Source of the DNA: a virus
Taxonomy: Duplodnaviria; Caudoviricetes
Virus record (IMG/VR): IMGVR_UViG_3300028840_003032
Coordinates: 1-53,500 of that record
Length of the DNA: 53,500 bases
Strand: one strand, 5' to 3'
Part shown: piece by piece, positions 1-53,500 of the stretch
Position numbering within the stretch: the stretch's first letter is position 1
How the letters are laid out: each line of letters starts with the position of its first letter
Made by a program: the position numbers and the translations under genes
The notes under the pieces: model-generated
Told to the model about the DNA's origin: nothing
What the model saw: the letters and a program-made list of their open reading frames with translations, nothing else
The model's database searches: none

Positions 1-881
1 CTCAGCTGCGCGACATTTGGGTAACGACTATCGGTGAGATGAAATCGGTCATCACCGAGTTATTCGATGATATGGACTTAGGAATCGAGACGACGAAAGA
101 GGATTGGAAAGTGCTCGGCCAACTCATCGGCCTTGAGCTGGGCGGACTCGCTGCGACGGCGGGCAAGGTCTTCCAGTTCGTCGCAAAGCAGTTCAAGACG
201 TTCGTCATCTTCCCGATTCGAATTGGGATTCAATTCGTCCGGAACCTAGTGACGTCCATCAAAACCATTTTCGCAGGCGACATCATGGGAGGTTTGAAGG
301 AGTTGGGACTAGCAATTCTCGATTTCTTCCTTGCGCCGGTCCGGCAGTCTGTAAAATGGATGATTGAGCTTGCGGACCTCATCGGCAAAAAGGATTTGAT
401 CCCCGAAGGCATCCAGAAGTTCGCTGAGAAGGGCATCACGGGAATCCTCTATGGCGAAGAGGGGAAGAGGAAAGGGAGACGCGCTGGCGGATTCAAACCG
501 TTGGTCGTTCCGTCCGATAAGGAACTGGAGCAGGAGTTCGGTATCATCCCACCGGGCGAAACCGAAACCGACCCGTTCAAGAAATTCCTCACAAGTGAAA
601 TGCCGCTTGCGACGTCGGAAGGAGAAGCGGCGCTCACGCAAGCATTGGCGGAGGCGGTCAAGGAAGGGTCGTTGGCGGGGACGAAGCAAGGCGCGATGGA
701 AGGCGCCAAGGACGCGAAGACGGAAGTGAAGATTGATAGCAAGATGTGCGTCGATGGGGAGGCGTTGAACGTCGCATCGGCGCGTCATTCGGCTACCGTG
801 AAGGAAAGGTCCGGAGAGAAGTTCACGCCGTGGCAGCGACGGACGATGGTCGAGCACGGCGCCGTTCCGGTGACTTCGTAG
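1..881 (+). CDS. Tape measure protein, C-terminal part (5' truncated by the window)
   Basis: The frame is open from position 3. It encodes amphipathic Ala/Gly/Leu/Phe-rich helices and lies directly upstream of the tube-initiator/hub/spike genes. Confidence 0.75.
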   Translation, partial: QLRDIWVTTIGEMKSVITELFDDMDLGIETTKEDWKVLGQLIGLELGGLAATAGKVFQFVAKQFKTFVIFPIRIGIQFVRNLVTSIKTIFAGDIMGGLKELGLAILDFFLAPVRQSVKWMIELADLIGKKDLIPEGIQKFAEKGITGILYGEEGKRKGRRAGGFKPLVVPSDKELEQEFGIIPPGETETDPFKKFLTSEMPLATSEGEAALTQALAEAVKEGSLAGTKQGAMEGAKDAKTEVKIDSKMCVDGEALNVASARHSATVKERSGEKFTPWQRRTMVEHGAVPVTS

Positions 882-890
882 GAGGCGACG

Positions 891-1673
891 TTGGGTCTAT
901 TTGATATGCTGTTCGCGTTCGATGTTTGGTACCTCGAAAATACGGATGCCATCCCGCCTCTTCGATTACAGGGCCAGTTCGTCGCTATCAATCCCACGGA
1001 GACCATCAGCAATCGATACGCGCAGCACAACGCGTTGAACCGGGCGAAGCCCATCGTTCAATTCCTAAACGGCGAAGCAGACCGTGTTTCTTTCCAGGTT
1101 CGTCTTCGCGCCCGCGATGCGCTCTTCTCAAGCGTCGAAGATAACCTCAACATGCTAAAGTCTTGGGCGAGGCGCGATGATGCGTTGAAGCGTCCGCCCA
1201 TCCTTTCCTTTTGGATAGCGGACGGGCATCTCAGCCTATCGAAATGCGTGATCGAAAGCTTGAGCGGTATCACCTACGGAAAGCCCACGAGCTTGGGGGC
1301 CATCCAGGACGTTACCCTCACCATCAACTTACTCGAATATGATCCATATAGCTTGGAAGAAGTCGGCGCATTCGAGACGCGGTATCACCGCGCCAAAATC
1401 CGAGACTACTATGAGATGCTCGCCTATCGGGAGTACAGAAACCCGTTGTTGGGCGACGTCATCCGGAAGCGCCATCCCGAGAAGCAGAAGATCAAAGTAG
1501 CAGAGGTCATCAAGCTACCGTCCGTTGAAGCGATTCGCAAGGAGGTAATCGAGCCAAAATCGATTCCCTTCTCAACGGCATACGGGAAGAAAGAGACGCC
1601 GCAAAGGACGTTGCGGCTTCAAATGTTCGAACGAACGAACCGCACGCACGTATCCCACGTGCTGAAGCAGTGA
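891..1673 (+). CDS. Tail tube initiator / GpU-like (CIS tube-type) protein with a LysM/tail-X-like C-terminal part
   Basis: NP-x-x-I-S...P-x-x-QF-x-x-G...PP-IL...CVIESLS pattern typical of GpU-like proteins. The C-terminus has 'LAYREY-NP...IR--HP...VIKLP'. TAGGAGG SD; follows the TMP. Confidence 0.7.
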   Translation: MGLFDMLFAFDVWYLENTDAIPPLRLQGQFVAINPTETISNRYAQHNALNRAKPIVQFLNGEADRVSFQVRLRARDALFSSVEDNLNMLKSWARRDDALKRPPILSFWIADGHLSLSKCVIESLSGITYGKPTSLGAIQDVTLTINLLEYDPYSLEEVGAFETRYHRAKIRDYYEMLAYREYRNPLLGDVIRKRHPEKQKIKVAEVIKLPSVEAIRKEVIEPKSIPFSTAYGKKETPQRTLRLQMFERTNRTHVSHVLKQ

Positions 1674-1680
1674 GGCTCGG

Positions 1681-2838
1681 TTGGTACAGCAATTAGACGA
1701 CGCCACGCTGGCCCCGAATTACGCCATCGAAATAAATGGGGAGGACATCGGGGAGAACATCGTCAGATTCGTTCGCCACGTCGAATACGAAAGCGCTGAT
1801 GGGATGGCCGACATGGCGATGATTCGCCTCGTGAATCCCGATGCGCTCATCTCCGAAGCAAAAGTGTTTCAACCCGGAAACGAGATGTCCATCTATATGG
1901 GCTATGGAGACTTCGCAACGCTCAATCACGTGGGTCGCGTCGTATTGGTCCGCCAAGTTCCGAACTTCCCTCAAGAGGGTGAGCCGGTTTTGACCGTGAC
2001 GGGGTACACGAAAGACGCCCTGATGATGGACAACGAACCGGACAAGGGGAAGAAGCGGACCTATGACGATGAGAAGTACAGCGATGTCGTAGAGACGAAA
2101 GCGAAGGAGTACAAAATGGAGACGGATATTGATCCGACTCCAAACGCGCCGAAGAAGATCATCCAGAAATCCGGCGTGAGTGATTACGACTTCGTGAAGG
2201 GGATGGCGAACATCACCGGCTTTATCTTCTGGGTAGACGGCAAAGCCGGTCCGAATAGCGATAGCAATTGGACGCTCCATTTCAAAGACCCCAAGAAGCT
2301 CAAAGAGCAAGACAAGGTCTACACCTTCCGGTACGATTTCGGAGATGAGGGAAGTCTTCTCAGCTTCGTACCGGAGTTGCTAGTGAAAGGCGCGAAGACG
2401 AACCTGATCGTGACCGTGAAGGACCGGCTATCAGGGCGCAAGTTGAGAGCGGAGATAACCGAAGAGAACGAAGGCTCACCGGACTTGGACGCCACCGGTG
2501 ATCTCACAGGGGAAGTAAAGGGAGAATACACGACCGCAAGTGACATCAAAATCTTTTTCAACAACTTCAGTTTCGACGTCGTCACGAACCGGCGTTTCCA
2601 AGTCGAAGCGGACGTGGTCGATTGGGCGCAACAGTGGTTCCGTCGAATGCGCGAGAACTTCATCATGAGTCGGGGCAAGACTATCGGTGTTGAGACGCTG
2701 ATGGCTCGGCAACAGCACGTCATCGAAGGTGTGGGCGAGTCCTACACGGGGCAATACTACTTTTCGAAGGTCAAGCAAATCCAGAACGACAGCGAAGGAT
2801 ATGTCTGCGACTTCGCTTGTAGGAAGGTAGTGCCGTGA
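1681..2838 (+). CDS. Baseplate hub / late control D-like protein
   Basis: 'IYMGYG', 'Q-GVSDYDFVKGMANITGFIFWVD' and 'GVGESYTGQYYFSKVKQ' match the GpD/hub layout. Located between initiator and spike. Confidence 0.8.
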   Translation: MVQQLDDATLAPNYAIEINGEDIGENIVRFVRHVEYESADGMADMAMIRLVNPDALISEAKVFQPGNEMSIYMGYGDFATLNHVGRVVLVRQVPNFPQEGEPVLTVTGYTKDALMMDNEPDKGKKRTYDDEKYSDVVETKAKEYKMETDIDPTPNAPKKIIQKSGVSDYDFVKGMANITGFIFWVDGKAGPNSDSNWTLHFKDPKKLKEQDKVYTFRYDFGDEGSLLSFVPELLVKGAKTNLIVTVKDRLSGRKLRAEITEENEGSPDLDATGDLTGEVKGEYTTASDIKIFFNNFSFDVVTNRRFQVEADVVDWAQQWFRRMRENFIMSRGKTIGVETLMARQQHVIEGVGESYTGQYYFSKVKQIQNDSEGYVCDFACRKVVP

Positions 2839-3698
2839 TAAGCGAAACATACGACGCTACCGTGATGGCAATCGACGCGGACGAACCGACTCCACGCGGC
2901 CGGATCAAGGTCGCTTGCGTCGGTCTATTGGGCGACGAAGATGCGACACTTCCGATGTGGGTGGAACCGGCGTTCGACTGGGGATGGTTCTACGTTCCAG
3001 ACGTCGGAGAAATCGTTGAGGTGGAAGTCGTAGCCTCATCGGAGCAAGACGAACAATTTGGGCAAGCGAGCATTGATAACCTAGACATCCGTTGGAGAGG
3101 GAAGCGCAACTACACGGATGAGGAGGTGGACGGCGAAAACGAAGCACGCCCCGTCCCGGAAGATTTCCAAACCAACTACGGCAAGCGGCGCGGGTTCGCT
3201 ACGCCGAACGGCCATATCATTTACTTCGATGACACGGAGGGAAAACAAAAAGTTCAAATCACCTGGAAGCAGGGCGATAGTTTCCAGTTCATCGCGTTCG
3301 ATGAGACGGGTTCCATCGTTATGTCGAACAAGAACGGAGGATTCATCCACCTGGACGCGGAGAACGGCGCAACGACCATCGTCGATGAGAACGGGAATAC
3401 CATCTCAAGCAACGAGAACGGGATCAAGCTCGTTGACAAATTCACGAACTACATCGAGATGAAAGACGGCGTCATCCAAATCGTCTCGCAGTCGAACATC
3501 GTTGCGACCGGCGCGGACTTCTCCGCCAAGACGGGAAGCGTGAACTTGGGCGATGGAGCGTTCGAACCGGCCGTGCTCGGAAACTTGTTAATGGCGTATC
3601 TAGTAGGGCACGTACATCCGGCGCCCGGTTCGCCACCGACTCCTGGGACGCCGCTGCCGATCAATTTGATCCTTAGTTTGGCGACGAAAGTGAAATGA
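2835..3698 (+). CDS. Baseplate central spike (GpV/Gp5 OB-fold plus beta-helix)
   Basis: 'GRIKV...W...GWFYVPDVGEIVEV' OB-fold, 'TPNGHIIYFDD' and a C-terminal HxH (GHVHP) apex motif. Confidence 0.85.
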   Translation: MISETYDATVMAIDADEPTPRGRIKVACVGLLGDEDATLPMWVEPAFDWGWFYVPDVGEIVEVEVVASSEQDEQFGQASIDNLDIRWRGKRNYTDEEVDGENEARPVPEDFQTNYGKRRGFATPNGHIIYFDDTEGKQKVQITWKQGDSFQFIAFDETGSIVMSNKNGGFIHLDAENGATTIVDENGNTISSNENGIKLVDKFTNYIEMKDGVIQIVSQSNIVATGADFSAKTGSVNLGDGAFEPAVLGNLLMAYLVGHVHPAPGSPPTPGTPLPINLILSLATKVK

Positions 3699-4021
3699 GT
3701 AAATGCAACTTCCCGCCAATACCGATTCCGGGCATCCCGATACCGGCGCCGGGATTTCCCTCAATCCCGACTCCTCCAGAAATGCCGCTCCCACCGGGCG
3801 GACTTCCCGTGATACCTCCCATCCCAACGCCGGGCATCCCGATACCGGCGCCCGGTTTCCCCTCGATACCGACGCCACCGCAGATGCCGTTGCCGCCAGG
3901 AGGACTGCCCGTCATCCCTCCTATCCCGACTCCGGGCATCCCCATACCGATACCTGGGCTGCCGTCAATACCATCAATACCGGACATGCCGGCGATACCC
4001 GCGTGTCCCTTAGACGATTGA
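3695..4021 (+). CDS. Proline-rich small protein with a 34-aa tandem repeat
   Basis: ATGA-coupled to the spike gene. Very Pro-rich, with one Cys near each end. The reverse-strand Gly-rich ORF is its shadow. Confidence 0.65.
   Translation: MSKCNFPPIPIPGIPIPAPGFPSIPTPPEMPLPPGGLPVIPPIPTPGIPIPAPGFPSIPTPPQMPLPPGGLPVIPPIPTPGIPIPIPGLPSIPSIPDMPAIPACPLDD
3728..3980 (+). repeat. 102-bp tandem repeat, about 2.5 copies
   Basis: Units begin ccgggcatccc at 3728, 3830 and 3932, with mostly synonymous differences. Confidence 0.9.
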
Positions 4022-4028
4022 GGGAGCT

Positions 4029-4409
4029 ATGCCAAGCGGTTTGAAGGTTCCGATAGGAAAAAATATGAGCGGCGGGATGGCCGTCGTAGATGGGGACGAC
4101 AACGACAAAAAGCTCATCGCAGTTGCGCTAGGAGACGACGACAACGAGAACGCCTTTCAGCAAAGCATCGGCTTGGGTATTGGGATGGTCTTCGACATCA
4201 ACGACCCGTTCATCCGAGGCGGCATCACGCGGAAGTTGAAAGAAATTTTCGAATTATTCGAGGCTCAAAAAAGGTTTAAACTGCTCACGGATACGATAGA
4301 ATGGAAGACGGACTCTAAAACGCAGGAGATGATATTGGAGTTTCGATACTTGAACTTGGAGAGCGATGAAGAGGGAGAGTTCACGAAGGTCTTCAGCGCA
4401 GGAGGGTAG
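4029..4409 (+). CDS. Baseplate wedge gp25/GpW-like protein
   Basis: 126 aa, between spike and baseplate J. 'IGLGIGMVFDIND' resembles the gp25 P-x-FG region. Confidence 0.65.
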   Translation: MPSGLKVPIGKNMSGGMAVVDGDDNDKKLIAVALGDDDNENAFQQSIGLGIGMVFDINDPFIRGGITRKLKEIFELFEAQKRFKLLTDTIEWKTDSKTQEMILEFRYLNLESDEEGEFTKVFSAGG

Positions 4410-4411
4410 AA

Positions 4412-6565
4412 TTGACCGTCACGATTGAAATACCCACGTTCGATTTTAGCGCGTTTTACTACGCTGAGATTTTGGAGGCGCTCGTTCAATACAAGCGGGT
4501 CAACGTCCCGGAGTTGACCGATGAGAGTGAGTTCGAACCCTCCATGCAATTGCTTCGCGCCTATGCGCTAGTCGGGCACCTCAACAATACGTTGGTAGAC
4601 ATCACCGCGAATGAGAGCACCCTCCCAACGGCCAAACTCCCCGAGTCGGTTCGCAATCAATTGAGGCTCATCGGCTATGAGCTTCGTTCGGCTACCCCAG
4701 CGCAAACGGACGTTGTGTACGAGCTTTCAAAAGTCTTCACGACCTCCGTGGAGGTAGTACCGGAATTGGCGCAATGCGCCACGCAGCGAGACGGCGACAA
4801 CCCGCCCATCTACTTCGAAGCGTTAGAAGCGCTCACGGTGAACCCGACCAACGTCCACGATTTCGTGTACGCAGACGAGTCCGGAACGTTCACCGACTAC
4901 ACCGCCAAAGCGAATAGCCAAACGACACCGGCCGATGATTGGACGCCATGGGCGACACCGGCCGTGAAGGACTCGATTTATTGGGGACACAGAACGGCGA
5001 TGTGGGACAAGCTGAGCGTCTTCATCACGACGCTATCGGCTAACCTGGTCGGTGTTTGGGAATACTACGACGGGGATTGGGAGAAGACGTCACCCACCTC
5101 CGTGACCGACCTTGGCGGGTCGTTGGAAATCGATTTGACCTCGCTGCTAGGCGTCTCGAATCGCCAAGGCACGACGGTTCGCGTGCGGCTGAACGAGACC
5201 ACCGCTTCTGAAGAGGTAGAATCGACTTGGACGGGAACGAAGAACATCGCAACGACCGGCTTGCTGGGGCAATCGTCTCCGTCTACCACGGCCGCAGACT
5301 ACACGGTGGGTTCGGATTGGTCGGAGCTGGGAGCGACGGACGGTTCATCGAATCTAACCGCCAGCGGTGAAGTCGATTACGAGTTGCCGCAGACGTTGGA
5401 GAAGAATTGGATCAGGGGAGTCGTGAACGGTAGCACGGCATATTGGGTACGATTCCGGATCACGGAAGCGAACTCAGCGACGTCTCCGGTGATGACCTAC
5501 ACGCGCATGGACGAGGGCAATCAATACGTCCTTCGTTCCGTCACGCAAGGCGAGACGTATGATGAGGCGGATCAATCGTCCACCGGCTTGCCGGGGCAAC
5601 GCTTCGAAACGAGCCAAGAGAACTTCATTTGGGGAAGTGAAAACATCTACGTTGGAGGCGACCTCTGGACGCGGGTCGAGAACTTCCTCAACAGCACGAG
5701 CGTTGATAAGCATTACGTGGTCGAGCTAGGAGAAAACGACCGCGCAACGTGGGTCTTTGGCGGAACAAACGATAAGGGGATGCCGCCCCCAGTCGGAGTC
5801 GGGAACATCACCTCAAGCTACCGTTACAACGCAGCGACTGATGGGAACGTCGGAAGTGATACGATCACCGTCGATAAAACTGGGCTCGTGTACGTCAACA
5901 AGCTTTGGAATCCGAGGCAAGCGACCGGATGGCAAGAAGCACAAAGCGCCTCTGAAGAAAGTTTGGAGCAAGCGAAAATCGAAGGACCGGCGAACTTCAG
6001 AATCAAGGACGTTGCGCTGGGACCGGACGATGTTATTCAATTGACCAAATCCTTCGTGGACGATTCCGGCGCTTCACCGTTTGCAAGAGCAGCGGCGATT
6101 GAAGAGGGATACGGACCGAAGACGATTGAAGTGGTCGTGGTTGCCGCAGGAGGCGGATTGGCGAGCACGGCGCAATTGGAGGCGCTTGAGGAATATTTCA
6201 ACGGGGACAAAACGGCGATTCCCCCGAAGGTGAAACACCTCGTTGCGAATCAGGAAGTGGTGGCCGTTAACTACACGCAGAAACTAATCGACGTCACCGC
6301 AACGGTCTATGGGGACGTCGAACCGGAAGAAGTTGTGAACCAACTTCGGCAAGTGATCCAACCGGAAGCGTTGAAGGCGGACGGCGTGAGTTGGGAATGG
6401 GAGTTCGGCGCGGAAGTCCCGTTGAGCCGAATCAACAGCGTGATCTTCGACACGGATCAATCGATCACAAAAGTGGTCTTGACCGTCCCAGCGGCCGATA
6501 CGCCACTACAACCCAGGGAGCTACCGTTGGCCGGGACCGTTAACATCACGGTCATCGAGCCATAG
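4412..6565 (+). CDS. Baseplate J-like wedge protein with inserted domains
   Basis: 'ESTLPTAKLPESVRNQLRLIGYELRSATPA', 'STGLPGQRF', 'WVFG...GMPP...YRY...GNV' and 'ATGWQEAQS..ESLEQAK' are baseplate-J landmarks. Confidence 0.85.
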   Translation: MTVTIEIPTFDFSAFYYAEILEALVQYKRVNVPELTDESEFEPSMQLLRAYALVGHLNNTLVDITANESTLPTAKLPESVRNQLRLIGYELRSATPAQTDVVYELSKVFTTSVEVVPELAQCATQRDGDNPPIYFEALEALTVNPTNVHDFVYADESGTFTDYTAKANSQTTPADDWTPWATPAVKDSIYWGHRTAMWDKLSVFITTLSANLVGVWEYYDGDWEKTSPTSVTDLGGSLEIDLTSLLGVSNRQGTTVRVRLNETTASEEVESTWTGTKNIATTGLLGQSSPSTTAADYTVGSDWSELGATDGSSNLTASGEVDYELPQTLEKNWIRGVVNGSTAYWVRFRITEANSATSPVMTYTRMDEGNQYVLRSVTQGETYDEADQSSTGLPGQRFETSQENFIWGSENIYVGGDLWTRVENFLNSTSVDKHYVVELGENDRATWVFGGTNDKGMPPPVGVGNITSSYRYNAATDGNVGSDTITVDKTGLVYVNKLWNPRQATGWQEAQSASEESLEQAKIEGPANFRIKDVALGPDDVIQLTKSFVDDSGASPFARAAAIEEGYGPKTIEVVVVAAGGGLASTAQLEALEEYFNGDKTAIPPKVKHLVANQEVVAVNYTQKLIDVTATVYGDVEPEEVVNQLRQVIQPEALKADGVSWEWEFGAEVPLSRINSVIFDTDQSITKVVLTVPAADTPLQPRELPLAGTVNITVIEP

Positions 6566-6574
6566 GAGGATACG

Positions 6575-6988
6575 ATGTCACTTTTCAACGGACTGGAAAC
6601 GGACGTATTGAATGCGCTGCTAGGTTCGGGCGCCTCGTTGATCGGCGCCACGGTCGAAATCGGTTTGAGTACGACCACGCCGAACGATGACGGGACGGGG
6701 ATCACGGAACCGTCCGGTGGTGGGTACGCACGCGTGTCGAAGTCGAACAACGACGCCAACTGGCCGGTCTCAACCGGGAACGAAAAATCCAACGGCACCG
6801 CCATTTCCTTTCCCACGGCGACGGCGGATTGGGGGAGCATCACCCATTGGGTGCTTTGGGAATCGGGCGGACCGGCGAAAATCTGGGGAGTGCTCGATGA
6901 CGGCGCCGGGACTCCGACGCCCAGAACGGTTCAAAACGGAGATGACTTCAGCTTCCCGATAGGGCAGCTGCGAATCCAGATGGACTGA
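6575..6988 (+). CDS. Small virion tail-fibre/baseplate structural protein
   Basis: 'IGLSTTTP...EPSGGGYARV...N...ISFPTATADWGSITHW' is a widespread ~130-aa phage structural family. Confidence 0.75.
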   Translation: MSLFNGLETDVLNALLGSGASLIGATVEIGLSTTTPNDDGTGITEPSGGGYARVSKSNNDANWPVSTGNEKSNGTAISFPTATADWGSITHWVLWESGGPAKIWGVLDDGAGTPTPRTVQNGDDFSFPIGQLRIQMD

Positions 6989-7716
6989 TGGCGACGATAG
7001 TAGCATACGGACTCGCCCAAGCGAGCGTTACAGGGGAAGGCCAGGGCGCAGGCGGTAACACCCCTGGTGGGCTATGTGAGGTATCGTCTGCGGGCCTGGC
7101 CAAATCCGTTGTAGCGCATGTTTCTGCCGGCATAGCCTCCGCATCGGTCGTGGCACGCGGCGAAATGGTAAGCTATGTGCGGGTTTCGAGCGTGGTCGCA
7201 CTCTCTTCCACGAGGATTCGGATCAACTTCGACCGGCCGATGCTCGATGATTCGGCGCTTCGAAATCCCGCCAACTACACGGTTCAACCGACTGTGGGAG
7301 GCGGCGCACCGGTTTACTACACGACCATCGTACCGGAAGATGAGCCCGAACCGACCTATGTGGAAATCCCTATATCTGAGATGACCGATGGGCCGGTGTA
7401 CGAGGCCATCGTGTTCGCGTCCGGTCCCACGGACCCGGAAGGGACGCCCATCGACCCTGCTAACAATTCTGGGACCTTCGTTGGTATCGGTATCGACCCG
7501 GAAGTCATGCGAGTGGAATCGACCGGATTGAATCGGGCGGACGTCATTTTCACGGAAGCGATGGAAGACAACGCCGCAATTCGTGAAGCGAGTCGATACG
7601 CATTCGATGGAGGGTTGAGCGTGTTAGCGGTTTTGGACGTGGTGGGAGACACGGTAAAATTAGTGACATCGGATCAAACGCCGGGGCAACTGTATACCCT
7701 GACGATTTCGAATTGA
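6988..7716 (+). CDS. Virion protein with two Ig-like domains
   Basis: Two repeats, 'IRINFDRPM....LRNPANYTV' and 'ADVIFTEAM....IREASRYAF', are typical of bacterial Ig-like modules. Confidence 0.65.
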   Translation: MATIVAYGLAQASVTGEGQGAGGNTPGGLCEVSSAGLAKSVVAHVSAGIASASVVARGEMVSYVRVSSVVALSSTRIRINFDRPMLDDSALRNPANYTVQPTVGGGAPVYYTTIVPEDEPEPTYVEIPISEMTDGPVYEAIVFASGPTDPEGTPIDPANNSGTFVGIGIDPEVMRVESTGLNRADVIFTEAMEDNAAIREASRYAFDGGLSVLAVLDVVGDTVKLVTSDQTPGQLYTLTISN

Positions 7717-7732
7717 TGGCCGGGAGGAATAA

Positions 7733-10700
7733 ATGGCGCACGTAACTCCGAATCGAGGGTGGAGCACACCGGATGAATACGCTGATCCGTATTGGGCGGC
7801 ATTCACCGCCTTCGTGGATGAAATCGACGCGGACGTCCAAGCATTGTTCGATAGCGGGCACGTCATCTATCAAGGCGCGTGGAACGCAAACACAAATACG
7901 CCTTCCCTCGCAAGCGGAGTCGGAACCAAAGGCCATTACTACGTTGTGTCCGTTTCGGGAAGCACGGACTTGGACGGGGAGACGGATTGGGTCGCAGGGG
8001 ACTGGGCCATCTTCAACGGGACCGCTTGGCAGAAAGTAGACAACACGCAAGTCGGCACGACGCTGGACGGCGCATACGGCAATTTCGGTTCGGACCCGGC
8101 CACGGTCGTTGTGGACGGTTCGGAGGGGCAAGGCGACCTCAAGTTTGATTTGACCGGCGCGTATTCCTTCGACATCGACCTGGGAAACACGACCGGCTCA
8201 ATTGATGGGTTCCGAGTTTACGACGGGGAGTCAACGGAATACTGGAGGCTGCTCCGCAAGAACGATAACGCCATCGACCTCGAAGCAGCGCTCCAGAACG
8301 CGAATCATTCATTGTCGGGCAACTTCGACGTGGCCGCAAGTGGGTTCGTTTCGTTGGATGCTGGGGCACCGTCCAACTTTACCGTTGATGGGGCGGACCT
8401 AACCCTTTCAACTACCACGAGTGGAGATGTCAACGTTTCGTCCGCCAACGACATTGACGCACAAGCCGTGAACGAAGCGTCTCTCCATAGCTTCTATCAA
8501 GTGAACGTCTACAGCGCTTCATCTAGCGATGCGCTCACCGGGGTGTACTCTGTTAGCGGCGGAACGGGGGTGTCTGCGCTCACCACGCTACATGCGGACC
8601 AAGGAGGGAGTTCCAACCCTTCCGATAGCGCAACCGTTCAAGTGTACTCCAGGATACTTTCCGGGAGCGCAAAAGCGTACTTGTGGTTGGGGTCGCAAGG
8701 CGGCACTTTCGATACGCACGAGACTTATCTGTATGGCGATGACCTCGTGAGGGTCACTTCGAATTCGGGCGCTGTTGATATCAACGCAAGCACGAGCGTA
8801 ACAATCGATGCGAATGCATTCACCATCGACGCCGATAACGATAGTTCCATCACCATCACGGGCCAAAAGACGCTTACCATAGATGTTACCGGCGCCAACA
8901 AAGTGGATGATACGATCTTTGTGAAAACCACTACGGATGGCGGAATCCATTTCGAATCGGCCGCCAACCTATTGGTGTATGCCGCTAACAATATACGCAT
9001 AGGCAGTACGCCGGTGGGCGGTAGTCTTGGGAATATCTCTATCGGTGAAAACAACCCTTCCGATAACGGCCAAACGGTAGGCATATATAGCGGCAACGCA
9101 TCCGCTGTGATGACTTTAGAATCTAATTCCGGAGTTTGGATGAACACCTTTGGCGTGTCCGGATTCTGGGGAAGATTCACGGACGGTAACGCTGTTTTCG
9201 AAACGATAGATTCGGCCGGTGGTGGTGATGTCGAGATAACGGCAAGAGGTTCTGGGAAGTATTTGATGCTGCGCGGAGAAGACCGAGTGGAAATGCACGT
9301 TGGTCTCGGCGGTTCTCCGATGGCAACTTTTGGTTCCACGGGCCTCACAATGTCGTTGGGAACGAACATCAACGAATTCTCGACCGATGGGACTCTCAGC
9401 GGAGATAGCGACAACGCTTTGCCGACAGAAAAGGCGGTCAAAACTTACGTTGATAATGCGGTGTTGGCAGAGGACTTTTGGGACCGTTCCAGCGGCGTCA
9501 TCTCTCCGCAGACGTCCGGGGATAGTCTCGATGTCACGATACCGTCCGGCACTTCTTCTATCGTTGCGAATTTCGATCAGCAAAATACGAGCACCATTGC
9601 CAACGGCGTTGAGATCACTAGTAGCGTCATTCAGCCATCGCTCACGGCGCTCACGGGTTCGGCTTTGAAGGTCACTCACAATGGCGCAGGGGCGGCGCCT
9701 GTGATCGAAGTACAGAACAACGGCGGTGGGCCTTCAATGGTTCTAACCGGCTCAAGTCCGAACTTAGGGTTGGCGACGATTGACGCGAACGTTAGTCAAT
9801 GGGCTATCGCTCAAACAACGGTCGGAGGGACGCGCCAAGCAACGTTCCAATCCACGGCGCTCGCGTTGACCGGTAGCACATCTGCCGATAACCTCCGTGT
9901 ACTCGTACAAGCGCAACGCGATATTGCTACCGCAGGCGGAACAGAAGTGGATTTGGTAGCCAAAATCGATCACACATCGGCTTCTGGCGATTCGAAAATT
10001 GACTTGAGGTCGGAGAACAACGGGACCGGGAAATCCGACACGTACTTGAGAGCAGATATTTCCAATGCGGCGAATAACTCCAACGCGAATCTTTATATCC
10101 AAGCCGCAACGACCGGAGGCGGAACGGCGAACATCGACATGGATGCAGACAACGCAATCACGATAGACGCGGGAGGTGGCGTCTCCATCGATGCGGCCGC
10201 GTCTTCGAACTTCAGTACCACGGCGGGGAATCTTAATTTCATTGCTAGCGCCGGTACTGTTGCGATTAACGCCGGTGGCGGTCGGATGGACATCGATGCG
10301 AACGATGAGTTGGAAATCACCGCTGGGAACGGGATGGATATCGACGTCACCGGAACGTATGATATGCTTTCGTCGGGAACGTTCACAATTGCGGGGACCG
10401 GATCAAGCACGATCACTACCGATAGCGGCGATCTTCAACTCAACGCTACATCGGGAGGTGCCGTCAAACTACATTCTTATACTAGTGGCATAGCGGCAAG
10501 GCTTGGCGATAACGCTGGGTCGCAAAAGTTCTTCGTTAGAGATTCGGACGATGCGAACGTTGCCACCATCGATTCGAACGGCGTGGCGACCTTCACGGGT
10601 ATCACCTTGGACGCCGGAAACATTTCGACCGATACAACGACCGGGATGCAGATTGCGACGTCAACGAGCCAAAAAATCGCGTTCTATGGAGCGACTCCTA

Positions 10701-11017
10701 TTCCGCAGCCTACTACATACACGCAGACGTATTCGGCATCAACGAGTACGCACGCCGCAAGGACGGCATCCGCTTTGACGGATAGCATCGGAGGTTCGGT
10801 AGGAACGACCTTGGCAGCGATTCCGGACCCAGCCGACTCCCCGGCCACGGCGGACGCTTTGAGAGACGACCTCGTGGCGAATGTCCTGCCAAAAATTCGG
10901 GATGCTCTATCTAGTTTGGCGGATCAAGTGAATAAGGGACGTGCGGATGCAATCGATTCCGCAGCGGTTCTAAACCAATTGATTGACGACGTCCAAGCTT
11001 TTGGGCTTGCAGGGTAA
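7733..11017 (+). CDS. Long tail fibre protein
   Basis: 1094 aa, G/S/T/A/D-rich. Known fibre segments include 'YQGAWNANTNTPSL', 'INEFSTDGTLSGDSDNALPTEKAVKTYVD' and 'QKIAFYGATP'. Confidence 0.8.
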   Translation: MAHVTPNRGWSTPDEYADPYWAAFTAFVDEIDADVQALFDSGHVIYQGAWNANTNTPSLASGVGTKGHYYVVSVSGSTDLDGETDWVAGDWAIFNGTAWQKVDNTQVGTTLDGAYGNFGSDPATVVVDGSEGQGDLKFDLTGAYSFDIDLGNTTGSIDGFRVYDGESTEYWRLLRKNDNAIDLEAALQNANHSLSGNFDVAASGFVSLDAGAPSNFTVDGADLTLSTTTSGDVNVSSANDIDAQAVNEASLHSFYQVNVYSASSSDALTGVYSVSGGTGVSALTTLHADQGGSSNPSDSATVQVYSRILSGSAKAYLWLGSQGGTFDTHETYLYGDDLVRVTSNSGAVDINASTSVTIDANAFTIDADNDSSITITGQKTLTIDVTGANKVDDTIFVKTTTDGGIHFESAANLLVYAANNIRIGSTPVGGSLGNISIGENNPSDNGQTVGIYSGNASAVMTLESNSGVWMNTFGVSGFWGRFTDGNAVFETIDSAGGGDVEITARGSGKYLMLRGEDRVEMHVGLGGSPMATFGSTGLTMSLGTNINEFSTDGTLSGDSDNALPTEKAVKTYVDNAVLAEDFWDRSSGVISPQTSGDSLDVTIPSGTSSIVANFDQQNTSTIANGVEITSSVIQPSLTALTGSALKVTHNGAGAAPVIEVQNNGGGPSMVLTGSSPNLGLATIDANVSQWAIAQTTVGGTRQATFQSTALALTGSTSADNLRVLVQAQRDIATAGGTEVDLVAKIDHTSASGDSKIDLRSENNGTGKSDTYLRADISNAANNSNANLYIQAATTGGGTANIDMDADNAITIDAGGGVSIDAAASSNFSTTAGNLNFIASAGTVAINAGGGRMDIDANDELEITAGNGMDIDVTGTYDMLSSGTFTIAGTGSSTITTDSGDLQLNATSGGAVKLHSYTSGIAARLGDNAGSQKFFVRDSDDANVATIDSNGVATFTGITLDAGNISTDTTTGMQIATSTSQKIAFYGATPIPQPTTYTQTYSASTSTHAARTASALTDSIGGSVGTTLAAIPDPADSPATADALRDDLVANVLPKIRDALSSLADQVNKGRADAIDSAAVLNQLIDDVQAFGLAG

Positions 11018-11064
11018 ACTCGTACATCGGCGGGATTGACCGCTCATGGCGAAAGGAAAATGAG

Positions 11065-11673
11065 ATGAAGATCACGATCAAGAAAGAGGAAATTTTCGCA
11101 GCCGAACGGGCATTGGGTATCTTGGGCGAGAAGACGCTCAAGAAGAAACTTGCCTACACGGTAGCCAAGGCCACGAGAGTTGTGGCGGCCGAAGCAAAGG
11201 ATGTTCGGTTCGCCCAGCAGATGCCGGACACCGATGAGGTCCAAGAATACGAGAAGCGGAGAAAGGCACTCGCAGCGGAACATTCCTACAAGGACGGCGA
11301 CGGGAACCCGATCATGGTCCAAGGTCGTTACCAGATTCGGGACCACGACGGGTTCGACCGAAAGTTGAACGCGTTGCGGGAGGAGATGGATGAGGCTTGG
11401 GCGTTGCTCGAAGCTCACCAGAAGGAATACGACGAACTGCTCCAGGAGGAAGTGGAGCTGGAAATTCTCGCCATCCCGTTCGATTGGCTCCCCAAGGAAA
11501 TCGAACCATCGGCGTTGGGACCGTTGGTTGAAGCCGTCACCGGTTTCGATGAGGCCGAAGACGACGATGAAGACGATGAAGACGACGATGAGGAACCCGA
11601 AGAGGCGCCCGTCAAGAAGAAGAAGCGCAAGAGCAAGGACAAGAAGAAGTCGAAGAAGCGCAAAGGGGACTAA
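11065..11673 (+). CDS. Putative tail-fibre assembly chaperone with an acidic then Lys-rich tail
   Basis: Follows the fibre gene. 'LAEHSYKDGDGNP...YQI' is typical of fibre-adjacent helical chaperones. Confidence 0.5.
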   Translation: MKITIKKEEIFAAERALGILGEKTLKKKLAYTVAKATRVVAAEAKDVRFAQQMPDTDEVQEYEKRRKALAAEHSYKDGDGNPIMVQGRYQIRDHDGFDRKLNALREEMDEAWALLEAHQKEYDELLQEEVELEILAIPFDWLPKEIEPSALGPLVEAVTGFDEAEDDDEDDEDDDEEPEEAPVKKKKRKSKDKKKSKKRKGD

Positions 11674-12969
11674 ATGTCGGTAGGATTCGGACATGCTCCA
11701 TTCGGTCATTACCCGTTCGGCCACGCGGGCGCATACGCGGGAATCCGCGATTTGGCGTACAACGAATTGGCGAACGGCGCCACCGGGCAAATGCTCGGTT
11801 ACGTGGAGCCACCGGTTGAGGATGAAGCGCTGGACCTCGACATCTACCGCTTCATCCTCAACGGCATCCGAATCGAGGACCAAAAAGACGTCCTCTTCCT
11901 CAGGAGGTATCTCCAAGGGCCGCAGCAAGTTTGGAACCGAATCCAAGAAATCATCTTCTCAATCAAGAACTTGTGGAGCACGGTCGATTGCCCCGATGAG
12001 TACCTCCAGTATCTGAAGAACATCGTCGGGTGGACCGTCGAATTAGAGCCCATCACGGACGAATTGGACGACGACACGTTGCGGCGTCTCATCGCCGTGT
12101 CGTGGGCTATCTGGAAGCAACGTGGTTCCGAAGACGCGATGATCGAAGTCTTGGAGCTGCTCGTGACGACGCGGATGCGTCTATGGAACTGGTTCGATTT
12201 CCGGTGGGTGCTAGGCGAAACGGAGTTGAGCGAAGAGCACGAAGGAACCGACCCGTGGATGATCGACCTTCCCGTGGACGGCGGCAGAGACGAGTATTAT
12301 TCCAACTTGCGAATCGTTGATGACGGATACTTGAACCGGACGTTGGTCCGGAACATCGTGAAGCTCATGCGGCCGGTCGGTGAGAGATACGAAATCTCTT
12401 ACATCGATTTCTTGGACCTCTTCCGAATAGCCGATAGCAGCCAATGGGTAATCGCGGAAGGGACCGTTGTCATCGAAGATGGTGTTGCGAAATTCTTAGA
12501 CGATACTCAACCGGAATCGATGTACACGTCTTATCTCGCCTCTGCGTCGTGGGAAGACTACGTTGCGTCATGGAGAATCAAGGGAACTACCAATGGCGCT
12601 TCGGATTCTTATGGGGCGGGATTCTATTTACAAGATGAAGACAACGGGTATGCCGTTGCGTTGAATACCATCACGCAATCGGTCACTCTTTATCGAGTCG
12701 TTGGCGGAGTCTACACGCCGTTGGTGAGCGCAAGCTACCTACTGTTTGATGACGTCTACAATACCATTCGAGTTCAAGTCACGCCGGAAGGAGCGACGAA
12801 CCGAATCAAAGTGTACGTGGACGGGAACCTCAAGATCAATACCACCAACGACGAATACACGGAGGGCAGGGTGGGCGTCTTCCATACGACGGGCGCAACG
12901 ATTCAAACGGACGAAGTTGAGATGTTCCAGCTACCGATGGACACGGAGCTGATCGACATCAACTCATAG
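11674..12969 (+). CDS. Baseplate/tail protein I-like with a C-terminal concanavalin/LamG-like beta-sandwich
   Basis: 'CPDEYLQYLKNIVGW...RRLI...WKQRGS' is the P2 gpI signature. The C-terminus has 'YNTIRVQV...IKVYVDG...GRVGV'. The N-terminus has G-x-x-PFG repeats. Confidence 0.75.
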   Translation: MSVGFGHAPFGHYPFGHAGAYAGIRDLAYNELANGATGQMLGYVEPPVEDEALDLDIYRFILNGIRIEDQKDVLFLRRYLQGPQQVWNRIQEIIFSIKNLWSTVDCPDEYLQYLKNIVGWTVELEPITDELDDDTLRRLIAVSWAIWKQRGSEDAMIEVLELLVTTRMRLWNWFDFRWVLGETELSEEHEGTDPWMIDLPVDGGRDEYYSNLRIVDDGYLNRTLVRNIVKLMRPVGERYEISYIDFLDLFRIADSSQWVIAEGTVVIEDGVAKFLDDTQPESMYTSYLASASWEDYVASWRIKGTTNGASDSYGAGFYLQDEDNGYAVALNTITQSVTLYRVVGGVYTPLVSASYLLFDDVYNTIRVQVTPEGATNRIKVYVDGNLKINTTNDEYTEGRVGVFHTTGATIQTDEVEMFQLPMDTELIDINS

Positions 12970-12978
12970 GAGCAGGGT

Positions 12979-15120
12979 ATGACGACCAACGATGTGTACG
13001 TGAACGTTTCCGCGAAACGATTGTTGGGAACCGATGATTTTGGTGACCGACTTTTGGGCTATATGATCGACGCAGTAAGGGACGCGAATGCGCGCAACTT
13101 CGACGTCGGCATGACTCACGGAATCGCGTTGGGGCTTTCGAGTCCCGGAAACGACCTCATCGACATCGACGGGACTTCCATCGCATCGGATGGTCTCGGC
13201 CATTTCCTGGACCCTGCGAATGCGACCCATGAGGACATCAATTTCGAGAACCAAACCGGGTTCGATTACTACGTGGGATTGGAATACAGCGAAGAACCTG
13301 ATGACGTTCAAATAAATCCCCGTACCGGCCAACCGGAGTACATCGGTTACAAAGAGCAGATTGGTAAGCAAGGCGACCCGGACAGTGTAGTGGACAACGG
13401 GTCGAATATTACCTTCACTATCGACGGCGTGACGGAAGCGGGAAGGACCCACGCCGGTCGCAGCGCCGTCGTCTACATGAAGACGCCTGCGGCGGGCGCC
13501 ACTACCGCTGCGGTAGCCATTGAGACGTGTACCGTCGCCTGGAGTGGAGGCGCGAACAAGATAACGACGACAGGGACACTCGGACAAACGACCGTTTCCA
13601 CGACTCCTTCGGACTATGAGGTGATCGTGCTCGGTCCAACGGTGAGTAGAGGAACGGACCTGCGGAGTGTTTCGGGAGTCGCTTTCATCGGTATCGTCAC
13701 GGGCAACGGACCGGGCGCGACACCGACCGTGTTCGATACCGATGATCAGAAAGTGGTCCCGCAATCATGGGCGTCCGTGCTCGCAGACGGACTCTCCCAG
13801 GACTTCTACCCAAGCGCGGACGCTACCTACAAGTTGGGGACATCGTCGCTACGATGGTCGGAGATACACACGGCCGATTTGCTCGTCAGCAACTCGTTCC
13901 TCCCCGCAACGGATGATGCGGTTGATTTGGGTTCCACGACCGGACCGAAGCGATGGAGGGATTTGCACCTCTCAAGAGATGCCGTCATCGAAGGAACGGC
14001 GACGATCACGAAGCTCGATGTAAGCACGGCCGCGTCCGAAGGCATTGTGAGTCACCTGTATCCCGATGCGGATGATACCTACGACATCGGAGGCGGTGGA
14101 CGTCGTTGGGCAAACATCTACATCGCCGGTAACTACACCGGCCAAGGGAAAATCACGGTCACCATCGCAAGTCCTTCCACCGCGTCCGCTATCCAAGGGG
14201 AATCAAGAGGGCAAGGCAGCGGCGGATTCTTCCGAGGCGGCGATGGGACCGTTACTTCGACTGCGGGCGGCAAAGGCGTGTACTCATTCGGCGGGGATGC
14301 CGATAGCGGGAATCAAGCCGGTGTCGGAGTTGAAGGATGGGGAGGCGCAGCCGATACTACGCTCAAGTGCGGCAACGGAGTCTCCGGGAAGGGCGGCAAT
14401 TGTTCCGGTGGAGGCGGCACACAAGCCGGAATTGGCGTTGTGGGTTCGGGCGGTTCGCCCAACGGAATTGGCGTCAAGGGAACGGGCGCCGGTGGGTTAC
14501 AAGGAGGATGGTTTGCGGGCGGTTCTTCCGATGCGGATGGCGTGTATTGCTTAGGAGGCGGAAGTGTCGGAACTGGGTTGCGAGCGGACGGAGCGAACCT
14601 TGGTACAACTGGAAGCGCCGGTTCCGGCGCCGTGCTGACGGGAGGAACCGCAACGAGTGGTAGCGTACAAGGTGGCGTCGGCGTGTATGCATCGGGCGGT
14701 GATGGATACGGAACCAATCAAGCCGGTGGAGACGGTGGCGATTTCACTGGTGGTGATGCCACCGGAACGTCGCAGGGCGGAAGAGGTGTTAACGCCACGG
14801 GCGGTAATTCTCCGGGTTCCACGCAAGGCGGAATCGGCGGGAAGTTCACCGGTGGAGATTCGGTTTCGGGAAGTGGCGGATATGGAGTGCTCGCATTAGG
14901 CGGCGACGGCGCTGGCGGATTCCAAGGGACAGCAATTCTAGCGTCCAGCACGCATGAATACTGTATCATCTTGGATCCAAACGGGAACACGCGCCGCGCA
15001 CCGCTTCGATTGATTGCCGTGACCGGGACTTCTAGCCCACAGAACGGCGACATCCGTTATCTCAGCGGCAGCGGATTCGAAGGCTACCACGGAGGTGCTT
15101 GGCGAGCCTTCCACCCATAG
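12979..15120 (+). CDS. Second tail fibre / receptor-binding protein with a glycine-rich C-terminus
   Basis: Three 'P-x-x-D-x-x-x-x-[LI]G...RW' fibre repeats, then about 300 aa of G-x-G-x-GG repeats. Confidence 0.8.
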   Translation: MTTNDVYVNVSAKRLLGTDDFGDRLLGYMIDAVRDANARNFDVGMTHGIALGLSSPGNDLIDIDGTSIASDGLGHFLDPANATHEDINFENQTGFDYYVGLEYSEEPDDVQINPRTGQPEYIGYKEQIGKQGDPDSVVDNGSNITFTIDGVTEAGRTHAGRSAVVYMKTPAAGATTAAVAIETCTVAWSGGANKITTTGTLGQTTVSTTPSDYEVIVLGPTVSRGTDLRSVSGVAFIGIVTGNGPGATPTVFDTDDQKVVPQSWASVLADGLSQDFYPSADATYKLGTSSLRWSEIHTADLLVSNSFLPATDDAVDLGSTTGPKRWRDLHLSRDAVIEGTATITKLDVSTAASEGIVSHLYPDADDTYDIGGGGRRWANIYIAGNYTGQGKITVTIASPSTASAIQGESRGQGSGGFFRGGDGTVTSTAGGKGVYSFGGDADSGNQAGVGVEGWGGAADTTLKCGNGVSGKGGNCSGGGGTQAGIGVVGSGGSPNGIGVKGTGAGGLQGGWFAGGSSDADGVYCLGGGSVGTGLRADGANLGTTGSAGSGAVLTGGTATSGSVQGGVGVYASGGDGYGTNQAGGDGGDFTGGDATGTSQGGRGVNATGGNSPGSTQGGIGGKFTGGDSVSGSGGYGVLALGGDGAGGFQGTAILASSTHEYCIILDPNGNTRRAPLRLIAVTGTSSPQNGDIRYLSGSGFEGYHGGAWRAFHP

Positions 15121-15129
15121 GAGGTAAGA

Positions 15130-15468
15130 ATGGAAGAATCAATCTTCAGTACCATCGTCACGAAGGAGATGGCAATGCTCGCAGCGGGCGCCATCGCCGT
15201 GATGCTCATCATCGGCCGCATTCCGTTGAAAGCCGGGAGACGCATCCTCAACGAGACGAAAGTTTGGCAGGACTGGGGCTCATTCATTCTGGTAGCGGTT
15301 TGCCTCGCAGGAGCGTTCGCCCCAGGCGTCTCGAAAATTCCGTACTCAGATTGGGGAAGCATCGTCACCTTCGGACTCGTCTCATCAATGGTCGCGCATT
15401 TGGGACGCAAGCTCTTAGCGCCCATCATCTTGCGTCGCCTGGAAGGGAAACTACCACCGAAGGAGTGA
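15130..15468 (+). CDS. Holin-like membrane protein
   Basis: 112 aa with three hydrophobic segments and a basic C-terminus, located after the tail genes. Confidence 0.6.
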   Translation: MEESIFSTIVTKEMAMLAAGAIAVMLIIGRIPLKAGRRILNETKVWQDWGSFILVAVCLAGAFAPGVSKIPYSDWGSIVTFGLVSSMVAHLGRKLLAPIILRRLEGKLPPKE

Positions 15469-15471
15469 CCC

Positions 15472-15855
15472 GTGTTCAATCCGAGTAGCATTTGGGGATG
15501 GTATCAAGACCGTCCGAAATGGATCAAATGGGTCCTCATCGTCTTCGTGATCGTCGCAATCGCCATCGCGGCGATTTGGGTCGCAATTTCAAAAGGGGCA
15601 ATCGGGGAATCCGGAGAAATCGACCCGGTGAAGGTAGCGAAGGACGGTTCAGAGAAGTTCTTTTGGCAGCGGTGGAACGCAGCGAGGAAACGAGACGCAG
15701 AAGCGGCCAAGCGGATTGAGCGAGAAGAAGCCGTGAGGGACGAATTGAAAGAGGAGAGGGAAGATGCGGCAAAGGAAAATGAAGACGCTCATCGCGCTAT
15801 TGACGACGCTGATAGCATCGATGCTGTGGACGACGCCATTAGCAGCCGACGATAA
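15472..15855 (+). CDS. i-spanin (Rz)-like protein
   Basis: N-terminal TM helix followed by a charged coiled-coil. Overlaps the next gene. Confidence 0.55.
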   Translation: MFNPSSIWGWYQDRPKWIKWVLIVFVIVAIAIAAIWVAISKGAIGESGEIDPVKVAKDGSEKFFWQRWNAARKRDAEAAKRIEREEAVRDELKEEREDAAKENEDAHRAIDDADSIDAVDDAISSRR

Positions 15856-16270
15856 ACCGGAGAGACCCAGCGCGCATCGTTTCGAACCCATCGGCCAGAC
15901 CATCGTTCACGAAGGCGTCGAATATAAGGCTTACACGCTTGAGGAATACAAGCGCCTCGCCCACCTCATCTTGGACTACCACCTCCTGTGGACCTATTCG
16001 TTGAGCTTGGAACTAGAAATTGAATCGTGGAAGAGGGAAAAGAAAGATTGGCAGCTGCGAGTCGAGACGTGGAAAGAATCGGCCGAAGTCCAGAAGGCAA
16101 GAGGTGACCAATTGAGTGAGACGTTCGACGCCGAACACGCGCTGCGACTCCGAATCGAGAAGCAGCAACGGACCTTGGGGTGGGTTCCGTGGGCGCTCGT
16201 GGTAGTAGAGTCCATCGCAATCGGCATCCTGGGTGTCTATTCGGGCGCCCAGATGGCCGCTACGAACTAA
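15764..16270 (+). CDS. Spanin-partner-like protein: signal peptide, coiled coil and C-terminal TM (start may be 15779)
   Basis: Overlaps the Rz-like gene in another frame. Signal MKTLIALL...PLA-ADD, C-terminal WALVVVESIAIGILGVY, no Cys. Confidence 0.5.
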   Translation: MRQRKMKTLIALLTTLIASMLWTTPLAADDKPERPSAHRFEPIGQTIVHEGVEYKAYTLEEYKRLAHLILDYHLLWTYSLSLELEIESWKREKKDWQLRVETWKESAEVQKARGDQLSETFDAEHALRLRIEKQQRTLGWVPWALVVVESIAIGILGVYSGAQMAATN

Positions 16271-16318
16271 GAACCCGCCAAATTCAGCTCCTCTCGTGAC
16301 GAGACAGTAGAATAGAGT

Positions 16319-17782
16319 GTGATTACTCTCAAACTCGACAATAGGTATGTCCGAATCGTTGGCGCAACTAGGAGCGAAATACGCAAGCTAGAACGGATCA
16401 CCAGCTACAGAGTCGCTGGGGCGTATTATTCGCCCGCCTTCCGGTCCAAGCGCTGGGACGGCCGCGAACACCTCCTGAGGTTTAGTCGCCGCAAAGGATA
16501 TCGGGCGCCGGTGGGACTCCTTGAAGACATCCTCGTGGAACTGCGCTCGCAAGGAATCAAGTACCAAATCGAAGCCAAGAGGAAGCGAAAACCCACTAAC
16601 AAAATCGACTTCGCGTGGAATTCGGAAATCGAGCTGCGCCCGTATCAGAACGAAGCCGTGGAAGCGGCCACGGGGCGACACGCATTACTCCTTGGAAGAG
16701 GCATCTTGAAGATGCCCATCAGAAGTGGCAAGACGAAGACGGCAGCGGGTATCATACACAAGATGGGACTCCGCACTCTCTTCGTCGTGAATAATCAATT
16801 GCTACTCTATCAGTCGCAAGAGGCGTTGGCGGACGCTCTTCTCACGGACGTCGGTATCATCGGAGACTCCGAATGGATAGAGCACGACGTGACCGTTGCG
16901 ACGGCCCAAACGCTCTGTCGTGCGAGAGGCGGAACCCAGGAAGTTGATGGCAAGAAAAAGAAGATTCCACGTGATCCGCGCTACAAAGCGATGCTCAAGA
17001 GATATGATCTCATTTTCTTCGACGAATGCCACCATTTGACCGGCGATTCTTGGCACGCGGCGCTGATGGACTTCGACGCTCCCTACAAAATCGGATTGAG
17101 CGCAACGGCATACCTCGATAACGCAAGCGAGTCGGAACGGGGAGTCATCTGGTTGAAGGCATGTTGCGGCAACGTTCTCATCGACATCGAGACTTCCCGG
17201 CTCATCAAGGAAGGGTACTTGGTACGGCCACTCGTGAAACTATACCCAATCACGAAACCCGACCTCACCGACCATAGGTGGAGTACTGAACTTCACAACG
17301 CGGCGATTTACGAGAATAAGCATCGCAACAAAAAGATAGCGCGATTGGTTCGCAAGTACGTCGAAAAGGGCGTGAAGGTTTTGGTCGTCACGAATCGATT
17401 GAACCAAGTCGCTGAGATCATCGAAACGTTGGATGACGTTTCCTTCGGTGTAGCAGCTTCGATAACCGGACGCGACCCGATGCCGCTTCGAAGAGAGTTG
17501 ATCGAGGAATACACGAAAGGCGGACTCATGGCGTTGGTCGGCACGGTCTTCGGGGAAGGAGTAGACATCCCGGAGATAGAATGCGTCATCAACGCGGAAG
17601 GCGGGAAGGATATCAAAGCAACGGTACAGAAGATGAGGAACCTCACGCCGCATGAAGGTAAAAAGCGGGCGGTGTTTATCGACTTCATGGACTTCACGAA
17701 CTCATACTTTGCGAAGCATAGCGCGGAACGTCTTGCGGTGTACCGTTCCGAGTCGGAGTTCAGAATCAAGCTCCTGAAATAA
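16319..17782 (+). CDS. Superfamily 2 DExH helicase (UvsW/Res-III-like)
   Basis: Q-motif LRPYQ, Walker A 'PIRSGKT', DECHH, LSAT and GEGVDIP. Confidence 0.9.
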   Translation: MITLKLDNRYVRIVGATRSEIRKLERITSYRVAGAYYSPAFRSKRWDGREHLLRFSRRKGYRAPVGLLEDILVELRSQGIKYQIEAKRKRKPTNKIDFAWNSEIELRPYQNEAVEAATGRHALLLGRGILKMPIRSGKTKTAAGIIHKMGLRTLFVVNNQLLLYQSQEALADALLTDVGIIGDSEWIEHDVTVATAQTLCRARGGTQEVDGKKKKIPRDPRYKAMLKRYDLIFFDECHHLTGDSWHAALMDFDAPYKIGLSATAYLDNASESERGVIWLKACCGNVLIDIETSRLIKEGYLVRPLVKLYPITKPDLTDHRWSTELHNAAIYENKHRNKKIARLVRKYVEKGVKVLVVTNRLNQVAEIIETLDDVSFGVAASITGRDPMPLRRELIEEYTKGGLMALVGTVFGEGVDIPEIECVINAEGGKDIKATVQKMRNLTPHEGKKRAVFIDFMDFTNSYFAKHSAERLAVYRSESEFRIKLLK

Positions 17783-17820
17783 ACCCGATGCTTTACTTCA
17801 TCGCCGGGAAAGGCTAGAAA

Positions 17821-17929
17821 GAGAATGGTTGTCGCGGCCATCTCCGGAAACTCTTATGGCGGACAGCTAGCCGGTTTGAGTGCCGACCCTCCTTGGCGCT
17901 CAACGCGACACTGGCTAGGCTAGTCCGCC
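17821..17929 (+). ncRNA. Structured leader RNA (small hairpin plus long bulged hairpin, possible pseudoknot) upstream of the replication initiator
   Basis: Stems 17858-64/17923-29, 17867-75/17910-18 and 17876-86/17893-903. Apex loop CCCUCC. The bulge region CGCGACA (17904-10) is complementary to UGUCGCG (17830-36). G-U pairs favour the + strand. Confidence 0.55.
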
Positions 17930-17942
17930 TCATGGAGTGGGA

Positions 17943-19421
17943 ATGACGTCGGTCCAAGTCGGAGAACCCATCACGATAGAAGAAGCATACGACGAACTCA
18001 CCCAGCAAGCTTTCGCGGTATGGATGCGCCTGATGACCGCGCAACCTCAGCAGCTAGTAGGACGGGCGGCCATCGCAAGGATGGTCCGTTACTCATCGTC
18101 GTATTGCGACGAGATTCTGCGCGAATTGAAACACAAGGGTTACATCAAATTTGAAAAGGCGCCTCCTGGGAAACCTAGCAAGCTCATCATCTATCGACGT
18201 GCGTTGCTATCCGGTCCTACAAGCTTCATTACTCTCACCCATTCGTTCCGATTTACGGATCAGGAGAAGTTGTGCGAAAAACCTAAGAAAAGTTTTTGTT
18301 TCTGGGGCGCCACTTCTATACCGTCGATGAAAAATGGCGTTCGGAAGAAGTGCGCGCATTTACCCGATGAAAGCTCTGGAAAACTGAGCCACTTCTCCGC
18401 ATCCTCAAACGCCGGTGACGAGGACGAAAAAATGTGTAAAATGGATTCGCCCAACGGAAAGGCGGGAAAGAAGCGGAAATCACGCCGCAAGAAATCTTCC
18501 CGAAAGAAACCCGCAAATCAAAAAGCAGGGAAGAAAACCACCATCGGTATCGTCGGTGAGAAGCTCCCGAAGACGCGTGTGAAAGCGGCGAAAGAACCGG
18601 ACGAACTGGACGCATCAAAGCACGACCGGCCGGAAGGTAGTGAAGGCGAAAATCCAAGTGCGGCTATAAATAAGGGCGTATCTCTTACCAAGTTTAGGGA
18701 GAAGTTCAACGAGATAAAAAAAGAGAGAAGCGACCGGGGGAAGAAATCGAAGATTCGTGCTCGTGGTCCGTTGCGGAAAGTCGATTGGGAAAAGCTCGAT
18801 CAACGCGGCTCACCCACTATCTCTTTCACGCCCAGCGACGAAAAACGGGAAGTGATGATTTCAATTCTGGAGCGTTCCGACCGGGACTCAAAGAAGAAAG
18901 CGTTGGTGAAGAAGCTCGCATCGGAGTTCGGGCGCATCTACTCGCGTTACAGACGGATGCTCCAGAAGAAGAGAGGAAGCAAGCCCACTTATCTCTTGCC
19001 GAAGCAAGAGCGCAAATACGCAGGACGCGCCGCTGAGTGGTGTATTAGAAAAAGTCTCACGCCACGCCAAGTGCTAGAATACTGGCACGCGAACATCGGA
19101 AACTTCGCGGACAATCGGATGACCATCCCTCCGTTGGTATTCCTTTCGGGACCGGCGAACATCGACACGGTAGCTTGCGCGGAGTTAGAAGAACCGAAGA
19201 AGAAAAACGCGGGACACGGATTCAGCGATGAGAGAGAGTTGGATTATAGACTAAGACCGGGACTTGAGAACGCGGGATTTGAGACTCACATGTTCAACGA
19301 TAGGTACTTGCTAACTATTCAAAAGACGGCGCAAGCAATAGCGAAAGGCGCAAGGCTATTCGTAGGATCAGAAATGAAACCGTTGGTCAACTGGGCGGCA
19401 AAGAACCTCTATGCGAACTGA
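17943..19421 (+). CDS. Putative replication initiator (N-terminal wHTH, Lys-rich linker)
   Basis: 'RAAIARMVRYSSSYCDEILRELKHKGYI' HTH. Directly upstream of the DnaC-like loader, DnaB and primase. Confidence 0.6.
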   Translation: MTSVQVGEPITIEEAYDELTQQAFAVWMRLMTAQPQQLVGRAAIARMVRYSSSYCDEILRELKHKGYIKFEKAPPGKPSKLIIYRRALLSGPTSFITLTHSFRFTDQEKLCEKPKKSFCFWGATSIPSMKNGVRKKCAHLPDESSGKLSHFSASSNAGDEDEKMCKMDSPNGKAGKKRKSRRKKSSRKKPANQKAGKKTTIGIVGEKLPKTRVKAAKEPDELDASKHDRPEGSEGENPSAAINKGVSLTKFREKFNEIKKERSDRGKKSKIRARGPLRKVDWEKLDQRGSPTISFTPSDEKREVMISILERSDRDSKKKALVKKLASEFGRIYSRYRRMLQKKRGSKPTYLLPKQERKYAGRAAEWCIRKSLTPRQVLEYWHANIGNFADNRMTIPPLVFLSGPANIDTVACAELEEPKKKNAGHGFSDERELDYRLRPGLENAGFETHMFNDRYLLTIQKTAQAIAKGARLFVGSEMKPLVNWAAKNLYAN

Positions 19422-20133
19422 GGCGGATGTAGAAGAGTATCGGCAACGCTCTTACGCGGCCGTTGTCTTAGGATGCAAGCGTTGCGCTGGTGCGGACGTC
19501 GAGTGCGGTTGCTTTGAGCGTCACTCCATCGCCGTCTCCGCTTATGAAGCTTGCGTGCCGAGAGATTTCTGGAATGTAAGAGCAAGCGACATCACGCACA
19601 ACAAGGAAGTCTTCGATGCGGTAGTCCGGAAGTACACCGAACGCCTCGACACCGCGCTCAAGAAAGGCTATGGGCTAGTCTTCTTGGGCGACAACGGCGT
19701 TGGGAAAACGTACCTCATCAGCTACGTTCTGATGAAGGCGATTCGCGCCGGTCGCAGCGCGTACTATACCACGATGCCGCAACTCGACCACAACATCAAG
19801 CGCGGGTTCGACAAGCCGGAAGTCGAAGAGCACCTATCATGGCTCCTCACTTCCGATTTTCTAGCGATAGACGAGTTGGGGAAGGAGCGTTTCAAATCCG
19901 GTAAGACCTCTTTTATGGATACGCAAATTGAGAGAATCCTAAAGCAACGCTGCGACGACTCGCTTCCAGTTCTTCTAGCAACGAACCTGGATCACGAGGC
20001 ACTGATTGAGTCCTACGGTCCAACGGTCGGGTCGATCATAGCGGGAAAGCTACAAGCGGTGGCGATGAAGCCGGGAGACTACCGCGCCAAGATGGCGCGT
20101 GAGATGTCGGGAGACATGGGGTATGGGGAGTGA
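19411..20133 (+). CDS. DnaC/IstB-like helicase loader ATPase
   Basis: N-terminal CxxC...CxC, Walker A GDNGVGKT, Walker B LAIDELGKE and 'ATNL'. Confidence 0.9.
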   Translation: MRTEADVEEYRQRSYAAVVLGCKRCAGADVECGCFERHSIAVSAYEACVPRDFWNVRASDITHNKEVFDAVVRKYTERLDTALKKGYGLVFLGDNGVGKTYLISYVLMKAIRAGRSAYYTTMPQLDHNIKRGFDKPEVEEHLSWLLTSDFLAIDELGKERFKSGKTSFMDTQIERILKQRCDDSLPVLLATNLDHEALIESYGPTVGSIIAGKLQAVAMKPGDYRAKMAREMSGDMGYGE

Positions 20134-21512
20134 AGTTCGATAAGGAATTTGAGGAGTCCATTCTAGCGCAAACGCTGCGTGATACGACGTACCTCAAGCG
20201 CGCATCGAGGCTACTAGACGCACATCATTTTTCGACGCCTCAACACGCGTGGGTATGGGCAGCGGTTCGTTCCATCTGGGAAGAGTACCGGGAACGAGCG
20301 ACCGCCAAGCTCATCATTGCGAAGGCGAAAGAGGACTTCAAAAAGCCGGAGCAGCTTGAGGTCCACATCGAGCTGGTCCGAAAGCTCTACAAGATAAAGC
20401 CTACAGCGGCCGTTGCGACGCTCGATCAAATGAGCGAGTTCGTTCGCACCGTCAACGCGCAACTCTCTATGGAGCAAGCAGCGACCGACTTGGAGAAAGG
20501 GAAGCTCACCGAGGTGTACGAAGGTCTGCGGAGGTTAACCCGCAAGGAGCTCAAGCAGAAGGAGTACACGAAGATAGACTGGATTGAAGGGTTCAAAGAG
20601 AGGCAGCGTGAGAGAAAGTACCGGAAGGATCATCCGGATGAGTTCGTCCGAATCCCTACAGGCTTCAAGAAGCTCGACTCAATTATCAAGGGCATAGAGC
20701 TAGGCGAGTTGGGGCTGGTCCTCGCCACGACGAACAAAGGCAAGAGCATCTTCCTCACGAACCTCGCCGCAGCAGCGGTGGGACGGAAAATTCCAACGGT
20801 CTATTTCTCGCTGGAGATGCCCGCACGGAAAATAGCGATGCGGCAAGACGCTCGATGGCTCAAGATGCCGTACGACAAATTCAAGGACTTCGACTTCACG
20901 AACCCGGAGTTGCGAGCGATAAAGAAGCGGCTCAAGGTGGCGCGGAAGAAGTGGAGCAGCGTCCTCAAGATCATCTCGTTTCCAATTGCGAAGGTAGACA
21001 TCAACGTAATTCGCAACGCGCTGGACGACCTATGGACGGAAGAGAAGTTCAGGCCGCAACTCATCCTCATCGACTCCGGAGATCATATGAACGGCGTGGG
21101 GCGTTTCGAGTCCTACCGATTGGAGCAGAAGTCGGTCTACATGGCGTTGAGTAGCCTCGCAGAAGAGGATGGGTACGCAATTTGGTCTTCGACTCACGCC
21201 GGTCGAGAGTGGGCCGACTCCGTTGCGACGGCTGAAGCATCCAGCGAATCCTACGACAAATCCAGAATTGCGGACATCGTCGTCTCACTCAACACGCCGA
21301 AGAGGAAAAGCCGATCCACCAAGGTGGAGTTCGACGTGGACGGGGAAGAGGTGAAGGAGGCGACGAAGTCACCGAAAGACTACCGTGCGATGGCGGTCGG
21401 GACGTACATTGAATTATTCCTCGCCAAGTACCGGGATGGGCTCGCAAGGATCACGATACCACTAGACGCGGAATTGAGCAAAATCTATATTCACGAGATG
21501 GACGAGAAGTGA
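20130..21512 (+). CDS. dnaB: DnaB-like replicative helicase
   Basis: 'IPTGFKKLD..IKG...GELGLV...NKGKS', 'YFSLEM', 'ILID' and 'AKYRDG'. Confidence 0.9.
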   Translation: MKFDKEFEESILAQTLRDTTYLKRASRLLDAHHFSTPQHAWVWAAVRSIWEEYRERATAKLIIAKAKEDFKKPEQLEVHIELVRKLYKIKPTAAVATLDQMSEFVRTVNAQLSMEQAATDLEKGKLTEVYEGLRRLTRKELKQKEYTKIDWIEGFKERQRERKYRKDHPDEFVRIPTGFKKLDSIIKGIELGELGLVLATTNKGKSIFLTNLAAAAVGRKIPTVYFSLEMPARKIAMRQDARWLKMPYDKFKDFDFTNPELRAIKKRLKVARKKWSSVLKIISFPIAKVDINVIRNALDDLWTEEKFRPQLILIDSGDHMNGVGRFESYRLEQKSVYMALSSLAEEDGYAIWSSTHAGREWADSVATAEASSESYDKSRIADIVVSLNTPKRKSRSTKVEFDVDGEEVKEATKSPKDYRAMAVGTYIELFLAKYRDGLARITIPLDAELSKIYIHEMDEK

Positions 21513-22522
21513 AGTTTGATATCACAGATTACGTTGAGAGCAATCTCGATAGCGTGAGAACGACCTCCAGCGGGGAGTTGATGGCGGAGTGCCCATGGTG
21601 CGGTCGCTATGGAGGGTTCTACGTGAGCCCAAAGACGGGAAACTACATTTGCTTTAAGTGCGACGAGAAAGGGCGCCATCTCGTTGGGGTGGTCGCCCAA
21701 GTCGAAGGTATCAGTTGGCGGGAAGCGAAGCGATTCATCCTCAAGCGGGCGGTCCAATTCCGTCGCAAAGAGACGCCGCAGAGCTTGCTAGAAAAAATCC
21801 AAGCGTTGCGCCCAAGCGATGGGAAGGGAAAATCCGACGATGAAGACGAGCTAGTGGAGGCGGAACTGCCCGAAGAATTCGTCCCAGTCTACAAGGACGG
21901 GCGTTGGAAATTTCCGGCGTATTTGAAGTTGCGAGGTATCAAACGCGAGACGGCGAAAGCGTGGGGCTTGGGCTTCTGTAACGAGGGCAAGTACGCAGGT
22001 CGAATTATCGTCCCAATTGAATGCCCGAACGGGTACTCATTCGCTGCTCGCGATACGACCGGAAAACAAGAGCCAAAAATCCTTCACCCCGAATACGCCG
22101 ATCACGGGAAACTTCTCATCGGATGGGAGCACATCCGACCGGGAGAAGATGTCGCAATCGTGGAAGGTCCGTTCGACGCGCTCAAGTGGTTTCAGCACGG
22201 CATTCGAGCTATCGGTTTGGGAGGAAAAACGCTCCATGAAGAGCAACTAGAAATGCTCTTGAAATTTCCCTCCGACACGAGCATAATCGTCGCACTCGAC
22301 CCGGACGAAATCGAAGGCCCATCGCTCGTGGCGCAGCAACTCATTTCGCATTTCGAAAACGTCTACATTGCGGAGCTTCCGGAAGGAATCGACCCAGGGG
22401 AAACGACGAAAAAGCAAGCGAAGGAAGCGTGCGAATGCGCGCATCTATATAGAGGCAAACAAGAGCTTTTGTCGGCTAAATTAAGGGTTTCAAGGAAAAA
22501 GTTAGAGGGAATTTACCAATGA
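21509..22522 (+). CDS. DnaG-type DNA primase (Zn finger plus TOPRIM)
   Basis: CPWC...CFKC zinc domain, 'IVEGPFDA', 'ALDPD' and 'GIDPG'. Confidence 0.9.
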   Translation: MKFDITDYVESNLDSVRTTSSGELMAECPWCGRYGGFYVSPKTGNYICFKCDEKGRHLVGVVAQVEGISWREAKRFILKRAVQFRRKETPQSLLEKIQALRPSDGKGKSDDEDELVEAELPEEFVPVYKDGRWKFPAYLKLRGIKRETAKAWGLGFCNEGKYAGRIIVPIECPNGYSFAARDTTGKQEPKILHPEYADHGKLLIGWEHIRPGEDVAIVEGPFDALKWFQHGIRAIGLGGKTLHEEQLEMLLKFPSDTSIIVALDPDEIEGPSLVAQQLISHFENVYIAELPEGIDPGETTKKQAKEACECAHLYRGKQELLSAKLRVSRKKLEGIYQ

Positions 22523-22567
22523 TTACAGGAGGTTAAAACTTTTTTCAATTAAGTTGGTAAATTCCCT
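22506..22567. repeat. 14-bp perfect inverted repeat AGGGAATTTACCAA / TTGGTAAATTCCCT
   Basis: Arms at 22506-22519 and 22554-22567 with a 34-nt AT-rich spacer. The right arm abuts the promoter -35. Confidence 0.8.
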
Positions 22568-22634
22568 TCCCTTTTAAATTGAAAAGCCCTATATTTAATG
22601 TATGGAGAAGAACTCAAAAAAAAGGAGTCCAAAA
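22567..22634 (+). promoter_or_regulatory. Putative early (sigma70-like) promoter, copy 1
   Basis: TTCCCT-17bp-TATATT in an AT-rich island. The block ATTGAAAAG..CTA.ATTT.ATGTATGGAGA...CTCAAAAAAAAGG is shared with 49802-49849. Confidence 0.6.
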
Positions 22635-22976
22635 ATGACGACGAACCTTGACGTGATTTTCTACACGACGGCCACGGGGAATCTCGGCGCTAGTCTCGAC
22701 GGGGAGATTTTGGTGAACCACTTAGGTCGCCGCCTCCCTATTTCCGACGCATGGCAGGAGACGGACGCCGAATTAGACGACCTTACCGACGAGTGTTGGG
22801 AGGCTATCGAAGAAGAGGCGGACCGGGAAGAGAGGATAGCGGCGAACCGGGCGGAAGTTCCGAAGCGGATAAAAGCGAGGAAAGAAGCGAGGCGGAAAGA
22901 GAACCGGAGAGTGATGGTGGATTTCGTCGCGTATTACGAAAAAATTATCGCGGCCGGTCTCGCCAGGAGTCGTTAA
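22635..22976 (+). CDS. Hypothetical early protein
   Basis: RBS motif AAAGGAGTCCAAAAATG; first gene after the promoter. Confidence 0.7.
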   Translation: MTTNLDVIFYTTATGNLGASLDGEILVNHLGRRLPISDAWQETDAELDDLTDECWEAIEEEADREERIAANRAEVPKRIKARKEARRKENRRVMVDFVAYYEKIIAAGLARSR

Positions 22977-22986
22977 AAAAAAGGGA

Positions 22987-23050
22987 AACGGGGGACGGGG
23001 AAACCCCCTTACACACAGCCCGAAAAAGGGCGAAAAAAAAGGAGTCCAAA
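22987..23050 (+). promoter_or_regulatory. Conserved two-hairpin intergenic element plus RBS, copy 1
   Basis: GGGGG-acggggaaa-CCCCC, ttacacaca, GCCC-gaaaaa-GGGC, A-run, GGAGTCCAAA. Near-copy at 50082-50142. Confidence 0.7.
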
Positions 23051-24238
23051 ATGGGGAAAGCAAGAAACGAATTAGACGATGATGGAAGGCGAAAGGTAGA
23101 ATGTCTTGAGTGCGGCGGGAAATACTACCATCGCCTTGACGTCCATCTCCCGGCGAAGCACAAGATCAAGGTAGCGGATTACCGGGCGAAATATCCCGGC
23201 GCCGCCACCATGAGCGAGTACGCGAAAGAACGCGCCTCCAAAGCCCAAAGCGGCCGGGGAAAAGTCGCCGCCCCGAAGACGCCCACGACGCACACGGAAA
23301 AGGCCGAAGAAACTCGCATCGAAGTTGAGGGCGAGTATCGCATCGGCGTTGCGCGCCTCCACAAGAGAGACGACCTCACAGAGCTGGACAAAGCCTACGT
23401 CCCGAAGCACGACGAAAATTACATTTTCGGGGACGTCGAAATGGAGAACTGGGAGGATGTCGCGGTGGGCATCGAAGACGGCGAACCCGTCTACATCGGC
23501 GGACCGACCGGGTGCGGCAAGACGATGGGGGTGATGGAGATGGCGGCGGTCCTCAATCAACCCGTTCGGCGCGTCCAGTTAAACCGCGATTTCAAGGTGG
23601 GGGAATTCGTGGGACGCGGAACGCTCGTCACGGACGATGACGGGAACACGATCACGGGGTGGAAGGACGGCGTGCTGACCGAGGCGATGAGGAACGGATG
23701 GTGGCTCTTGCTCGACGAAATCGATCAGTCGCATCCCGACGTTCTGATGAAGCTTCAAGCGGTGCTCGAAGGGTCGCCGCTGGTCCTCACCGAGAATTTC
23801 GGGGAGGTCGTTCGACCTCATCCCCGGTTCCGGGTCATCGCGACGGCGAACACTTTCGGACGCGGCGATGAGGCGGGTTTGTACGTCGGAGCGAAGGTGA
23901 TGAACGAGGCGATGATGGACCGCTTCGGAGTCGTCATCAAGGCCGAATACCCGAAAGCCGAAACCGAGGTCACGATCATTTCGCGTCGCACGGGACTCGG
24001 GAAGCGCGAAGCGATGAAGATGGTGAAGGTCGCGCACAAGGTTAGGGAGGCGCTGGAGAAAGAGGAATGTTGTTGTACGTTCTCGACCCGTCGCCTGGTC
24101 GCCTGGGCGCACAAGACGGTTCGCTATCGGGGAGACGCGCGCAGGGCGTCGAAGACGGCCATCTTGAATAAGATGGAGACGGAGGATGCCCGCTTCGTTA
24201 ACCACCTGGTCCAGCGCTACTTCGGCGGTGAGGTATAG
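23051..24238 (+). CDS. MoxR/CobS-like AAA+ ATPase with an N-terminal C2H2 (Ros/MucR-like) zinc finger
   Basis: GPTGCGKT, LLLDEID, 'HPRFRVIATANT' and 'FSTRRL'. N-terminal CLEC..YHRLDVHL..KH. Start at the RBS motif (23051). Confidence 0.9.
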   Translation: MGKARNELDDDGRRKVECLECGGKYYHRLDVHLPAKHKIKVADYRAKYPGAATMSEYAKERASKAQSGRGKVAAPKTPTTHTEKAEETRIEVEGEYRIGVARLHKRDDLTELDKAYVPKHDENYIFGDVEMENWEDVAVGIEDGEPVYIGGPTGCGKTMGVMEMAAVLNQPVRRVQLNRDFKVGEFVGRGTLVTDDDGNTITGWKDGVLTEAMRNGWWLLLDEIDQSHPDVLMKLQAVLEGSPLVLTENFGEVVRPHPRFRVIATANTFGRGDEAGLYVGAKVMNEAMMDRFGVVIKAEYPKAETEVTIISRRTGLGKREAMKMVKVAHKVREALEKEECCCTFSTRRLVAWAHKTVRYRGDARRASKTAILNKMETEDARFVNHLVQRYFGGEV

Positions 24239-24245
24239 AAAGGAG

Positions 24246-26420
24246 ATGGAGACGATGTCTAAGAGAAAATCGAATCTACTCCTTGGGGACTTCGAAAAAG
24301 TAGCGCGGGCGATGGCCGGTCGCTACGACATCAAGGTGGTCGCTTCCAACGCTTGCGCGACGGACGGTCGCACGATTTACTTCCCCTCAAACGCGGACGA
24401 TTTCGACGCGCATACGCTCAATCAGTTGAGCGGCTACAACGACCACGAGGTGGGGCATATCCGCGAAGAGGACCGCCACGCACTCGCCGGGAAGGAGACG
24501 CCGATCACGATCATAAGTCGCCTTCCGACGTCGAAGCAGAAAATGTTCTTCAATATCTTCGACGACATCCGGATGGAGCGACGGGAAGCGCAAGAGCACG
24601 TGGGCGTCGCAGAGAATCTTCGCGCATCGGCCGATTACTGTAAAAAGGTAATCGCGAAAGAAGCGAAGCGCGGCAAGGTCGATTTCTGGAGGGGACTCGG
24701 GACGGGCATCCTGGCGAAAGCCCACGGGCAGAAGGCGAGCTGGCTCACGCCCGCCCATAAGCCCTACATGGACGCAATCGAAGAGGAGATTGAGGAGTGC
24801 TGCGACATCACGAAGACGGTTTGGGGTTCGGACGTCGAAAACCTCGTTGAGCGCGTCCTCATCAAGCTGAACGAGACGGCTGAGGCGCTGGAAGAGGAGA
24901 AAGAGCGACGGGAAGAGGAGAAGAAGCGGAAAGAGGAAGAAGAGAAGCAGGAGCAGGAGGGTGAGGAGGAAGGGAGCGCCGGGGAAGGCGACGAAGAGGG
25001 TGGCGAGGAAGGTGAAGAGGAGAGTGAGGAGAACGGCACAGGAGATGAGATGGAGGAGGGTGAGGGCGACGGGTCAGGGACGGGCGCTGGCGATGAGGAG
25101 GGAGAGGAAGAGGATGGCGAGGGTGCGGCCGACTCGGACGGGACCGATGACGGAGAAGACCTTGGGGCGAGCGATGGCGAGGACGGCACGAGCGAACCCG
25201 GAACGCCGGATGCGGGCGAGGGTGAGGAGAACGGCAGCGAGGATGGGGCGGACTCCGATGAGGGCGCCGATACCGACGACACCACGGGAAGCGATGGCGC
25301 GGACGCTAGCGGCAAGGAGTCGAAGCGGAATCAGAATCTGGACGACGAAGACGATGGCGGGGAGTTCTCCGACCTGAGCGATGAGGAGCTGGAAGAAGCG
25401 GCGGACCTGGCCGATGAGGTTGCGAAGGACGCGGCGACCGACGACCTGATGGATGAGCTCAAAGACGAGATCAACAAGAAAGCGAAAAGCGCTCACGAGC
25501 GCACCGGTCGATACGCGGCCACGACGCAAGCGTTGAAAGAGGATGAATGGTTCGCGCCTCACAAGGATGAGGCCGCATACGAGGCGGCGAAGAAGACCGT
25601 TGCGCCGCAGATCAAGGGGATGAAGTCGAAGCTCATCAACCTCATCCGGTCTCAGGCGGAAGATACGATGGTGGGGGACCGGGAAGAGGGAGACTTGGAC
25701 GATGACGCTCTTCATACCGTCCGGACCGGGAACCGGAGAGTGTATACCCAGCTGGTGAACGGGACTCCGCTGGACACGGCGGTTTCTATCCTCATCGATC
25801 AAAGCGGGTCGATGGGAGGTAGCCGGATCAAATGCGCGAGGGAGATGGCGGTGGCGTTGGGCGAGACGTTCAACGCTCTGGGCGTACCTTTCGAGATCAT
25901 CGGGTTTGAGAATCGTTACCTCAAGCACGGTCGCTCGATCACTCAAGGCGAGGCCACGAACCCTTCGCTCAGGAAGAAGCGTTACAACTTCCGGACCTTC
26001 AAGACCTTCGATGAGTCCTATCGCCGCGTGAAGGCTCGCTTGGGAAATTGCCACGCCCACGGCGATAACGCCGATGGCGAGGCGGTGCTTGAGACTGCGA
26101 AGCGTCTTATCGTCCGCCCCGAAAGTCGCAAGCTTCTTTTCGTCCTGAGCGACGGTCAACCCGCTTGCGCCGGAACTAGCCGACACGTCTTGGCGAATCA
26201 CCTCAAGGAGGTTATCGAGAAAGTGACCGCAAGCGGAATCGAGGTCATCGGAATCGGTTGCGAGTACGAAGGCGTGAAAGAATACTATAACGAAGAACAC
26301 GGCGCCTCTCACACCGTTGTTTACGACGTCCAGAAACTGGCCGTCAAGGTCTACAAGATCATGAAAGATCAACTGCTGGGGAAAGGTCGGAAGCGCGGCC
26401 GGAAAGGAGCTGCGGCATGA
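24246..26420 (+). CDS. CobT-like VWA protein (N-terminal HExxH, acidic linker, MIDAS); start 24246 or 24255
   Basis: 'ATDGRTIY', 'DHEVGH', a long D/E/G linker, 'LIDQSGSM' MIDAS and 'VLSDGQP'. Confidence 0.9.
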   Translation: METMSKRKSNLLLGDFEKVARAMAGRYDIKVVASNACATDGRTIYFPSNADDFDAHTLNQLSGYNDHEVGHIREEDRHALAGKETPITIISRLPTSKQKMFFNIFDDIRMERREAQEHVGVAENLRASADYCKKVIAKEAKRGKVDFWRGLGTGILAKAHGQKASWLTPAHKPYMDAIEEEIEECCDITKTVWGSDVENLVERVLIKLNETAEALEEEKERREEEKKRKEEEEKQEQEGEEEGSAGEGDEEGGEEGEEESEENGTGDEMEEGEGDGSGTGAGDEEGEEEDGEGAADSDGTDDGEDLGASDGEDGTSEPGTPDAGEGEENGSEDGADSDEGADTDDTTGSDGADASGKESKRNQNLDDEDDGGEFSDLSDEELEEAADLADEVAKDAATDDLMDELKDEINKKAKSAHERTGRYAATTQALKEDEWFAPHKDEAAYEAAKKTVAPQIKGMKSKLINLIRSQAEDTMVGDREEGDLDDDALHTVRTGNRRVYTQLVNGTPLDTAVSILIDQSGSMGGSRIKCAREMAVALGETFNALGVPFEIIGFENRYLKHGRSITQGEATNPSLRKKRYNFRTFKTFDESYRRVKARLGNCHAHGDNADGEAVLETAKRLIVRPESRKLLFVLSDGQPACAGTSRHVLANHLKEVIEKVTASGIEVIGIGCEYEGVKEYYNEEHGASHTVVYDVQKLAVKVYKIMKDQLLGKGRKRGRKGAAA

Positions 26421-27526
26421 CGGTTCATTTCCCGAAAGGCGCCCGGTGTCCCGACGAATACCACGAGATGTGGCCGCAACTCGAAAAGCAAATGCTCCCC
26501 TACATCAAAGCAAAAGCGAAGCGCATCAAGACGTTCACGGGCGGACTCGATATGGACGACGCAATTCAAGAGGGACGTCTTGCGCTACTCTCGGTCATCA
26601 TCAAGGGTAAATACGACTACACGAAAGGCGAGTTGGGGAGGTACATCGGGAAGGTTCTCGACAATACGTACCGCAGCATGCTCTATCAAATGCTAAGCCA
26701 GACTAGGATGCCGCGCGCAATCGTGAGGGGAGACGGCGGGGAGTGGGTGGAACTCCCGGCTCCACCGATGTCTCTCAACGGCTTAGAGGCGGACCCAGGA
26801 GGATGGGGCGATGACGTCGGGAATCGAACTGCTCTCTCAAAGGCGCTCACCGAAGCGGAAGTCCCAACGCCGGAAGGGTTCATCGAGTATCAAGAGATGG
26901 AGGAGCAAGCGAAGATTTTTAAACTCAAGCTTCTCAATAGCCTGAAGGGGAGGGACAAAAAGGTTTTCGAGTGCCGCACAAATCCGCCCGTCGATTTTCT
27001 CAAGATGGTGGAGAATATCGGCGGTGATATCTACAATCCCACGATACCTCAGATTGCGGAATACCTGGGCATCAATAAGAATGCCGTTGACTATTCGATT
27101 AGCAAGATCAAATCGGTATTTACGCGCATGGCGCGCCAAGAAGAATTCAGCGACCTTTTTGGAGAACGGTTAGAGACGAAAGAGTGGCCGATGATAAGAA
27201 TGAGTAGGACAGCGAAGCACGACCGCGAATTTGTACGACGAATCATCCAACAACGAGAACTGGACCCCAAGCCGGTCGAAGGGTACGAGAGTGAACCCGA
27301 CTTCTATCAAAAGGCGGGGATGTATAGTCGGCTCATCGAGCGATACCCTTGGGGAGTGGTTCTGGTCGTTAGGAGGAAGGGCACTTGGAGGACGATGGTC
27401 ATCGAGTGTACCGCTTTCAACTCTTCTAGCGGTTCGATTTCGGGAGAACGGGGGACCAAAGAAAAAGTCCCCGTGAAATGGTATCCTCAATTGGTGAAAG
27501 CCTTAGCAGAAGGGACGAAGTCATGA
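26417..27526 (+). CDS. Sigma70-family phage sigma factor with a C-terminal extension
   Basis: Region 2 'DMDDAIQEGRLALL...YD..KG....Y' and region 4 HTH 'TIPQIAEYLGINKNAV'. Confidence 0.75.
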   Translation: MTVHFPKGARCPDEYHEMWPQLEKQMLPYIKAKAKRIKTFTGGLDMDDAIQEGRLALLSVIIKGKYDYTKGELGRYIGKVLDNTYRSMLYQMLSQTRMPRAIVRGDGGEWVELPAPPMSLNGLEADPGGWGDDVGNRTALSKALTEAEVPTPEGFIEYQEMEEQAKIFKLKLLNSLKGRDKKVFECRTNPPVDFLKMVENIGGDIYNPTIPQIAEYLGINKNAVDYSISKIKSVFTRMARQEEFSDLFGERLETKEWPMIRMSRTAKHDREFVRRIIQQRELDPKPVEGYESEPDFYQKAGMYSRLIERYPWGVVLVVRRKGTWRTMVIECTAFNSSSGSISGERGTKEKVPVKWYPQLVKALAEGTKS

Positions 27527-28374
27527 GCGACGTTTCCGCACCTCCCCTTTCGCATTGTATCGGGGAATACGAGAACGGAGATTCAACATGCGACGGCGGG
27601 GACGGGGAAGCACCTTGCTCGTGGAAGGAACGTTGCGCCGCGTTCCAGCTACACCTTACAAAGACCGGCCAGCAAGCGAGTCGCTATGTGAAGTACGGCG
27701 CAAAGAAGACGGACGGCGACACGCATTACTACGCTGAGCCCAAAACCTCGTTGGAGGAGTTCGCCCGATTCTGCGATGGCCTCATCGGCAAGGAGACGAA
27801 GACGCAAGCGCCGGTCGTTGAGGAGGAAGAAGAGAAGAAGAGGAAAACGAGAAGCGATAAGTATGGTCACGACAAGCGCCGGGACGGACCCTCAGCAAGG
27901 GCCAAGCGGGCGGCAGCGGCATCGCTCAAACGCAGAGCGAAGGAACGCCGGGAAGCGCTGTACAAATTGTTCGACGGTTTCAAGAACCAACTCGTGGAGG
28001 AGTTAGACGGACCGGAGTTTGCGCCGGCAGGGTTGCCCGTCTCCCACGGGTTTCTCTACATCTCGGACAGGACGTCCTCAAGCAACTACCTTTCGGTGTA
28101 CTGCCGCACGATGAACGGATGGGACGCGCCTCTCATCATGCTTACCTTCCGGACGTCGCAGCTCAAGTTCCTCGCGCAACTTCCGGTTACTCCGGACGTG
28201 CTCGCAACGGCGATGTCGAAGAAAGACTTCAAGAAGCTGAAGCCCAAAGATACGGACGAAGGACGTTTCAGGAGCGCAATCGAAAACGTCGGCAAGGCGG
28301 AATTGTCCTTGCTCGCGGAAGTTATCGCCAAGCTGGTCAATGGCGGTAAAATAGAATTGCCCGAAGCGAGGTGA
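27523..28374 (+). CDS. Hypothetical protein with an N-terminal Cys cluster
   Basis: ATGA-coupled to the sigma gene; C-x10-C-x8-C-x5-C. Confidence 0.7.
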   Translation: MSDVSAPPLSHCIGEYENGDSTCDGGDGEAPCSWKERCAAFQLHLTKTGQQASRYVKYGAKKTDGDTHYYAEPKTSLEEFARFCDGLIGKETKTQAPVVEEEEEKKRKTRSDKYGHDKRRDGPSARAKRAAAASLKRRAKERREALYKLFDGFKNQLVEELDGPEFAPAGLPVSHGFLYISDRTSSSNYLSVYCRTMNGWDAPLIMLTFRTSQLKFLAQLPVTPDVLATAMSKKDFKKLKPKDTDEGRFRSAIENVGKAELSLLAEVIAKLVNGGKIELPEAR

Positions 28375-28376
28375 CC

Positions 28377-28477
28377 CCGGATGTTATCCCCACATCCGGC
28401 TTTGCCTCCCTCTCCACGGGCACCTCGCCGCACGGCGGTAGGATTTGGACTCCCCTGCCGTCGTGCGGCCCTTTTTT
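28377..28477 (+). ncRNA. Candidate 3'UTR-derived small RNA: three hairpins with C-rich anti-SD loops
   Basis: Stems 28377-84/28392-99 (loop UAUCCCC), 28403-07/28418-22 (loop CCCUCUCCAC) and 28427-42/28454-69 (loop AUUUGGACUCC). Confidence 0.55.
28427..28477 (+). terminator. Rho-independent terminator of early operon 1
   Basis: 16-bp GC-rich stem (two G-U pairs) followed by CC and a U6 run. Confidence 0.8.
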
Positions 28478-28490
28478 ATCCTGAGAGGCT

Positions 28491-29453
28491 ATGAAGAGAG
28501 TAGTCATCGTTGGAGGCGGTATATCCGGCCTCATTTGTTCCTACGTCTTTCGCAAACGCAAAGACGTTCGAACGACTATCTTGGAGCCCAATCGAATAGG
28601 AGGCGAGTTCATCGCGGGCGGTTTGAAGTACATCCATCGAACGGACGCGATGGCGAGTATGCTCATCGACCTGGGATTGATCTTCTCCAACTACGTTACC
28701 CGTGGAGGCATACTGCTTCGCGGGAAGGTGCTCCCGTATCCCAAGTGTTTGAGGAGCATGGAAACCGAAGAGGCGAGACGCATCCAGGACGATCATTATC
28801 GCAAGACGCGATTAGCCGAACCGGGGAAGCATTCGGCAAGAGCGATGAACGACCCCGCAAGCACGAAACCGCGAAAGGCGTTGCGCACGGATTTCGTCTC
28901 ACTCATCGAGTCGTTGGCGGCGGGAAACGAGTTCATCCGACTCCCGTTGAAAAGCGTAATGAGGCACGCGGTTATCTTGGGAGACGGAAGGCTCATCCCG
29001 TATGATTACCTTGTGATGACGATTCCCCTATGGGCGATTCGTCGGTGCGTTGATTGGTACGTCCCTCACGGCATCGCGATGAAGCTGAACATCGTTAACA
29101 TGGCCCCACGGCGCGATAGGTTCGCAAAGTGGGATTACGTTTACACCCCCTACACTCCGGAAAACGCGGTCCACCGCTTCTCAATTCAGGACGCTGGGTA
29201 CGCAGTCGAAGTGAACGGCGAATTGGATATGGATAGGGTCGCCGGGGACTTGAACTTCATCTTCAGTAGCGGGTGGGCGATACGGAATATCCAACGCGAC
29301 TTGAAGGGGCATTTGCTTCCGTTGAAAGAGAAGACGGAATGGCCGTCCAACGTCGCTCCCATCGGACGGTTCGCGCAATGGGATTCGCGGATCACGGCGG
29401 ACGTTACCCTTGAGGACGCGGAGAAGCTAGCCAGGAGGTGGTTCGGTGGATAG
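28491..29453 (+). CDS. FAD-dependent oxidoreductase, UDP-galactopyranose-mutase-like fold
   Basis: Rossmann 'VVIVGGGISGL', 'YDYLVMTIPL' and C-terminal 'IGRFAQWD'. Confidence 0.7.
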   Translation: MKRVVIVGGGISGLICSYVFRKRKDVRTTILEPNRIGGEFIAGGLKYIHRTDAMASMLIDLGLIFSNYVTRGGILLRGKVLPYPKCLRSMETEEARRIQDDHYRKTRLAEPGKHSARAMNDPASTKPRKALRTDFVSLIESLAAGNEFIRLPLKSVMRHAVILGDGRLIPYDYLVMTIPLWAIRRCVDWYVPHGIAMKLNIVNMAPRRDRFAKWDYVYTPYTPENAVHRFSIQDAGYAVEVNGELDMDRVAGDLNFIFSSGWAIRNIQRDLKGHLLPLKEKTEWPSNVAPIGRFAQWDSRITADVTLEDAEKLARRWFGG

Positions 29454-30387
29454 GTGGGAGGAGATTTTCAAGCTTCAAGCGGCGCAGCAGGAGTCGTTCG
29501 GGATGGGTCCCCAGGAACTATCCCCGGTGGCCCGTTCGGAGGTAGCGAACCACCTATGCCTGGGGTTATACGAAGAAGCCGCAGAGCTTGCTCGTACAGC
29601 TGTTAGATTCAAGCGTCATCTACTACGCACGCCGCCCGTAGACCACAGCGAGGTCGTGGAAGAGGCGGCAGACGTCGTGAAATACGTGGTGGCGATAGCC
29701 CAACTCCACGGAATCGACGCAGAAAGCCTATTCTCGGCAATCCTTCGTAAGACCGATGTGGTGAAGGACCGGGCGGAAGGCGAGCAACTGGAACTGACCC
29801 GCGATAGTCGGATCATCCTCGTGGACTTGGACGGTTGCGTGGCCGACTTAGGACCGCTGGAGACGCTCACGGACGGGCGCCCCATCGAAGAGAAAGAGCG
29901 AATCAAAAAGGACTTCCGGCGCCGTGGGGGATTCCGGGACTTGCCCGTGGTGGAAGGAGCGCAAGAGGGATTAGCCGAATTGCGGCGCAACGGCTACAGG
30001 ATAGCGTTCGTCACCGCACGTCCCTACCGGCAGCACAAGAGACTCTACGCCGACACGGTCGAATGGTTGAGAATGAACGACATCGAGTATGAGCTACTTC
30101 TCTTTCAAAGGGATAAGGCGGAAGCACTCGTGGACTACATCTTCCCAGCGCGGCCGATATGCTTCATCGAAGACCGGGAGAAGCACGCATTGGAGATCAT
30201 CGCGACGGGAACCCACGTGTTGCTCCTCGATAGGAAGATGGATGGGCCGGTTCGCGTTTCGGACGGTCCGTTGATTACGAGAGTTTGGAACTGGGAAGGG
30301 ATACTCAATTGGGTGGAGAGCCAAGGAGAACGAAATGAACCCCGAACCGAAAGTGACGTTGGTAACGTGGACGAAGAATCCGCTTGA
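29446..30387 (+). CDS. MazG/all-alpha dNTP pyrophosphatase fused to a HAD 5'(3')-nucleotidase
   Basis: 'GLYEEAAEL...VVEEAADVVKY' (EExxE..ExxD), then 'LVDLDGCVAD', 'FVTARP' and 'FIEDR'. Confidence 0.85.
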   Translation: MDRWEEIFKLQAAQQESFGMGPQELSPVARSEVANHLCLGLYEEAAELARTAVRFKRHLLRTPPVDHSEVVEEAADVVKYVVAIAQLHGIDAESLFSAILRKTDVVKDRAEGEQLELTRDSRIILVDLDGCVADLGPLETLTDGRPIEEKERIKKDFRRRGGFRDLPVVEGAQEGLAELRRNGYRIAFVTARPYRQHKRLYADTVEWLRMNDIEYELLLFQRDKAEALVDYIFPARPICFIEDREKHALEIIATGTHVLLLDRKMDGPVRVSDGPLITRVWNWEGILNWVESQGERNEPRTESDVGNVDEESA

Positions 30388-31315
30388 GACGGTGTACGCC
30401 GTTTGGATGGCGAGTAAGAACGAAGAAGCGTTGATTGATCCGGCGCAGTTGTCCGGCGCCCTCAGGTCGCAATATTCGGAGGTGTCGCCCAACTTACCGT
30501 CTCAAGAAGAAGTCGAGACGCTTTTCAAAGCGGTCATCGCGCAACGTATTCCGATTGGGGAGCACGTTGATTTCGTCTTCGTGATGGAGAACGTTTCGGT
30601 GTCGTGGAGGGAGCAAGCGGTGAGGCACCGCATCGGAGTCGAGATTAGCCCAGAGCGATTGGGCATCGACCTCATCCCGGATTTGGCGAAGTCGAGTTGG
30701 TGGTCGCAGTCGATGCGAATCCAAAACATGGGCGAGTTCGCTAGCAACGGCGCGTATCGTCTCCCGGCGACGGTCAAGGGCCACGGCGAGATCACCGACA
30801 CGTACCACGAGACGATGAAGACGGTCCAAGACGCTTACAACAAGTTGGTGGCGGCGGGAGTCCCGATGGAGGACGCACGTGAACTAATCCCGTTGGGCGC
30901 TCATCATCGCATCTCATGGAAGCTCAACATCGGCGCCCTTCAGCATATCATCGGGAAGCGCGGGTGTTGGATACTTCAATTGGGAATCTGGGGTCCGGTT
31001 ATCCGGGGGATGATAGACGAGTTGGCGACGAAAGTGAATCCCATCTTCCGTGATCTCGTTCGACCTCCTTGCTTGAACGATTCGGACGATGAGCTGCCCT
31101 ACACGGGATGCGTCTATATGGAGGAGTGTCGGCGCCGGTTAACCGGAGACGACGCGCTGCCGCCGTGTCCGATTCATCTCAACTACGAAGGGAAGCACGA
31201 AGAGGGATTGGACCTACACAAACCCGTTCCGATGCTAGCGCAGATGAAAGAACGCGCAAAGCAATACGAGAAATTCTGGGGGAGAAATCCATACACAGGA
31301 GAGAAGATCAAATGA
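30335..31315 (+). CDS. thyX: Flavin-dependent thymidylate synthase (ThyX)-like protein, atypical motif
   Basis: 'EHVDFVF..ENVS...EQAVRHR' ... 'SQSMR', 'GVPMEDARELIP' and a Cys-rich C-terminus. Confidence 0.8.
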   Translation: MNPEPKVTLVTWTKNPLETVYAVWMASKNEEALIDPAQLSGALRSQYSEVSPNLPSQEEVETLFKAVIAQRIPIGEHVDFVFVMENVSVSWREQAVRHRIGVEISPERLGIDLIPDLAKSSWWSQSMRIQNMGEFASNGAYRLPATVKGHGEITDTYHETMKTVQDAYNKLVAAGVPMEDARELIPLGAHHRISWKLNIGALQHIIGKRGCWILQLGIWGPVIRGMIDELATKVNPIFRDLVRPPCLNDSDDELPYTGCVYMEECRRRLTGDDALPPCPIHLNYEGKHEEGLDLHKPVPMLAQMKERAKQYEKFWGRNPYTGEKIK

Positions 31316-32523
31316 GTAAGCGAGTCATCGTTTTGGGAGGAGACGGATTCTGCGGTTGGCCCACGGCGCTTCATTTATCCGAGCAGGGTATGGAGGTCGC
31401 CATCCTCGACAACTTCGTGAGGCGGCAATACGACTTCGAACTGGGTTGTGAGTCCGCTACTCCGATTGCGTCGCTTGCGACGCGCCTCGATGCGTACCGG
31501 GAAAGAAGCGGGAAGGAGATCAAAGCATATGTGGCGAATATGCTCGATGCCGAAAGGCTCAAAGCGATTCTCCAGGACTTCGGACCGGACGCCGTGGTCC
31601 ATTTCGCAGAGCAACGCGCCGCCCCATACTCGATGATCGATAGGCGGCACGCCGTCTACACCCAACGCAACAACGTGCTGGGGACGTTGAATTTGATCTA
31701 CGCTATTCAAGACGTTGCGCCCGATTGCCACCTCATCAAGCTAGGAACGATGGGCGAATACGGAACGCCGAACATCGACATCGAAGAGGGGTGGCTCAAC
31801 GTCGAGCACAACGGCCGGAAGGACCGGGTGTTGTATCCGAAGTCCCCAGGCTCCTGGTACCATCTCTCCAAAGTCCACGACTCGGCAAACCTCGAATTCG
31901 CTTGCCGCATCTACGGTCTCAGGGTCACCGACCTCAATCAAGGAGTCGTCTATGGGGCCACGACTCCGGAGATAAAAGTGGCGCAAGACGAACGCTTGGT
32001 GAACCGTCTCGACTATGACGGGACTTTCGGAACGGCGCTCAATCGGTTCTGCGTCCAAGCCGTGCTCGATATTCCTCTCACCGTGTACGGGACGGGCAAG
32101 CAGACGAGAGCATTCATCAACATCGTCGATACCGTGCGATGTATTCGCATCGCGGTAGACAACCCGGCCAAGCGTGGAGAGTTTAGAGTCTTCAATCAAT
32201 TCACCGAACAGTGGAGCGTGATGGCGCTGGCGGAATTGGTCCGCAAGGTAGGTCGGGAACGTTTCGGAAGAGAGGTCCACATCGCGCAACTCGAAAACCC
32301 GCGCATCGAAAAGGAAGAGCATTACTACAACGCCAAGAATACGGAGTTGCCCGCGTTGGGTCTCGACCCTTACTTGCTAACCGAGGACGTGGTCCATTCC
32401 ATCATGCGGCACTGCTTGTTGTATAAGACTCGTTGCGACCCGCAAGTCGTGAAGACCGGCGTGAAGTGGAAGGAGACGGACAACGCGGCGCTTTCCGGAT
32501 TCGTAGCAAGGAGAGGCTCATGA
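31312..32523 (+). CDS. sqdB: UDP-sulfoquinovose synthase (SqdB/SQD1/Agl3 family)
   Basis: Family-specific strings GGDGFCGWPTALHLS, HFAEQRAAPYSM, HLIKLGTMGEYGTPNIDIEEG, YHLSKVHDS, DLNQGVVYG and FRVFNQFTE. Confidence 0.9.
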   Translation: MSKRVIVLGGDGFCGWPTALHLSEQGMEVAILDNFVRRQYDFELGCESATPIASLATRLDAYRERSGKEIKAYVANMLDAERLKAILQDFGPDAVVHFAEQRAAPYSMIDRRHAVYTQRNNVLGTLNLIYAIQDVAPDCHLIKLGTMGEYGTPNIDIEEGWLNVEHNGRKDRVLYPKSPGSWYHLSKVHDSANLEFACRIYGLRVTDLNQGVVYGATTPEIKVAQDERLVNRLDYDGTFGTALNRFCVQAVLDIPLTVYGTGKQTRAFINIVDTVRCIRIAVDNPAKRGEFRVFNQFTEQWSVMALAELVRKVGRERFGREVHIAQLENPRIEKEEHYYNAKNTELPALGLDPYLLTEDVVHSIMRHCLLYKTRCDPQVVKTGVKWKETDNAALSGFVARRGS

Positions 32524-33665
32524 GCTACTTGATGGACACAATCGAATTCCGCGAACGAAAGATCATCGGCGGGGACGGCGCATACCTGATCGACGAAGAC
32601 GGGAACCGGCTATTGGACTTTCACTCCGATACCGGCGCATCGGCGTTGGGGTACAATCACGCGGCCGGTCGTGGGGCGCTCGCATCGATGCTCGGCAACG
32701 AGATTCCTATCCACTCCATCAACTTGTACCCGTTCAAAGAGAGGGAAGAAACGGCCGAAGGACTTTGCGAGGCGACGGATATGGACCGCGTGTTCTTCTG
32801 TAACAGCGGAACGGAAGCGGTGGAGGCGTGTATCAAACTTGCTCGCCTCCACCAGCATCGTCACGGCGGGGGACGCAACGGGATTTGGACGTTGAGAAAA
32901 GGATTTCACGGGCGCACGTACGCATCGATGCGAGCGACGGACGGACCGCCATACCACACCGAAGGATTCGGCCCACACCTTGAGGAGTTCTATCGATGGG
33001 ATTGGGACGACATCGGGGCGATAGATAAGAACGCCGCTGCGGTGCTGATGTCGCCCGTTCTCGGTCATCACGACGTAATGCCGTACACCCAAGACCAACT
33101 TCAGTCGATTCGAGACTATTGCGACCGGCACGGCATCCTCCTAATCTTCGATGAAGTCCAAAGCGGTAGTGGGAGGACGGGCGCGTGGCTTTACGCGCAG
33201 AAGGTAGGAGTGATGCCCGACATCGCGGCGCTGGGGAAGGGAATTGCTTGCGGGTTCCCTGCTGCGGCGTGTCTTGCGCGGGGAGACGTTGCGGATACCT
33301 TCACTCCAGGAACCCACTACAGTACCTTCGGAGGGAGCCCAGCATCGTGCGTCTTCATCAACGCGATGCTCGACTACATGACGCCCGGTTTCCTCAAGGG
33401 CGTGGAGCATCGCGGAAAGTACGCGATGGACCTGATGTACTCGTTGGGGTGGTTCAACGAGGTAATCGGGGAAGGTCTTATGATCGCGGGTTACTCCGAC
33501 GTGGACGCAAGGGAGTTCGCCAAGCGTTGCGAGAAAGAGGACTTGATAATTGGAGCGTGGAGAGTTAACCCCATCCGCGTTTCGCCCGTCCTCGACATCC
33601 CCTATGAAGACATCGAAAAGGGAATTGAAATAATGGACCGCGTGTATCGGGAGATGACGCGATGA
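32520..33665 (+). CDS. Class-III PLP aminotransferase (ArgD/acetylornithine-type fold)
   Basis: 'FFCNSGTEAVE', 'FHGRT', 'LIFDEVQSGSGRTG', 'PDI..LGKG' and 'HYSTFGGSP'. Confidence 0.9.
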   Translation: MSYLMDTIEFRERKIIGGDGAYLIDEDGNRLLDFHSDTGASALGYNHAAGRGALASMLGNEIPIHSINLYPFKEREETAEGLCEATDMDRVFFCNSGTEAVEACIKLARLHQHRHGGGRNGIWTLRKGFHGRTYASMRATDGPPYHTEGFGPHLEEFYRWDWDDIGAIDKNAAAVLMSPVLGHHDVMPYTQDQLQSIRDYCDRHGILLIFDEVQSGSGRTGAWLYAQKVGVMPDIAALGKGIACGFPAAACLARGDVADTFTPGTHYSTFGGSPASCVFINAMLDYMTPGFLKGVEHRGKYAMDLMYSLGWFNEVIGEGLMIAGYSDVDAREFAKRCEKEDLIIGAWRVNPIRVSPVLDIPYEDIEKGIEIMDRVYREMTR

Positions 33666-34207
33666 TACTACTCTTCGAAGGCGTGAACGGAGTCGGAAAG
33701 ACGACCTACATTCGCCAAGTAGAGAAGCGGACCGGGTGGCCCGCATATAGCGCCTTCCGGGGAAGGGCCAACAAGTACGATTCCGCGATGCTCGAAAAGC
33801 TCTCACGGTTGGGCGTCCCCGTTAACACCTTCGTGGACGAGATGTACATGACGGACTTGGTCCGTTCACTTGGGCTCAACATCATAGTGGACCGTTCATT
33901 TCCTTCCGCAGTAGCCTACGATCAGGTGTACGGCCAAGGGACGTTCGTTGATGTAGAAGAGACGGCCAAAATTTGGTTAGACCTCGTGCGGGAAGCGGGG
34001 ATGCTATACGTTTGGTTGCGGGCGCCTTACGAAGTCGCGCACGCAAGGTGTACGGGCGTTCGTATCGGTGAAGACGAATCGGAGGCGCTTGAGGAGCATT
34101 ATCGATATTGGTATGATCGCTTGTGCGTCGAGAAGATGATGATTGATACGTCGCTGCTAGACGTAGCGGAAGGTGTAGAAAGAGTTTGCCGAGCCTTGAA
34201 GAAATAA
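33662..34207 (+). CDS. dNMP (thymidylate-like) kinase
   Basis: 'ILLFEGVNGVGKTT' P-loop and 'IIVDRSFPSAVAY' dTMP-kinase motif. Confidence 0.8.
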   Translation: MILLFEGVNGVGKTTYIRQVEKRTGWPAYSAFRGRANKYDSAMLEKLSRLGVPVNTFVDEMYMTDLVRSLGLNIIVDRSFPSAVAYDQVYGQGTFVDVEETAKIWLDLVREAGMLYVWLRAPYEVAHARCTGVRIGEDESEALEEHYRYWYDRLCVEKMMIDTSLLDVAEGVERVCRALKK

Positions 34208-34659
34208 GAGAGTGGCTGCGCGGCAAGCGCGTGAACGGTTTACCGGACCGCAAGGGCAAATGGGACCTTCCGGGAGACGGCGTGAAGCGTCGCAAGGGCG
34301 TAGACATCGGCAAGATGGAAGATGCGACCGAAGCGATGAGGAAGTTCGGAAACGCGGCGATGAGAGCGAAGTACAAGATCAACGCCGATGGGGACGATGC
34401 CGTGCTACTCTTCGGAAAGCACAGCGGCAAAAGGGTTTCCGCGTTAGCAAAGGGTTATCCGGATTATTTGAGGTGGCTTCTCCAGCAAGACTTCCCCGAA
34501 GACCTCGTTGAGATAGTGAAGTACCGACTCCAGAAGCGATACGCGCCCGGTTCAATTCGATTCGAAGCGTTCACAGGGACGGGGAAACCTCCAGAACATT
34601 TCAACGCTCGTTGTAAGGTGGTCACCGAAGACGACTTGGAAGAAGATGAAAAAGAGTAA
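34186..34659 (+). CDS. Protein with an exonuclease-X C-terminal-like (DUF3820-like) module
   Basis: 'LLFGKHSGKRV..LAKGYPDYLRWLL'. Confidence 0.6.
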   Translation: MPSLEEIREWLRGKRVNGLPDRKGKWDLPGDGVKRRKGVDIGKMEDATEAMRKFGNAAMRAKYKINADGDDAVLLFGKHSGKRVSALAKGYPDYLRWLLQQDFPEDLVEIVKYRLQKRYAPGSIRFEAFTGTGKPPEHFNARCKVVTEDDLEEDEKE

Positions 34660-37600
34660 GAAGAAAAAGAAGAAGCGCAAGGAAGATTTCGTACACCTCC
34701 ACGTCCATAGCGATATGAGCCAACTCGATGGGTGCGGCAAGATAGCGGACTATGTAGAGACGGCCGCGAAGAGGGGAGCACCGGCCGTTGCTTTCACCGA
34801 GCACGGGACGATGCGAGGCTACCACGCCGCCCATACCGCTTGCGAGGAGCACGACATCAAAGCGATTCACGGCGTTGAGTTCTACGTCGCAAACGATATG
34901 AAGCGCAAGGGCCTCACGGCGGAAGAGAAAGAGGAGATCACCAAAGGACTAAAGACAGCGGAGAAGAAAGTGGCCATCCGAGAATACGAACAGCGTCATG
35001 GTATTCGGGACCGATGGCATCTTACCGTTTGGGCGAAAGATAACGTGGGATTGAAGAACCTATTCAAATTGACGAGCGCATCTTACATGGACGGGTTCTA
35101 CTACAAACCGCGCATCGACATCCCGACCCTTTTGGAGTACGGGGACGGTCTCATCGTAGCGACGGGGTGCCAGTCCAGCTCCGTGTACGACCGGGCCATC
35201 AACGGGAAGCGCAAGCAAGCGTTCGCAGAGGCGGAACGTTTGCGCGAAAGGTTCGGAGAAGACTTGTGGCTGGAGATACAGCCGCACGCGATGGAAGACC
35301 AAGTCGTTGCGAACAAATTCGCGATGGAATTGAAAGAGCGTTGGGGCCATCACGCTCGTCTCCTAGCTACTCAGGACGCGCATTATGTCGAACCGACCGA
35401 CGCAGTCCATCAAGAAGTCCTCTTGTGCATCGGAACGAATGACGTGATGTCGAACCCGGACCATTTCAAATTCGATTTGGACGAGTTCTATTTCAAGACG
35501 CGCAAGCAGATGAGAGAGACGTTTTTGGAGCATCACTCCTACATGGGGAAGAAAGCGATCAAGGAAGCGCTGGACGGGACGATGCTTTTGTCGGAGATGG
35601 TCGGAGCGAAAGTGAACATCGACTATCACGCAGCGCTTCTTCCCGATGTAGAGATACCTCCTGAGCATCGGAACGAATGGAGGTACTTGAAGGCACTTTG
35701 CTTCGAAGGGTGGCTATGGAGAGACCTGAACGAGCGCATCGCGAAAGTAGCGCAACGCCGGGGAGAGAACGTTGAGAGGACGCGCCGTGAGTACAAGGAC
35801 CGCTTGATGTACGAATTGAACGCCCTCAAGCGGCAGAAGTTCATCCGATACTTTCTCATGGTACACGACATCTATCGCTTTGCGCGTGAGAATCGAATCA
35901 TGTGCGGCCCTGGGCGCGGTTCGGTTTCGGGAAGTCTCGTTTCATTTCTCTTGGGGCTAACGTCCGTTGATCCTATCGAGCACGGCCTCATCTTCGAACG
36001 GTTCATCAATCCGGACCGTGTTGATATGCCGGACGTGGATATGGATTTCGAAGACGGGCGCCGCCAAGAGATCATCCAATACTTGCGCGACAAATATGGG
36101 GAGAGTCGCGTGGCCCAGATAGCCACCGTGACGAAGTTAACCGGGAAGCAATGCCTCAAGGACGTGAGCCGCGTTCTGGAAGTCCCCTATGCGGACGTGA
36201 ATGAGGTAACGAATAGTATCATCGAGCGCTCAAGCGGCGATGAACGCGCCAGCCAAACCATCGAGGACTCGTTCAAGGACTTCAAGGTGTGTCGCGAGTT
36301 CAATAAAAAATATCCGGATGTTCTCAAGCACGCAAAGCGTTTAGAGGGACTTGCGAAGAACCTCGGCATACACGCGGCAGGAGTAGTAGTTGCGCCGTCT
36401 GATGTCGAAGAATACGTCCCATTGGAGGTACGGAAGAAAGACGGGAAGGACATCGTGGTCACGGCGCTCGATATGCACGGCGTCTCCGCTATGGGTTTAG
36501 TGAAGCTCGATGTATTGGGCTTGCGGACCCTCACCGTGTTACGCAATTGCTTAGACGCCGTTGAGGAGCGCCACGGACTCGATATTGATTTGGAATCGGA
36601 CGTTGAGTTGAACGACAAGGACGTGCTCGACCTCTTCACCGATCACGAGTATGTAGGTATCTTCCAATATGATACTCCCGGCGCCGACAAGATTTGTTCG
36701 GGCGTGAACTTCGAATCGTTTGAAGACGTCGCAGCGATGACCGCGTTGAACCGTCCGGGAACGGCGCGCAGCGGGTTGGCCGGTCGATACGTTGAGAGGA
36801 AGAAAGACCCATCTAAGGTAGGTGAGGACGCCTTCCATCCGAAGGTAACTGAGCTCACCTCCGATACGTTGGGCATCATCGTCTATCAAGAGCACGTGAT
36901 TAAAATCTTCACAGAGATAGCCGGGTTTGCTCCCGGCACGGCCGATTCGTTACGCAAGTCCATCGCGAAGAAGTATGGAGACGAGACCATCGGGAAGGAG
37001 CGAACGAACTTCATCAAAGGCGCGATGGAGAAAACCGGGATGAGCGAGAAAGAAGCGGCCAAGATAATGGACGCAATCACGTTCTTCGGTTCCTACGGTT
37101 TCAACAAGAGCCACGCAACCGCATACGGCATCATCGCCTATTGGGGGATGTGGCTCAAGAAATACTACCCCATCGAGTTCTACTGGTCGATGCTAAAGAA
37201 CGAACCGAACCGCATCCGCATACAGCAGGTCGCCAAGGACGCGAAGAAGCACGGCATCCAGTTACTCCCACCGGACGTCTCCGTCAGTAGGAGCGACTTT
37301 GCCATCGACCCTAACCCCAAGCTCAAAGCAATTCGCGGTAGCCTAGTGGACATCAAAGGCGTTGGGAAGAAAGCGGCGGAAACGATAATGGCGAACCAGC
37401 CATACACGAGCTTCACCGACTTCGTCAAGCGGGTCGATAGGAGGAAATGCCACAAGGGCGTCGTGCTCGCCTTGGCGAAGTCCGGAGCGCTGGACTCGTT
37501 CGTTCCGAACGTCAGGTGGCTAGTCGAGAACATAGAAACTTTTTGGGGCGACGTAGGGAAGGGAGAAGCGGCAGAGAAGCAAATCCGGAAGTTGTTGCGG

Positions 37601-38482
37601 GCGTCGAAAGAAGAACCGGACTATGCGAAGGAGGAACGGCAACTGATCGCCTCGCAAGTGAACCCACTCGCCTTCGGTCGTCATCCCATCGACGCCTATG
37701 GGGACTTCATCGAGAAGAACATACACGTCCCAATCGAGTCGATGGGTGAAGACGATTTCTTCAAGAGGAACGATGGGAAGGCGGTATACATCGCGGGCGT
37801 AATCGTCGAAGTCAAGTACAACCAAATAGGCGACTTCCATACCGGAGAACTACCGCCCGAAAGGGAGCGTGAGAAAATCTTTTGGGGCGCCCGATACGCG
37901 AACGTGAACGTGGAGGACGCAAGCGGCGTTCAGAACCGGATCAAGTTCGGCATCGACGTTTTCGATGAGATGCGCCCGTTGATCGATGCGGGCATCGGGA
38001 CTCCCGTTATAGTCCACGCCATCGCAAACGGTAAGTTCGAAAATTTGAAAGCAGACTTCGCGGTGGACCTCGAAACGTACCGGAAGAAAGTTGAAGCGGG
38101 CGATGAGCTATCCCTATGGGAGAACCTAGTAGCAGGGCGGCATCCCGCTTTAACGCGGAAGTGGAAGAAAGAAGCGACGAAGAAGAAGAGGACGGAGCAT
38201 CCGTGGGTAGATGATCGGTCGTCTCCAGGAGACGTTTTCTGCGGCGTCGTAACCCACGTTCAAAAGAAGATAGACCGGGCAGACCGTGAGATGGCCTTTT
38301 TCGGATTGATGGGGGCGGACCGCCACATCGAGGTCATCTGCTTCGGTTCGCATTGGGAGGAGGCGCGCAAGCATTTCGTTCCCGGCAAGCTAGTAGTCGC
38401 AGCGATTGAAAAGCAACGCGACTCTCGCAGGAAGGGATGGGCGTTCTTTTACAACGGTGGAGGAGTCCGTCAACTGAATTAA
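34646..38482 (+). CDS. dnaE: DNA polymerase III alpha subunit (family C)
   Basis: PHP 'HLHVHS', 'GPGRGSVSGSLV', 'FERFINPDRVDMPDVDMDF', 'HAAGVV', 'KLDVLGL', 'YGFNKSHA' and a C-terminal OB region. Confidence 0.97.
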   Translation: MKKSKKKKKKRKEDFVHLHVHSDMSQLDGCGKIADYVETAAKRGAPAVAFTEHGTMRGYHAAHTACEEHDIKAIHGVEFYVANDMKRKGLTAEEKEEITKGLKTAEKKVAIREYEQRHGIRDRWHLTVWAKDNVGLKNLFKLTSASYMDGFYYKPRIDIPTLLEYGDGLIVATGCQSSSVYDRAINGKRKQAFAEAERLRERFGEDLWLEIQPHAMEDQVVANKFAMELKERWGHHARLLATQDAHYVEPTDAVHQEVLLCIGTNDVMSNPDHFKFDLDEFYFKTRKQMRETFLEHHSYMGKKAIKEALDGTMLLSEMVGAKVNIDYHAALLPDVEIPPEHRNEWRYLKALCFEGWLWRDLNERIAKVAQRRGENVERTRREYKDRLMYELNALKRQKFIRYFLMVHDIYRFARENRIMCGPGRGSVSGSLVSFLLGLTSVDPIEHGLIFERFINPDRVDMPDVDMDFEDGRRQEIIQYLRDKYGESRVAQIATVTKLTGKQCLKDVSRVLEVPYADVNEVTNSIIERSSGDERASQTIEDSFKDFKVCREFNKKYPDVLKHAKRLEGLAKNLGIHAAGVVVAPSDVEEYVPLEVRKKDGKDIVVTALDMHGVSAMGLVKLDVLGLRTLTVLRNCLDAVEERHGLDIDLESDVELNDKDVLDLFTDHEYVGIFQYDTPGADKICSGVNFESFEDVAAMTALNRPGTARSGLAGRYVERKKDPSKVGEDAFHPKVTELTSDTLGIIVYQEHVIKIFTEIAGFAPGTADSLRKSIAKKYGDETIGKERTNFIKGAMEKTGMSEKEAAKIMDAITFFGSYGFNKSHATAYGIIAYWGMWLKKYYPIEFYWSMLKNEPNRIRIQQVAKDAKKHGIQLLPPDVSVSRSDFAIDPNPKLKAIRGSLVDIKGVGKKAAETIMANQPYTSFTDFVKRVDRRKCHKGVVLALAKSGALDSFVPNVRWLVENIETFWGDVGKGEAAEKQIRKLLRASKEEPDYAKEERQLIASQVNPLAFGRHPIDAYGDFIEKNIHVPIESMGEDDFFKRNDGKAVYIAGVIVEVKYNQIGDFHTGELPPEREREKIFWGARYANVNVEDASGVQNRIKFGIDVFDEMRPLIDAGIGTPVIVHAIANGKFENLKADFAVDLETYRKKVEAGDELSLWENLVAGRHPALTRKWKKEATKKKRTEHPWVDDRSSPGDVFCGVVTHVQKKIDRADREMAFFGLMGADRHIEVICFGSHWEEARKHFVPGKLVVAAIEKQRDSRRKGWAFFYNGGGVRQLN

Positions 38483-38547
38483 TCAGCGGCGGGCGTTCAA
38501 CTTCGGTAGTAGCTATCAGAGTCGATGTGACGAAGAATTTGAGAGAT

Positions 38548-38847
38548 ATGGCCGCTGAGCTAGGCTTGAAGAATTTGAAAGGCACCCACGGTGGTAAAAT
38601 CGACGGCGTCAAGTTGTTGGAAGAGTTCTTCGGCCATATCCTCAAGACGGTAAAGAACGGAGAAGCCGTGCGGATCAAAAACTTCGGGACGTTCTCAGCG
38701 AAGGTTTACAAGGGCCGCACTATCAATTCGCCGGTCATCCCAGAAGGTAAGAGGGAGTTCAGCGACAATTTGGTTCTTCGTTTCCATCAATCATCGGGAG
38801 CAAAGCAACGGCTCAACGCCGAAGCAGACGAAGGAGAGAAGCAATGA
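38548..38847 (+). CDS. HU/IHF-like DNA-binding protein
   Basis: 'GEAVRIKNFGTFS' and 'LRFHQS'. Confidence 0.8.
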   Translation: MAAELGLKNLKGTHGGKIDGVKLLEEFFGHILKTVKNGEAVRIKNFGTFSAKVYKGRTINSPVIPEGKREFSDNLVLRFHQSSGAKQRLNAEADEGEKQ

Positions 38848-39386
38848 GCGACGAAACCCCGAAGAGGAAAAGAGGCGGCGCGCATCCCCCGCACCCCAAG
38901 TGTCCCGAGTGCGGCAAGGCGATGTACAAGGCGATGTACGGTCGTGCGGTGAAGAAAGGGGACGCGTGGGCGTTCTGCCGCAACCCCAACTGCTCGCTCC
39001 ACGGCAAGGATCAATCCGGCACGGCGCCCGAAGACTACCACGCATCGGGCGAAAAGGCGTGGCGCAAGTCGAGAGCCGACATCAAGAAGAAGCGCGAAGA
39101 GGCGGCCAAGGCGAAGGGCAAGAAGAAGTCGAAGCAGAAGGCGCCCGCCAAGAAGAAGACCGTCAAGAAAGCGGCGCCCGCCAAGAAGAAGACCGTCAAG
39201 AAGAAGACGGCCAACGGGAAGAAGAAACCCGCCGCAAAGCCCGAAGAGAAAAGCCAGCTGGCGCTCATCGCGGATGATCTCATGGAGGGGAAACTCTCCA
39301 TCAAGAAAATCGCCGCCAAGCACCACTGCGGCGCCAAGAAAGTTCGCGCCGTTCGGAACAAGCTTCAGGATAGGGGCGACCTGTGA
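38844..39386 (+). CDS. Zn-ribbon protein with an H1-like Lys/Ala-rich region and a C-terminal HTH
   Basis: CPEC...CRNPNC, APAKKKTVKK repeats and 'SIKKIAAKHHCGAKKV'. Confidence 0.7.
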   Translation: MSDETPKRKRGGAHPPHPKCPECGKAMYKAMYGRAVKKGDAWAFCRNPNCSLHGKDQSGTAPEDYHASGEKAWRKSRADIKKKREEAAKAKGKKKSKQKAPAKKKTVKKAAPAKKKTVKKKTANGKKKPAAKPEEKSQLALIADDLMEGKLSIKKIAAKHHCGAKKVRAVRNKLQDRGDL

Positions 39387-39916
39387 AACCGACCGTCATA
39401 AAGGTTTGCGGCGAAGAGATAACCGTGAACCGCGATAAGCTCATGCTCATCAAGGACGTGAGCCGGGATATGGACCGCATCGCCTCGCTCATGTCGTACT
39501 GGGGCGAAGTCTGGGCGGCAGCGGAGTCGGAGCGCATCGAGGTCGATGCGTACTATCGCCAGTGGAGAGCGGGCAAGGGAATGGAGATTGCCGAGGCGGA
39601 ACCGAAGCTTGCCGAGTGGAAGGTGAAGCAGCGCATCGAGGAAAGCGAGATGTTCTACAAGCTCAAGCAGGGCATCGCAGCGGCGACTCGAAACGCGACC
39701 ATCGCCAAGACCACTTACGAGTCGCTCAAGACGAAAGCGAGCATGCTCCAGTCGAAAGGCGCGATGATGCGAGCGGAGATGGACTCCACCGGTATGCATA
39801 CACCGGAGAAACCATCGCGCAAGCGGTCGGAAAAGGAAGCGGACCGGGAAGAGAAAGCCGCGCAGATGCGCGAGTTGAACCGGAAGAAGAAAAAGAAGAA
39901 GAAGCGAAAGGCATGA
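39383..39916 (+). CDS. UvsY-like recombination mediator (helical)
   Basis: Helical protein just upstream of SSB and RecA; ends 'LKTKASMLQS'. The assignment is mainly from synteny. Confidence 0.45.
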   Translation: MKPTVIKVCGEEITVNRDKLMLIKDVSRDMDRIASLMSYWGEVWAAAESERIEVDAYYRQWRAGKGMEIAEAEPKLAEWKVKQRIEESEMFYKLKQGIAAATRNATIAKTTYESLKTKASMLQSKGAMMRAEMDSTGMHTPEKPSRKRSEKEADREEKAAQMRELNRKKKKKKKRKA

Positions 39917-39948
39917 GCCTTTACCAACGATAGAAAAGGAGAAGTATC

Positions 39949-41133
39949 ATGGGCGTGAATATGAAGAAGATGAGACGCGGATATGAGTCCCAGCAACGCG
40001 GCGGGGACTTCTGGAACGTGCCCGAGGGAGACAGCCTCGTGTACGTCCATCCGCCGTGTCGAGAGGAAGATGAGTATGAGCCCACCGAAGGGCTCAACTA
40101 CATCCCTGTCGCGGTTCATTACGCCGTTGGGAAGAATAACGCGATGTGCGTTTGCCTCGACAGCGACAATAACCCGATCATCAAGCACCCGTTCATCAAG
40201 GCGCTACTCAAGAAGCGCGGGATCAAGTTGGACGGCAATTGCCCCGTCTGCGAGGCTATCCAAGCCGGGAAGATGGACGCGGACGATGGCGACCGGAGCA
40301 GGGTCCAGACTCGCTATCTCTGGGGCCTCACGCTCCTCAAGCATCGCGGAAAGTCCTCGCAACCGTGGAACAAGGTCGCCGCGAAACCGGCCGTGGCCTT
40401 CGTCGGCAAGACCGTCTATGACGGCCTGATGGAGATGTTCTTCGACAACGGCGATATCACGGAGATGGGCGCCGCAATCCTCGCCAAGATCAACCGCGTC
40501 GGGACCGGCCCCACGGATACGAAGTACAAGGTGGCGGCCGACACCGAGTCGCTCAAGAAGCCGAAGAAGCTCGCAAAGCGATTGCGCGACATGGTCCTCA
40601 AGGCGCTCAAGGAAGGCGGCGACTGCGACCTGTTCCGAATCGTCTCCCAGCTCATCAAGAGTCCCGAAGAGGTCGAAGCGGCGATGGCGGGCGTGAAGGT
40701 GGAACTCGATGAAGACGACGATGACGAAGACGACATCGAGGATGAGGAGGACACCACCGAGGATGACGGCGCCGAAGAGGATGAGGAAGAGGACGCCGAA
40801 GACGACGATGACGAGGACGATGAGGAGGACGACGAAGACGACGATGACGAGGACGATGAGGAGGACGACGAAGACGACGATGAGGAGGACGACGAAGACG
40901 ACGATGAGGATGAGGAGGACGATGAGGACGGCGACGATGGCGAAGAGGATGAGGAGGACGCCGAAGAGGACGATGGGGATGACGACGAAGAGGACGATGA
41001 CGAGCTGGAGCTGGACGAGCTAGACAAGGAGCTGGATCGCATCCACAAGGGCAAGAAGAAGACGCCCGCCAAGGAGAAGAAGAAGAAGCCGGCCAAGAAG
41101 TCTCCCGCCAAGAAGAAGTCCAAGAAGAAGTAG
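39949..41133 (+). CDS. gp32-like single-stranded DNA-binding protein with a very long acidic tail
   Basis: 'HY...C...CPVCE' and 'INRVGTGPTDTKY', then over 100 mostly D/E residues and a Lys-rich end. Lies upstream of RecA. Confidence 0.75.
   Translation: MGVNMKKMRRGYESQQRGGDFWNVPEGDSLVYVHPPCREEDEYEPTEGLNYIPVAVHYAVGKNNAMCVCLDSDNNPIIKHPFIKALLKKRGIKLDGNCPVCEAIQAGKMDADDGDRSRVQTRYLWGLTLLKHRGKSSQPWNKVAAKPAVAFVGKTVYDGLMEMFFDNGDITEMGAAILAKINRVGTGPTDTKYKVAADTESLKKPKKLAKRLRDMVLKALKEGGDCDLFRIVSQLIKSPEEVEAAMAGVKVELDEDDDDEDDIEDEEDTTEDDGAEEDEEEDAEDDDDEDDEEDDEDDDDEDDEEDDEDDDEEDDEDDDEDEEDDEDGDDGEEDEEDAEEDDGDDDEEDDDELELDELDKELDRIHKGKKKTPAKEKKKKPAKKSPAKKKSKKK
40798..40869 (+). repeat. 36-bp tandem duplication (EDDDDEDDEEDD x2) in the SSB tail
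   Basis: gaagacgacgatgacgaggacgatgaggaggacgac at 40798 and 40834. Confidence 0.85.
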
Positions 41134-41142
41134 AGCACGCCG

Positions 41143-42204
41143 GTGGCTACCTCCAAGAAGAAGAAGTCCAAGAAGAAGTCGAAGAAAGAATCCAAGAAAC
41201 CGGCCGGTGATGTGCTGGCCGGAATCTTGGAGGAAATCGGAGGCGAGGACGGTGCGCAACTGCTCGGTTCGGAAGGGTTCGCGATCAAGATCAGAGGCGT
41301 TATCTCCACGCAATGTCCGAGCATCGACTGGGCGACGGGCAGAGGCGGAATCCCGTTGGGGCGTCTCACTATCCTCCACGGCAAAGAGGGAAGCGGCAAG
41401 ACGACTCTTGCGCTTCATATCGTAGCCGAATGTCAGCGGCAAGGCGGCGCCGTGGTCTACATGGACAAGGAATACAAACTTGATCCGGATTATGCCCGCG
41501 ACATCGGCGTTGATACGAAGCGCCTCATCATCGTCCAACCTCCTCATCTTGAGAGAGTTTTCGAAACGACGCGGCGCATCATCGAAAGGATCAAAGCGAA
41601 TCGAGAAGAGACGGGCAAGCGCACGCCGGTCCTTGTGGTGCTCGACTCGATGAACGCCGCTATCACCAAGGCGCAATACGAAGGAGAAGAGGAAGCGCAA
41701 CACGTTGCTCCCGAGGCACGCGTGTATAGTCGTCTACTCCCCAAGCTAATCCCGTTGGTGAATGAGGAGGACGTTGCGCTGCTTTGGGTTAGCCAGGTGC
41801 GCAATAAAATCGGCGTGAAGTTCGGTGACCCAGACGACGTTTGCGGCGGCAACGCTCCCAAGTTCTACGCTTCGATGATCCTCCACGTTACCAACTTCGG
41901 TTCGGAGAAAGTGGACGGTGAAAGAGTAGCGAACAAGCTCTGGGTCGAACCGAAGAAGAATCAGATTGCCCCGCCGTTCAAAAAGGCGGAAGTGCGCGTT
42001 GTATACGGGGAAGGATTCGACAAGGAGAAGTCCTTGCTTTGGATAGCGGAGAAGCTTGGCACGGTGAAGAGGAAGGGAGCGTTTTACAAACACGGAGGGA
42101 AAACGTTGGGGCAAGGATTGAACGCAGCGGCCGATACGCTTGTGGTTGATGAAGAATGGTACGGGCGAATCCTGAAAGAAGCGAGGGAGGAAGGCGGATG
42201 GTGA
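41143..42204 (+). CDS. recA: RecA recombinase
   Basis: 'GGIPLGR...GKEGSGKTTLAL', 'VVLDS', 'QVRNKIGVKFG', 'GGNAPKFYAS' and 'KNQIAPPFK'. Confidence 0.95.
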   Translation: MATSKKKKSKKKSKKESKKPAGDVLAGILEEIGGEDGAQLLGSEGFAIKIRGVISTQCPSIDWATGRGGIPLGRLTILHGKEGSGKTTLALHIVAECQRQGGAVVYMDKEYKLDPDYARDIGVDTKRLIIVQPPHLERVFETTRRIIERIKANREETGKRTPVLVVLDSMNAAITKAQYEGEEEAQHVAPEARVYSRLLPKLIPLVNEEDVALLWVSQVRNKIGVKFGDPDDVCGGNAPKFYASMILHVTNFGSEKVDGERVANKLWVEPKKNQIAPPFKKAEVRVVYGEGFDKEKSLLWIAEKLGTVKRKGAFYKHGGKTLGQGLNAAADTLVVDEEWYGRILKEAREEGGW

Positions 42205-42515
42205 GTCTTCGAAATTGGTTCGACATTCCCGACGAATTGAAGGACACGATTTGGCGAACGTTGGGCGATGAGGTCTTCGGGGAAGAAGAGGAACCGATCA
42301 ACGAGTTGTGTCGAGCAATCGTGCTAAAGTGGAAAGCGAAAGCGGAAGAGGACGATGACCCGCCCAAGGCGTTCAAGGCGCTACATAAAGCAAATCGGCG
42401 GAACGCCATTGCCTCAATCATCGCCGCGTTGGAACTTCTCCGGAAGGTGGGCGACGGGAAACCGCTATTGAGCGACGAAGACCGCATCGCCGTCGCGCAA
42501 CTGGAACGCTTCTGA
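42198..42515 (+). CDS. Hypothetical protein
   Basis: Fills the gap between recA and the SbcD-like gene with coupled ends. Confidence 0.6.
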   Translation: MVSLRNWFDIPDELKDTIWRTLGDEVFGEEEEPINELCRAIVLKWKAKAEEDDDPPKAFKALHKANRRNAIASIIAALELLRKVGDGKPLLSDEDRIAVAQLERF

Positions 42516-43645
42516 TGTTACGCTCCTTCAAGATACTAGCCGTGGCGGACGTTCATATGAGTAACAAACTCCCATACGCGAAACCGACCGCCAACGGCCT
42601 CACCGACCGCCTTGAGGATCAGATGGCTCTGTGGGAGCAAATCCGAAAGGTAGCGAAGGAAGAAGAGGTGATGGCCGTCTTCGTGCTAGGGGATTTGTTC
42701 GATAAGAGCTTGGTGGACGCCGTGACTCTTACCGCGACGGTTCAGGCCATCGTCGGGTTAGGCGTTGACGTCTACATCTTACCGGGGAACCACGACGCGA
42801 ATAGCATACGCGGCGGACGCTTCACCGTGGAGGCTTTCGGTGCGATGAACCGGCCGGGCATCCACGTGATCGGGGAGAATCCCGGCCAGCACGTTGAAAT
42901 CGAAATCAAGAAAGGCAATTGGAACCTTTGGCCGGTAGCGTTCAAGCCGGTCGAAGAGATGCGCGAAGAGATTAAAGCGATTCAAAAGAAGTTGGACGCT
43001 CGCAAGTATCACGCGTTGCTCCTTCACGGAAGCGTACTGGACTCAAAGCATCTCGGATGGATATGCGACGACGGATTGGACCCGAAAGAGATTTGCGACG
43101 GGTTCGAAGCGGTACTGGCCGGCCACTTCCACGACCCGCAAACATTCGGTCTCAACGGTCGCTACCTTGGGGCGCCGATGCATCATAACTTCGGAGACGC
43201 CGGAAGGGAAGCCGGATTCTGGATAGTCGATTTCCAAGAGGGAGGGATGTTGAGCTACGATTTCCATCCCAGCAACGCGCCTCGCTTCCATGTTTGCTCC
43301 TCGCTCAAGGAGCACCACGACGCCGTGAGCGGAGACTACCTGCGCTTTCAGTTAGAGGCGACTCACGCCCGATGGGCGAAGATAAAACCGAAGGCGCAAG
43401 CGCATTGCGAGGCGTTGAAGGCGAAAGGGATCAAGGCGGACTTCAAACACAAGCCGGTCTATCACCACGAATCGAGGCTAGCAAAGTCGAGCATCGGGAA
43501 GAAAGAAACCGTGTCGATGGAAGAGGCGTTGGGAGAGTACATCGAGGCGTCCGGAGTCGTGACGACCGGACTGGACGAGAAGCGTTTGAAAGAGATGGGA
43601 ACGGAGATACTTGGAAGGGCAAGGGTCGAACGTGGAATTGCTTGA
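42515..43645 (+). CDS. SbcD/Mre11-like metallophosphoesterase nuclease
   Basis: ADVH, GDLFD, PGNHD and AGHFH motifs. Confidence 0.9.
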   Translation: MLRSFKILAVADVHMSNKLPYAKPTANGLTDRLEDQMALWEQIRKVAKEEEVMAVFVLGDLFDKSLVDAVTLTATVQAIVGLGVDVYILPGNHDANSIRGGRFTVEAFGAMNRPGIHVIGENPGQHVEIEIKKGNWNLWPVAFKPVEEMREEIKAIQKKLDARKYHALLLHGSVLDSKHLGWICDDGLDPKEICDGFEAVLAGHFHDPQTFGLNGRYLGAPMHHNFGDAGREAGFWIVDFQEGGMLSYDFHPSNAPRFHVCSSLKEHHDAVSGDYLRFQLEATHARWAKIKPKAQAHCEALKAKGIKADFKHKPVYHHESRLAKSSIGKKETVSMEEALGEYIEASGVVTTGLDEKRLKEMGTEILGRARVERGIA

Positions 43646-45587
43646 GCTAGTCGCAACGGACTTCTGTTGCTTCGAAGACCTCCGATTGCCGTTGTCGGGG
43701 ATGGGGTTGGTATGGGTGACCGGGGAGAATACCGATACCAAAGCGGCCGATAACAACGGCTCAGGGAAGTCTACTTTATTCAAAGCGCTCACGTGGGGAC
43801 TCTACGGCAAGACCATCGACGGCGAAAAGGGCGACAAGGTCATCCGCAACGGACGAAAAGCGGCGCGTGTAGAAGTCGTCTTGGGAGACGGGAAGAAGCG
43901 ATGGACCGTCGTGAGAGAGCGTCGCAAAGGTTCGCCCAAGCTTCAACTCCTCCAACCGACCGGGGAAGAGTTCGAAGCGAGCAAGGACGCGATACAAGAG
44001 CGCATCGTTGAGATGGTCGGATTAGACTTCCCAGCTTTCAAGAATACCGTTTTGTACGGCCAGAACGATTCGGCGCGGTTCGCTCATCCACGGACGAAGG
44101 ACGCGGAACGGAAGGAGATGCTACACCGAATCCTCCGAACCGGCATCCTCAAGGACTGCCACGCGCTGGCGCTCGAATACCGCCTCAAGCTCAAGAAGAA
44201 CATCGCGGAAATCGACGAAGCCATAAGAGGCGCAGAGATCAGGCTAGAAGAGCAAGACATCGAGGGACTACATAAGGACTTCGAACGGTTCGAAGAGCAG
44301 AGGACACGCGATGTAGACCGGCATAGGACAAAAGCTCGTGAGTACCGGGACCGGGCGCGCAGCGAGATGGACTCCATCGGGAAGGTCGCTGAGACTTCTG
44401 AGGAGGTCGAAGAGGCGCTCATCGAGGAAATCGAAGCGCTGAAGGAAGCGCTCAAGATAGCCGAAGAAGCGGCCAAGGAATCTCAAGCCGTGGAAGAGGA
44501 GATAGCGCCGCTCAAAGAAGAAGAGATCAAAGCGATGGAGGTCACGGCGCTCGATAAGGCGAGGCTGGGCGGTAGCAAATCGACTCTCGAAAGACTCGAT
44601 GGGGAAGAGAAATGCCCCACGTGTAACTCTCCTCTCGATGAAGGCGCAGCGCTTGAGTTCATCGAAGCGGTGAAGAAAGAAATCAAGAAGAGGAAGAAGC
44701 AAGAGCGCAAGTCGCAGAACGAATTGAACGCCGTCCGGGAGAAGATCAAAGCGGGAAGGGAACGCCAAGAGGAGTTCGACACCGTCGCTCGCAAGCATAT
44801 GCCGCTCATGGAAGAACTACACGAGGCGGAAGGGAAGCTTGAGCGATGGAGGTCGGATCAAGAGAAGCTAGCGACGTGGAAGGAGAACGCGAAAGAGCGA
44901 GCAGAGGATTACATCGCCCTTGCGCGACAAGAGTTGACGAAAGCGAAGGACGTCAAAGCGCAAACGAACCTCCACGCCGAACGGTTAGCAAGAGCGAAGA
45001 AGAAGCGGAAGAAGTTCAAGCAAGAGATAAAGAGCTTCAAAACTTTGAAGAAGGAACATTCCTCAACGCTCGCTCACGTTGAGTTCTGGGTTCGCGGTTT
45101 CTCGAATCAAGGCTTGCCGTCCTATATCCTCGATGCGGTGATGCCCTACGTCGCTGAGAGGGCAAACCACTACCTCGAAACGTTAGCGGACGGCGACATC
45201 ACGATGAACTTCTCGACGCAACGCAAGATGAAGAGTTCGAAGGAGATGCGCGATGAGATAGACATCTCGTGGGAGATTGAAGGCTTGGAGGATTCGTACC
45301 CGCCCAGCGGCGGTCAGTTGAAGAAAATGGAGATTGCTACCGACCTCGCCTTGATGGACCTGGTAGCCACGAGGGAAGGCGAGACCATCGACATACTCGC
45401 GTTGGATGAAATCCTCGATGGGCTCGATAGCGAGGGACGCCAGCGCGTGTTAACGCTCTTGATGGAGATGAGAAAGCGGCGCGGGTCGGTCTTCGTTATT
45501 AGCCATGAGACGGAGATGTCGGAGGTATTCGAGAAAGCTATCATCGTGAAGAAGCGCGATGGGGTTTCGTCTTTGTCGATGAAGTAG
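43632..45587 (+). CDS. SbcC/Rad50-like ATPase
   Basis: NGSGKST, coiled coil with a CPTC zinc hook, SGGQ signature, LDEILDGLD and ISH. Confidence 0.92.
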   Translation: MELLELVATDFCCFEDLRLPLSGMGLVWVTGENTDTKAADNNGSGKSTLFKALTWGLYGKTIDGEKGDKVIRNGRKAARVEVVLGDGKKRWTVVRERRKGSPKLQLLQPTGEEFEASKDAIQERIVEMVGLDFPAFKNTVLYGQNDSARFAHPRTKDAERKEMLHRILRTGILKDCHALALEYRLKLKKNIAEIDEAIRGAEIRLEEQDIEGLHKDFERFEEQRTRDVDRHRTKAREYRDRARSEMDSIGKVAETSEEVEEALIEEIEALKEALKIAEEAAKESQAVEEEIAPLKEEEIKAMEVTALDKARLGGSKSTLERLDGEEKCPTCNSPLDEGAALEFIEAVKKEIKKRKKQERKSQNELNAVREKIKAGRERQEEFDTVARKHMPLMEELHEAEGKLERWRSDQEKLATWKENAKERAEDYIALARQELTKAKDVKAQTNLHAERLARAKKKRKKFKQEIKSFKTLKKEHSSTLAHVEFWVRGFSNQGLPSYILDAVMPYVAERANHYLETLADGDITMNFSTQRKMKSSKEMRDEIDISWEIEGLEDSYPPSGGQLKKMEIATDLALMDLVATREGETIDILALDEILDGLDSEGRQRVLTLLMEMRKRRGSVFVISHETEMSEVFEKAIIVKKRDGVSSLSMK

Positions 45588-45596
45588 GAGGGAGTG

Positions 45597-46103
45597 ATGG
45601 AAGAAAAAATCTATCACTACAAGATAGGCGACAAGATAGTTGCGTTTGATTGTCCGCCTTGGCGCAAGCTCCTGATGAGTCCGAAGTTGATGGAAAGACT
45701 CCCGTCAAAGAAGTCCACGACGCACACGATGTTCTATTCCAAGGCGGAAGGAATCGTGAGATGCTTCAACGCCACTAGGGACGACAGCCATTCCCTTTCT
45801 CGCGTGGCGTTCTCTTTTGATATACCGTTGGAGAGACTTTCGATCATCAAGCAACTCATCAAGAAGAATTGGCCGGTGCCGTCTGATCCGTTCGCCAAAA
45901 CGTCCAAGATACCGAAGGAATGTAAATTCAATCGACACGACATCGCGCCGTTGATAATCGCGGAATTCGGTTTGGGAGTAGACAAGTACAAATTCTTCCA
46001 AGAGAGTATCGACTACAATCAACCCTACTACGATTGGCCGATGCAAATATTTCAAGTGATAGGTTTCCTACGATTCGGTCGCAAGACGTGGAGACTACAT
46101 TGA
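45597..46103 (+). CDS. Hypothetical protein
   Basis: Strong SD (TAGGAGGGAG). Fills the gap and looks more AT-rich than its flanks. Confidence 0.65.
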   Translation: MEEKIYHYKIGDKIVAFDCPPWRKLLMSPKLMERLPSKKSTTHTMFYSKAEGIVRCFNATRDDSHSLSRVAFSFDIPLERLSIIKQLIKKNWPVPSDPFAKTSKIPKECKFNRHDIAPLIIAEFGLGVDKYKFFQESIDYNQPYYDWPMQIFQVIGFLRFGRKTWRLH

Positions 46104-46918
46104 CGACTAAAGTACAGGGGTGGGACCTGGGTCTCAATCATCTCGCCTTTGTCGAACTACTCGATGGAGAGCTTTCCAATTTTTGGTACCTCACAACGGC
46201 GGTCGGCTCAGCGGGTCGTTCGAAGGAACACGGCTTCAGGATCAAGCTCCCCAAGACGAAGGAGAAGCAAGTGTTGGCGTTAGCTCGCCTTGCGGTGCTA
46301 GAGAACTTCATCGACAAGACGGTGCTTCGACCGAATATGCCCGACTACGTGGGCATTGAAGACTACGCCATACGCGCCGAGCAAGGCGCTCATTACATGG
46401 GAGAGATAGGCGGCATCGCTCGAATCCTTTGTTGGTTCCGAGGCGTGAGGCTACGTCTCCATGATCCTATCTCCGTGAAGATGTTCGCCGCCCACGACGG
46501 GACGTGCCAAAAGGATAGCATCGAACGCGCCGTGAAGAAGCGTTGGGATAAGGACTTCTCCCAGTACAACCAACCGTTGGCGAAACCGACGAAGAGAAAC
46601 CCGGACCCCAAGCAGAGCCGAACCACGAGCGAAGACCTTGCGGATGCGTACGCGATAGCCCAATTGGTATGGACCGAAGTACAATTGAGAGACGGGCGCC
46701 TTGCGTTAAGCGACCTCCACGAAAAGGAAGTGCGCGTCTTCAATCGCATTACAAAAACGTACCCGGTGAACCTCCTAGATAGGAGTTGGATAGTTAATCC
46801 GGAAGGGACGGCCACGCCTCACGGGAAGCCGGTGTGCCCGCATTGCGGTTCAACTCGCTGTTGCGGGAACGTTAGAGAGGCTTGCGAAGAGAAAAGCGCG
46901 ATCAAGGTAATCAAATGA
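46100..46918 (+). CDS. RuvC-like Holliday junction resolvase
   Basis: 'GWDLGLNH', 'VGIEDYA', 'EIGGIAR', 'PISVKMFA' and 'DLADAYAIA'. Confidence 0.8.
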   Translation: MTTKVQGWDLGLNHLAFVELLDGELSNFWYLTTAVGSAGRSKEHGFRIKLPKTKEKQVLALARLAVLENFIDKTVLRPNMPDYVGIEDYAIRAEQGAHYMGEIGGIARILCWFRGVRLRLHDPISVKMFAAHDGTCQKDSIERAVKKRWDKDFSQYNQPLAKPTKRNPDPKQSRTTSEDLADAYAIAQLVWTEVQLRDGRLALSDLHEKEVRVFNRITKTYPVNLLDRSWIVNPEGTATPHGKPVCPHCGSTRCCGNVREACEEKSAIKVIK

Positions 46919-47826
46919 AAGCCGACATCATCATCTTAGACGGGCGCCATCTCCTATGGAGGACGGTGGACGCCTTCGGTATGTTGAGCGCGGAACTGGG
47001 CGATGTAGAGGTAGCGACGGGCGGCATCTACGGTTTCTTGTCGGTCGCAATTCGTATCCACCAGCGCTATGGGGGAAGGGTCATCGTTGCGTGGGAAGGT
47101 CGGAACAACTTCCGATACAAATTGTATCCCGAGTATAAAAAGAAATCCGAACCGGATGAAGAGAGGTTAGAATTTATCCAAGAGATGATTGATCAGGAGA
47201 CGCGATTGAAAGCCATTCTCAGAGCCATCGGAGTCGATCAGTACAGGGGAATCCGCTGCGAGGCGGATGACGTGATAGGCTCTTTAGCTCATTACTACGC
47301 TGAGGCGAAACGGCGCGTGGTAATCTATACGGGTGACAGCGACCTCCGGCAACTCGTTGACGACCTCGTCACTGTAGTGGCGCCTGGGAGACGCGGGAAC
47401 GATACGGTGTTTGACGAAGAGGCGGTCATCGCTAAACACGAGGTGTCGCCGCCTCGCCTCGCTGACCTCAAGGCGCTCGCTGGCGACTCTTCCGATAACA
47501 TCCCCGGCGTGAAGGGAGTAGGACCGAAGACGGCCGCAAAGCTCATTAACGCCTATGGGGACATCGAGGACGTCATACACGCCGCAAAGATCAACGGCGC
47601 CGCGAAACCTCCTTGGCCGGTCGCTGAGCGATTCCGAGAAGCAATTGCCGAGGTGGAAGACGACATCCGCCTATTCAAAAAGCTAACGCTCATCGACGGG
47701 CAACGGCAGATGAGGCGCATCGAGCCCAAGCGGGATAAGAAGCGCGTCATTCGTCAATTGATGGCGTACAAGTTCCGGTCGCTGATGGCTCCGGCCGAAT
47801 TGAACGAACTAATGAGGATGGGGTAG
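46915..47826 (+). CDS. 5'-3' exonuclease / flap endonuclease (PolI N-terminal-like)
   Basis: 'LDG', 'FRYKLYPEYK', 'EADDVIG', 'TGDSDLRQL' and 'GDSSDNIPGVKGVGPKTA'. Confidence 0.93.
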   Translation: MKADIIILDGRHLLWRTVDAFGMLSAELGDVEVATGGIYGFLSVAIRIHQRYGGRVIVAWEGRNNFRYKLYPEYKKKSEPDEERLEFIQEMIDQETRLKAILRAIGVDQYRGIRCEADDVIGSLAHYYAEAKRRVVIYTGDSDLRQLVDDLVTVVAPGRRGNDTVFDEEAVIAKHEVSPPRLADLKALAGDSSDNIPGVKGVGPKTAAKLINAYGDIEDVIHAAKINGAAKPPWPVAERFREAIAEVEDDIRLFKKLTLIDGQRQMRRIEPKRDKKRVIRQLMAYKFRSLMAPAELNELMRMG

Positions 47827-47829
47827 CCG

Positions 47830-48432
47830 ATGGGCTTCGGTCGATTGAAGACGCTTGAGAAGCTAGAAACGACCTACAGCGATTGCGACCGCTGCGAGCT
47901 ATCGAAGGGACGCACCCAGCTCGTTCACTGGCGAGGTTCCCCGAAAGCTAAGTTGCTCCTCATCGGGGAGGCGCCGGGAGCGAAGGAAGATGAGAAGGGA
48001 GTTCCATTTGTAGGCGCCGCTGGAAGACTACTCGATGGGTTGCTTATCAAAGCCGGTCTCAAGCCATCGCGAGACGTCTTCATCATCAATACCGTCGCGT
48101 GTAGACCTCCGGGCAATCGGGCGCCTACATTCGACGAACATCGCGCCTGTCGGAAGCGAACCGCATTCCTCATCGACATCGTCCGGCCGAAAGTCATAAT
48201 GCTCTTCGGAGCGACCGCTGCGAAACGAATGGCCGGTGTAGGACCGATCACCGCGTGGAGAGGTAGCTTCACCGAGGTAGAATCTTGGACCGTCAACGAT
48301 GGGACTCGCGTCTATCCGGCGATGCCGACCTTTCATCCATCGTACCTAATGAGAAAGGGACGCGACCCGGAGATACAAGCGTTGATGATAGCAGATATTT
48401 CGAAGGCGTGGAGAGTTGCGAATGAGTCGTAA
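47830..48432 (+). CDS. Family-4 uracil-DNA glycosylase
   Basis: CxxC-L, 'IGEAPG..ED..G.PFVG.AG', 'CRPPGNRAP' and 'FHPSY'. Confidence 0.92.
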   Translation: MGFGRLKTLEKLETTYSDCDRCELSKGRTQLVHWRGSPKAKLLLIGEAPGAKEDEKGVPFVGAAGRLLDGLLIKAGLKPSRDVFIINTVACRPPGNRAPTFDEHRACRKRTAFLIDIVRPKVIMLFGATAAKRMAGVGPITAWRGSFTEVESWTVNDGTRVYPAMPTFHPSYLMRKGRDPEIQALMIADISKAWRVANES

Positions 48433-48835
48433 CACATCTCGCAGGAAGAAGAAAGACAAGGAACGCAAGGGCTACAATAGCACAAAGGCGCGGGCATCTC
48501 GCAGAGCGAAGAAGCAACGTGAGAGACAGGGCGTTCAAGAGAAGCAACCCGCACCGACAGCGAACGCGAGAACGATTAAAGCGATGATGCTTGAGGAGAA
48601 AGTAAAGGGCAACTTCAAAGACTACGTTATCATCACGGGCAATCGTCTTCTCGATTGGAGGAGTAGCTACTCAATCACCGTCGATGAGGGCCATACGCTT
48701 GGAGTAAATGGCGTTGCGCTCGTCCATAAGAAGAAGCTTCATATGATAATCGGAGACGAGCAAGCGAAACAATTTTGGCATCCCCAGTTAGGTAGGATAA
48801 TGGAGGTGCCGGAAGGAACGAAACCGAGCGAATGA
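48422..48835 (+). CDS. Hypothetical protein with a basic N-terminus
   Basis: Overlap-coupled ORF in the operon. Confidence 0.6.
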   Translation: MSRNTSRRKKKDKERKGYNSTKARASRRAKKQRERQGVQEKQPAPTANARTIKAMMLEEKVKGNFKDYVIITGNRLLDWRSSYSITVDEGHTLGVNGVALVHKKKLHMIIGDEQAKQFWHPQLGRIMEVPEGTKPSE

Positions 48836-49050
48836 CTCTCAGGCAAACGTTCGGCGCTAGGTTCGACCCGAACAAAGAGTACATGACGGCGTCGGAGCGT
48901 GCGTTGTTCGAAGGTATGAGAAGCTCCGGTGAGCTTTCATTTTATCGAATCGGCGTATGCAAGCAATGCGGCGCGGACGTCCTCAAGGAAAAAAAATTTT
49001 GTAGTCGGCAATGCAAGGAGAATCACGATGAGACCGGGAAAATGGATTGA
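48832..49050 (+). CDS. Small Zn-finger protein
   Basis: CKQCG...FCSRQC. Confidence 0.6.
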   Translation: MTLRQTFGARFDPNKEYMTASERALFEGMRSSGELSFYRIGVCKQCGADVLKEKKFCSRQCKENHDETGKMD

Positions 49051-49252
49051 TGAGTTGATCGAGTCGGTAGGGGAGTTCATGTCGCTCGAAACGGTGGACG
49101 GCGTGATGCGCGAGGGTCGCATCTCCGGGTTTACCTATCGCAGCTTCATCTTCAACGGAGATGAAGTTCAATTGCCGATAGAAATCGAAGTGAACGGCGA
49201 CCCAAACGACCGTATCCCAATCGACCGAATCGCAACGCTGAGTCTTGAGTAA
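49028..49252 (+). CDS. Small beta-rich (Sm/SH3-like) hypothetical protein
   Basis: Coupled ORF with 'REGRISGF...IPIDRIATL'. Confidence 0.55.
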   Translation: MRPGKWIDELIESVGEFMSLETVDGVMREGRISGFTYRSFIFNGDEVQLPIEIEVNGDPNDRIPIDRIATLSLE

Positions 49253-49670
49253 AGACGCTCCCAGAAAGGGAGTTCATCCCAAGCATCCGCGCTGTCCCGA
49301 TTGCGGCAAGGCTTTGTACAAATCCGCCGTCCCCGCCCGCGTGAAGAAGTCTGATCCGTGGAAGTACTGTCGCAACGTCGAATGCGACTCGTTCGGCGTC
49401 GTGGAAGAGGCGAAAGAGGAAGCGACGGAACCGAAGGAAGTCGCACCGCCTCCTCCACCTTCGAAAGAACCGATTGAGGAGCACGCGGCGGTCAAGCAAG
49501 CACGCGAAAGAATCCAAAAAGCGTTGCGCGGAAATACCGGTCATGAGCGCAATATCGTCGGTCTTTCGCTCGCACTACTCGCCCAAGAACTAGGCCACCG
49601 AAAGTTCGCAAATGAGCTCATCGATGAGTACAATCTGGACGAGCTTTTCGGTATTCAAAAGGCCGAATAA
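49245..49670 (+). CDS. Zn-ribbon protein, N-terminal domain paralogous to 38844..39386
   Basis: GVHPKHPRCPDCGKALYK...VKKSDPWKYCRNVEC. Confidence 0.7.
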   Translation: MSKDAPRKGVHPKHPRCPDCGKALYKSAVPARVKKSDPWKYCRNVECDSFGVVEEAKEEATEPKEVAPPPPPSKEPIEEHAAVKQARERIQKALRGNTGHERNIVGLSLALLAQELGHRKFANELIDEYNLDELFGIQKAE

Positions 49671-49790
49671 CCGCGTACAATCGGCGTCTTTTCCGCCCAA
49701 ATTCTCCTCTTTTTCAAAATAGGGATGCGGCTAAAAAATTAAAGATTTCAACGCGTTGTAATTTTCTTTTGAAAAAGCGCGTATCTTCTC

Positions 49791-49859
49791 TTTACTATTA
49801 GATTGAAAAGAACTAAATTTTATGTATGGAGATGGTCTCAAAAAAAAGGGGAAACGAAA
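49791..49859 (+). promoter_or_regulatory. Putative early (sigma70-like) promoter, copy 2
   Basis: TTTACT-17bp-TAAATT in an AT-rich island. Shares a ~48-nt block with 22578-22625. Confidence 0.65.
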
Positions 49860-50075
49860 ATGAGGACGAGCGAAGACATGGGGATCAGAATAAACGACGA
49901 AGTCACTTTCAGAAATCGCCATACCGGGCGGACGCACACCGGTGTAGTCGTCTCGCTAGTTAGCGGAACCGGAACGCGGGAAGATTTTTTGGTGGGTCTT
50001 CGGGTCCACGGGTGGGAATACGCTAACGGGGAAAATCCGACCCTTATCCATACTCGGATGATCGTGAAAGGTTAG
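49860..50075 (+). CDS. Small hypothetical early protein (SH3-like)
   Basis: SD AAGGGG; first gene after promoter copy 2. Confidence 0.65.
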   Translation: MRTSEDMGIRINDEVTFRNRHTGRTHTGVVVSLVSGTGTREDFLVGLRVHGWEYANGENPTLIHTRMIVKG

Positions 50076-50081
50076 AGGGAG

Positions 50082-50142
50082 AACGGGGGACGGAAACCCC
50101 CTACACATAGCCCCAACGGGCGAAAAGAAAAGGAGTCCAAAA
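50082..50142 (+). promoter_or_regulatory. Conserved two-hairpin intergenic element plus RBS, copy 2
   Basis: GGGGG-acggaaa-CCCCC, tacacata, GCCC-caac-GGGC, A-rich, GGAGTCCAAA. Confidence 0.7.
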
Positions 50143-50742
50143 ATGAGAACCACAACGGGAGTAAACAAGGCGAGGAAGAGGCTGGAAGAGGACATGGACA
50201 CGCGCAGGACGTCGTTCATCGAAGCGGTCCGGGAATCGCTCATCGACGCGGGCCACGAACTCGATACCGGCCACGGCGTTTCGCGAGTGGACGACATCGG
50301 CATCTACATGGAGGTCGGCAAGCAGGATTCGGGCGGCGCTTTCCGGACGCATTACAACGGCCGACTCTACTACACGCTGGGAGACTACGGCAACAAGCAA
50401 ACGTACCCGGAGCCCAAAAAGGGTTTCGACGTCGCCAAGGCGGTCGAGAGAATTCTGGAACGGGTCGAAGGCGGGAAGAGGCGGAAGGAGGCTCGCAAGA
50501 AGAGTGACGAGAAGAAGAAAGCGGCCAAGGTCACTCTTCGCAGGGCGTGCGCGAAAATCGAGATGGACGAGCACAACCGACCGAAGGACTGGAGCGATGA
50601 GGCGGACTTGCGATGGGATAAGAAGTCCCCGGAGACGCTTCGCAAGGTCAAGACGCTCGACGCGGACCGGGTTGAGGCGACGTTCGCCCTCACCCCGGAG
50701 ATGTTTGAGAAGGTCGTGAAACTGATCGACGTGATCGGATAA
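50143..50742 (+). CDS. Hypothetical early protein
   Basis: GGAGTCCAAAAATG RBS. Confidence 0.75.
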   Translation: MRTTTGVNKARKRLEEDMDTRRTSFIEAVRESLIDAGHELDTGHGVSRVDDIGIYMEVGKQDSGGAFRTHYNGRLYYTLGDYGNKQTYPEPKKGFDVAKAVERILERVEGGKRRKEARKKSDEKKKAAKVTLRRACAKIEMDEHNRPKDWSDEADLRWDKKSPETLRKVKTLDADRVEATFALTPEMFEKVVKLIDVIG

Positions 50743-50756
50743 TAAAGGAGTCCAAA

Positions 50757-51860
50757 ATGAAAACGACGAAAGAAGAAAAGACGACGAAGGTGGAGACGAG
50801 CTATCTGATGTGGGTCGGTGCCGCTCACTACCCCACGATCAAAAGCTACGTCGAAGAGGCGCTTGAGATGGGTATCTCAAAGCGACTCCCGAACGCGGCG
50901 GTGGCGGAGAAGATGCTTGAGGCGAACACGGTCGTATTCGTCGCCCACGACGAAGGCGAGTATCACGAATGCCCCGAGTGCTTGGGGACTATCGAGTGCC
51001 CCGAGTGTCGCAAGCGGTCGGAGCGAATCAACCGCCTCAAAATCGAGCGTGAGGACTTCTGCGAAGAGGAGATGGCGCTGGAGTCGAAGGTCAAGAAGAT
51101 GGAACTGGAGGTCGCCAACTCCGAAGAGAGGGATCACGACGCGACGGACGCCCTCAAGGAGAAGATCAAGGAGACGAAGACGAAGATGAAGCGCTGCGAG
51201 ACGAAGACTCAGAAGCGCAGCGAGAAAATCCACGAGCTTCTTGCCGAGCAAATGAACTGCGTCGATTGCGACGGGGAAGGGACGATGAGCGGCGGAACGG
51301 GCGGCAAGGTCGTCTTCGGGGATAAGGACGTTTGGGAATACCGGCGTTACAACTACTGGCTCCACCTTCCGAAGAAGTGGACCGCCGAAAAGAAGAACGG
51401 CGTGGCGGCCGAAGAGATGTGCGAGAACTGCGGCGGCACCGGGCGCCTCCCCAACGGTCGAATCTTCGGGATGTTCCTCCCCAGCGCCACCGAATACGTC
51501 CTCAAGCCTGAGGATGAGGAAGAGTTCAAAAAGGAAATCGAAGCGAAGGGCATCGAGACGGTAGCGAAGACGATAGTGGAAGCGGAACGGAAGCGCGGCT
51601 GCGGCAAGCGGAAGGCGGGCGGATACTACGCCGTCACGAACCCGAAGACGGCGACCGCCGAAGAGGTGACGACGAAGATGAAGGAGCTAATCGAAAAGGG
51701 CGTCATCAAGTACGAAGAGGTGAAGGTGAGCGGCAACTTCGTAGAATTTTTGGCGCCGGTCGAAATCGCTTCAAAGCGGTTCCGAGGTATCAAGCGGTGG
51801 TCTCTCGACCCGGCTGCGGAAGAGGAAGCGGAGATGGCGCTTGACGCGATGGAGGACTAG
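50757..51860 (+). CDS. Hypothetical protein with DnaJ-like CxxCxGxG zinc motifs and a coiled-coil insert
   Basis: CPECLG, CPEC, CVDCDGEG, CENCGGTG and 'RGCGKRKAGGYY'; GGAGTCCAAAATG RBS. Confidence 0.75.
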   Translation: MKTTKEEKTTKVETSYLMWVGAAHYPTIKSYVEEALEMGISKRLPNAAVAEKMLEANTVVFVAHDEGEYHECPECLGTIECPECRKRSERINRLKIEREDFCEEEMALESKVKKMELEVANSEERDHDATDALKEKIKETKTKMKRCETKTQKRSEKIHELLAEQMNCVDCDGEGTMSGGTGGKVVFGDKDVWEYRRYNYWLHLPKKWTAEKKNGVAAEEMCENCGGTGRLPNGRIFGMFLPSATEYVLKPEDEEEFKKEIEAKGIETVAKTIVEAERKRGCGKRKAGGYYAVTNPKTATAEEVTTKMKELIEKGVIKYEEVKVSGNFVEFLAPVEIASKRFRGIKRWSLDPAAEEEAEMALDAMED

Positions 51861-51863
51861 ACG

Positions 51864-52454
51864 ATGAAGACGGAAACGCAACAACAGAAGAACGCGATGA
51901 AGGCGCTTGAGAAGTTCTTGGTGAACGGCGGTCAGCCGGGATTCGAGATACTAACGATGCCCGGCAAGATCAAAGTCGGGCTCAAGGCGGGACCGGAGCC
52001 GCATATGAACGGCGGCAACTATCAAATCGCCTACATCGTTAAAGGCGAGGACGATGACCATGAGCCGGACTTCCGCTACATCATCGCCGCGAAGACGCTT
52101 GAGCTTGCGCGGGAATTCGAGTTGAAGAACCCGTCGATCATCGACGGTCGAATACACTTCCAGCACGACCTTCCGGAGATGGCGACTGTGTACCTCGTGG
52201 ACGGGACGGGACCACGTGGGAACGTCTACAAAGAGTGGCTCCAAATCGACGTTAAGCGAGGCGCCTATCGTCATACGCCGGGAAGCGATAGCGCCTATGG
52301 TGCTCCGCTTGAGGAGGACGCTGTCTCCATGCCCAGCGCCCACGGCGGCAACGACTTACCCGGACCGGGAGCGCCCGCAAAGAGAGTTGATAGCTACAAC
52401 TCTGTCGATGATCTTCGGAAGGCGCTCCAACGGGGAGACTTTGAGAGGCGGTAG
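51864..52454 (+). CDS. Hypothetical protein (paralog of the next gene)
   Basis: FLxxGGxP N-terminal motif; C-terminal SYNSVDDLRKALQRGDFER. Confidence 0.7.
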   Translation: MKTETQQQKNAMKALEKFLVNGGQPGFEILTMPGKIKVGLKAGPEPHMNGGNYQIAYIVKGEDDDHEPDFRYIIAAKTLELAREFELKNPSIIDGRIHFQHDLPEMATVYLVDGTGPRGNVYKEWLQIDVKRGAYRHTPGSDSAYGAPLEEDAVSMPSAHGGNDLPGPGAPAKRVDSYNSVDDLRKALQRGDFERR

Positions 52455-52500
52455 TTCATCGCTCCGTCGCTTCGTTCGGTAGAAGAAAGCGAGGTGAAAA

Positions 52501-53061
52501 GTGGAAGGTCGAAGTATAGGACGGGAAGAGGCGCTCACCGACGCGGTGGACACGTTTTTGAATCGCGGCGGTCGCCCGCATTTACAGATTCGAGGAACCG
52601 GTGATGACGAGTATCGACTTGATGGCTCAACGGGAACGTCTCCTCAATTGGAAGGCGTGCCGTGCGCGGTCGTCTTCGTCCTCTTCTCAACCTCATCCGA
52701 CGCTCACGGGCGGTTCTATTTCGTCGGTGCGGAGACGTTAGGAGAGGGAGAATTATTTCAAAACGATCACGAAGAGGAGATCATCGGCAAGATCAACTAC
52801 GGTTCTTGGCGCCACTTGGGTTCGGTTTTCGTCCATAACGGGAAGGGAAAGTGGTATCCGCATATCCGGTTAGACCATAAGCGCGAAGTGTACTCCATCA
52901 TTACGAAGGAACCGGGTGAGAACGACGTAGCGGTGGGACCGGAGATACGCCCCAAACCGAAGTCGAAGAAGAAGCCGAAAGAGGCGCCGAAGACGAACCG
53001 CAGTTTCAACTCCGTCGATGACTTCCGAGATGCCCTTCAGAAAGGCGACTTTGAGCGATGA
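52501..53061 (+). CDS. Hypothetical protein (paralog of the previous gene)
   Basis: FLNRGGRP; C-terminal SFNSVDDFRDALQKGDFER. Confidence 0.7.
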   Translation: MEGRSIGREEALTDAVDTFLNRGGRPHLQIRGTGDDEYRLDGSTGTSPQLEGVPCAVVFVLFSTSSDAHGRFYFVGAETLGEGELFQNDHEEEIIGKINYGSWRHLGSVFVHNGKGKWYPHIRLDHKREVYSIITKEPGENDVAVGPEIRPKPKSKKKPKEAPKTNRSFNSVDDFRDALQKGDFER

Positions 53062-53500
53062 AGTCGGTCGCCATAAGACTCCTTCAACGGACGTCGTTCT
53101 CAGCGCCGGAAGAGTGTTGGGAATGGGGCGGTTCAACGACCGAATACGGGCACGGAAGGATATGGGTGGAAGGACGGGTCGAAAGGGCGCACCGCGTCTC
53201 CTATCGCCTCTTCAACGGACCGATTCCCGATGGGGAGGTCGTTCGGCATACCTGCGATAATCCTCGCTGCGTCAATCCTCGCCATCTCCTACTCGGAACG
53301 CCTGCGGATAACGCCCAGGATATGGTCGAACGCGGGCGCCATCGGTCCGGATACGCTAAAATCACCGCAGATGACGCTGTATTCATCCGAGAACGTGCGG
53401 CGCTTGGGACTCCGACCGAAGACCTGCGACATCAATTCGGTCTTTCTACGTCGAATCTCGCACGCCTCCTCAACCGGGAGATATGGGCCAACGCGGAAGG
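53058..53500 (+). CDS. HNH homing endonuclease-like protein (3' truncated; missing from the ORF track)
   Basis: Manual translation from the ATGA overlap gives ECWEWGG...AHRVSYRLFNGPIPDGEVVRHTCDNPRCVNPRHLLLGTPADNAQDMVERGR. Confidence 0.9.
   Translation, partial: MKSVAIRLLQRTSFSAPEECWEWGGSTTEYGHGRIWVEGRVERAHRVSYRLFNGPIPDGEVVRHTCDNPRCVNPRHLLLGTPADNAQDMVERGRHRSGYAKITADDAVFIRERAALGTPTEDLRHQFGLSTSNLARLLNREIWANAE

What the first reader, a model, noticed from the sequence alone, without database searches (positions are those of the whole stretch)
28377..28477. Terminator-loop antisense RNA matching the shared RBS of early genes: candidate phage sRNA shut-off circuit
Seen: the 3' end of early operon 1 folds into three hairpins, all with C-rich single-stranded loops. 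The 11-nt loop of the terminator hairpin (28443-28453, AUUUGGACUCC) contains UUUGGACUCC, the perfect reverse complement of GGAGUCCAAA. That motif covers the SD-to-start region of four early genes, two in this operon and two 22 kb away. A given 10-mer is expected about once per 10^6 nt, and here it fills a loop almost exactly. Loop 1 (UAUCCCC) could pair with the GGGGA SD of the lead gene that lacks the motif (49860), and loop 2 (UCUCCA) matches UGGAGA at both predicted early 5' ends; these two matches are weaker. G-U pairs and the U-tail fix the + strand. Established: C-rich-loop sRNAs such as S. aureus RNAIII block SDs, and 3'UTR-derived sRNAs exist. Inference: completing the early transcript produces a multi-target translational repressor, a built-in timer for the early-to-middle switch. 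I do not know of a described equivalent in phages.
Basis: partly seen in the sequence, partly recalled or inferred. Interest (0 to 1): 0.88.

Follow-up and report, generated by a model that had tools for sequence, protein, structure and literature searches.

The report
Phage hairpin loop matching early-gene ribosome sites
At the end of an early operon, this uncultured phage and its distant relatives carry a structured RNA element with an exposed segment complementary to the ribosome-binding sequence shared by their own early genes, and the two sequences change together between lineages, which points to an RNA-based control of early-gene translation.

Summary
GGAGTCCAAA lies 0-1 nt before the ATG of four + strand genes. 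Its only reverse-complement copy in the record fills the 11-nt loop of a 16-bp terminator hairpin (28427-28469, T-run 28472-28477).

On its own this is only suggestive: about 0.2% chance per loop. The decisive evidence is comparative. Distant relatives (48-64% identity in the next gene) keep a long hairpin at the same spot, after the module CobS-like, CobT-like and two unknown genes. In all 7 lineages where the upstream module can be read, an exposed segment of this element is complementary to the Shine-Dalgarno, spacer and start region of upstream early genes. The sequences differ in each lineage (8-15 nt, -15 to -28 kcal/mol). In the three records where a shared early RBS can be defined independently, its only opposite-strand copy lies in this ~100-nt spacer. 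Three relatives without the element show no shared RBS.

Best reading: an anti-RBS RNA at the 3' end of an early operon represses translation of early genes, in cis, in trans or both. Pairing is well supported; repression, timing and RNA accumulation are untested.

Closest known: OppZ/CarZ autoregulatory 3'UTR sRNAs and icaR 3'UTR-SD pairing.

The parts
28443..28453 (+). Anti-RBS: the 11-nt apical loop AUUUGGACUCC. Ten of its nucleotides (28444-28453) are the exact complement of GGAGUCCAAA.
   Evidence: P(segment unpaired) = 0.7. Hybrid energy -16.0 kcal/mol with each of the 4 targets.
28427..28469 (+). A 16-bp G+C-rich hairpin stem that carries the loop. It contains G-U pairs that would be mismatches on the - strand.
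   Evidence: Relatives have an equivalent long stem of unrelated sequence at the same spot.
28470..28477 (+). CC plus a T6 tract: the tail of an intrinsic-terminator-like site, 13 nt before the next ATG (28491).
   Evidence: In my reading, a T-run follows the hairpin in 9 of 14 distinct relatives.
28377..28399 (+). Hairpin 1: an 8-bp stem with the loop UAUCCCC. A C-rich loop is also seen in a first hairpin of L154 and L161. No specific target is shown.
28403..28416 (+). A single-stranded CU-rich stretch, CCUCCCUCUCCA. It is generically anti-SD-like. It can pair with many SDs, including that of the next gene (GAGAGG, 28483-28488).
22624..22637 (+). Target 1: the shared RBS GGAGTCCAAA, then A, then ATG, of a 113-aa gene that is first after the promoter-like repeat.
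23041..23053 (+). Target 2: the shared RBS followed by the ATG of the CobS-like AAA+ ATPase gene (23051-24238).
   Evidence: The RBS of the orthologous gene is also the target in G002, G004, L156 and L160.
50132..50145 (+). Target 3: the shared RBS followed by the ATG of a 199-aa gene in the second promoter-proximal cluster.
50747..50759 (+). Target 4: the shared RBS followed by the ATG of a 367-aa gene. Its ortholog in G003 (start 67867) also carries that phage's shared RBS.
22540..22625 (+). An AT-rich promoter-like repeat, copy 1, that leads into the operon ending at the hairpin.
   Evidence: family D14 (74% identity to copy 2). Promoter function is inferred, not shown.
49764..49849 (+). 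The promoter-like repeat, copy 2, ahead of the second cluster.
   Evidence: family D14.
22635..28374 (+). The operon body: a small gene, a CobS-like gene, a CobT-like gene and two unknown genes (26417-27526, 27523-28374). The module from CobS-like onward is syntenic in relatives.

Best explanation
The spacer between gene 27523-28374 and the FAD-oxidoreductase-like gene (28491) encodes a structured RNA at the 3' end of an early operon. Its stable hairpin displays a short 'anti-RBS' complementary to the extended ribosome-binding site (Shine-Dalgarno, spacer and sometimes the start codon) that this phage uses for a set of early genes. When this RNA end is made, it pairs with those sites and blocks 30S binding. 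It may act as the 3' end of the full operon mRNA or as a terminator-protected fragment. It would act on the leading genes of its own operon (cis or trans) and on other early transcripts (trans). This gives delayed negative feedback on early-protein synthesis.

Shown here: the structure, the complementarity, its conservation at a syntenic position, and its co-variation across lineages.

Inferred: that the pairing happens in RNA, that it represses rather than activates, that the targets are 'early', and whether it acts in cis or in trans.

My odds: a functional loop-RBS pairing of some kind, about 0.85; translational repression by the 3'-end RNA as stated, about 0.6.
For: 1. Window. The only - strand copy of the 10-mer lies in an exposed 11-nt loop.

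2. Position. I read the sequence upstream of the FAD-like gene in 25 of the 30 related loci. Of these 25, 16 loci (14 distinct sequences) have a long hairpin in the same spacer, with stems of unrelated sequence. The other 9 have no such spacer.

3. Co-variation. In every lineage where the start of the upstream module is on the contig (7 of 7), the element is complementary to an RBS upstream, with different letters each time:
- window: UUUGGACUCC with GGAGUCCAAA, 4 genes
- G002: GCUGAUCUCC with GGAGAUCAGC, 6 genes (one of them with 9 bp)
- G003: UGGCCGGUUCUC with GAGAACCGGCCA, 13 genes (10-12 nt of exact complement)
- G004: UUUGAUCUCCUG with CAGGAGAUCAAA, 1 gene
- G005: UGGCCGGUUUCC with GGAGACCGGCCA, 1 gene (8 nt exact; 12 bp with one G-U)
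- L156: AUUGGCCUUG with CAAGGCCAAU, 1 gene
- L160: CAUGGCUGACUUCC with GGAAGUCAGCCAUG, 2 genes (14 and 15 nt, covering the ATG)
Hybrid energies run from -15.1 to -28.3 kcal/mol.

4. Independent definition of the target. 9-mers repeated directly before starts were ranked without reference to the loop. GAACCGGCC tops the list in G003 (13 copies on +, 12 before starts). GGAGTCCAA (4 copies on +) in the window and GAGATCAGC in G002 rank just below low-complexity coding repeats. For the window and G003 9-mers, and for the overlapping G002 9-mer GGAGATCAG that I picked by eye, the genome holds exactly one opposite-strand copy. That copy lies in the orthologous spacer of 88-116 nt. GAGATCAGC itself has a second - strand copy at 33222. 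By my arithmetic that is about 0.002 x 0.001 x 0.0008 if placement were random.

5. Mismatched-pair control. I compared each element's own upstream module with the modules of the other genomes. The longest complements on the diagonal are 10, 10, 10, 12, 9, 10, 14. The off-diagonal mean is 8.4 and the maximum 11. Only 9 of 20,000 permutations reach the observed mean.

6. Orthologous targets. The CobS-like gene's RBS is the target in 5 of 7 lineages (window, G002, G004, L156, L160). The ortholog of gene 50757 is a target in both the window and G003.

7. Variants that keep pairing as G-U: the G005 pair, G003 site 68937 (C to U) and G003 site 88197 (GUG start).

8. Joint absence. G001, G006 and G007 lack the element, and no shared RBS was found in them.

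9. Early character of the targets. In G003, sigma-70-like TTGACT-17-TACAAT/TAGAAT cassettes lie directly 5' of 6 of the 14 sites holding the shared RBS core.
Against: - There is no expression data of any kind. No RNA run was listed.
- In the window an accessibility-aware ranking puts another gene first: 15764, through the CU-rich stretch, at -15.9 kcal/mol. The four motif genes rank 2 (50757), 4 (50143), 11 (23051) and outside the listed top 14 (22635).
- A full 10-bp helix inside a closed 11-nt loop is sterically strained. This point rests on my general knowledge.
- Tested by length alone against all start-like windows of a genome, the matches are only modestly unusual: window 116/5000, G002 59/5000, G003 162/5000, G004 100/5000, G005 1414/5000, L156 1111/5000 and L160 0/5000 shuffles reach the observed length.
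- In relatives the anti-RBS is partly paired in the predicted fold, with opening costs of 4.6-13.8 kcal/mol.
- In G002 it lies 5' of the hairpin, across the stop codon, not in a loop.
- By my reading, 5 of 14 relatives lack a T-run, so termination is not universal.
- G004, G005 and L156 show one target each, and they are fragments.
- The lineages share ancestry, so they are not fully independent.
- Gene starts come from my own crude caller.
Confidence: 0.6

Rival explanations
1. The pairing is real, but regulation runs the other way. Abundant early mRNAs, through their shared RBS, bind the loop of the nascent hairpin. This changes termination or processing there and sets read-through into the downstream nucleotide-metabolism and replication genes (FAD-like, MazG/NT5C, ThyX, DnaE).
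For: The hairpin sits 13 nt before the next gene with no room for a promoter after it. Downstream genes follow without gaps on the same strand. G001 and G007, which lack the element, have the two genes abutting. By my reading, 5 of 14 relatives have no T-run, so the hairpin's role may not be simple termination.
Against: The complementarity is confined to the loop and never extends into the stem, so it offers no obvious way to stop the hairpin forming. In G002 the anti-RBS lies 5' of the hairpin. In L160 the complement includes the start codon, which is what occlusion of a ribosome site needs and which an antitermination signal does not.
Confidence: 0.12
2. The pairing is real but does not work by translational occlusion. 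The loop-RBS duplex would be a substrate for processing or decay (for example by RNase III). Alternatively it would protect or activate the early mRNAs.
For: The evidence for pairing is the same as above. In icaR the 3'UTR-SD duplex is also an RNase III substrate (PMC3868564, abstract read). The long perfect stems resemble the processing hairpins of T7 early RNA, which I recall from memory.
Against: Duplexes of 10-15 bp are short for RNase III, by my general knowledge. Covering the SD and the start codon is the classic geometry of repression. Nothing here separates this rival from the best explanation.
Confidence: 0.13
3. There is no RNA function. The complementarity would be chance in the window. 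In relatives it would be a by-product of DNA-level events, such as an inverted remnant of a mobile promoter-RBS cassette kept alike by gene conversion, or an orientation-independent DNA-binding site.
For: The per-loop chance in the window alone is not negligible once many loops are looked at (0.2% per loop). The length-only tests are weak. The shared RBS copies do travel in repeated cassettes.
Against: All 7 of 7 testable lineages keep complementarity at one syntenic spacer with different sequences. The single opposite-strand copy falls in that spacer in 3 of 3 records. Similarity to the cassette does not extend beyond the 8-15 nt that are paired. These tracts are short for gene conversion, by my general knowledge. 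G-U-compatible differences fit RNA pairing, not a DNA site. A DNA site would not need to sit in a hairpin apex.
Confidence: 0.08

Closest known systems
OppZ and CarZ, autoregulatory 3'UTR-derived sRNAs of Vibrio cholerae (Hoyos et al. 2020, PMC7398697; abstract and outline read)
   Same: A regulatory RNA comes from the 3' end of an operon, including its terminator. It base-pairs with its own operon's transcript to inhibit translation, giving post-transcriptional negative feedback.
   Different: Those are bacterial, released by RNase E and studied with Hfq. Here the element is phage-encoded and processing is unknown. The seed sits in the terminator loop itself. The target is an RBS sequence shared by 4-13 genes on several transcripts, not one operon. 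There is no sequence homology.
icaR mRNA 3'UTR-5'UTR pairing in Staphylococcus aureus (Ruiz de los Mozos et al. 2013, PMC3868564; abstract and outline read)
   Same: A C-rich anti-SD motif in a 3'UTR pairs with the Shine-Dalgarno region of the same mRNA. It blocks initiation and creates an RNase III substrate.
   Different: icaR is a single gene with a UCCCCUG motif that matches only the SD. Here the complement extends through a lineage-specific spacer to the start codon. The operon is about 5.9 kb long, and further targets lie on other transcripts.
c4 antisense RNA of phages P1 and P7 (as summarised in PMC12197685; passage read)
   Same: A phage-encoded structured RNA whose loop sequences pair around the RBS of a phage mRNA to block translation. 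Lineage-specific complementary sequences underlie the specificity (P1/P7 heteroimmunity).
   Different: c4 serves lysogenic immunity and controls the antirepressor. As I recall, it lies upstream of its target and is processed from the same transcript. Here the element is at the operon's 3' end in what looks like a lytic ~100-kb phage, with many targets. No Rfam family reached its gathering score in the window.
T4 RegB and RegA, and 3'-end/RBS pairing at T7 gene 1.2 (recalled from memory; not found in the searched library)
   Same: These are phage devices that shut down early-gene expression by acting at the ribosome-binding sites of early mRNAs. RegB cuts at GGAG and RegA binds initiation regions. 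In T7, an mRNA 3' end left by RNase III pairs with the gene 1.2 RBS.
   Different: RegA and RegB are proteins. The T7 case was described for one gene and in connection with processing-site mutants. Here an RNA element and a private RBS co-evolve across a clade.
C-rich-loop sRNAs of Firmicutes (RNAIII, RsaE; search listings only)
   Same: Exposed C- and U-rich hairpin loops pair with G-rich SD sequences of several mRNAs.
   Different: Those are stand-alone bacterial sRNA genes with short generic UCCC seeds. Here the seed includes a specific spacer. No Rfam family reached its gathering score. The only weak match is ar35 at 14.7 bits against a gathering score of 45, E = 0.93.

Membership tests
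Intrinsic (Rho-independent) terminator | G+C-rich stem-loop on the transcribed strand | tested here: met
   A 16-bp stem at 28427-28469. The + strand fold is -53.5 kcal/mol with z -6.5, and the - strand folds worse.
Intrinsic (Rho-independent) terminator | U-tract directly 3' of the stem | tested here: met
   CC plus T6 at 28470-28477. Among relatives a T-run follows the hairpin in 9 of 14 distinct sequences, by my reading.
Intrinsic (Rho-independent) terminator | Transcripts actually end there | not testable with these tools
   No RNA run was listed.
Autoregulatory 3'UTR-derived sRNA (OppZ/CarZ type) | Encoded at the 3' end of an operon, sharing its terminator | tested here: met
   The element lies after the last gene of the CobS-like/CobT-like module.
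Autoregulatory 3'UTR-derived sRNA (OppZ/CarZ type) | Base-pairs with the translation initiation region of a gene in its own operon | tested here: met
   This is computational only. There is 10-nt complementarity to the RBS of genes 22635 and 23051, and the pairing co-varies in 7 of 7 lineages.
Autoregulatory 3'UTR-derived sRNA (OppZ/CarZ type) | Accumulates as a stable small RNA released by RNase E, and depends on Hfq | not testable with these tools
   The host is unknown and there is no transcript data.
Autoregulatory 3'UTR-derived sRNA (OppZ/CarZ type) | Represses translation of the target | not testable with these tools
   This needs reporter or toeprint assays.
icaR-type 3'UTR/SD pairing in cis | An anti-SD motif in the 3'UTR complementary to the SD of the same mRNA | tested here: inconclusive
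   The complementarity is met. That the stretch from the promoter-like repeat at 22540-22625 to 28477 is one transcript is inferred only.
P1/P7 c4 antisense RNA | Sequence and structure homology to the curated family | tested here: not met
   No Rfam family reached its gathering score in the window. That Rfam holds a c4 model is recalled, not checked.
Any described RNA family (Rfam 15) | A match at the family's gathering score | tested here: not met
   0 matches in the 53.5-kb window. The best sub-threshold match at 28300-28520 is ar35, 14.7 bits against 45, E = 0.93.

The most novel reading that the evidence does not exclude
A clade of uncultured ~100-kb phages marks its early genes with a private, extended ribosome-binding sequence. 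It also encodes, at the end of one early operon, a single structured RNA whose exposed segment is the antisense of that sequence. This would be an RNA-only switch that turns off a whole temporal class of genes at the level of translation. The RBS 'code' and the 'anti-code' co-evolve in each lineage and may be orthogonal between lineages.
Probability: 0.5. Interest if true: 0.88.

Novelty: new variant of a known kind. Interest (0 to 1): 0.8.

Why it matters
Shut-off of phage early genes is classically attributed to proteins, such as T4 RegA and RegB, and to changes in transcription.

An RNA at an operon's 3' end that silences a class of genes through a shared, lineage-specific RBS would be a new solution to temporal control in phages. 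It would also be a natural example of a regulon defined by its ribosome-binding site.

The pairs differ between lineages, so they form a ready-made set of possibly orthogonal repressor/RBS pairs for testing and for synthetic biology.

The prediction is sharp and cheap to test with reporters and compensatory mutations, even without the unknown host.

Tried and rejected
- Close relatives. blastn of 26400-30400 against cultured phages found no match. A protein search with the FAD-like gene found none. DnaE matches reached at most 33% identity. The search for related loci with gene 27478-28374 or the CobT-like gene alone found none in viral contigs. The 3-sequence alignment A1 found none in viral contigs or metagenome contigs.
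- Exact-pattern scans. Almost all were single chance hits. For G003, multiple hits fell only in its own record, in the other record that also holds the near-identical locus L146, and in a 19-kb contig. No new lineage came out of this.
- Plain duplexfold ranking was rejected because it opens stems at no cost. It was replaced by an accessibility-aware score.
- The shuffle test against all start-like windows (after a time-out) has low power. It counts 1062-2587 pseudo-starts per whole record and 462-490 for the two 17-kb loci.
- L147 and L157 carry the hairpin, but their contigs begin inside the CobT-like and CobS-like genes, so the likely target is off the contig. There were no matches of 10 nt or more. 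This is uninformative.
- RNA evidence: no RNA holder was listed.
- Read laying showed relatives about 90% identical in X3 and X4. The table of differing letters was cut (375 rows not shown), so the loop letters of those relatives could not be read. Only the X4 RBS variant GGAGTCTAAAATG was seen, as a loose end.
- A test of whether a -10-like TAAAAT in the last codons of gene 27523-28374 is conserved failed on a script error. I did not repeat it.
- Literature. Searches and the review PMC12197685 (passages read) gave no description of a terminator-loop or 3'-end anti-RBS acting on phage early genes. Supplementary files were not consulted.
Full report
**What the window is.** The window is a whole IMG/VR virus record of 53,500 bases, estimated 54% complete. 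All long ORFs lie on the + strand. It encodes baseplate-like proteins, a DnaE-type polymerase, ThyX, a MazG/NT5C-like protein, and a CobS-like AAA+ ATPase with a CobT-like VWA protein. No cultured phage is close: there is no DNA match, no match to the FAD-like protein, and DnaE identity is 33% or less.

**The observation.** GGAGTCCAAA occurs four times on the + strand and once on the - strand. The expected count is 0.10, and 0 of 100 shuffles reached 5.
- The + copies end 0-1 nt before the ATGs of genes 22635 (113 aa), 23051 (CobS-like), 50143 (199 aa) and 50757 (367 aa).
- The - copy is 10 of the 11 loop nucleotides of a 16-bp hairpin (28427-28469). CC plus T6 follows it, 13 nt before the next gene.
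- The + strand folds much better than shuffles (z -6.5) and better than the - strand.
- Hairpin 1 (loop UAUCCCC) is solid.
That region is better seen as a single-stranded CU-rich stretch.

**How unusual it is on its own.** A shuffled or random 11-mer has a complement of 10 nt or more in the -20..+3 windows of my 55 gene starts in about 0.2% of trials (37 and 38 of 20,000).
- With a dozen or more loops to look at, this is suggestive but not decisive.
- The four RBS copies share repeated context, so they are not four independent events (D16).
- An accessibility-aware energy ranking does not isolate the four genes. The CU-rich stretch pairs with the RBS of gene 15764 at -15.9 kcal/mol. The motif genes score -11.3 (50757), -11.0 (50143) and -9.0 (23051), ranking 2, 4 and 11. 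Gene 22635 is outside the listed top 14.
I drop them.

**Relatives.** Close relatives exist: 73-74% protein identity and about 90% DNA identity in runs X3 and X4. Their DNA could not be obtained in readable form.
- More distant relatives were found with the DnaE protein. More came from an alignment of the FAD-oxidoreductase-like gene that follows the hairpin: 9 viral loci and 21 metagenome loci at 29-64% identity.
- The module CobS-like, CobT-like, g26417, g27523, then the FAD-like gene is syntenic in G001-G004, G006, G007, L156 and L160. G005 has a reduced version.
- I read the sequence upstream of the FAD-like gene in 25 loci.
- Sixteen loci (14 distinct sequences) have a spacer with a long hairpin. 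Its stem sequences are unrelated between lineages. By my reading, 9 of the 14 are followed by a T-run. Nine loci have no such spacer.
- The apical regions share short words: YUUGG(C)C and, towards the 3' side, (GAU)CUCC. So the window's loop, UUUGG-A-CUCC, is a compact version of a conserved design.

**Co-variation.** In every lineage where the start of the upstream module is available, an exposed part of the element is complementary to the Shine-Dalgarno, spacer and start region of one or more genes upstream. The letters differ each time.

| Lineage | Anti-RBS in the element | RBS target | Genes matched |
|---|---|---|---|
| window | UUUGGACUCC | GGAGUCCAAA | 4 |
| G002 | GCUGAUCUCC | GGAGAUCAGC | 6 (one with 9 bp) |
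| G003 | UGGCCGGUUCUC | GAGAACCGGCCA | 13 with an ORF of 50 aa or more (10-12 nt of exact complement) |
| G004 | UUUGAUCUCCUG | CAGGAGAUCAAA | 1 |
| G005 | UGGCCGGUUUCC | GGAGACCGGCCA | 1 (8 nt exact; 12 bp with one G-U) |
| L156 | AUUGGCCUUG | CAAGGCCAAU | 1 |
| L160 | CAUGGCUGACUUCC | GGAAGUCAGCCAUG | 2 (14 and 15 nt, including the ATG) |

- Hybrid energies run from -15.1 to -28.3 kcal/mol.
- The CobS-like gene's RBS is the target in five lineages (window, G002, G004, L156, L160).
- The CobT-like gene's RBS is a target in G002 and L160.
- The small gene ahead of the CobS-like gene is a target in the window and G003.
- The ortholog of gene 50757 is a target in the window and G003.
- G004, G005 and L156 are fragments and show one target each.

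**Statistics that do not depend on having seen the loop first.**
- *Single opposite-strand copy.* I ranked 9-mers repeated directly before start codons. GAACCGGCC is the top 9-mer in G003. GGAGTCCAA in the window and GAGATCAGC in G002 are the top ones after low-complexity coding repeats. The window and G003 9-mers each have exactly one opposite-strand copy in the whole record. So does the overlapping G002 9-mer GGAGATCAG, which I picked by eye. GAGATCAGC itself has a second - strand copy at 33222. In all three records that single copy lies in the orthologous spacer (116, 105 and 88 nt of 53,500, 104,326 and 105,429 bases). If one copy were placed at random the chances would be about 0.002, 0.001 and 0.0008 (my arithmetic).
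- *Mismatched-pair control.* I paired each element with the start-like windows of each genome's upstream 7 kb. The diagonal is 10, 10, 10, 12, 9, 10, 14. The off-diagonal mean is 8.4 and the maximum 11. Only 9 of 20,000 permutations reach the observed mean. With 7 lineages the floor is 1 in 5040.
- *Length-only shuffle test.* This test against every start-like window in a genome is weak, and I report it as such. The numbers of shuffles (of 5000) reaching the observed length are 116 (window), 59 (G002), 162 (G003), 100 (G004), 1414 (G005), 1111 (L156) and 0 (L160).
- *Joint absence.* G001, G006 and G007 lack the element, and I found no shared RBS in them. Their repeated 9-mers are a promoter-like motif or coding repeats. 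This fits joint presence and absence, but n is 3 against 3.

**RNA or DNA.** Several differences keep pairing only as G-U: the G005 pair, G003 site 68937 (C to U) and G003 site 88197 (GUG start). The anti-RBS sits at a hairpin apex in six of seven lineages. In G002 it lies 5' of the hairpin, across the stop codon. Similarity to the RBS cassettes never extends beyond the paired 8-15 nt. These points favour RNA-RNA pairing over an orientation-free DNA site or an inverted cassette remnant.

**Are the targets early genes?** In G003, sigma-70-like cassettes (TTGACT, 17 nt, TACAAT or TAGAAT) lie directly 5' of 6 of the 14 sites holding the shared RBS core, and most targets are small genes in clusters. 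In G002 the CobS-like and CobT-like genes are each preceded by a repeated promoter-like motif. In the window two 86-nt AT-rich repeats (74% identical) lead into the two clusters that hold the targets. Their promoter type is unclear, because the consensus scan does not call them. 'Early' is therefore a reasonable inference, not a result.

**Mechanism.** Covering the SD through to the start codon is the standard geometry for blocking 30S binding. The element lies about 5.9 kb downstream of the first targets in the same transcription direction. It would therefore appear only after the operon is completed, and a terminator hairpin would protect it.
- I cannot tell whether it acts within the same mRNA, as a released fragment, or from its own promoter. 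A -10-like TAAAAT lies in the last codons of the upstream gene, but I did not manage to test it.
- Caveats:
  - A closed 11-nt loop cannot easily form all 10 pairs.
  - In relatives the segment is partly paired, with opening costs of 4.6-13.8 kcal/mol.
  - Five of 14 relatives lack a T-run.
  - There is no RNA evidence of any kind.
- Rivals that keep the pairing but change its consequence cannot be excluded. These are control of read-through into the replication genes, duplex-triggered processing, and protection of the mRNAs.

**Comparison with what is known.**
- No Rfam family reaches its gathering score in the window. The only weak match is noise.
- The nearest described mechanisms are the autoregulatory 3'UTR-derived sRNAs OppZ and CarZ (PMC7398697, abstract read) and the icaR 3'UTR-SD pairing (PMC3868564, abstract read).
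- Among phages the nearest is the c4 RNA of P1 and P7 (PMC12197685, passage read).
- T4 RegA and RegB, and the T7 gene 1.2 case, are functional analogies that I recall but could not retrieve.
- My searches and the 2025 review of phage sRNAs did not turn up an anti-RBS at an operon's 3' end matched to a shared early-gene RBS.
- I rate it a new variant of a known kind.

**Verdict.** The pairing relationship is strongly supported by comparative evidence. The regulatory outcome is inferred. The side claims about loops 1 and 2 are rejected.

Noticed in passing
window 22507-22519 and 22554-22566: A 13-bp perfect inverted repeat (GGGAATTTACCAA / TTGGTAAATTCCC). It straddles the stop codon of gene 21581-22522, just 5' of the promoter-like repeat. 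It could be a terminator or an operator at the late/early boundary.
   Followed up: no
window ~22985-23053 and ~50078-50145: A repeated intergenic block: a GGGGG-N9-CCCCC hairpin, then a GCCC-loop-GGGC hairpin, an A-run and the shared RBS. It looks like a mobile regulatory cassette in front of the CobS-like gene and gene 50143.
   Followed up: partly
window 28325-28352: A promoter-like site (TCGCCA, 16 nt, TAAAAT; 9 of 12) whose -10 lies in the last codons (GGT AAA ATA) of gene 27523-28374. Relatives show TAnnAT-like letters at the same codons. The element might therefore have its own promoter. My script to test this failed.
   Followed up: partly
window 28403-28416 with 28483-28488: The CU-rich stretch can pair with the SD (GAGAGG) of the next gene in read-through RNA, enclosing the terminator hairpin. 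This may be a cis control of the FAD-like gene.
   Followed up: partly
G003 (L175-L180), e.g. 38750-38832, 67430-67514, 76280-76359, 87040-87127: Near-identical sigma-70-like cassettes (TTGACT, 17 nt, TACAAT or TAGAAT) directly 5' of 6 of the 14 sites holding the shared RBS core.
   Followed up: partly
G001 (L139-L144) 70.6-98.3 kb; G002 166, 2210, 71855, 73169: A repeated promoter-like motif, AAAAAAGTTCTCGAC(T)TGTGGAAGC, occurs 8 times in G001. A related AAAAGTTCTTGCC precedes genes that carry the shared RBS in G002.
   Followed up: no
window 22608-23033 (run X3) and 22621 (run X4): A relative about 90% identical in X3 lacks the small gene 22635-22976 (a joint skips 424 nt). A relative in X4 reads GGAGTCTAAAATG at the first RBS.
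   Followed up: partly
window 3711-3991 and 40690-41045: Three tandem 102-nt repeats inside a gene (71-78% identity to the reference copy). A long acidic D/E-coding low-complexity repeat lies in gene 39949-41133.
   Followed up: no

Follow-up and report, generated by a model that had tools for sequence, protein, structure and literature searches.

A ThyX-like gene module upstream of the DNA polymerase in an uncultured phage, and its possible role in making a modified DNA base

Gene organization upstream of DnaE

The DNA analyzed here (53,500 nt, called the window) comes from an uncultured phage of marine or sediment origin and carries a set of genes just upstream of the phage's own DNA polymerase. 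Eight plus-strand genes run from position 28491 through the DnaE gene, each overlapping the next by 8, 53, 4, 4, 4, 22 and 14 nt in succession. This agrees with the earlier note, which had described six overlapping, translationally coupled genes leading through one small ORF into DnaE. The features were as follows, in order.

28457..28480, plus strand: terminator-like hairpin and T-run, in the only intergenic gap upstream of the module (28375-28490)
28491-29453, plus strand: FAD-binding flavoprotein, 320 aa, a compact member of the PF01593 amine-oxidase/PPOX/UGM superfamily
29446-30387, plus strand: MazG+HAD fusion, with an N-terminal MazG-type dNTP pyrophosphatase and a C-terminal NT5C/HAD 5'-deoxynucleotidase
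30335-31315, plus strand: divergent ThyX-like (Thy1) homolog, 326 aa
31312-32523, plus strand: SqdB, UDP-sulfoquinovose synthase of the SqdB/SQD1 type, 403 aa
32520-33665, plus strand: class-III, ArgD-like PLP aminotransferase, 381 aa
33662-34207, plus strand: P-loop kinase of the dTMP/dNMP-kinase kind, 181 aa
34186-34659, plus strand: small conserved ORF between the kinase and DnaE, 157 aa
34646-38482, plus strand: DnaE-type DNA polymerase III alpha subunit, 1278 aa

The hairpin may mark the start of the transcription unit. Its position alone is suggestive, and the whole scanned region held 14 terminator-like sites against 15.0 expected from shuffling, which is not above expectation. Two gene starts were corrected: homology starts near residue 71 of the longest ORF for SqdB and near residue 30 of its ORF for the aminotransferase. 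Both corrected starts are ATG codons that follow a GGAG-type site and overlap the preceding stop as ATGA. The module genes are not chance ORFs, because they matched Pfam (Thy1, 72.8 bits; Aminotran_3, 237 bits; Epimerase, 78 bits) and NCBIfam (UDP-sulfoquinovose synthase, 486.8 bits) families. Two Logan contigs, X1 (18,267 nt) and X2 (17,490 nt), one from each of two runs in two studies, showed 0 differences over positions 27000-36000; one or both runs may be the window's own source. Since both contigs span this region identically, assembly chimerism does not account for the ThyX-SqdB-aminotransferase junctions.

Predicted activities of the encoded proteins

The flavoprotein matched Pfam NAD_binding_8 at 23.1 bits (cut-off, 21.9), and no Pfam GLF domain was found in it. 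Foldseek comparison of its AlphaFold model (pLDDT 92.4) with the PDB gave UGM (4dsg, TMq 0.70) and renalase (4zcd, TMq 0.65, TMt 0.64), and NicA2, MAO, LSD2 and PPOX matched with similar E-values. The UGM-likeness claimed previously therefore holds at the level of the PF01593 superfamily and does not extend to a GLF domain. Its Atlas neighbours were clusters of 95-100% viral members, followed by Amino_oxidase families; 185 metagenomic homologs were detected, and none among 50,697 phage records. Judged from these neighbours, the flavoprotein family is phage-specific.

The MazG+HAD fusion scored 22.2 bits with Pfam MazG (cut-off, 22) and 32.2 bits with NT5C (cut-off, 24.8). The MazG motifs EE..EL and ee..D and the HAD motifs DxD, TARP, DK and ED were at least 90% conserved among 21 orthologs, and the PDB match, the MazG-like protein 2q73, was weak (E = 0.0068). 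MazG and nucleotidase domains also occur outside base-replacing phages and are not specific to those.

The earlier note had a PLP transaminase helping to build a sulfonated and/or amino sugar, but the enzyme belongs to class III and is ArgD-like, and identification as a DegT-type sugar aminotransferase was rejected. Its best NCBIfam match was acetylornithine transaminase (292.8 bits, under the 372 cut-off), and its best PDB matches were acetylornithine and succinylornithine aminotransferases (2ord at 1e-58). The PLP-Lys region and the FHGRT and DEvQ.G.GR.G motifs were conserved in 23 orthologs. Two subtypes occupy this slot across lineages, with a mutual identity of only about 32%.

The kinase matched phrog_761, 'thymidylate kinase', at 2e-17; its matches to Pfam Thymidylate_kin and dNK were under the cut-offs. 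Its P-loop (G..G.GK.T) and DRs.pS..aY motif, which we take to be the TMPK signature 'DRY...S..AYQ', were conserved in 24 orthologs, and it had no similarity to the 5-hmdU DNA kinase of PaMx11. The small ORF, present in 17 related loci, matched ExoX-like_C weakly (E = 0.003) and exodeoxyribonuclease X below threshold (26.4 bits; cut-off, 202). Relatives of the DnaE polymerase were 57-68% identical to it, and the DnaE-like polymerases of Streptomyces phages about 33%.

The ThyX-like protein scored 72.8 bits with Pfam Thy1 and 54.9 with TIGR02170, under the 87.9 cut-off of the latter. An insertion of 19-30 aa separates RHR from SxxxxSxR and so splits the ThyX motif, and a C-terminal extension of about 110 aa carries conserved Cys and a PPCP motif. 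By Foldseek it matched Thermotoga maritima ThyX (TMt 0.68), and the alignable dUMP- and flavin-binding residues were retained (Q, RHR, S-x-R, DAR, N and KR). Compared with T. maritima ThyX, it lacks the Tyr after S-x-R and has Cys at 211, 246 and 259. Homologs numbered 451 at E<=0.001 and formed 219 50%-identity clusters at E<=1e-30; the best match from a cultured phage was LIS04_124 of Listeria phage LIS04 (27% identity over 95%, E = 6e-23).

Conserved gene set and distribution of SqdB

To compare gene neighbourhoods, 47 IMG/VR loci of the DnaE-type clade were clustered at 95%, giving 38 ThyX-like lineages. A core consisting of the flavoprotein, MazG/HAD fusion, aminotransferase and kinase adjoined the ThyX-like gene in complete form in 19 of the 38 lineages, and in 3 more it was cut by contig ends; DnaE was found in 16 of the 19 core-complete loci. 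The order of the core varied by lineage: the aminotransferase lay on either side of ThyX, and in L037 the kinase preceded ThyX. That the core genes are shuffled yet stay together points to functional coupling. The module also has a variable slot. This was occupied in 5 of the 19 lineages by an ExFGGSG...HADFN protein, whose designation as a methyltransferase rests on its motif and sub-threshold matches, in L016/L035 and L063 by class-I SAM methyltransferases, and by SqdB, among the loci compared, in this window only.

In PolA-type phages (15 lineages), the ThyX-like gene lay directly upstream of PolA in 13. It was accompanied by an HD, YfbR-like 5'-deoxynucleotidase in 11, by a radical-SAM/SPASM enzyme in 9 and by a second Thy1 paralog in 4. 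With MazG/HAD in the DnaE-type phages and the unrelated HD protein in the PolA-type, both phage types have a deoxynucleotidase, each in a different fold. ADDT (PF18724), HMUDK_hel (PF18723) and ThyA (PF00303) were each found in 0 of 5 records, 4 of them 100% complete; the known post-replicative ThyA/5-HMUDK/AADT route is absent from the window and the four complete relatives.

SqdB is predicted to be a true UDP-sulfoquinovose synthase, as the earlier note had proposed. Its match to Arabidopsis SQD1 (1qrr) covers residues 3-388 with 506.9 bits and about 60% identity, and the two share identical GTMGEYGTP and YHLSKVHDS stretches. With NF041015 it scored 486.8 bits, under the cut-off of 575. The closest database proteins were just 60-64% identical. 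No SqdB was detected in the 47 related IMG/VR loci, in 30 records of relatives (12 at least 90% complete) or, at E<=1e-20, among 50,697 GenBank phage records, and the 12 near-complete relatives contained no PF01370-type enzyme. Short contigs from two further runs covered parts of SqdB at 90-95% identity, which indicates that near relatives keep it. On other viral contigs, SqdB-like genes adjoined NeuB, a cytidylyltransferase, another SDR and RNR, and not thyX or a kinase. No glycosyltransferase, of SqdX/SQD2 type or otherwise, was found in the window, as had been stated. In the clade such genes were uncommon: of 13 records, 2 had GT2 and 1 had GT1.

From its distribution, SqdB is a lineage-specific insertion between the ThyX-like and aminotransferase genes and lies outside the conserved gene set. 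Of the sugar/base hypermodification cluster originally proposed, the core set beside the ThyX-like gene was retained in this comparison, and SqdB was not. The neighbourhood comparison that the earlier note had named as able to refute its proposal thus speaks against it for SqdB, as other viral SqdB genes track with NeuB and cytidylyltransferase genes, but not for the aminotransferase, which stays with the module. The most likely destination of the SqdB product is a sulfo-glycoconjugate of the host or the virion (sulfolipid or glycan); a lineage-specific tailoring step is less likely.

Possible pathways and comparison with known systems

The conserved part of the cluster may be a nucleotide-pool (pre-replicative) module built around a divergent ThyX-family enzyme. 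We tentatively favor a ThyX-based pathway that acts before replication and yields a deoxyuridine nucleotide modified at C5, probably with an amine. Its tailoring genes would be interchangeable and SqdB a lineage-specific add-on; all of the chemistry of this pathway is inferred. The ThyX-like flavoenzyme would add a one-carbon unit at C5 of dUMP, and the PF01593-type flavoprotein and ArgD-like aminotransferase would convert or extend this unit so that the side chain carries an amine, as it does in 5-aminomethyl-dUMP, for example. In some lineages a methyltransferase might then modify that side chain. The TMPK-like kinase would phosphorylate the product, and the phage DnaE would incorporate it. 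The MazG+NT5C fusion would meanwhile remove the canonical nucleotide that competes with this product, taking dTTP/dUTP to the monophosphate and then to the nucleoside. SqdB, inserted in the operon of this lineage only, would not be needed for the conserved pathway.

Ordinary nucleotide supply is a strong rival, although we consider it somewhat unlikely. Here the ThyX-like enzyme would make dTMP, the kinase would be a dTMP kinase and MazG/HAD would serve house-cleaning or pool balance, while the flavoprotein, aminotransferase and SqdB would be auxiliary (amino-acid or polyamine metabolism, sulfolipid) and lie in an early/replication operon by chance. In the four complete relatives, one Thy1 gene is the sole thymidylate-synthase homolog and there is no ThyA, so that the ThyX-like enzyme may do no more than make their dTMP, next to a TMP kinase, as in many phages. 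The retained ThyX fold and substrate-binding residues and the 'thymidylate kinase' PHROG match of the kinase also fit. So does the fact that the missing Tyr and the Cys at 211, 246 and 259 are common to ThyX homologs of the cultured phages LBL3, Hawkeye and Gekk3-15, in which we know of no DNA modification. The RNR genes beside other viral SqdB-like genes are likewise in accord with this explanation, and an SqdB auxiliary gene has already been reported for a Mu-like virus from the Cariaco Basin (in part of PMC7785012). Nucleotide supply leaves unexplained, however, why a phage-only flavoprotein and an ArgD-like aminotransferase are kept in the block in 19 lineages despite rearrangement, why methyltransferases are inserted beside ThyX, why four lineages have two Thy1 paralogs, and why the enzyme keeps a deoxynucleotidase as its companion, drawn from one of two unrelated folds. 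The last point fits poorly because a dTMP/dUMP nucleotidase next to a dTMP synthase would be futile.

An improbable alternative is that the product is ordinary dTMP and that the module provides its own one-carbon units. The flavoprotein would then act as a demethylase (sarcosine oxidase/LSD-like) and furnish the ThyX-like enzyme with formaldehyde or methylene-THF, and the aminotransferase, joined by the methyltransferase in lineages that have one, would regenerate the amine substrate. The LSD2 demethylases and amine oxidases among the Foldseek matches, the methyltransferases in the variable slot and the PDB titles 7ndw and 7ndz (ThyX soaked with formaldehyde; ThyX with N5-carbinolamine flavin) are consistent with such a supply, but it has no nameable substrate, explains neither the coupled deoxynucleotidase nor the radical-SAM alternative of PolA-type phages, and would have a methyltransferase at hand in fewer than half of the lineages (5 of 19 with the ExFGGSG protein, and two cases of class-I enzymes).

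Least probable, and very unlikely, is the earlier proposal of a sulfonated and/or amino sugar, or an aminosulfonate, made by SqdB together with the aminotransferase and flavoprotein and ending up on a pyrimidine of phage DNA: SqdB is absent from the records and loci where the aminotransferase and flavoprotein persist, so their substrate cannot depend on it, and the ArgD-like transaminase, the superfamily-level UGM-likeness, the missing glycosyltransferase and the NeuB/cytidylyltransferase neighbours of other viral SqdB genes all count against a sugar route. In its favor are the intact catalytic stretches of SqdB, its phage-adapted codon use (GC3 0.715 and codon fit -1.010, both inside the window's range), the ATGA overlaps on both its sides, its presence in two assemblies from two studies and in near relatives at 90-95% identity, the variable tailoring slot and the 46% of the phage genome outside the part seen; sugar-nucleotide enzymes of SP-15 can also serve uracil hypermodification (in part of PMC5977210).

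For the favored ThyX-based pathway, known systems offer partial parallels. The central enzyme shares with canonical ThyX (T. maritima TM0449, M. tuberculosis) the fold and the aligned Q..RHR, S-x-R, DAR, N and KR residues, and differs in its sub-cut-off TIGR02170 score, motif-splitting insertion and Cys-bearing extension. By manual alignment, its family has Ile, Leu or Val at the position of Tyr91, a residue described in part of PMC11940539 as strictly conserved and critical. SqdB matches SQD1 of the SQD1/SqdB sulfolipid pathway over its full length, has intact catalytic stretches and is a viral copy of a host-type gene, but is ATGA-embedded in a nucleotide-metabolism operon whose window has no SqdX/SQD2-type partner.

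The synthesis of tRNA mnm5U by MnmEG (flavin and methylene-THF) and then MnmC, an FAD oxidoreductase and methyltransferase (in part of PMC8989533), is a mechanistic analogy only: both would combine flavin/folate one-carbon transfer to uracil C5, an FAD amine oxidoreductase and, in some lineages, a SAM methyltransferase. Homology stops at the flavoprotein superfamily, the phage enzymes would act on a free deoxynucleotide, and the tRNA route has no transaminase.

In the Bacillus phage SP-15 (Thornevirus), more than 50% of thymine is replaced by 5-(4',5'-dihydroxypentyl)uracil; of its Thy1 paralogs gp9 and gp130, the latter is hypothesized to be an hmdUMP synthase, and the DHPU side chain with its sugar adducts is presumed to come from a gene cluster that includes sugar-nucleotide and glycosyltransferase genes (all in part of PMC5977210). 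A divergent Thy1 paralog thus occurs in a T-modifying phage, and some relatives of the window enzyme also have two Thy1 genes. gp130 is translationally coupled to an SDR-fold gene, follows a nucleoside 2-deoxyribosyltransferase gene, as does the syntenic LIS04_124, and shares with the ThyX-like family the local motif LTGE-VNPPCPL (TG(D/E)..PPCPL). Overall similarity to gp130 was not significant (hhalign probability 3.6%), the LIS04 ThyX-like gene matched nothing in SP-15 at E<=1e-5, and the surroundings of gp130, unlike the window, have no class-III aminotransferase or PF01593 flavoprotein.

Thymidine hypermodification in M6, ViI, PaMx11, PhiW-14 and SH-Ab 15599 uses a ThyA-type dUMP hydroxymethylase, a 5-hmdU DNA kinase, an amino-acid/diamine:DNA transferase, flavin lyase, PLP or radical-SAM tailoring and a dTTPase/dUTPase, the last encoded by SH-Ab 15599 (in parts of PMC8989533 and PMC13458397). 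In PaMx11, a flavin lyase turns N-alpha-glycinylthymidine into 5-aminomethyl-dU, and an HD protein adjoins the TS homolog (in part of PMC8989533). The module has in common with these systems a TS homolog next to the phage polymerase, a dNTP pyrophosphatase/nucleotidase that would exclude the canonical nucleotide, and flavin, PLP or radical-SAM enzymes with interchangeable tailoring genes. It differs in that its C5 enzyme is of the ThyX rather than the ThyA family, its kinase resembles a TMP kinase more than a DNA-base kinase, its flavoprotein is PF01593-like and not DAO-like, its PLP enzyme is a class-III transaminase and not a decarboxylase, and ADDT, HMUDK_hel and ThyA are missing from the window and four complete relatives. 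Given these differences, the pathway here would be wholly pre-replicative, and, if the proposal is true, a phage gene set would build an unusual DNA base entirely before replication.

Layout and conservation of the module

The record containing the window was 54% complete according to CheckV (53.5 kb), and nearly all of its large ORFs lay on the + strand, with tail genes followed by a replication block. The first part of this block carried a helicase, a DnaC-like loader, DnaB, a primase, a MoxR/CbbQ ATPase, a CobT-VWA protein and a sigma factor, and HU, RecA, SbcCD, a FEN nuclease and a UDG-family protein were found further downstream. No tRNA was found in the window. The stretches discussed below are as follows.

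28491-38482, + strand: eight genes encoding an FAD-binding protein (flavoprotein), a MazG+NT5C/HAD fusion, a Thy1-domain (ThyX-like) protein, an SqdB homolog (start 31312), a class-III aminotransferase (start 32520), a P-loop kinase, a 157-aa ORF and DnaE
30424-30503: part of the variable segment at the N-terminal end of the ThyX-like gene
27478-28374: conserved ORF upstream of the module
22751-26420: MoxR/CbbQ-type AAA ATPase and CobT-like VWA protein, upstream of the sigma factor
47830-48432: free-standing UDG-superfamily gene within the replication block

Overlaps of 4 to 53 nt joined successive genes of the eight, and the coordinates and gene list of the earlier note were confirmed; the starts of SqdB and the aminotransferase had to be corrected, and each now forms an ATGA overlap with a GGAG-type site ahead of it. 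Contigs of two sequencing runs from two studies, one or both of which are possibly the source of the window, covered 27000-36000 with no differences, indicating that the gene order is not an assembly artefact. A 98.7-kb contig on record also carries the same proteins. The 3' end of the window was not found among metagenome contigs by an exact-pattern scan, and megablast of 28400-38500 returned no matches in GenBank phages. The upstream ORF had no Pfam, PHROG or NCBIfam family and no usable Atlas match, and was left out of the module. The MoxR/CbbQ and CobT-like pair was kept in relatives.

The ThyX-like family served as the query for a profile-guided scan of IMG/VR, which yielded 47 loci, representing 38 lineages at 95% identity. 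In 19 of the 38 lineages, the flavoprotein, MazG/HAD, aminotransferase and kinase genes adjoined the ThyX-like gene (these five genes are referred to as the core), and DnaE was present in 16 of these 19 loci. Thus, the gene neighbourhood, which the earlier note had proposed to check in IMG/VR, was conserved for the core in rearranged form. Contig ends cut three lineages (L035, L064 and L066), one lineage (L051) had an aminotransferase and a kinase only, and the remaining 15 showed a different context around the ThyX-like gene. The aminotransferase was located either 5' or 3' of ThyX, the kinase preceded ThyX in L037, and L038 had two aminotransferases; despite such changes in order, the core genes remained together. 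A variable slot was occupied by an approximately 260-aa ExFGGSG...HADFN protein in 5 of the 19 lineages, by class-I SAM methyltransferases in L016/L035 and L063, and by SqdB in the window alone. The ExFGGSG...HADFN protein appeared methyltransferase-like by its motif and sub-threshold matches only, and its best PDB match had an E value of 1.2 (protein isoaspartate methyltransferase), so this label is provisional.

DnaE was longer in several relatives than in the window. The gene at L024:10863-15734 was a single ORF with about 340 aa more (1623 vs 1278 aa), and split matches indicated the same enlargement in L014, L026, L029, L032, L033 and L037. The insertion, which is in frame near residue 816 and is lacking in the DnaE of the window, may be an intein.

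The predicted model of the flavoprotein had a pLDDT of 92.4. Its top Foldseek match was the UGM 4dsg (TMq 0.70, TMt 0.50), and renalase, nicotine and monoamine oxidases, LSD2 and PPOX resembled it about equally; no GLF (PF03275) match was obtained in Pfam. In the Atlas, the clusters to which the flavoprotein belongs were 95–100% viral, with PF01593 Amino_oxidase clusters next to them. Because of this equal likeness and these neighbours, the description of the protein as UGM-like probably holds at the superfamily level only. The aminotransferase is not a sugar aminotransferase (DegT/DnrJ/EryC1): its sole Pfam match was Aminotran_3 (class III) and its top NCBIfam and PDB matches were acetylornithine and succinylornithine transaminases. 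It scored 292.8 bits against ArgD NF002325, below the cut-off of 372, and on these scores is classed as ArgD-like and not as an ArgD equivalog. The second aminotransferase subtype of other lineages was also ArgD-like. In the MazG/HAD protein, both catalytic motif sets were intact. The kinase had a P-loop and a DR..S..aY motif and matched a "thymidylate kinase" PHROG; PF18748 was not among its Pfam matches, and no PDB match was significant.

The ThyX-like protein and its polymerase contexts

The Thy1 domain of the ThyX-like protein scored 72.8 bits (Pfam gathering score, 24.8), and its Foldseek match was T. maritima ThyX (E 2e-8, TMt 0.68), indicating a ThyX fold. Against the equivalog TIGR02170, the score was 54.9 bits (cut-off, 87.9), with residues 152-210 alone matched. 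The residues Q..RHR, S-x-R, DAR, N and KR could be aligned and were kept. The ThyX motif was split, with 19–30 residues between RHR and SWWSQSMR; this motif was aligned manually, and the HMMER alignment reaches RHR only. In the ThyX-like members of two family alignments (A2 and A3), S-x-R was followed by I, L or V, leaving no equivalent of Tyr91, a residue reported to be critical in ThyX and strictly conserved (PMC11940539). The C-terminal extension contained Cys. The missing Tyr and three Cys (211, 246 and 259) were common to ThyX homologs of the cultured phages LBL3, Hawkeye and Gekk3-15; therefore, these features alone do not prove a new activity, and the conserved Cys were dropped as a marker of non-TS function.

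The family comprised at least 219 protein clusters at 50% identity and was present in phages of both the DnaE type and the PolA type. Six members (P0362, P0363, P0413, P0439, P0448 and P0495) were 627–871 aa long, and their profile matches were broken into two or three segments, in a pattern resembling interruption by an intein or some other inserted domain. At 30424-30503, a contig of run X5 (90–95% identity) skipped 78 nt, and in this segment the window and its two closest relatives had extra residues compared with the rest of the family.

Among the 15 lineages with a different context, the ThyX-like gene lay immediately upstream of a family-A polymerase (PolA) in 13, and an HD YfbR-like 5'-deoxynucleotidase was found in 11, a radical-SAM/SPASM enzyme in 9 and a second, more divergent Thy1 paralog in 4; these assignments were made with Pfam on sampled members and with jackhmmer for the remainder. 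The order HD 5'-deoxynucleotidase, radical-SAM/SPASM enzyme, ThyX-like, PolA was seen in L042, L044, L054, L058, L062, L063 and L065. In the second paralog of L044, L058, L062 and also L057, RHR was replaced by xHR and the arginine of S-x-R by His. A deoxynucleotidase, of either the HAD or the HD fold, thus accompanied the ThyX-like enzyme in both phage types, whereas the putative tailoring enzymes were swapped, with a flavoprotein and a transaminase in the DnaE type and a radical-SAM enzyme in the PolA type.

The most economical reading of this conservation pattern is a pre-replicative ThyX-based pathway, which we put forward tentatively, at somewhat under an even chance. Its product would be a C5-modified, probably amine-bearing deoxyuridine nucleotide, its tailoring genes would be exchangeable among lineages, and the pathway would be linked both to the phage's own polymerase and to elimination of the canonical nucleotide. 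It is conceivable, but likewise falls short of likely, that the core alone defines a new ThyX-type route by which aminated uracil is made before replication for use in DNA, and that this route is widespread among uncultured phages of marine and sediment habitats. A serious rival is an ordinary supply of dTMP with co-located auxiliary genes: because the ThyX-like gene is the sole TS homolog in the complete relatives, this explanation keeps real weight, although we rate it as less likely than the first.

SqdB and its distribution

The SqdB homolog (403 aa) matched Arabidopsis SQD1 (1qrr) over its full length (506.9 bits, E 3.4e-151; residues 3-388 vs 2-384) and scored 486.8 bits against the NCBIfam equivalog NF041015, below the cut-off of 575 bits, over model positions 1-383 of 384. 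GTMGEYGTP and YHLSKVHDS were identical to SQD1, and GGDGFCGW corresponded to GGDGYCGW; we take these stretches to be the catalytic Thr, the Tyr-His-x-x-Lys and the N-terminal NAD-binding glycine motif. The nearest relatives among 5.8 billion proteins were just 60–64% identical, and the few neighbours with a source name were from diverse bacteria. The GC3 and codon use of SqdB were like those of the remainder of the window, a composition that marks it as an old, adapted resident of the phage genome. Short contigs from two further runs (X3 and X5) covered parts of SqdB at 90–95% identity, indicating that near relatives keep the gene; none of these contigs bridged a gene junction.

SqdB was found in none of the 47 related loci (tblastn and jackhmmer) and in none of 30 relatives' records, 12 of which were at least 90% complete; no PF01370 enzyme was present in these 12. 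Since the core was kept without it, SqdB does not belong to the conserved set. It is real but outside the conserved system, an add-on unique to the lineage of the window, and the experimental focus accordingly moves to the five core genes.

Twelve other IMG/VR contigs carried SqdB-like genes (41–57% identical) and had no other gene in common with the window, except for UDG in two. The neighbours in the sampled contigs were NeuB, a cytidylyltransferase, another SDR, a 2-hydroxyacid dehydrogenase and ribonucleotide reductase (RNR). At L003:3080-8291, L004:1028-4712, L007:2947-5491 and L008:6487-9903, this block, including a CMP-sugar cytidylyltransferase and a second SDR epimerase/dehydratase, possibly constitutes a viral module for sulfo- or nonulosonic sugars. 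GenBank phage records contained no SqdB at E<=1e-20, and one paper describes an auxiliary viral gene for a putative UDP-sulfoquinovose synthase (PMC7785012).

The earlier note had SqdB, the aminotransferase and the flavoprotein build a sulfonated and/or amino sugar, or an aminosulfonate, for a pyrimidine of the phage DNA. As that note had remarked, no glycosyltransferase domain, including a sulfoquinovosyl transferase (SqdX/SQD2), was found among the window ORFs, which represent a genome of which 46% is unseen; GT2 and GT1 had no matches in G000, and glycosyltransferases were rare in the clade. The unseen part leaves some room for sulfoquinovose on DNA, but the enzymes recruited for it are conserved without SqdB, which makes this explanation very improbable. 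That the ThyX pathway recruited SqdB in this lineage and places a sulfoquinovose-derived or other sulfonate on a pyrimidine or on DNA is a long shot, and would give the first sulfonated DNA base.

Comparison with known hypermodification routes

The window and four complete relatives each had one Thy1 gene, and none of the five records contained ThyA (PF00303), ADDT (PF18724, at E<=0.1) or HMUDK_hel (PF18723). Therefore, the known route through 5-hmdU, a DNA kinase and a transferase is absent from them. To our knowledge, all characterised thymidine hypermodifications start with a ThyA-type hydroxymethylase and finish on the DNA polymer. The flavoprotein had no significant similarity to gp47 of PaMx11, nor did the kinase to its gp49, a 5-hmdU DNA kinase (BLASTP E 0.044 over 73 residues). 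Literature searches covering thymidine hypermodification, ThyX and viral sulfoquinovose turned up no account of the module.

If the conserved ThyX-type module is real, phage DNA modification would have a second biochemical route, independent of the known one and equipped with a flavoprotein, a transaminase, a kinase, a nucleotide-excluding enzyme and swappable tailoring genes of its own. The module would also provide new enzymes for making base-modified dNTPs and mark out a sizeable set of environmental phages with DNA that possibly resists restriction and sequencing chemistries.

Among cultured phages, the ThyX-like protein had its best match in Listeria phage LIS04 (27% identity over 95%, E 6e-23), where the gene comes after a nucleoside 2-deoxyribosyltransferase, as does gp130 of SP-15. 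In SP-15, more than 50% of thymine is replaced by dihydroxypentyluracil, and gp130, one of two Thy1 paralogs, has been hypothesised to be an hmdUMP synthase (PMC5977210). The family of the window and gp130 had a local TG(D/E)..PPCPL motif in common; the whole-length match was not significant. LIS04 (L086, OQ999172) carries the taxonomy line Thornevirus SP15, yet its genome is 40 kb shorter than that of SP-15, and the two share local synteny only, at the deoxyribosyltransferase and Thy1 genes. The LIS04 gene matched nothing in SP-15 at E<=1e-5, so the taxonomy was dropped as proof of an SP-15-type genome, and these connections are regarded as a lead. A dTTPase/dUTPase favouring the modified nucleotide is documented in phage SH-Ab 15599 (PMC13458397). 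With regard to the free-standing UDG gene of the window, UDG fused to PolA has reportedly been linked to T-modified phage genomes in a 2026 paper (PMC13697223). The swapping of tailoring enzymes observed here matches the combinatorial make-up that Lee et al. report for clusters of thymidine hypermodification genes (PMC8989533).
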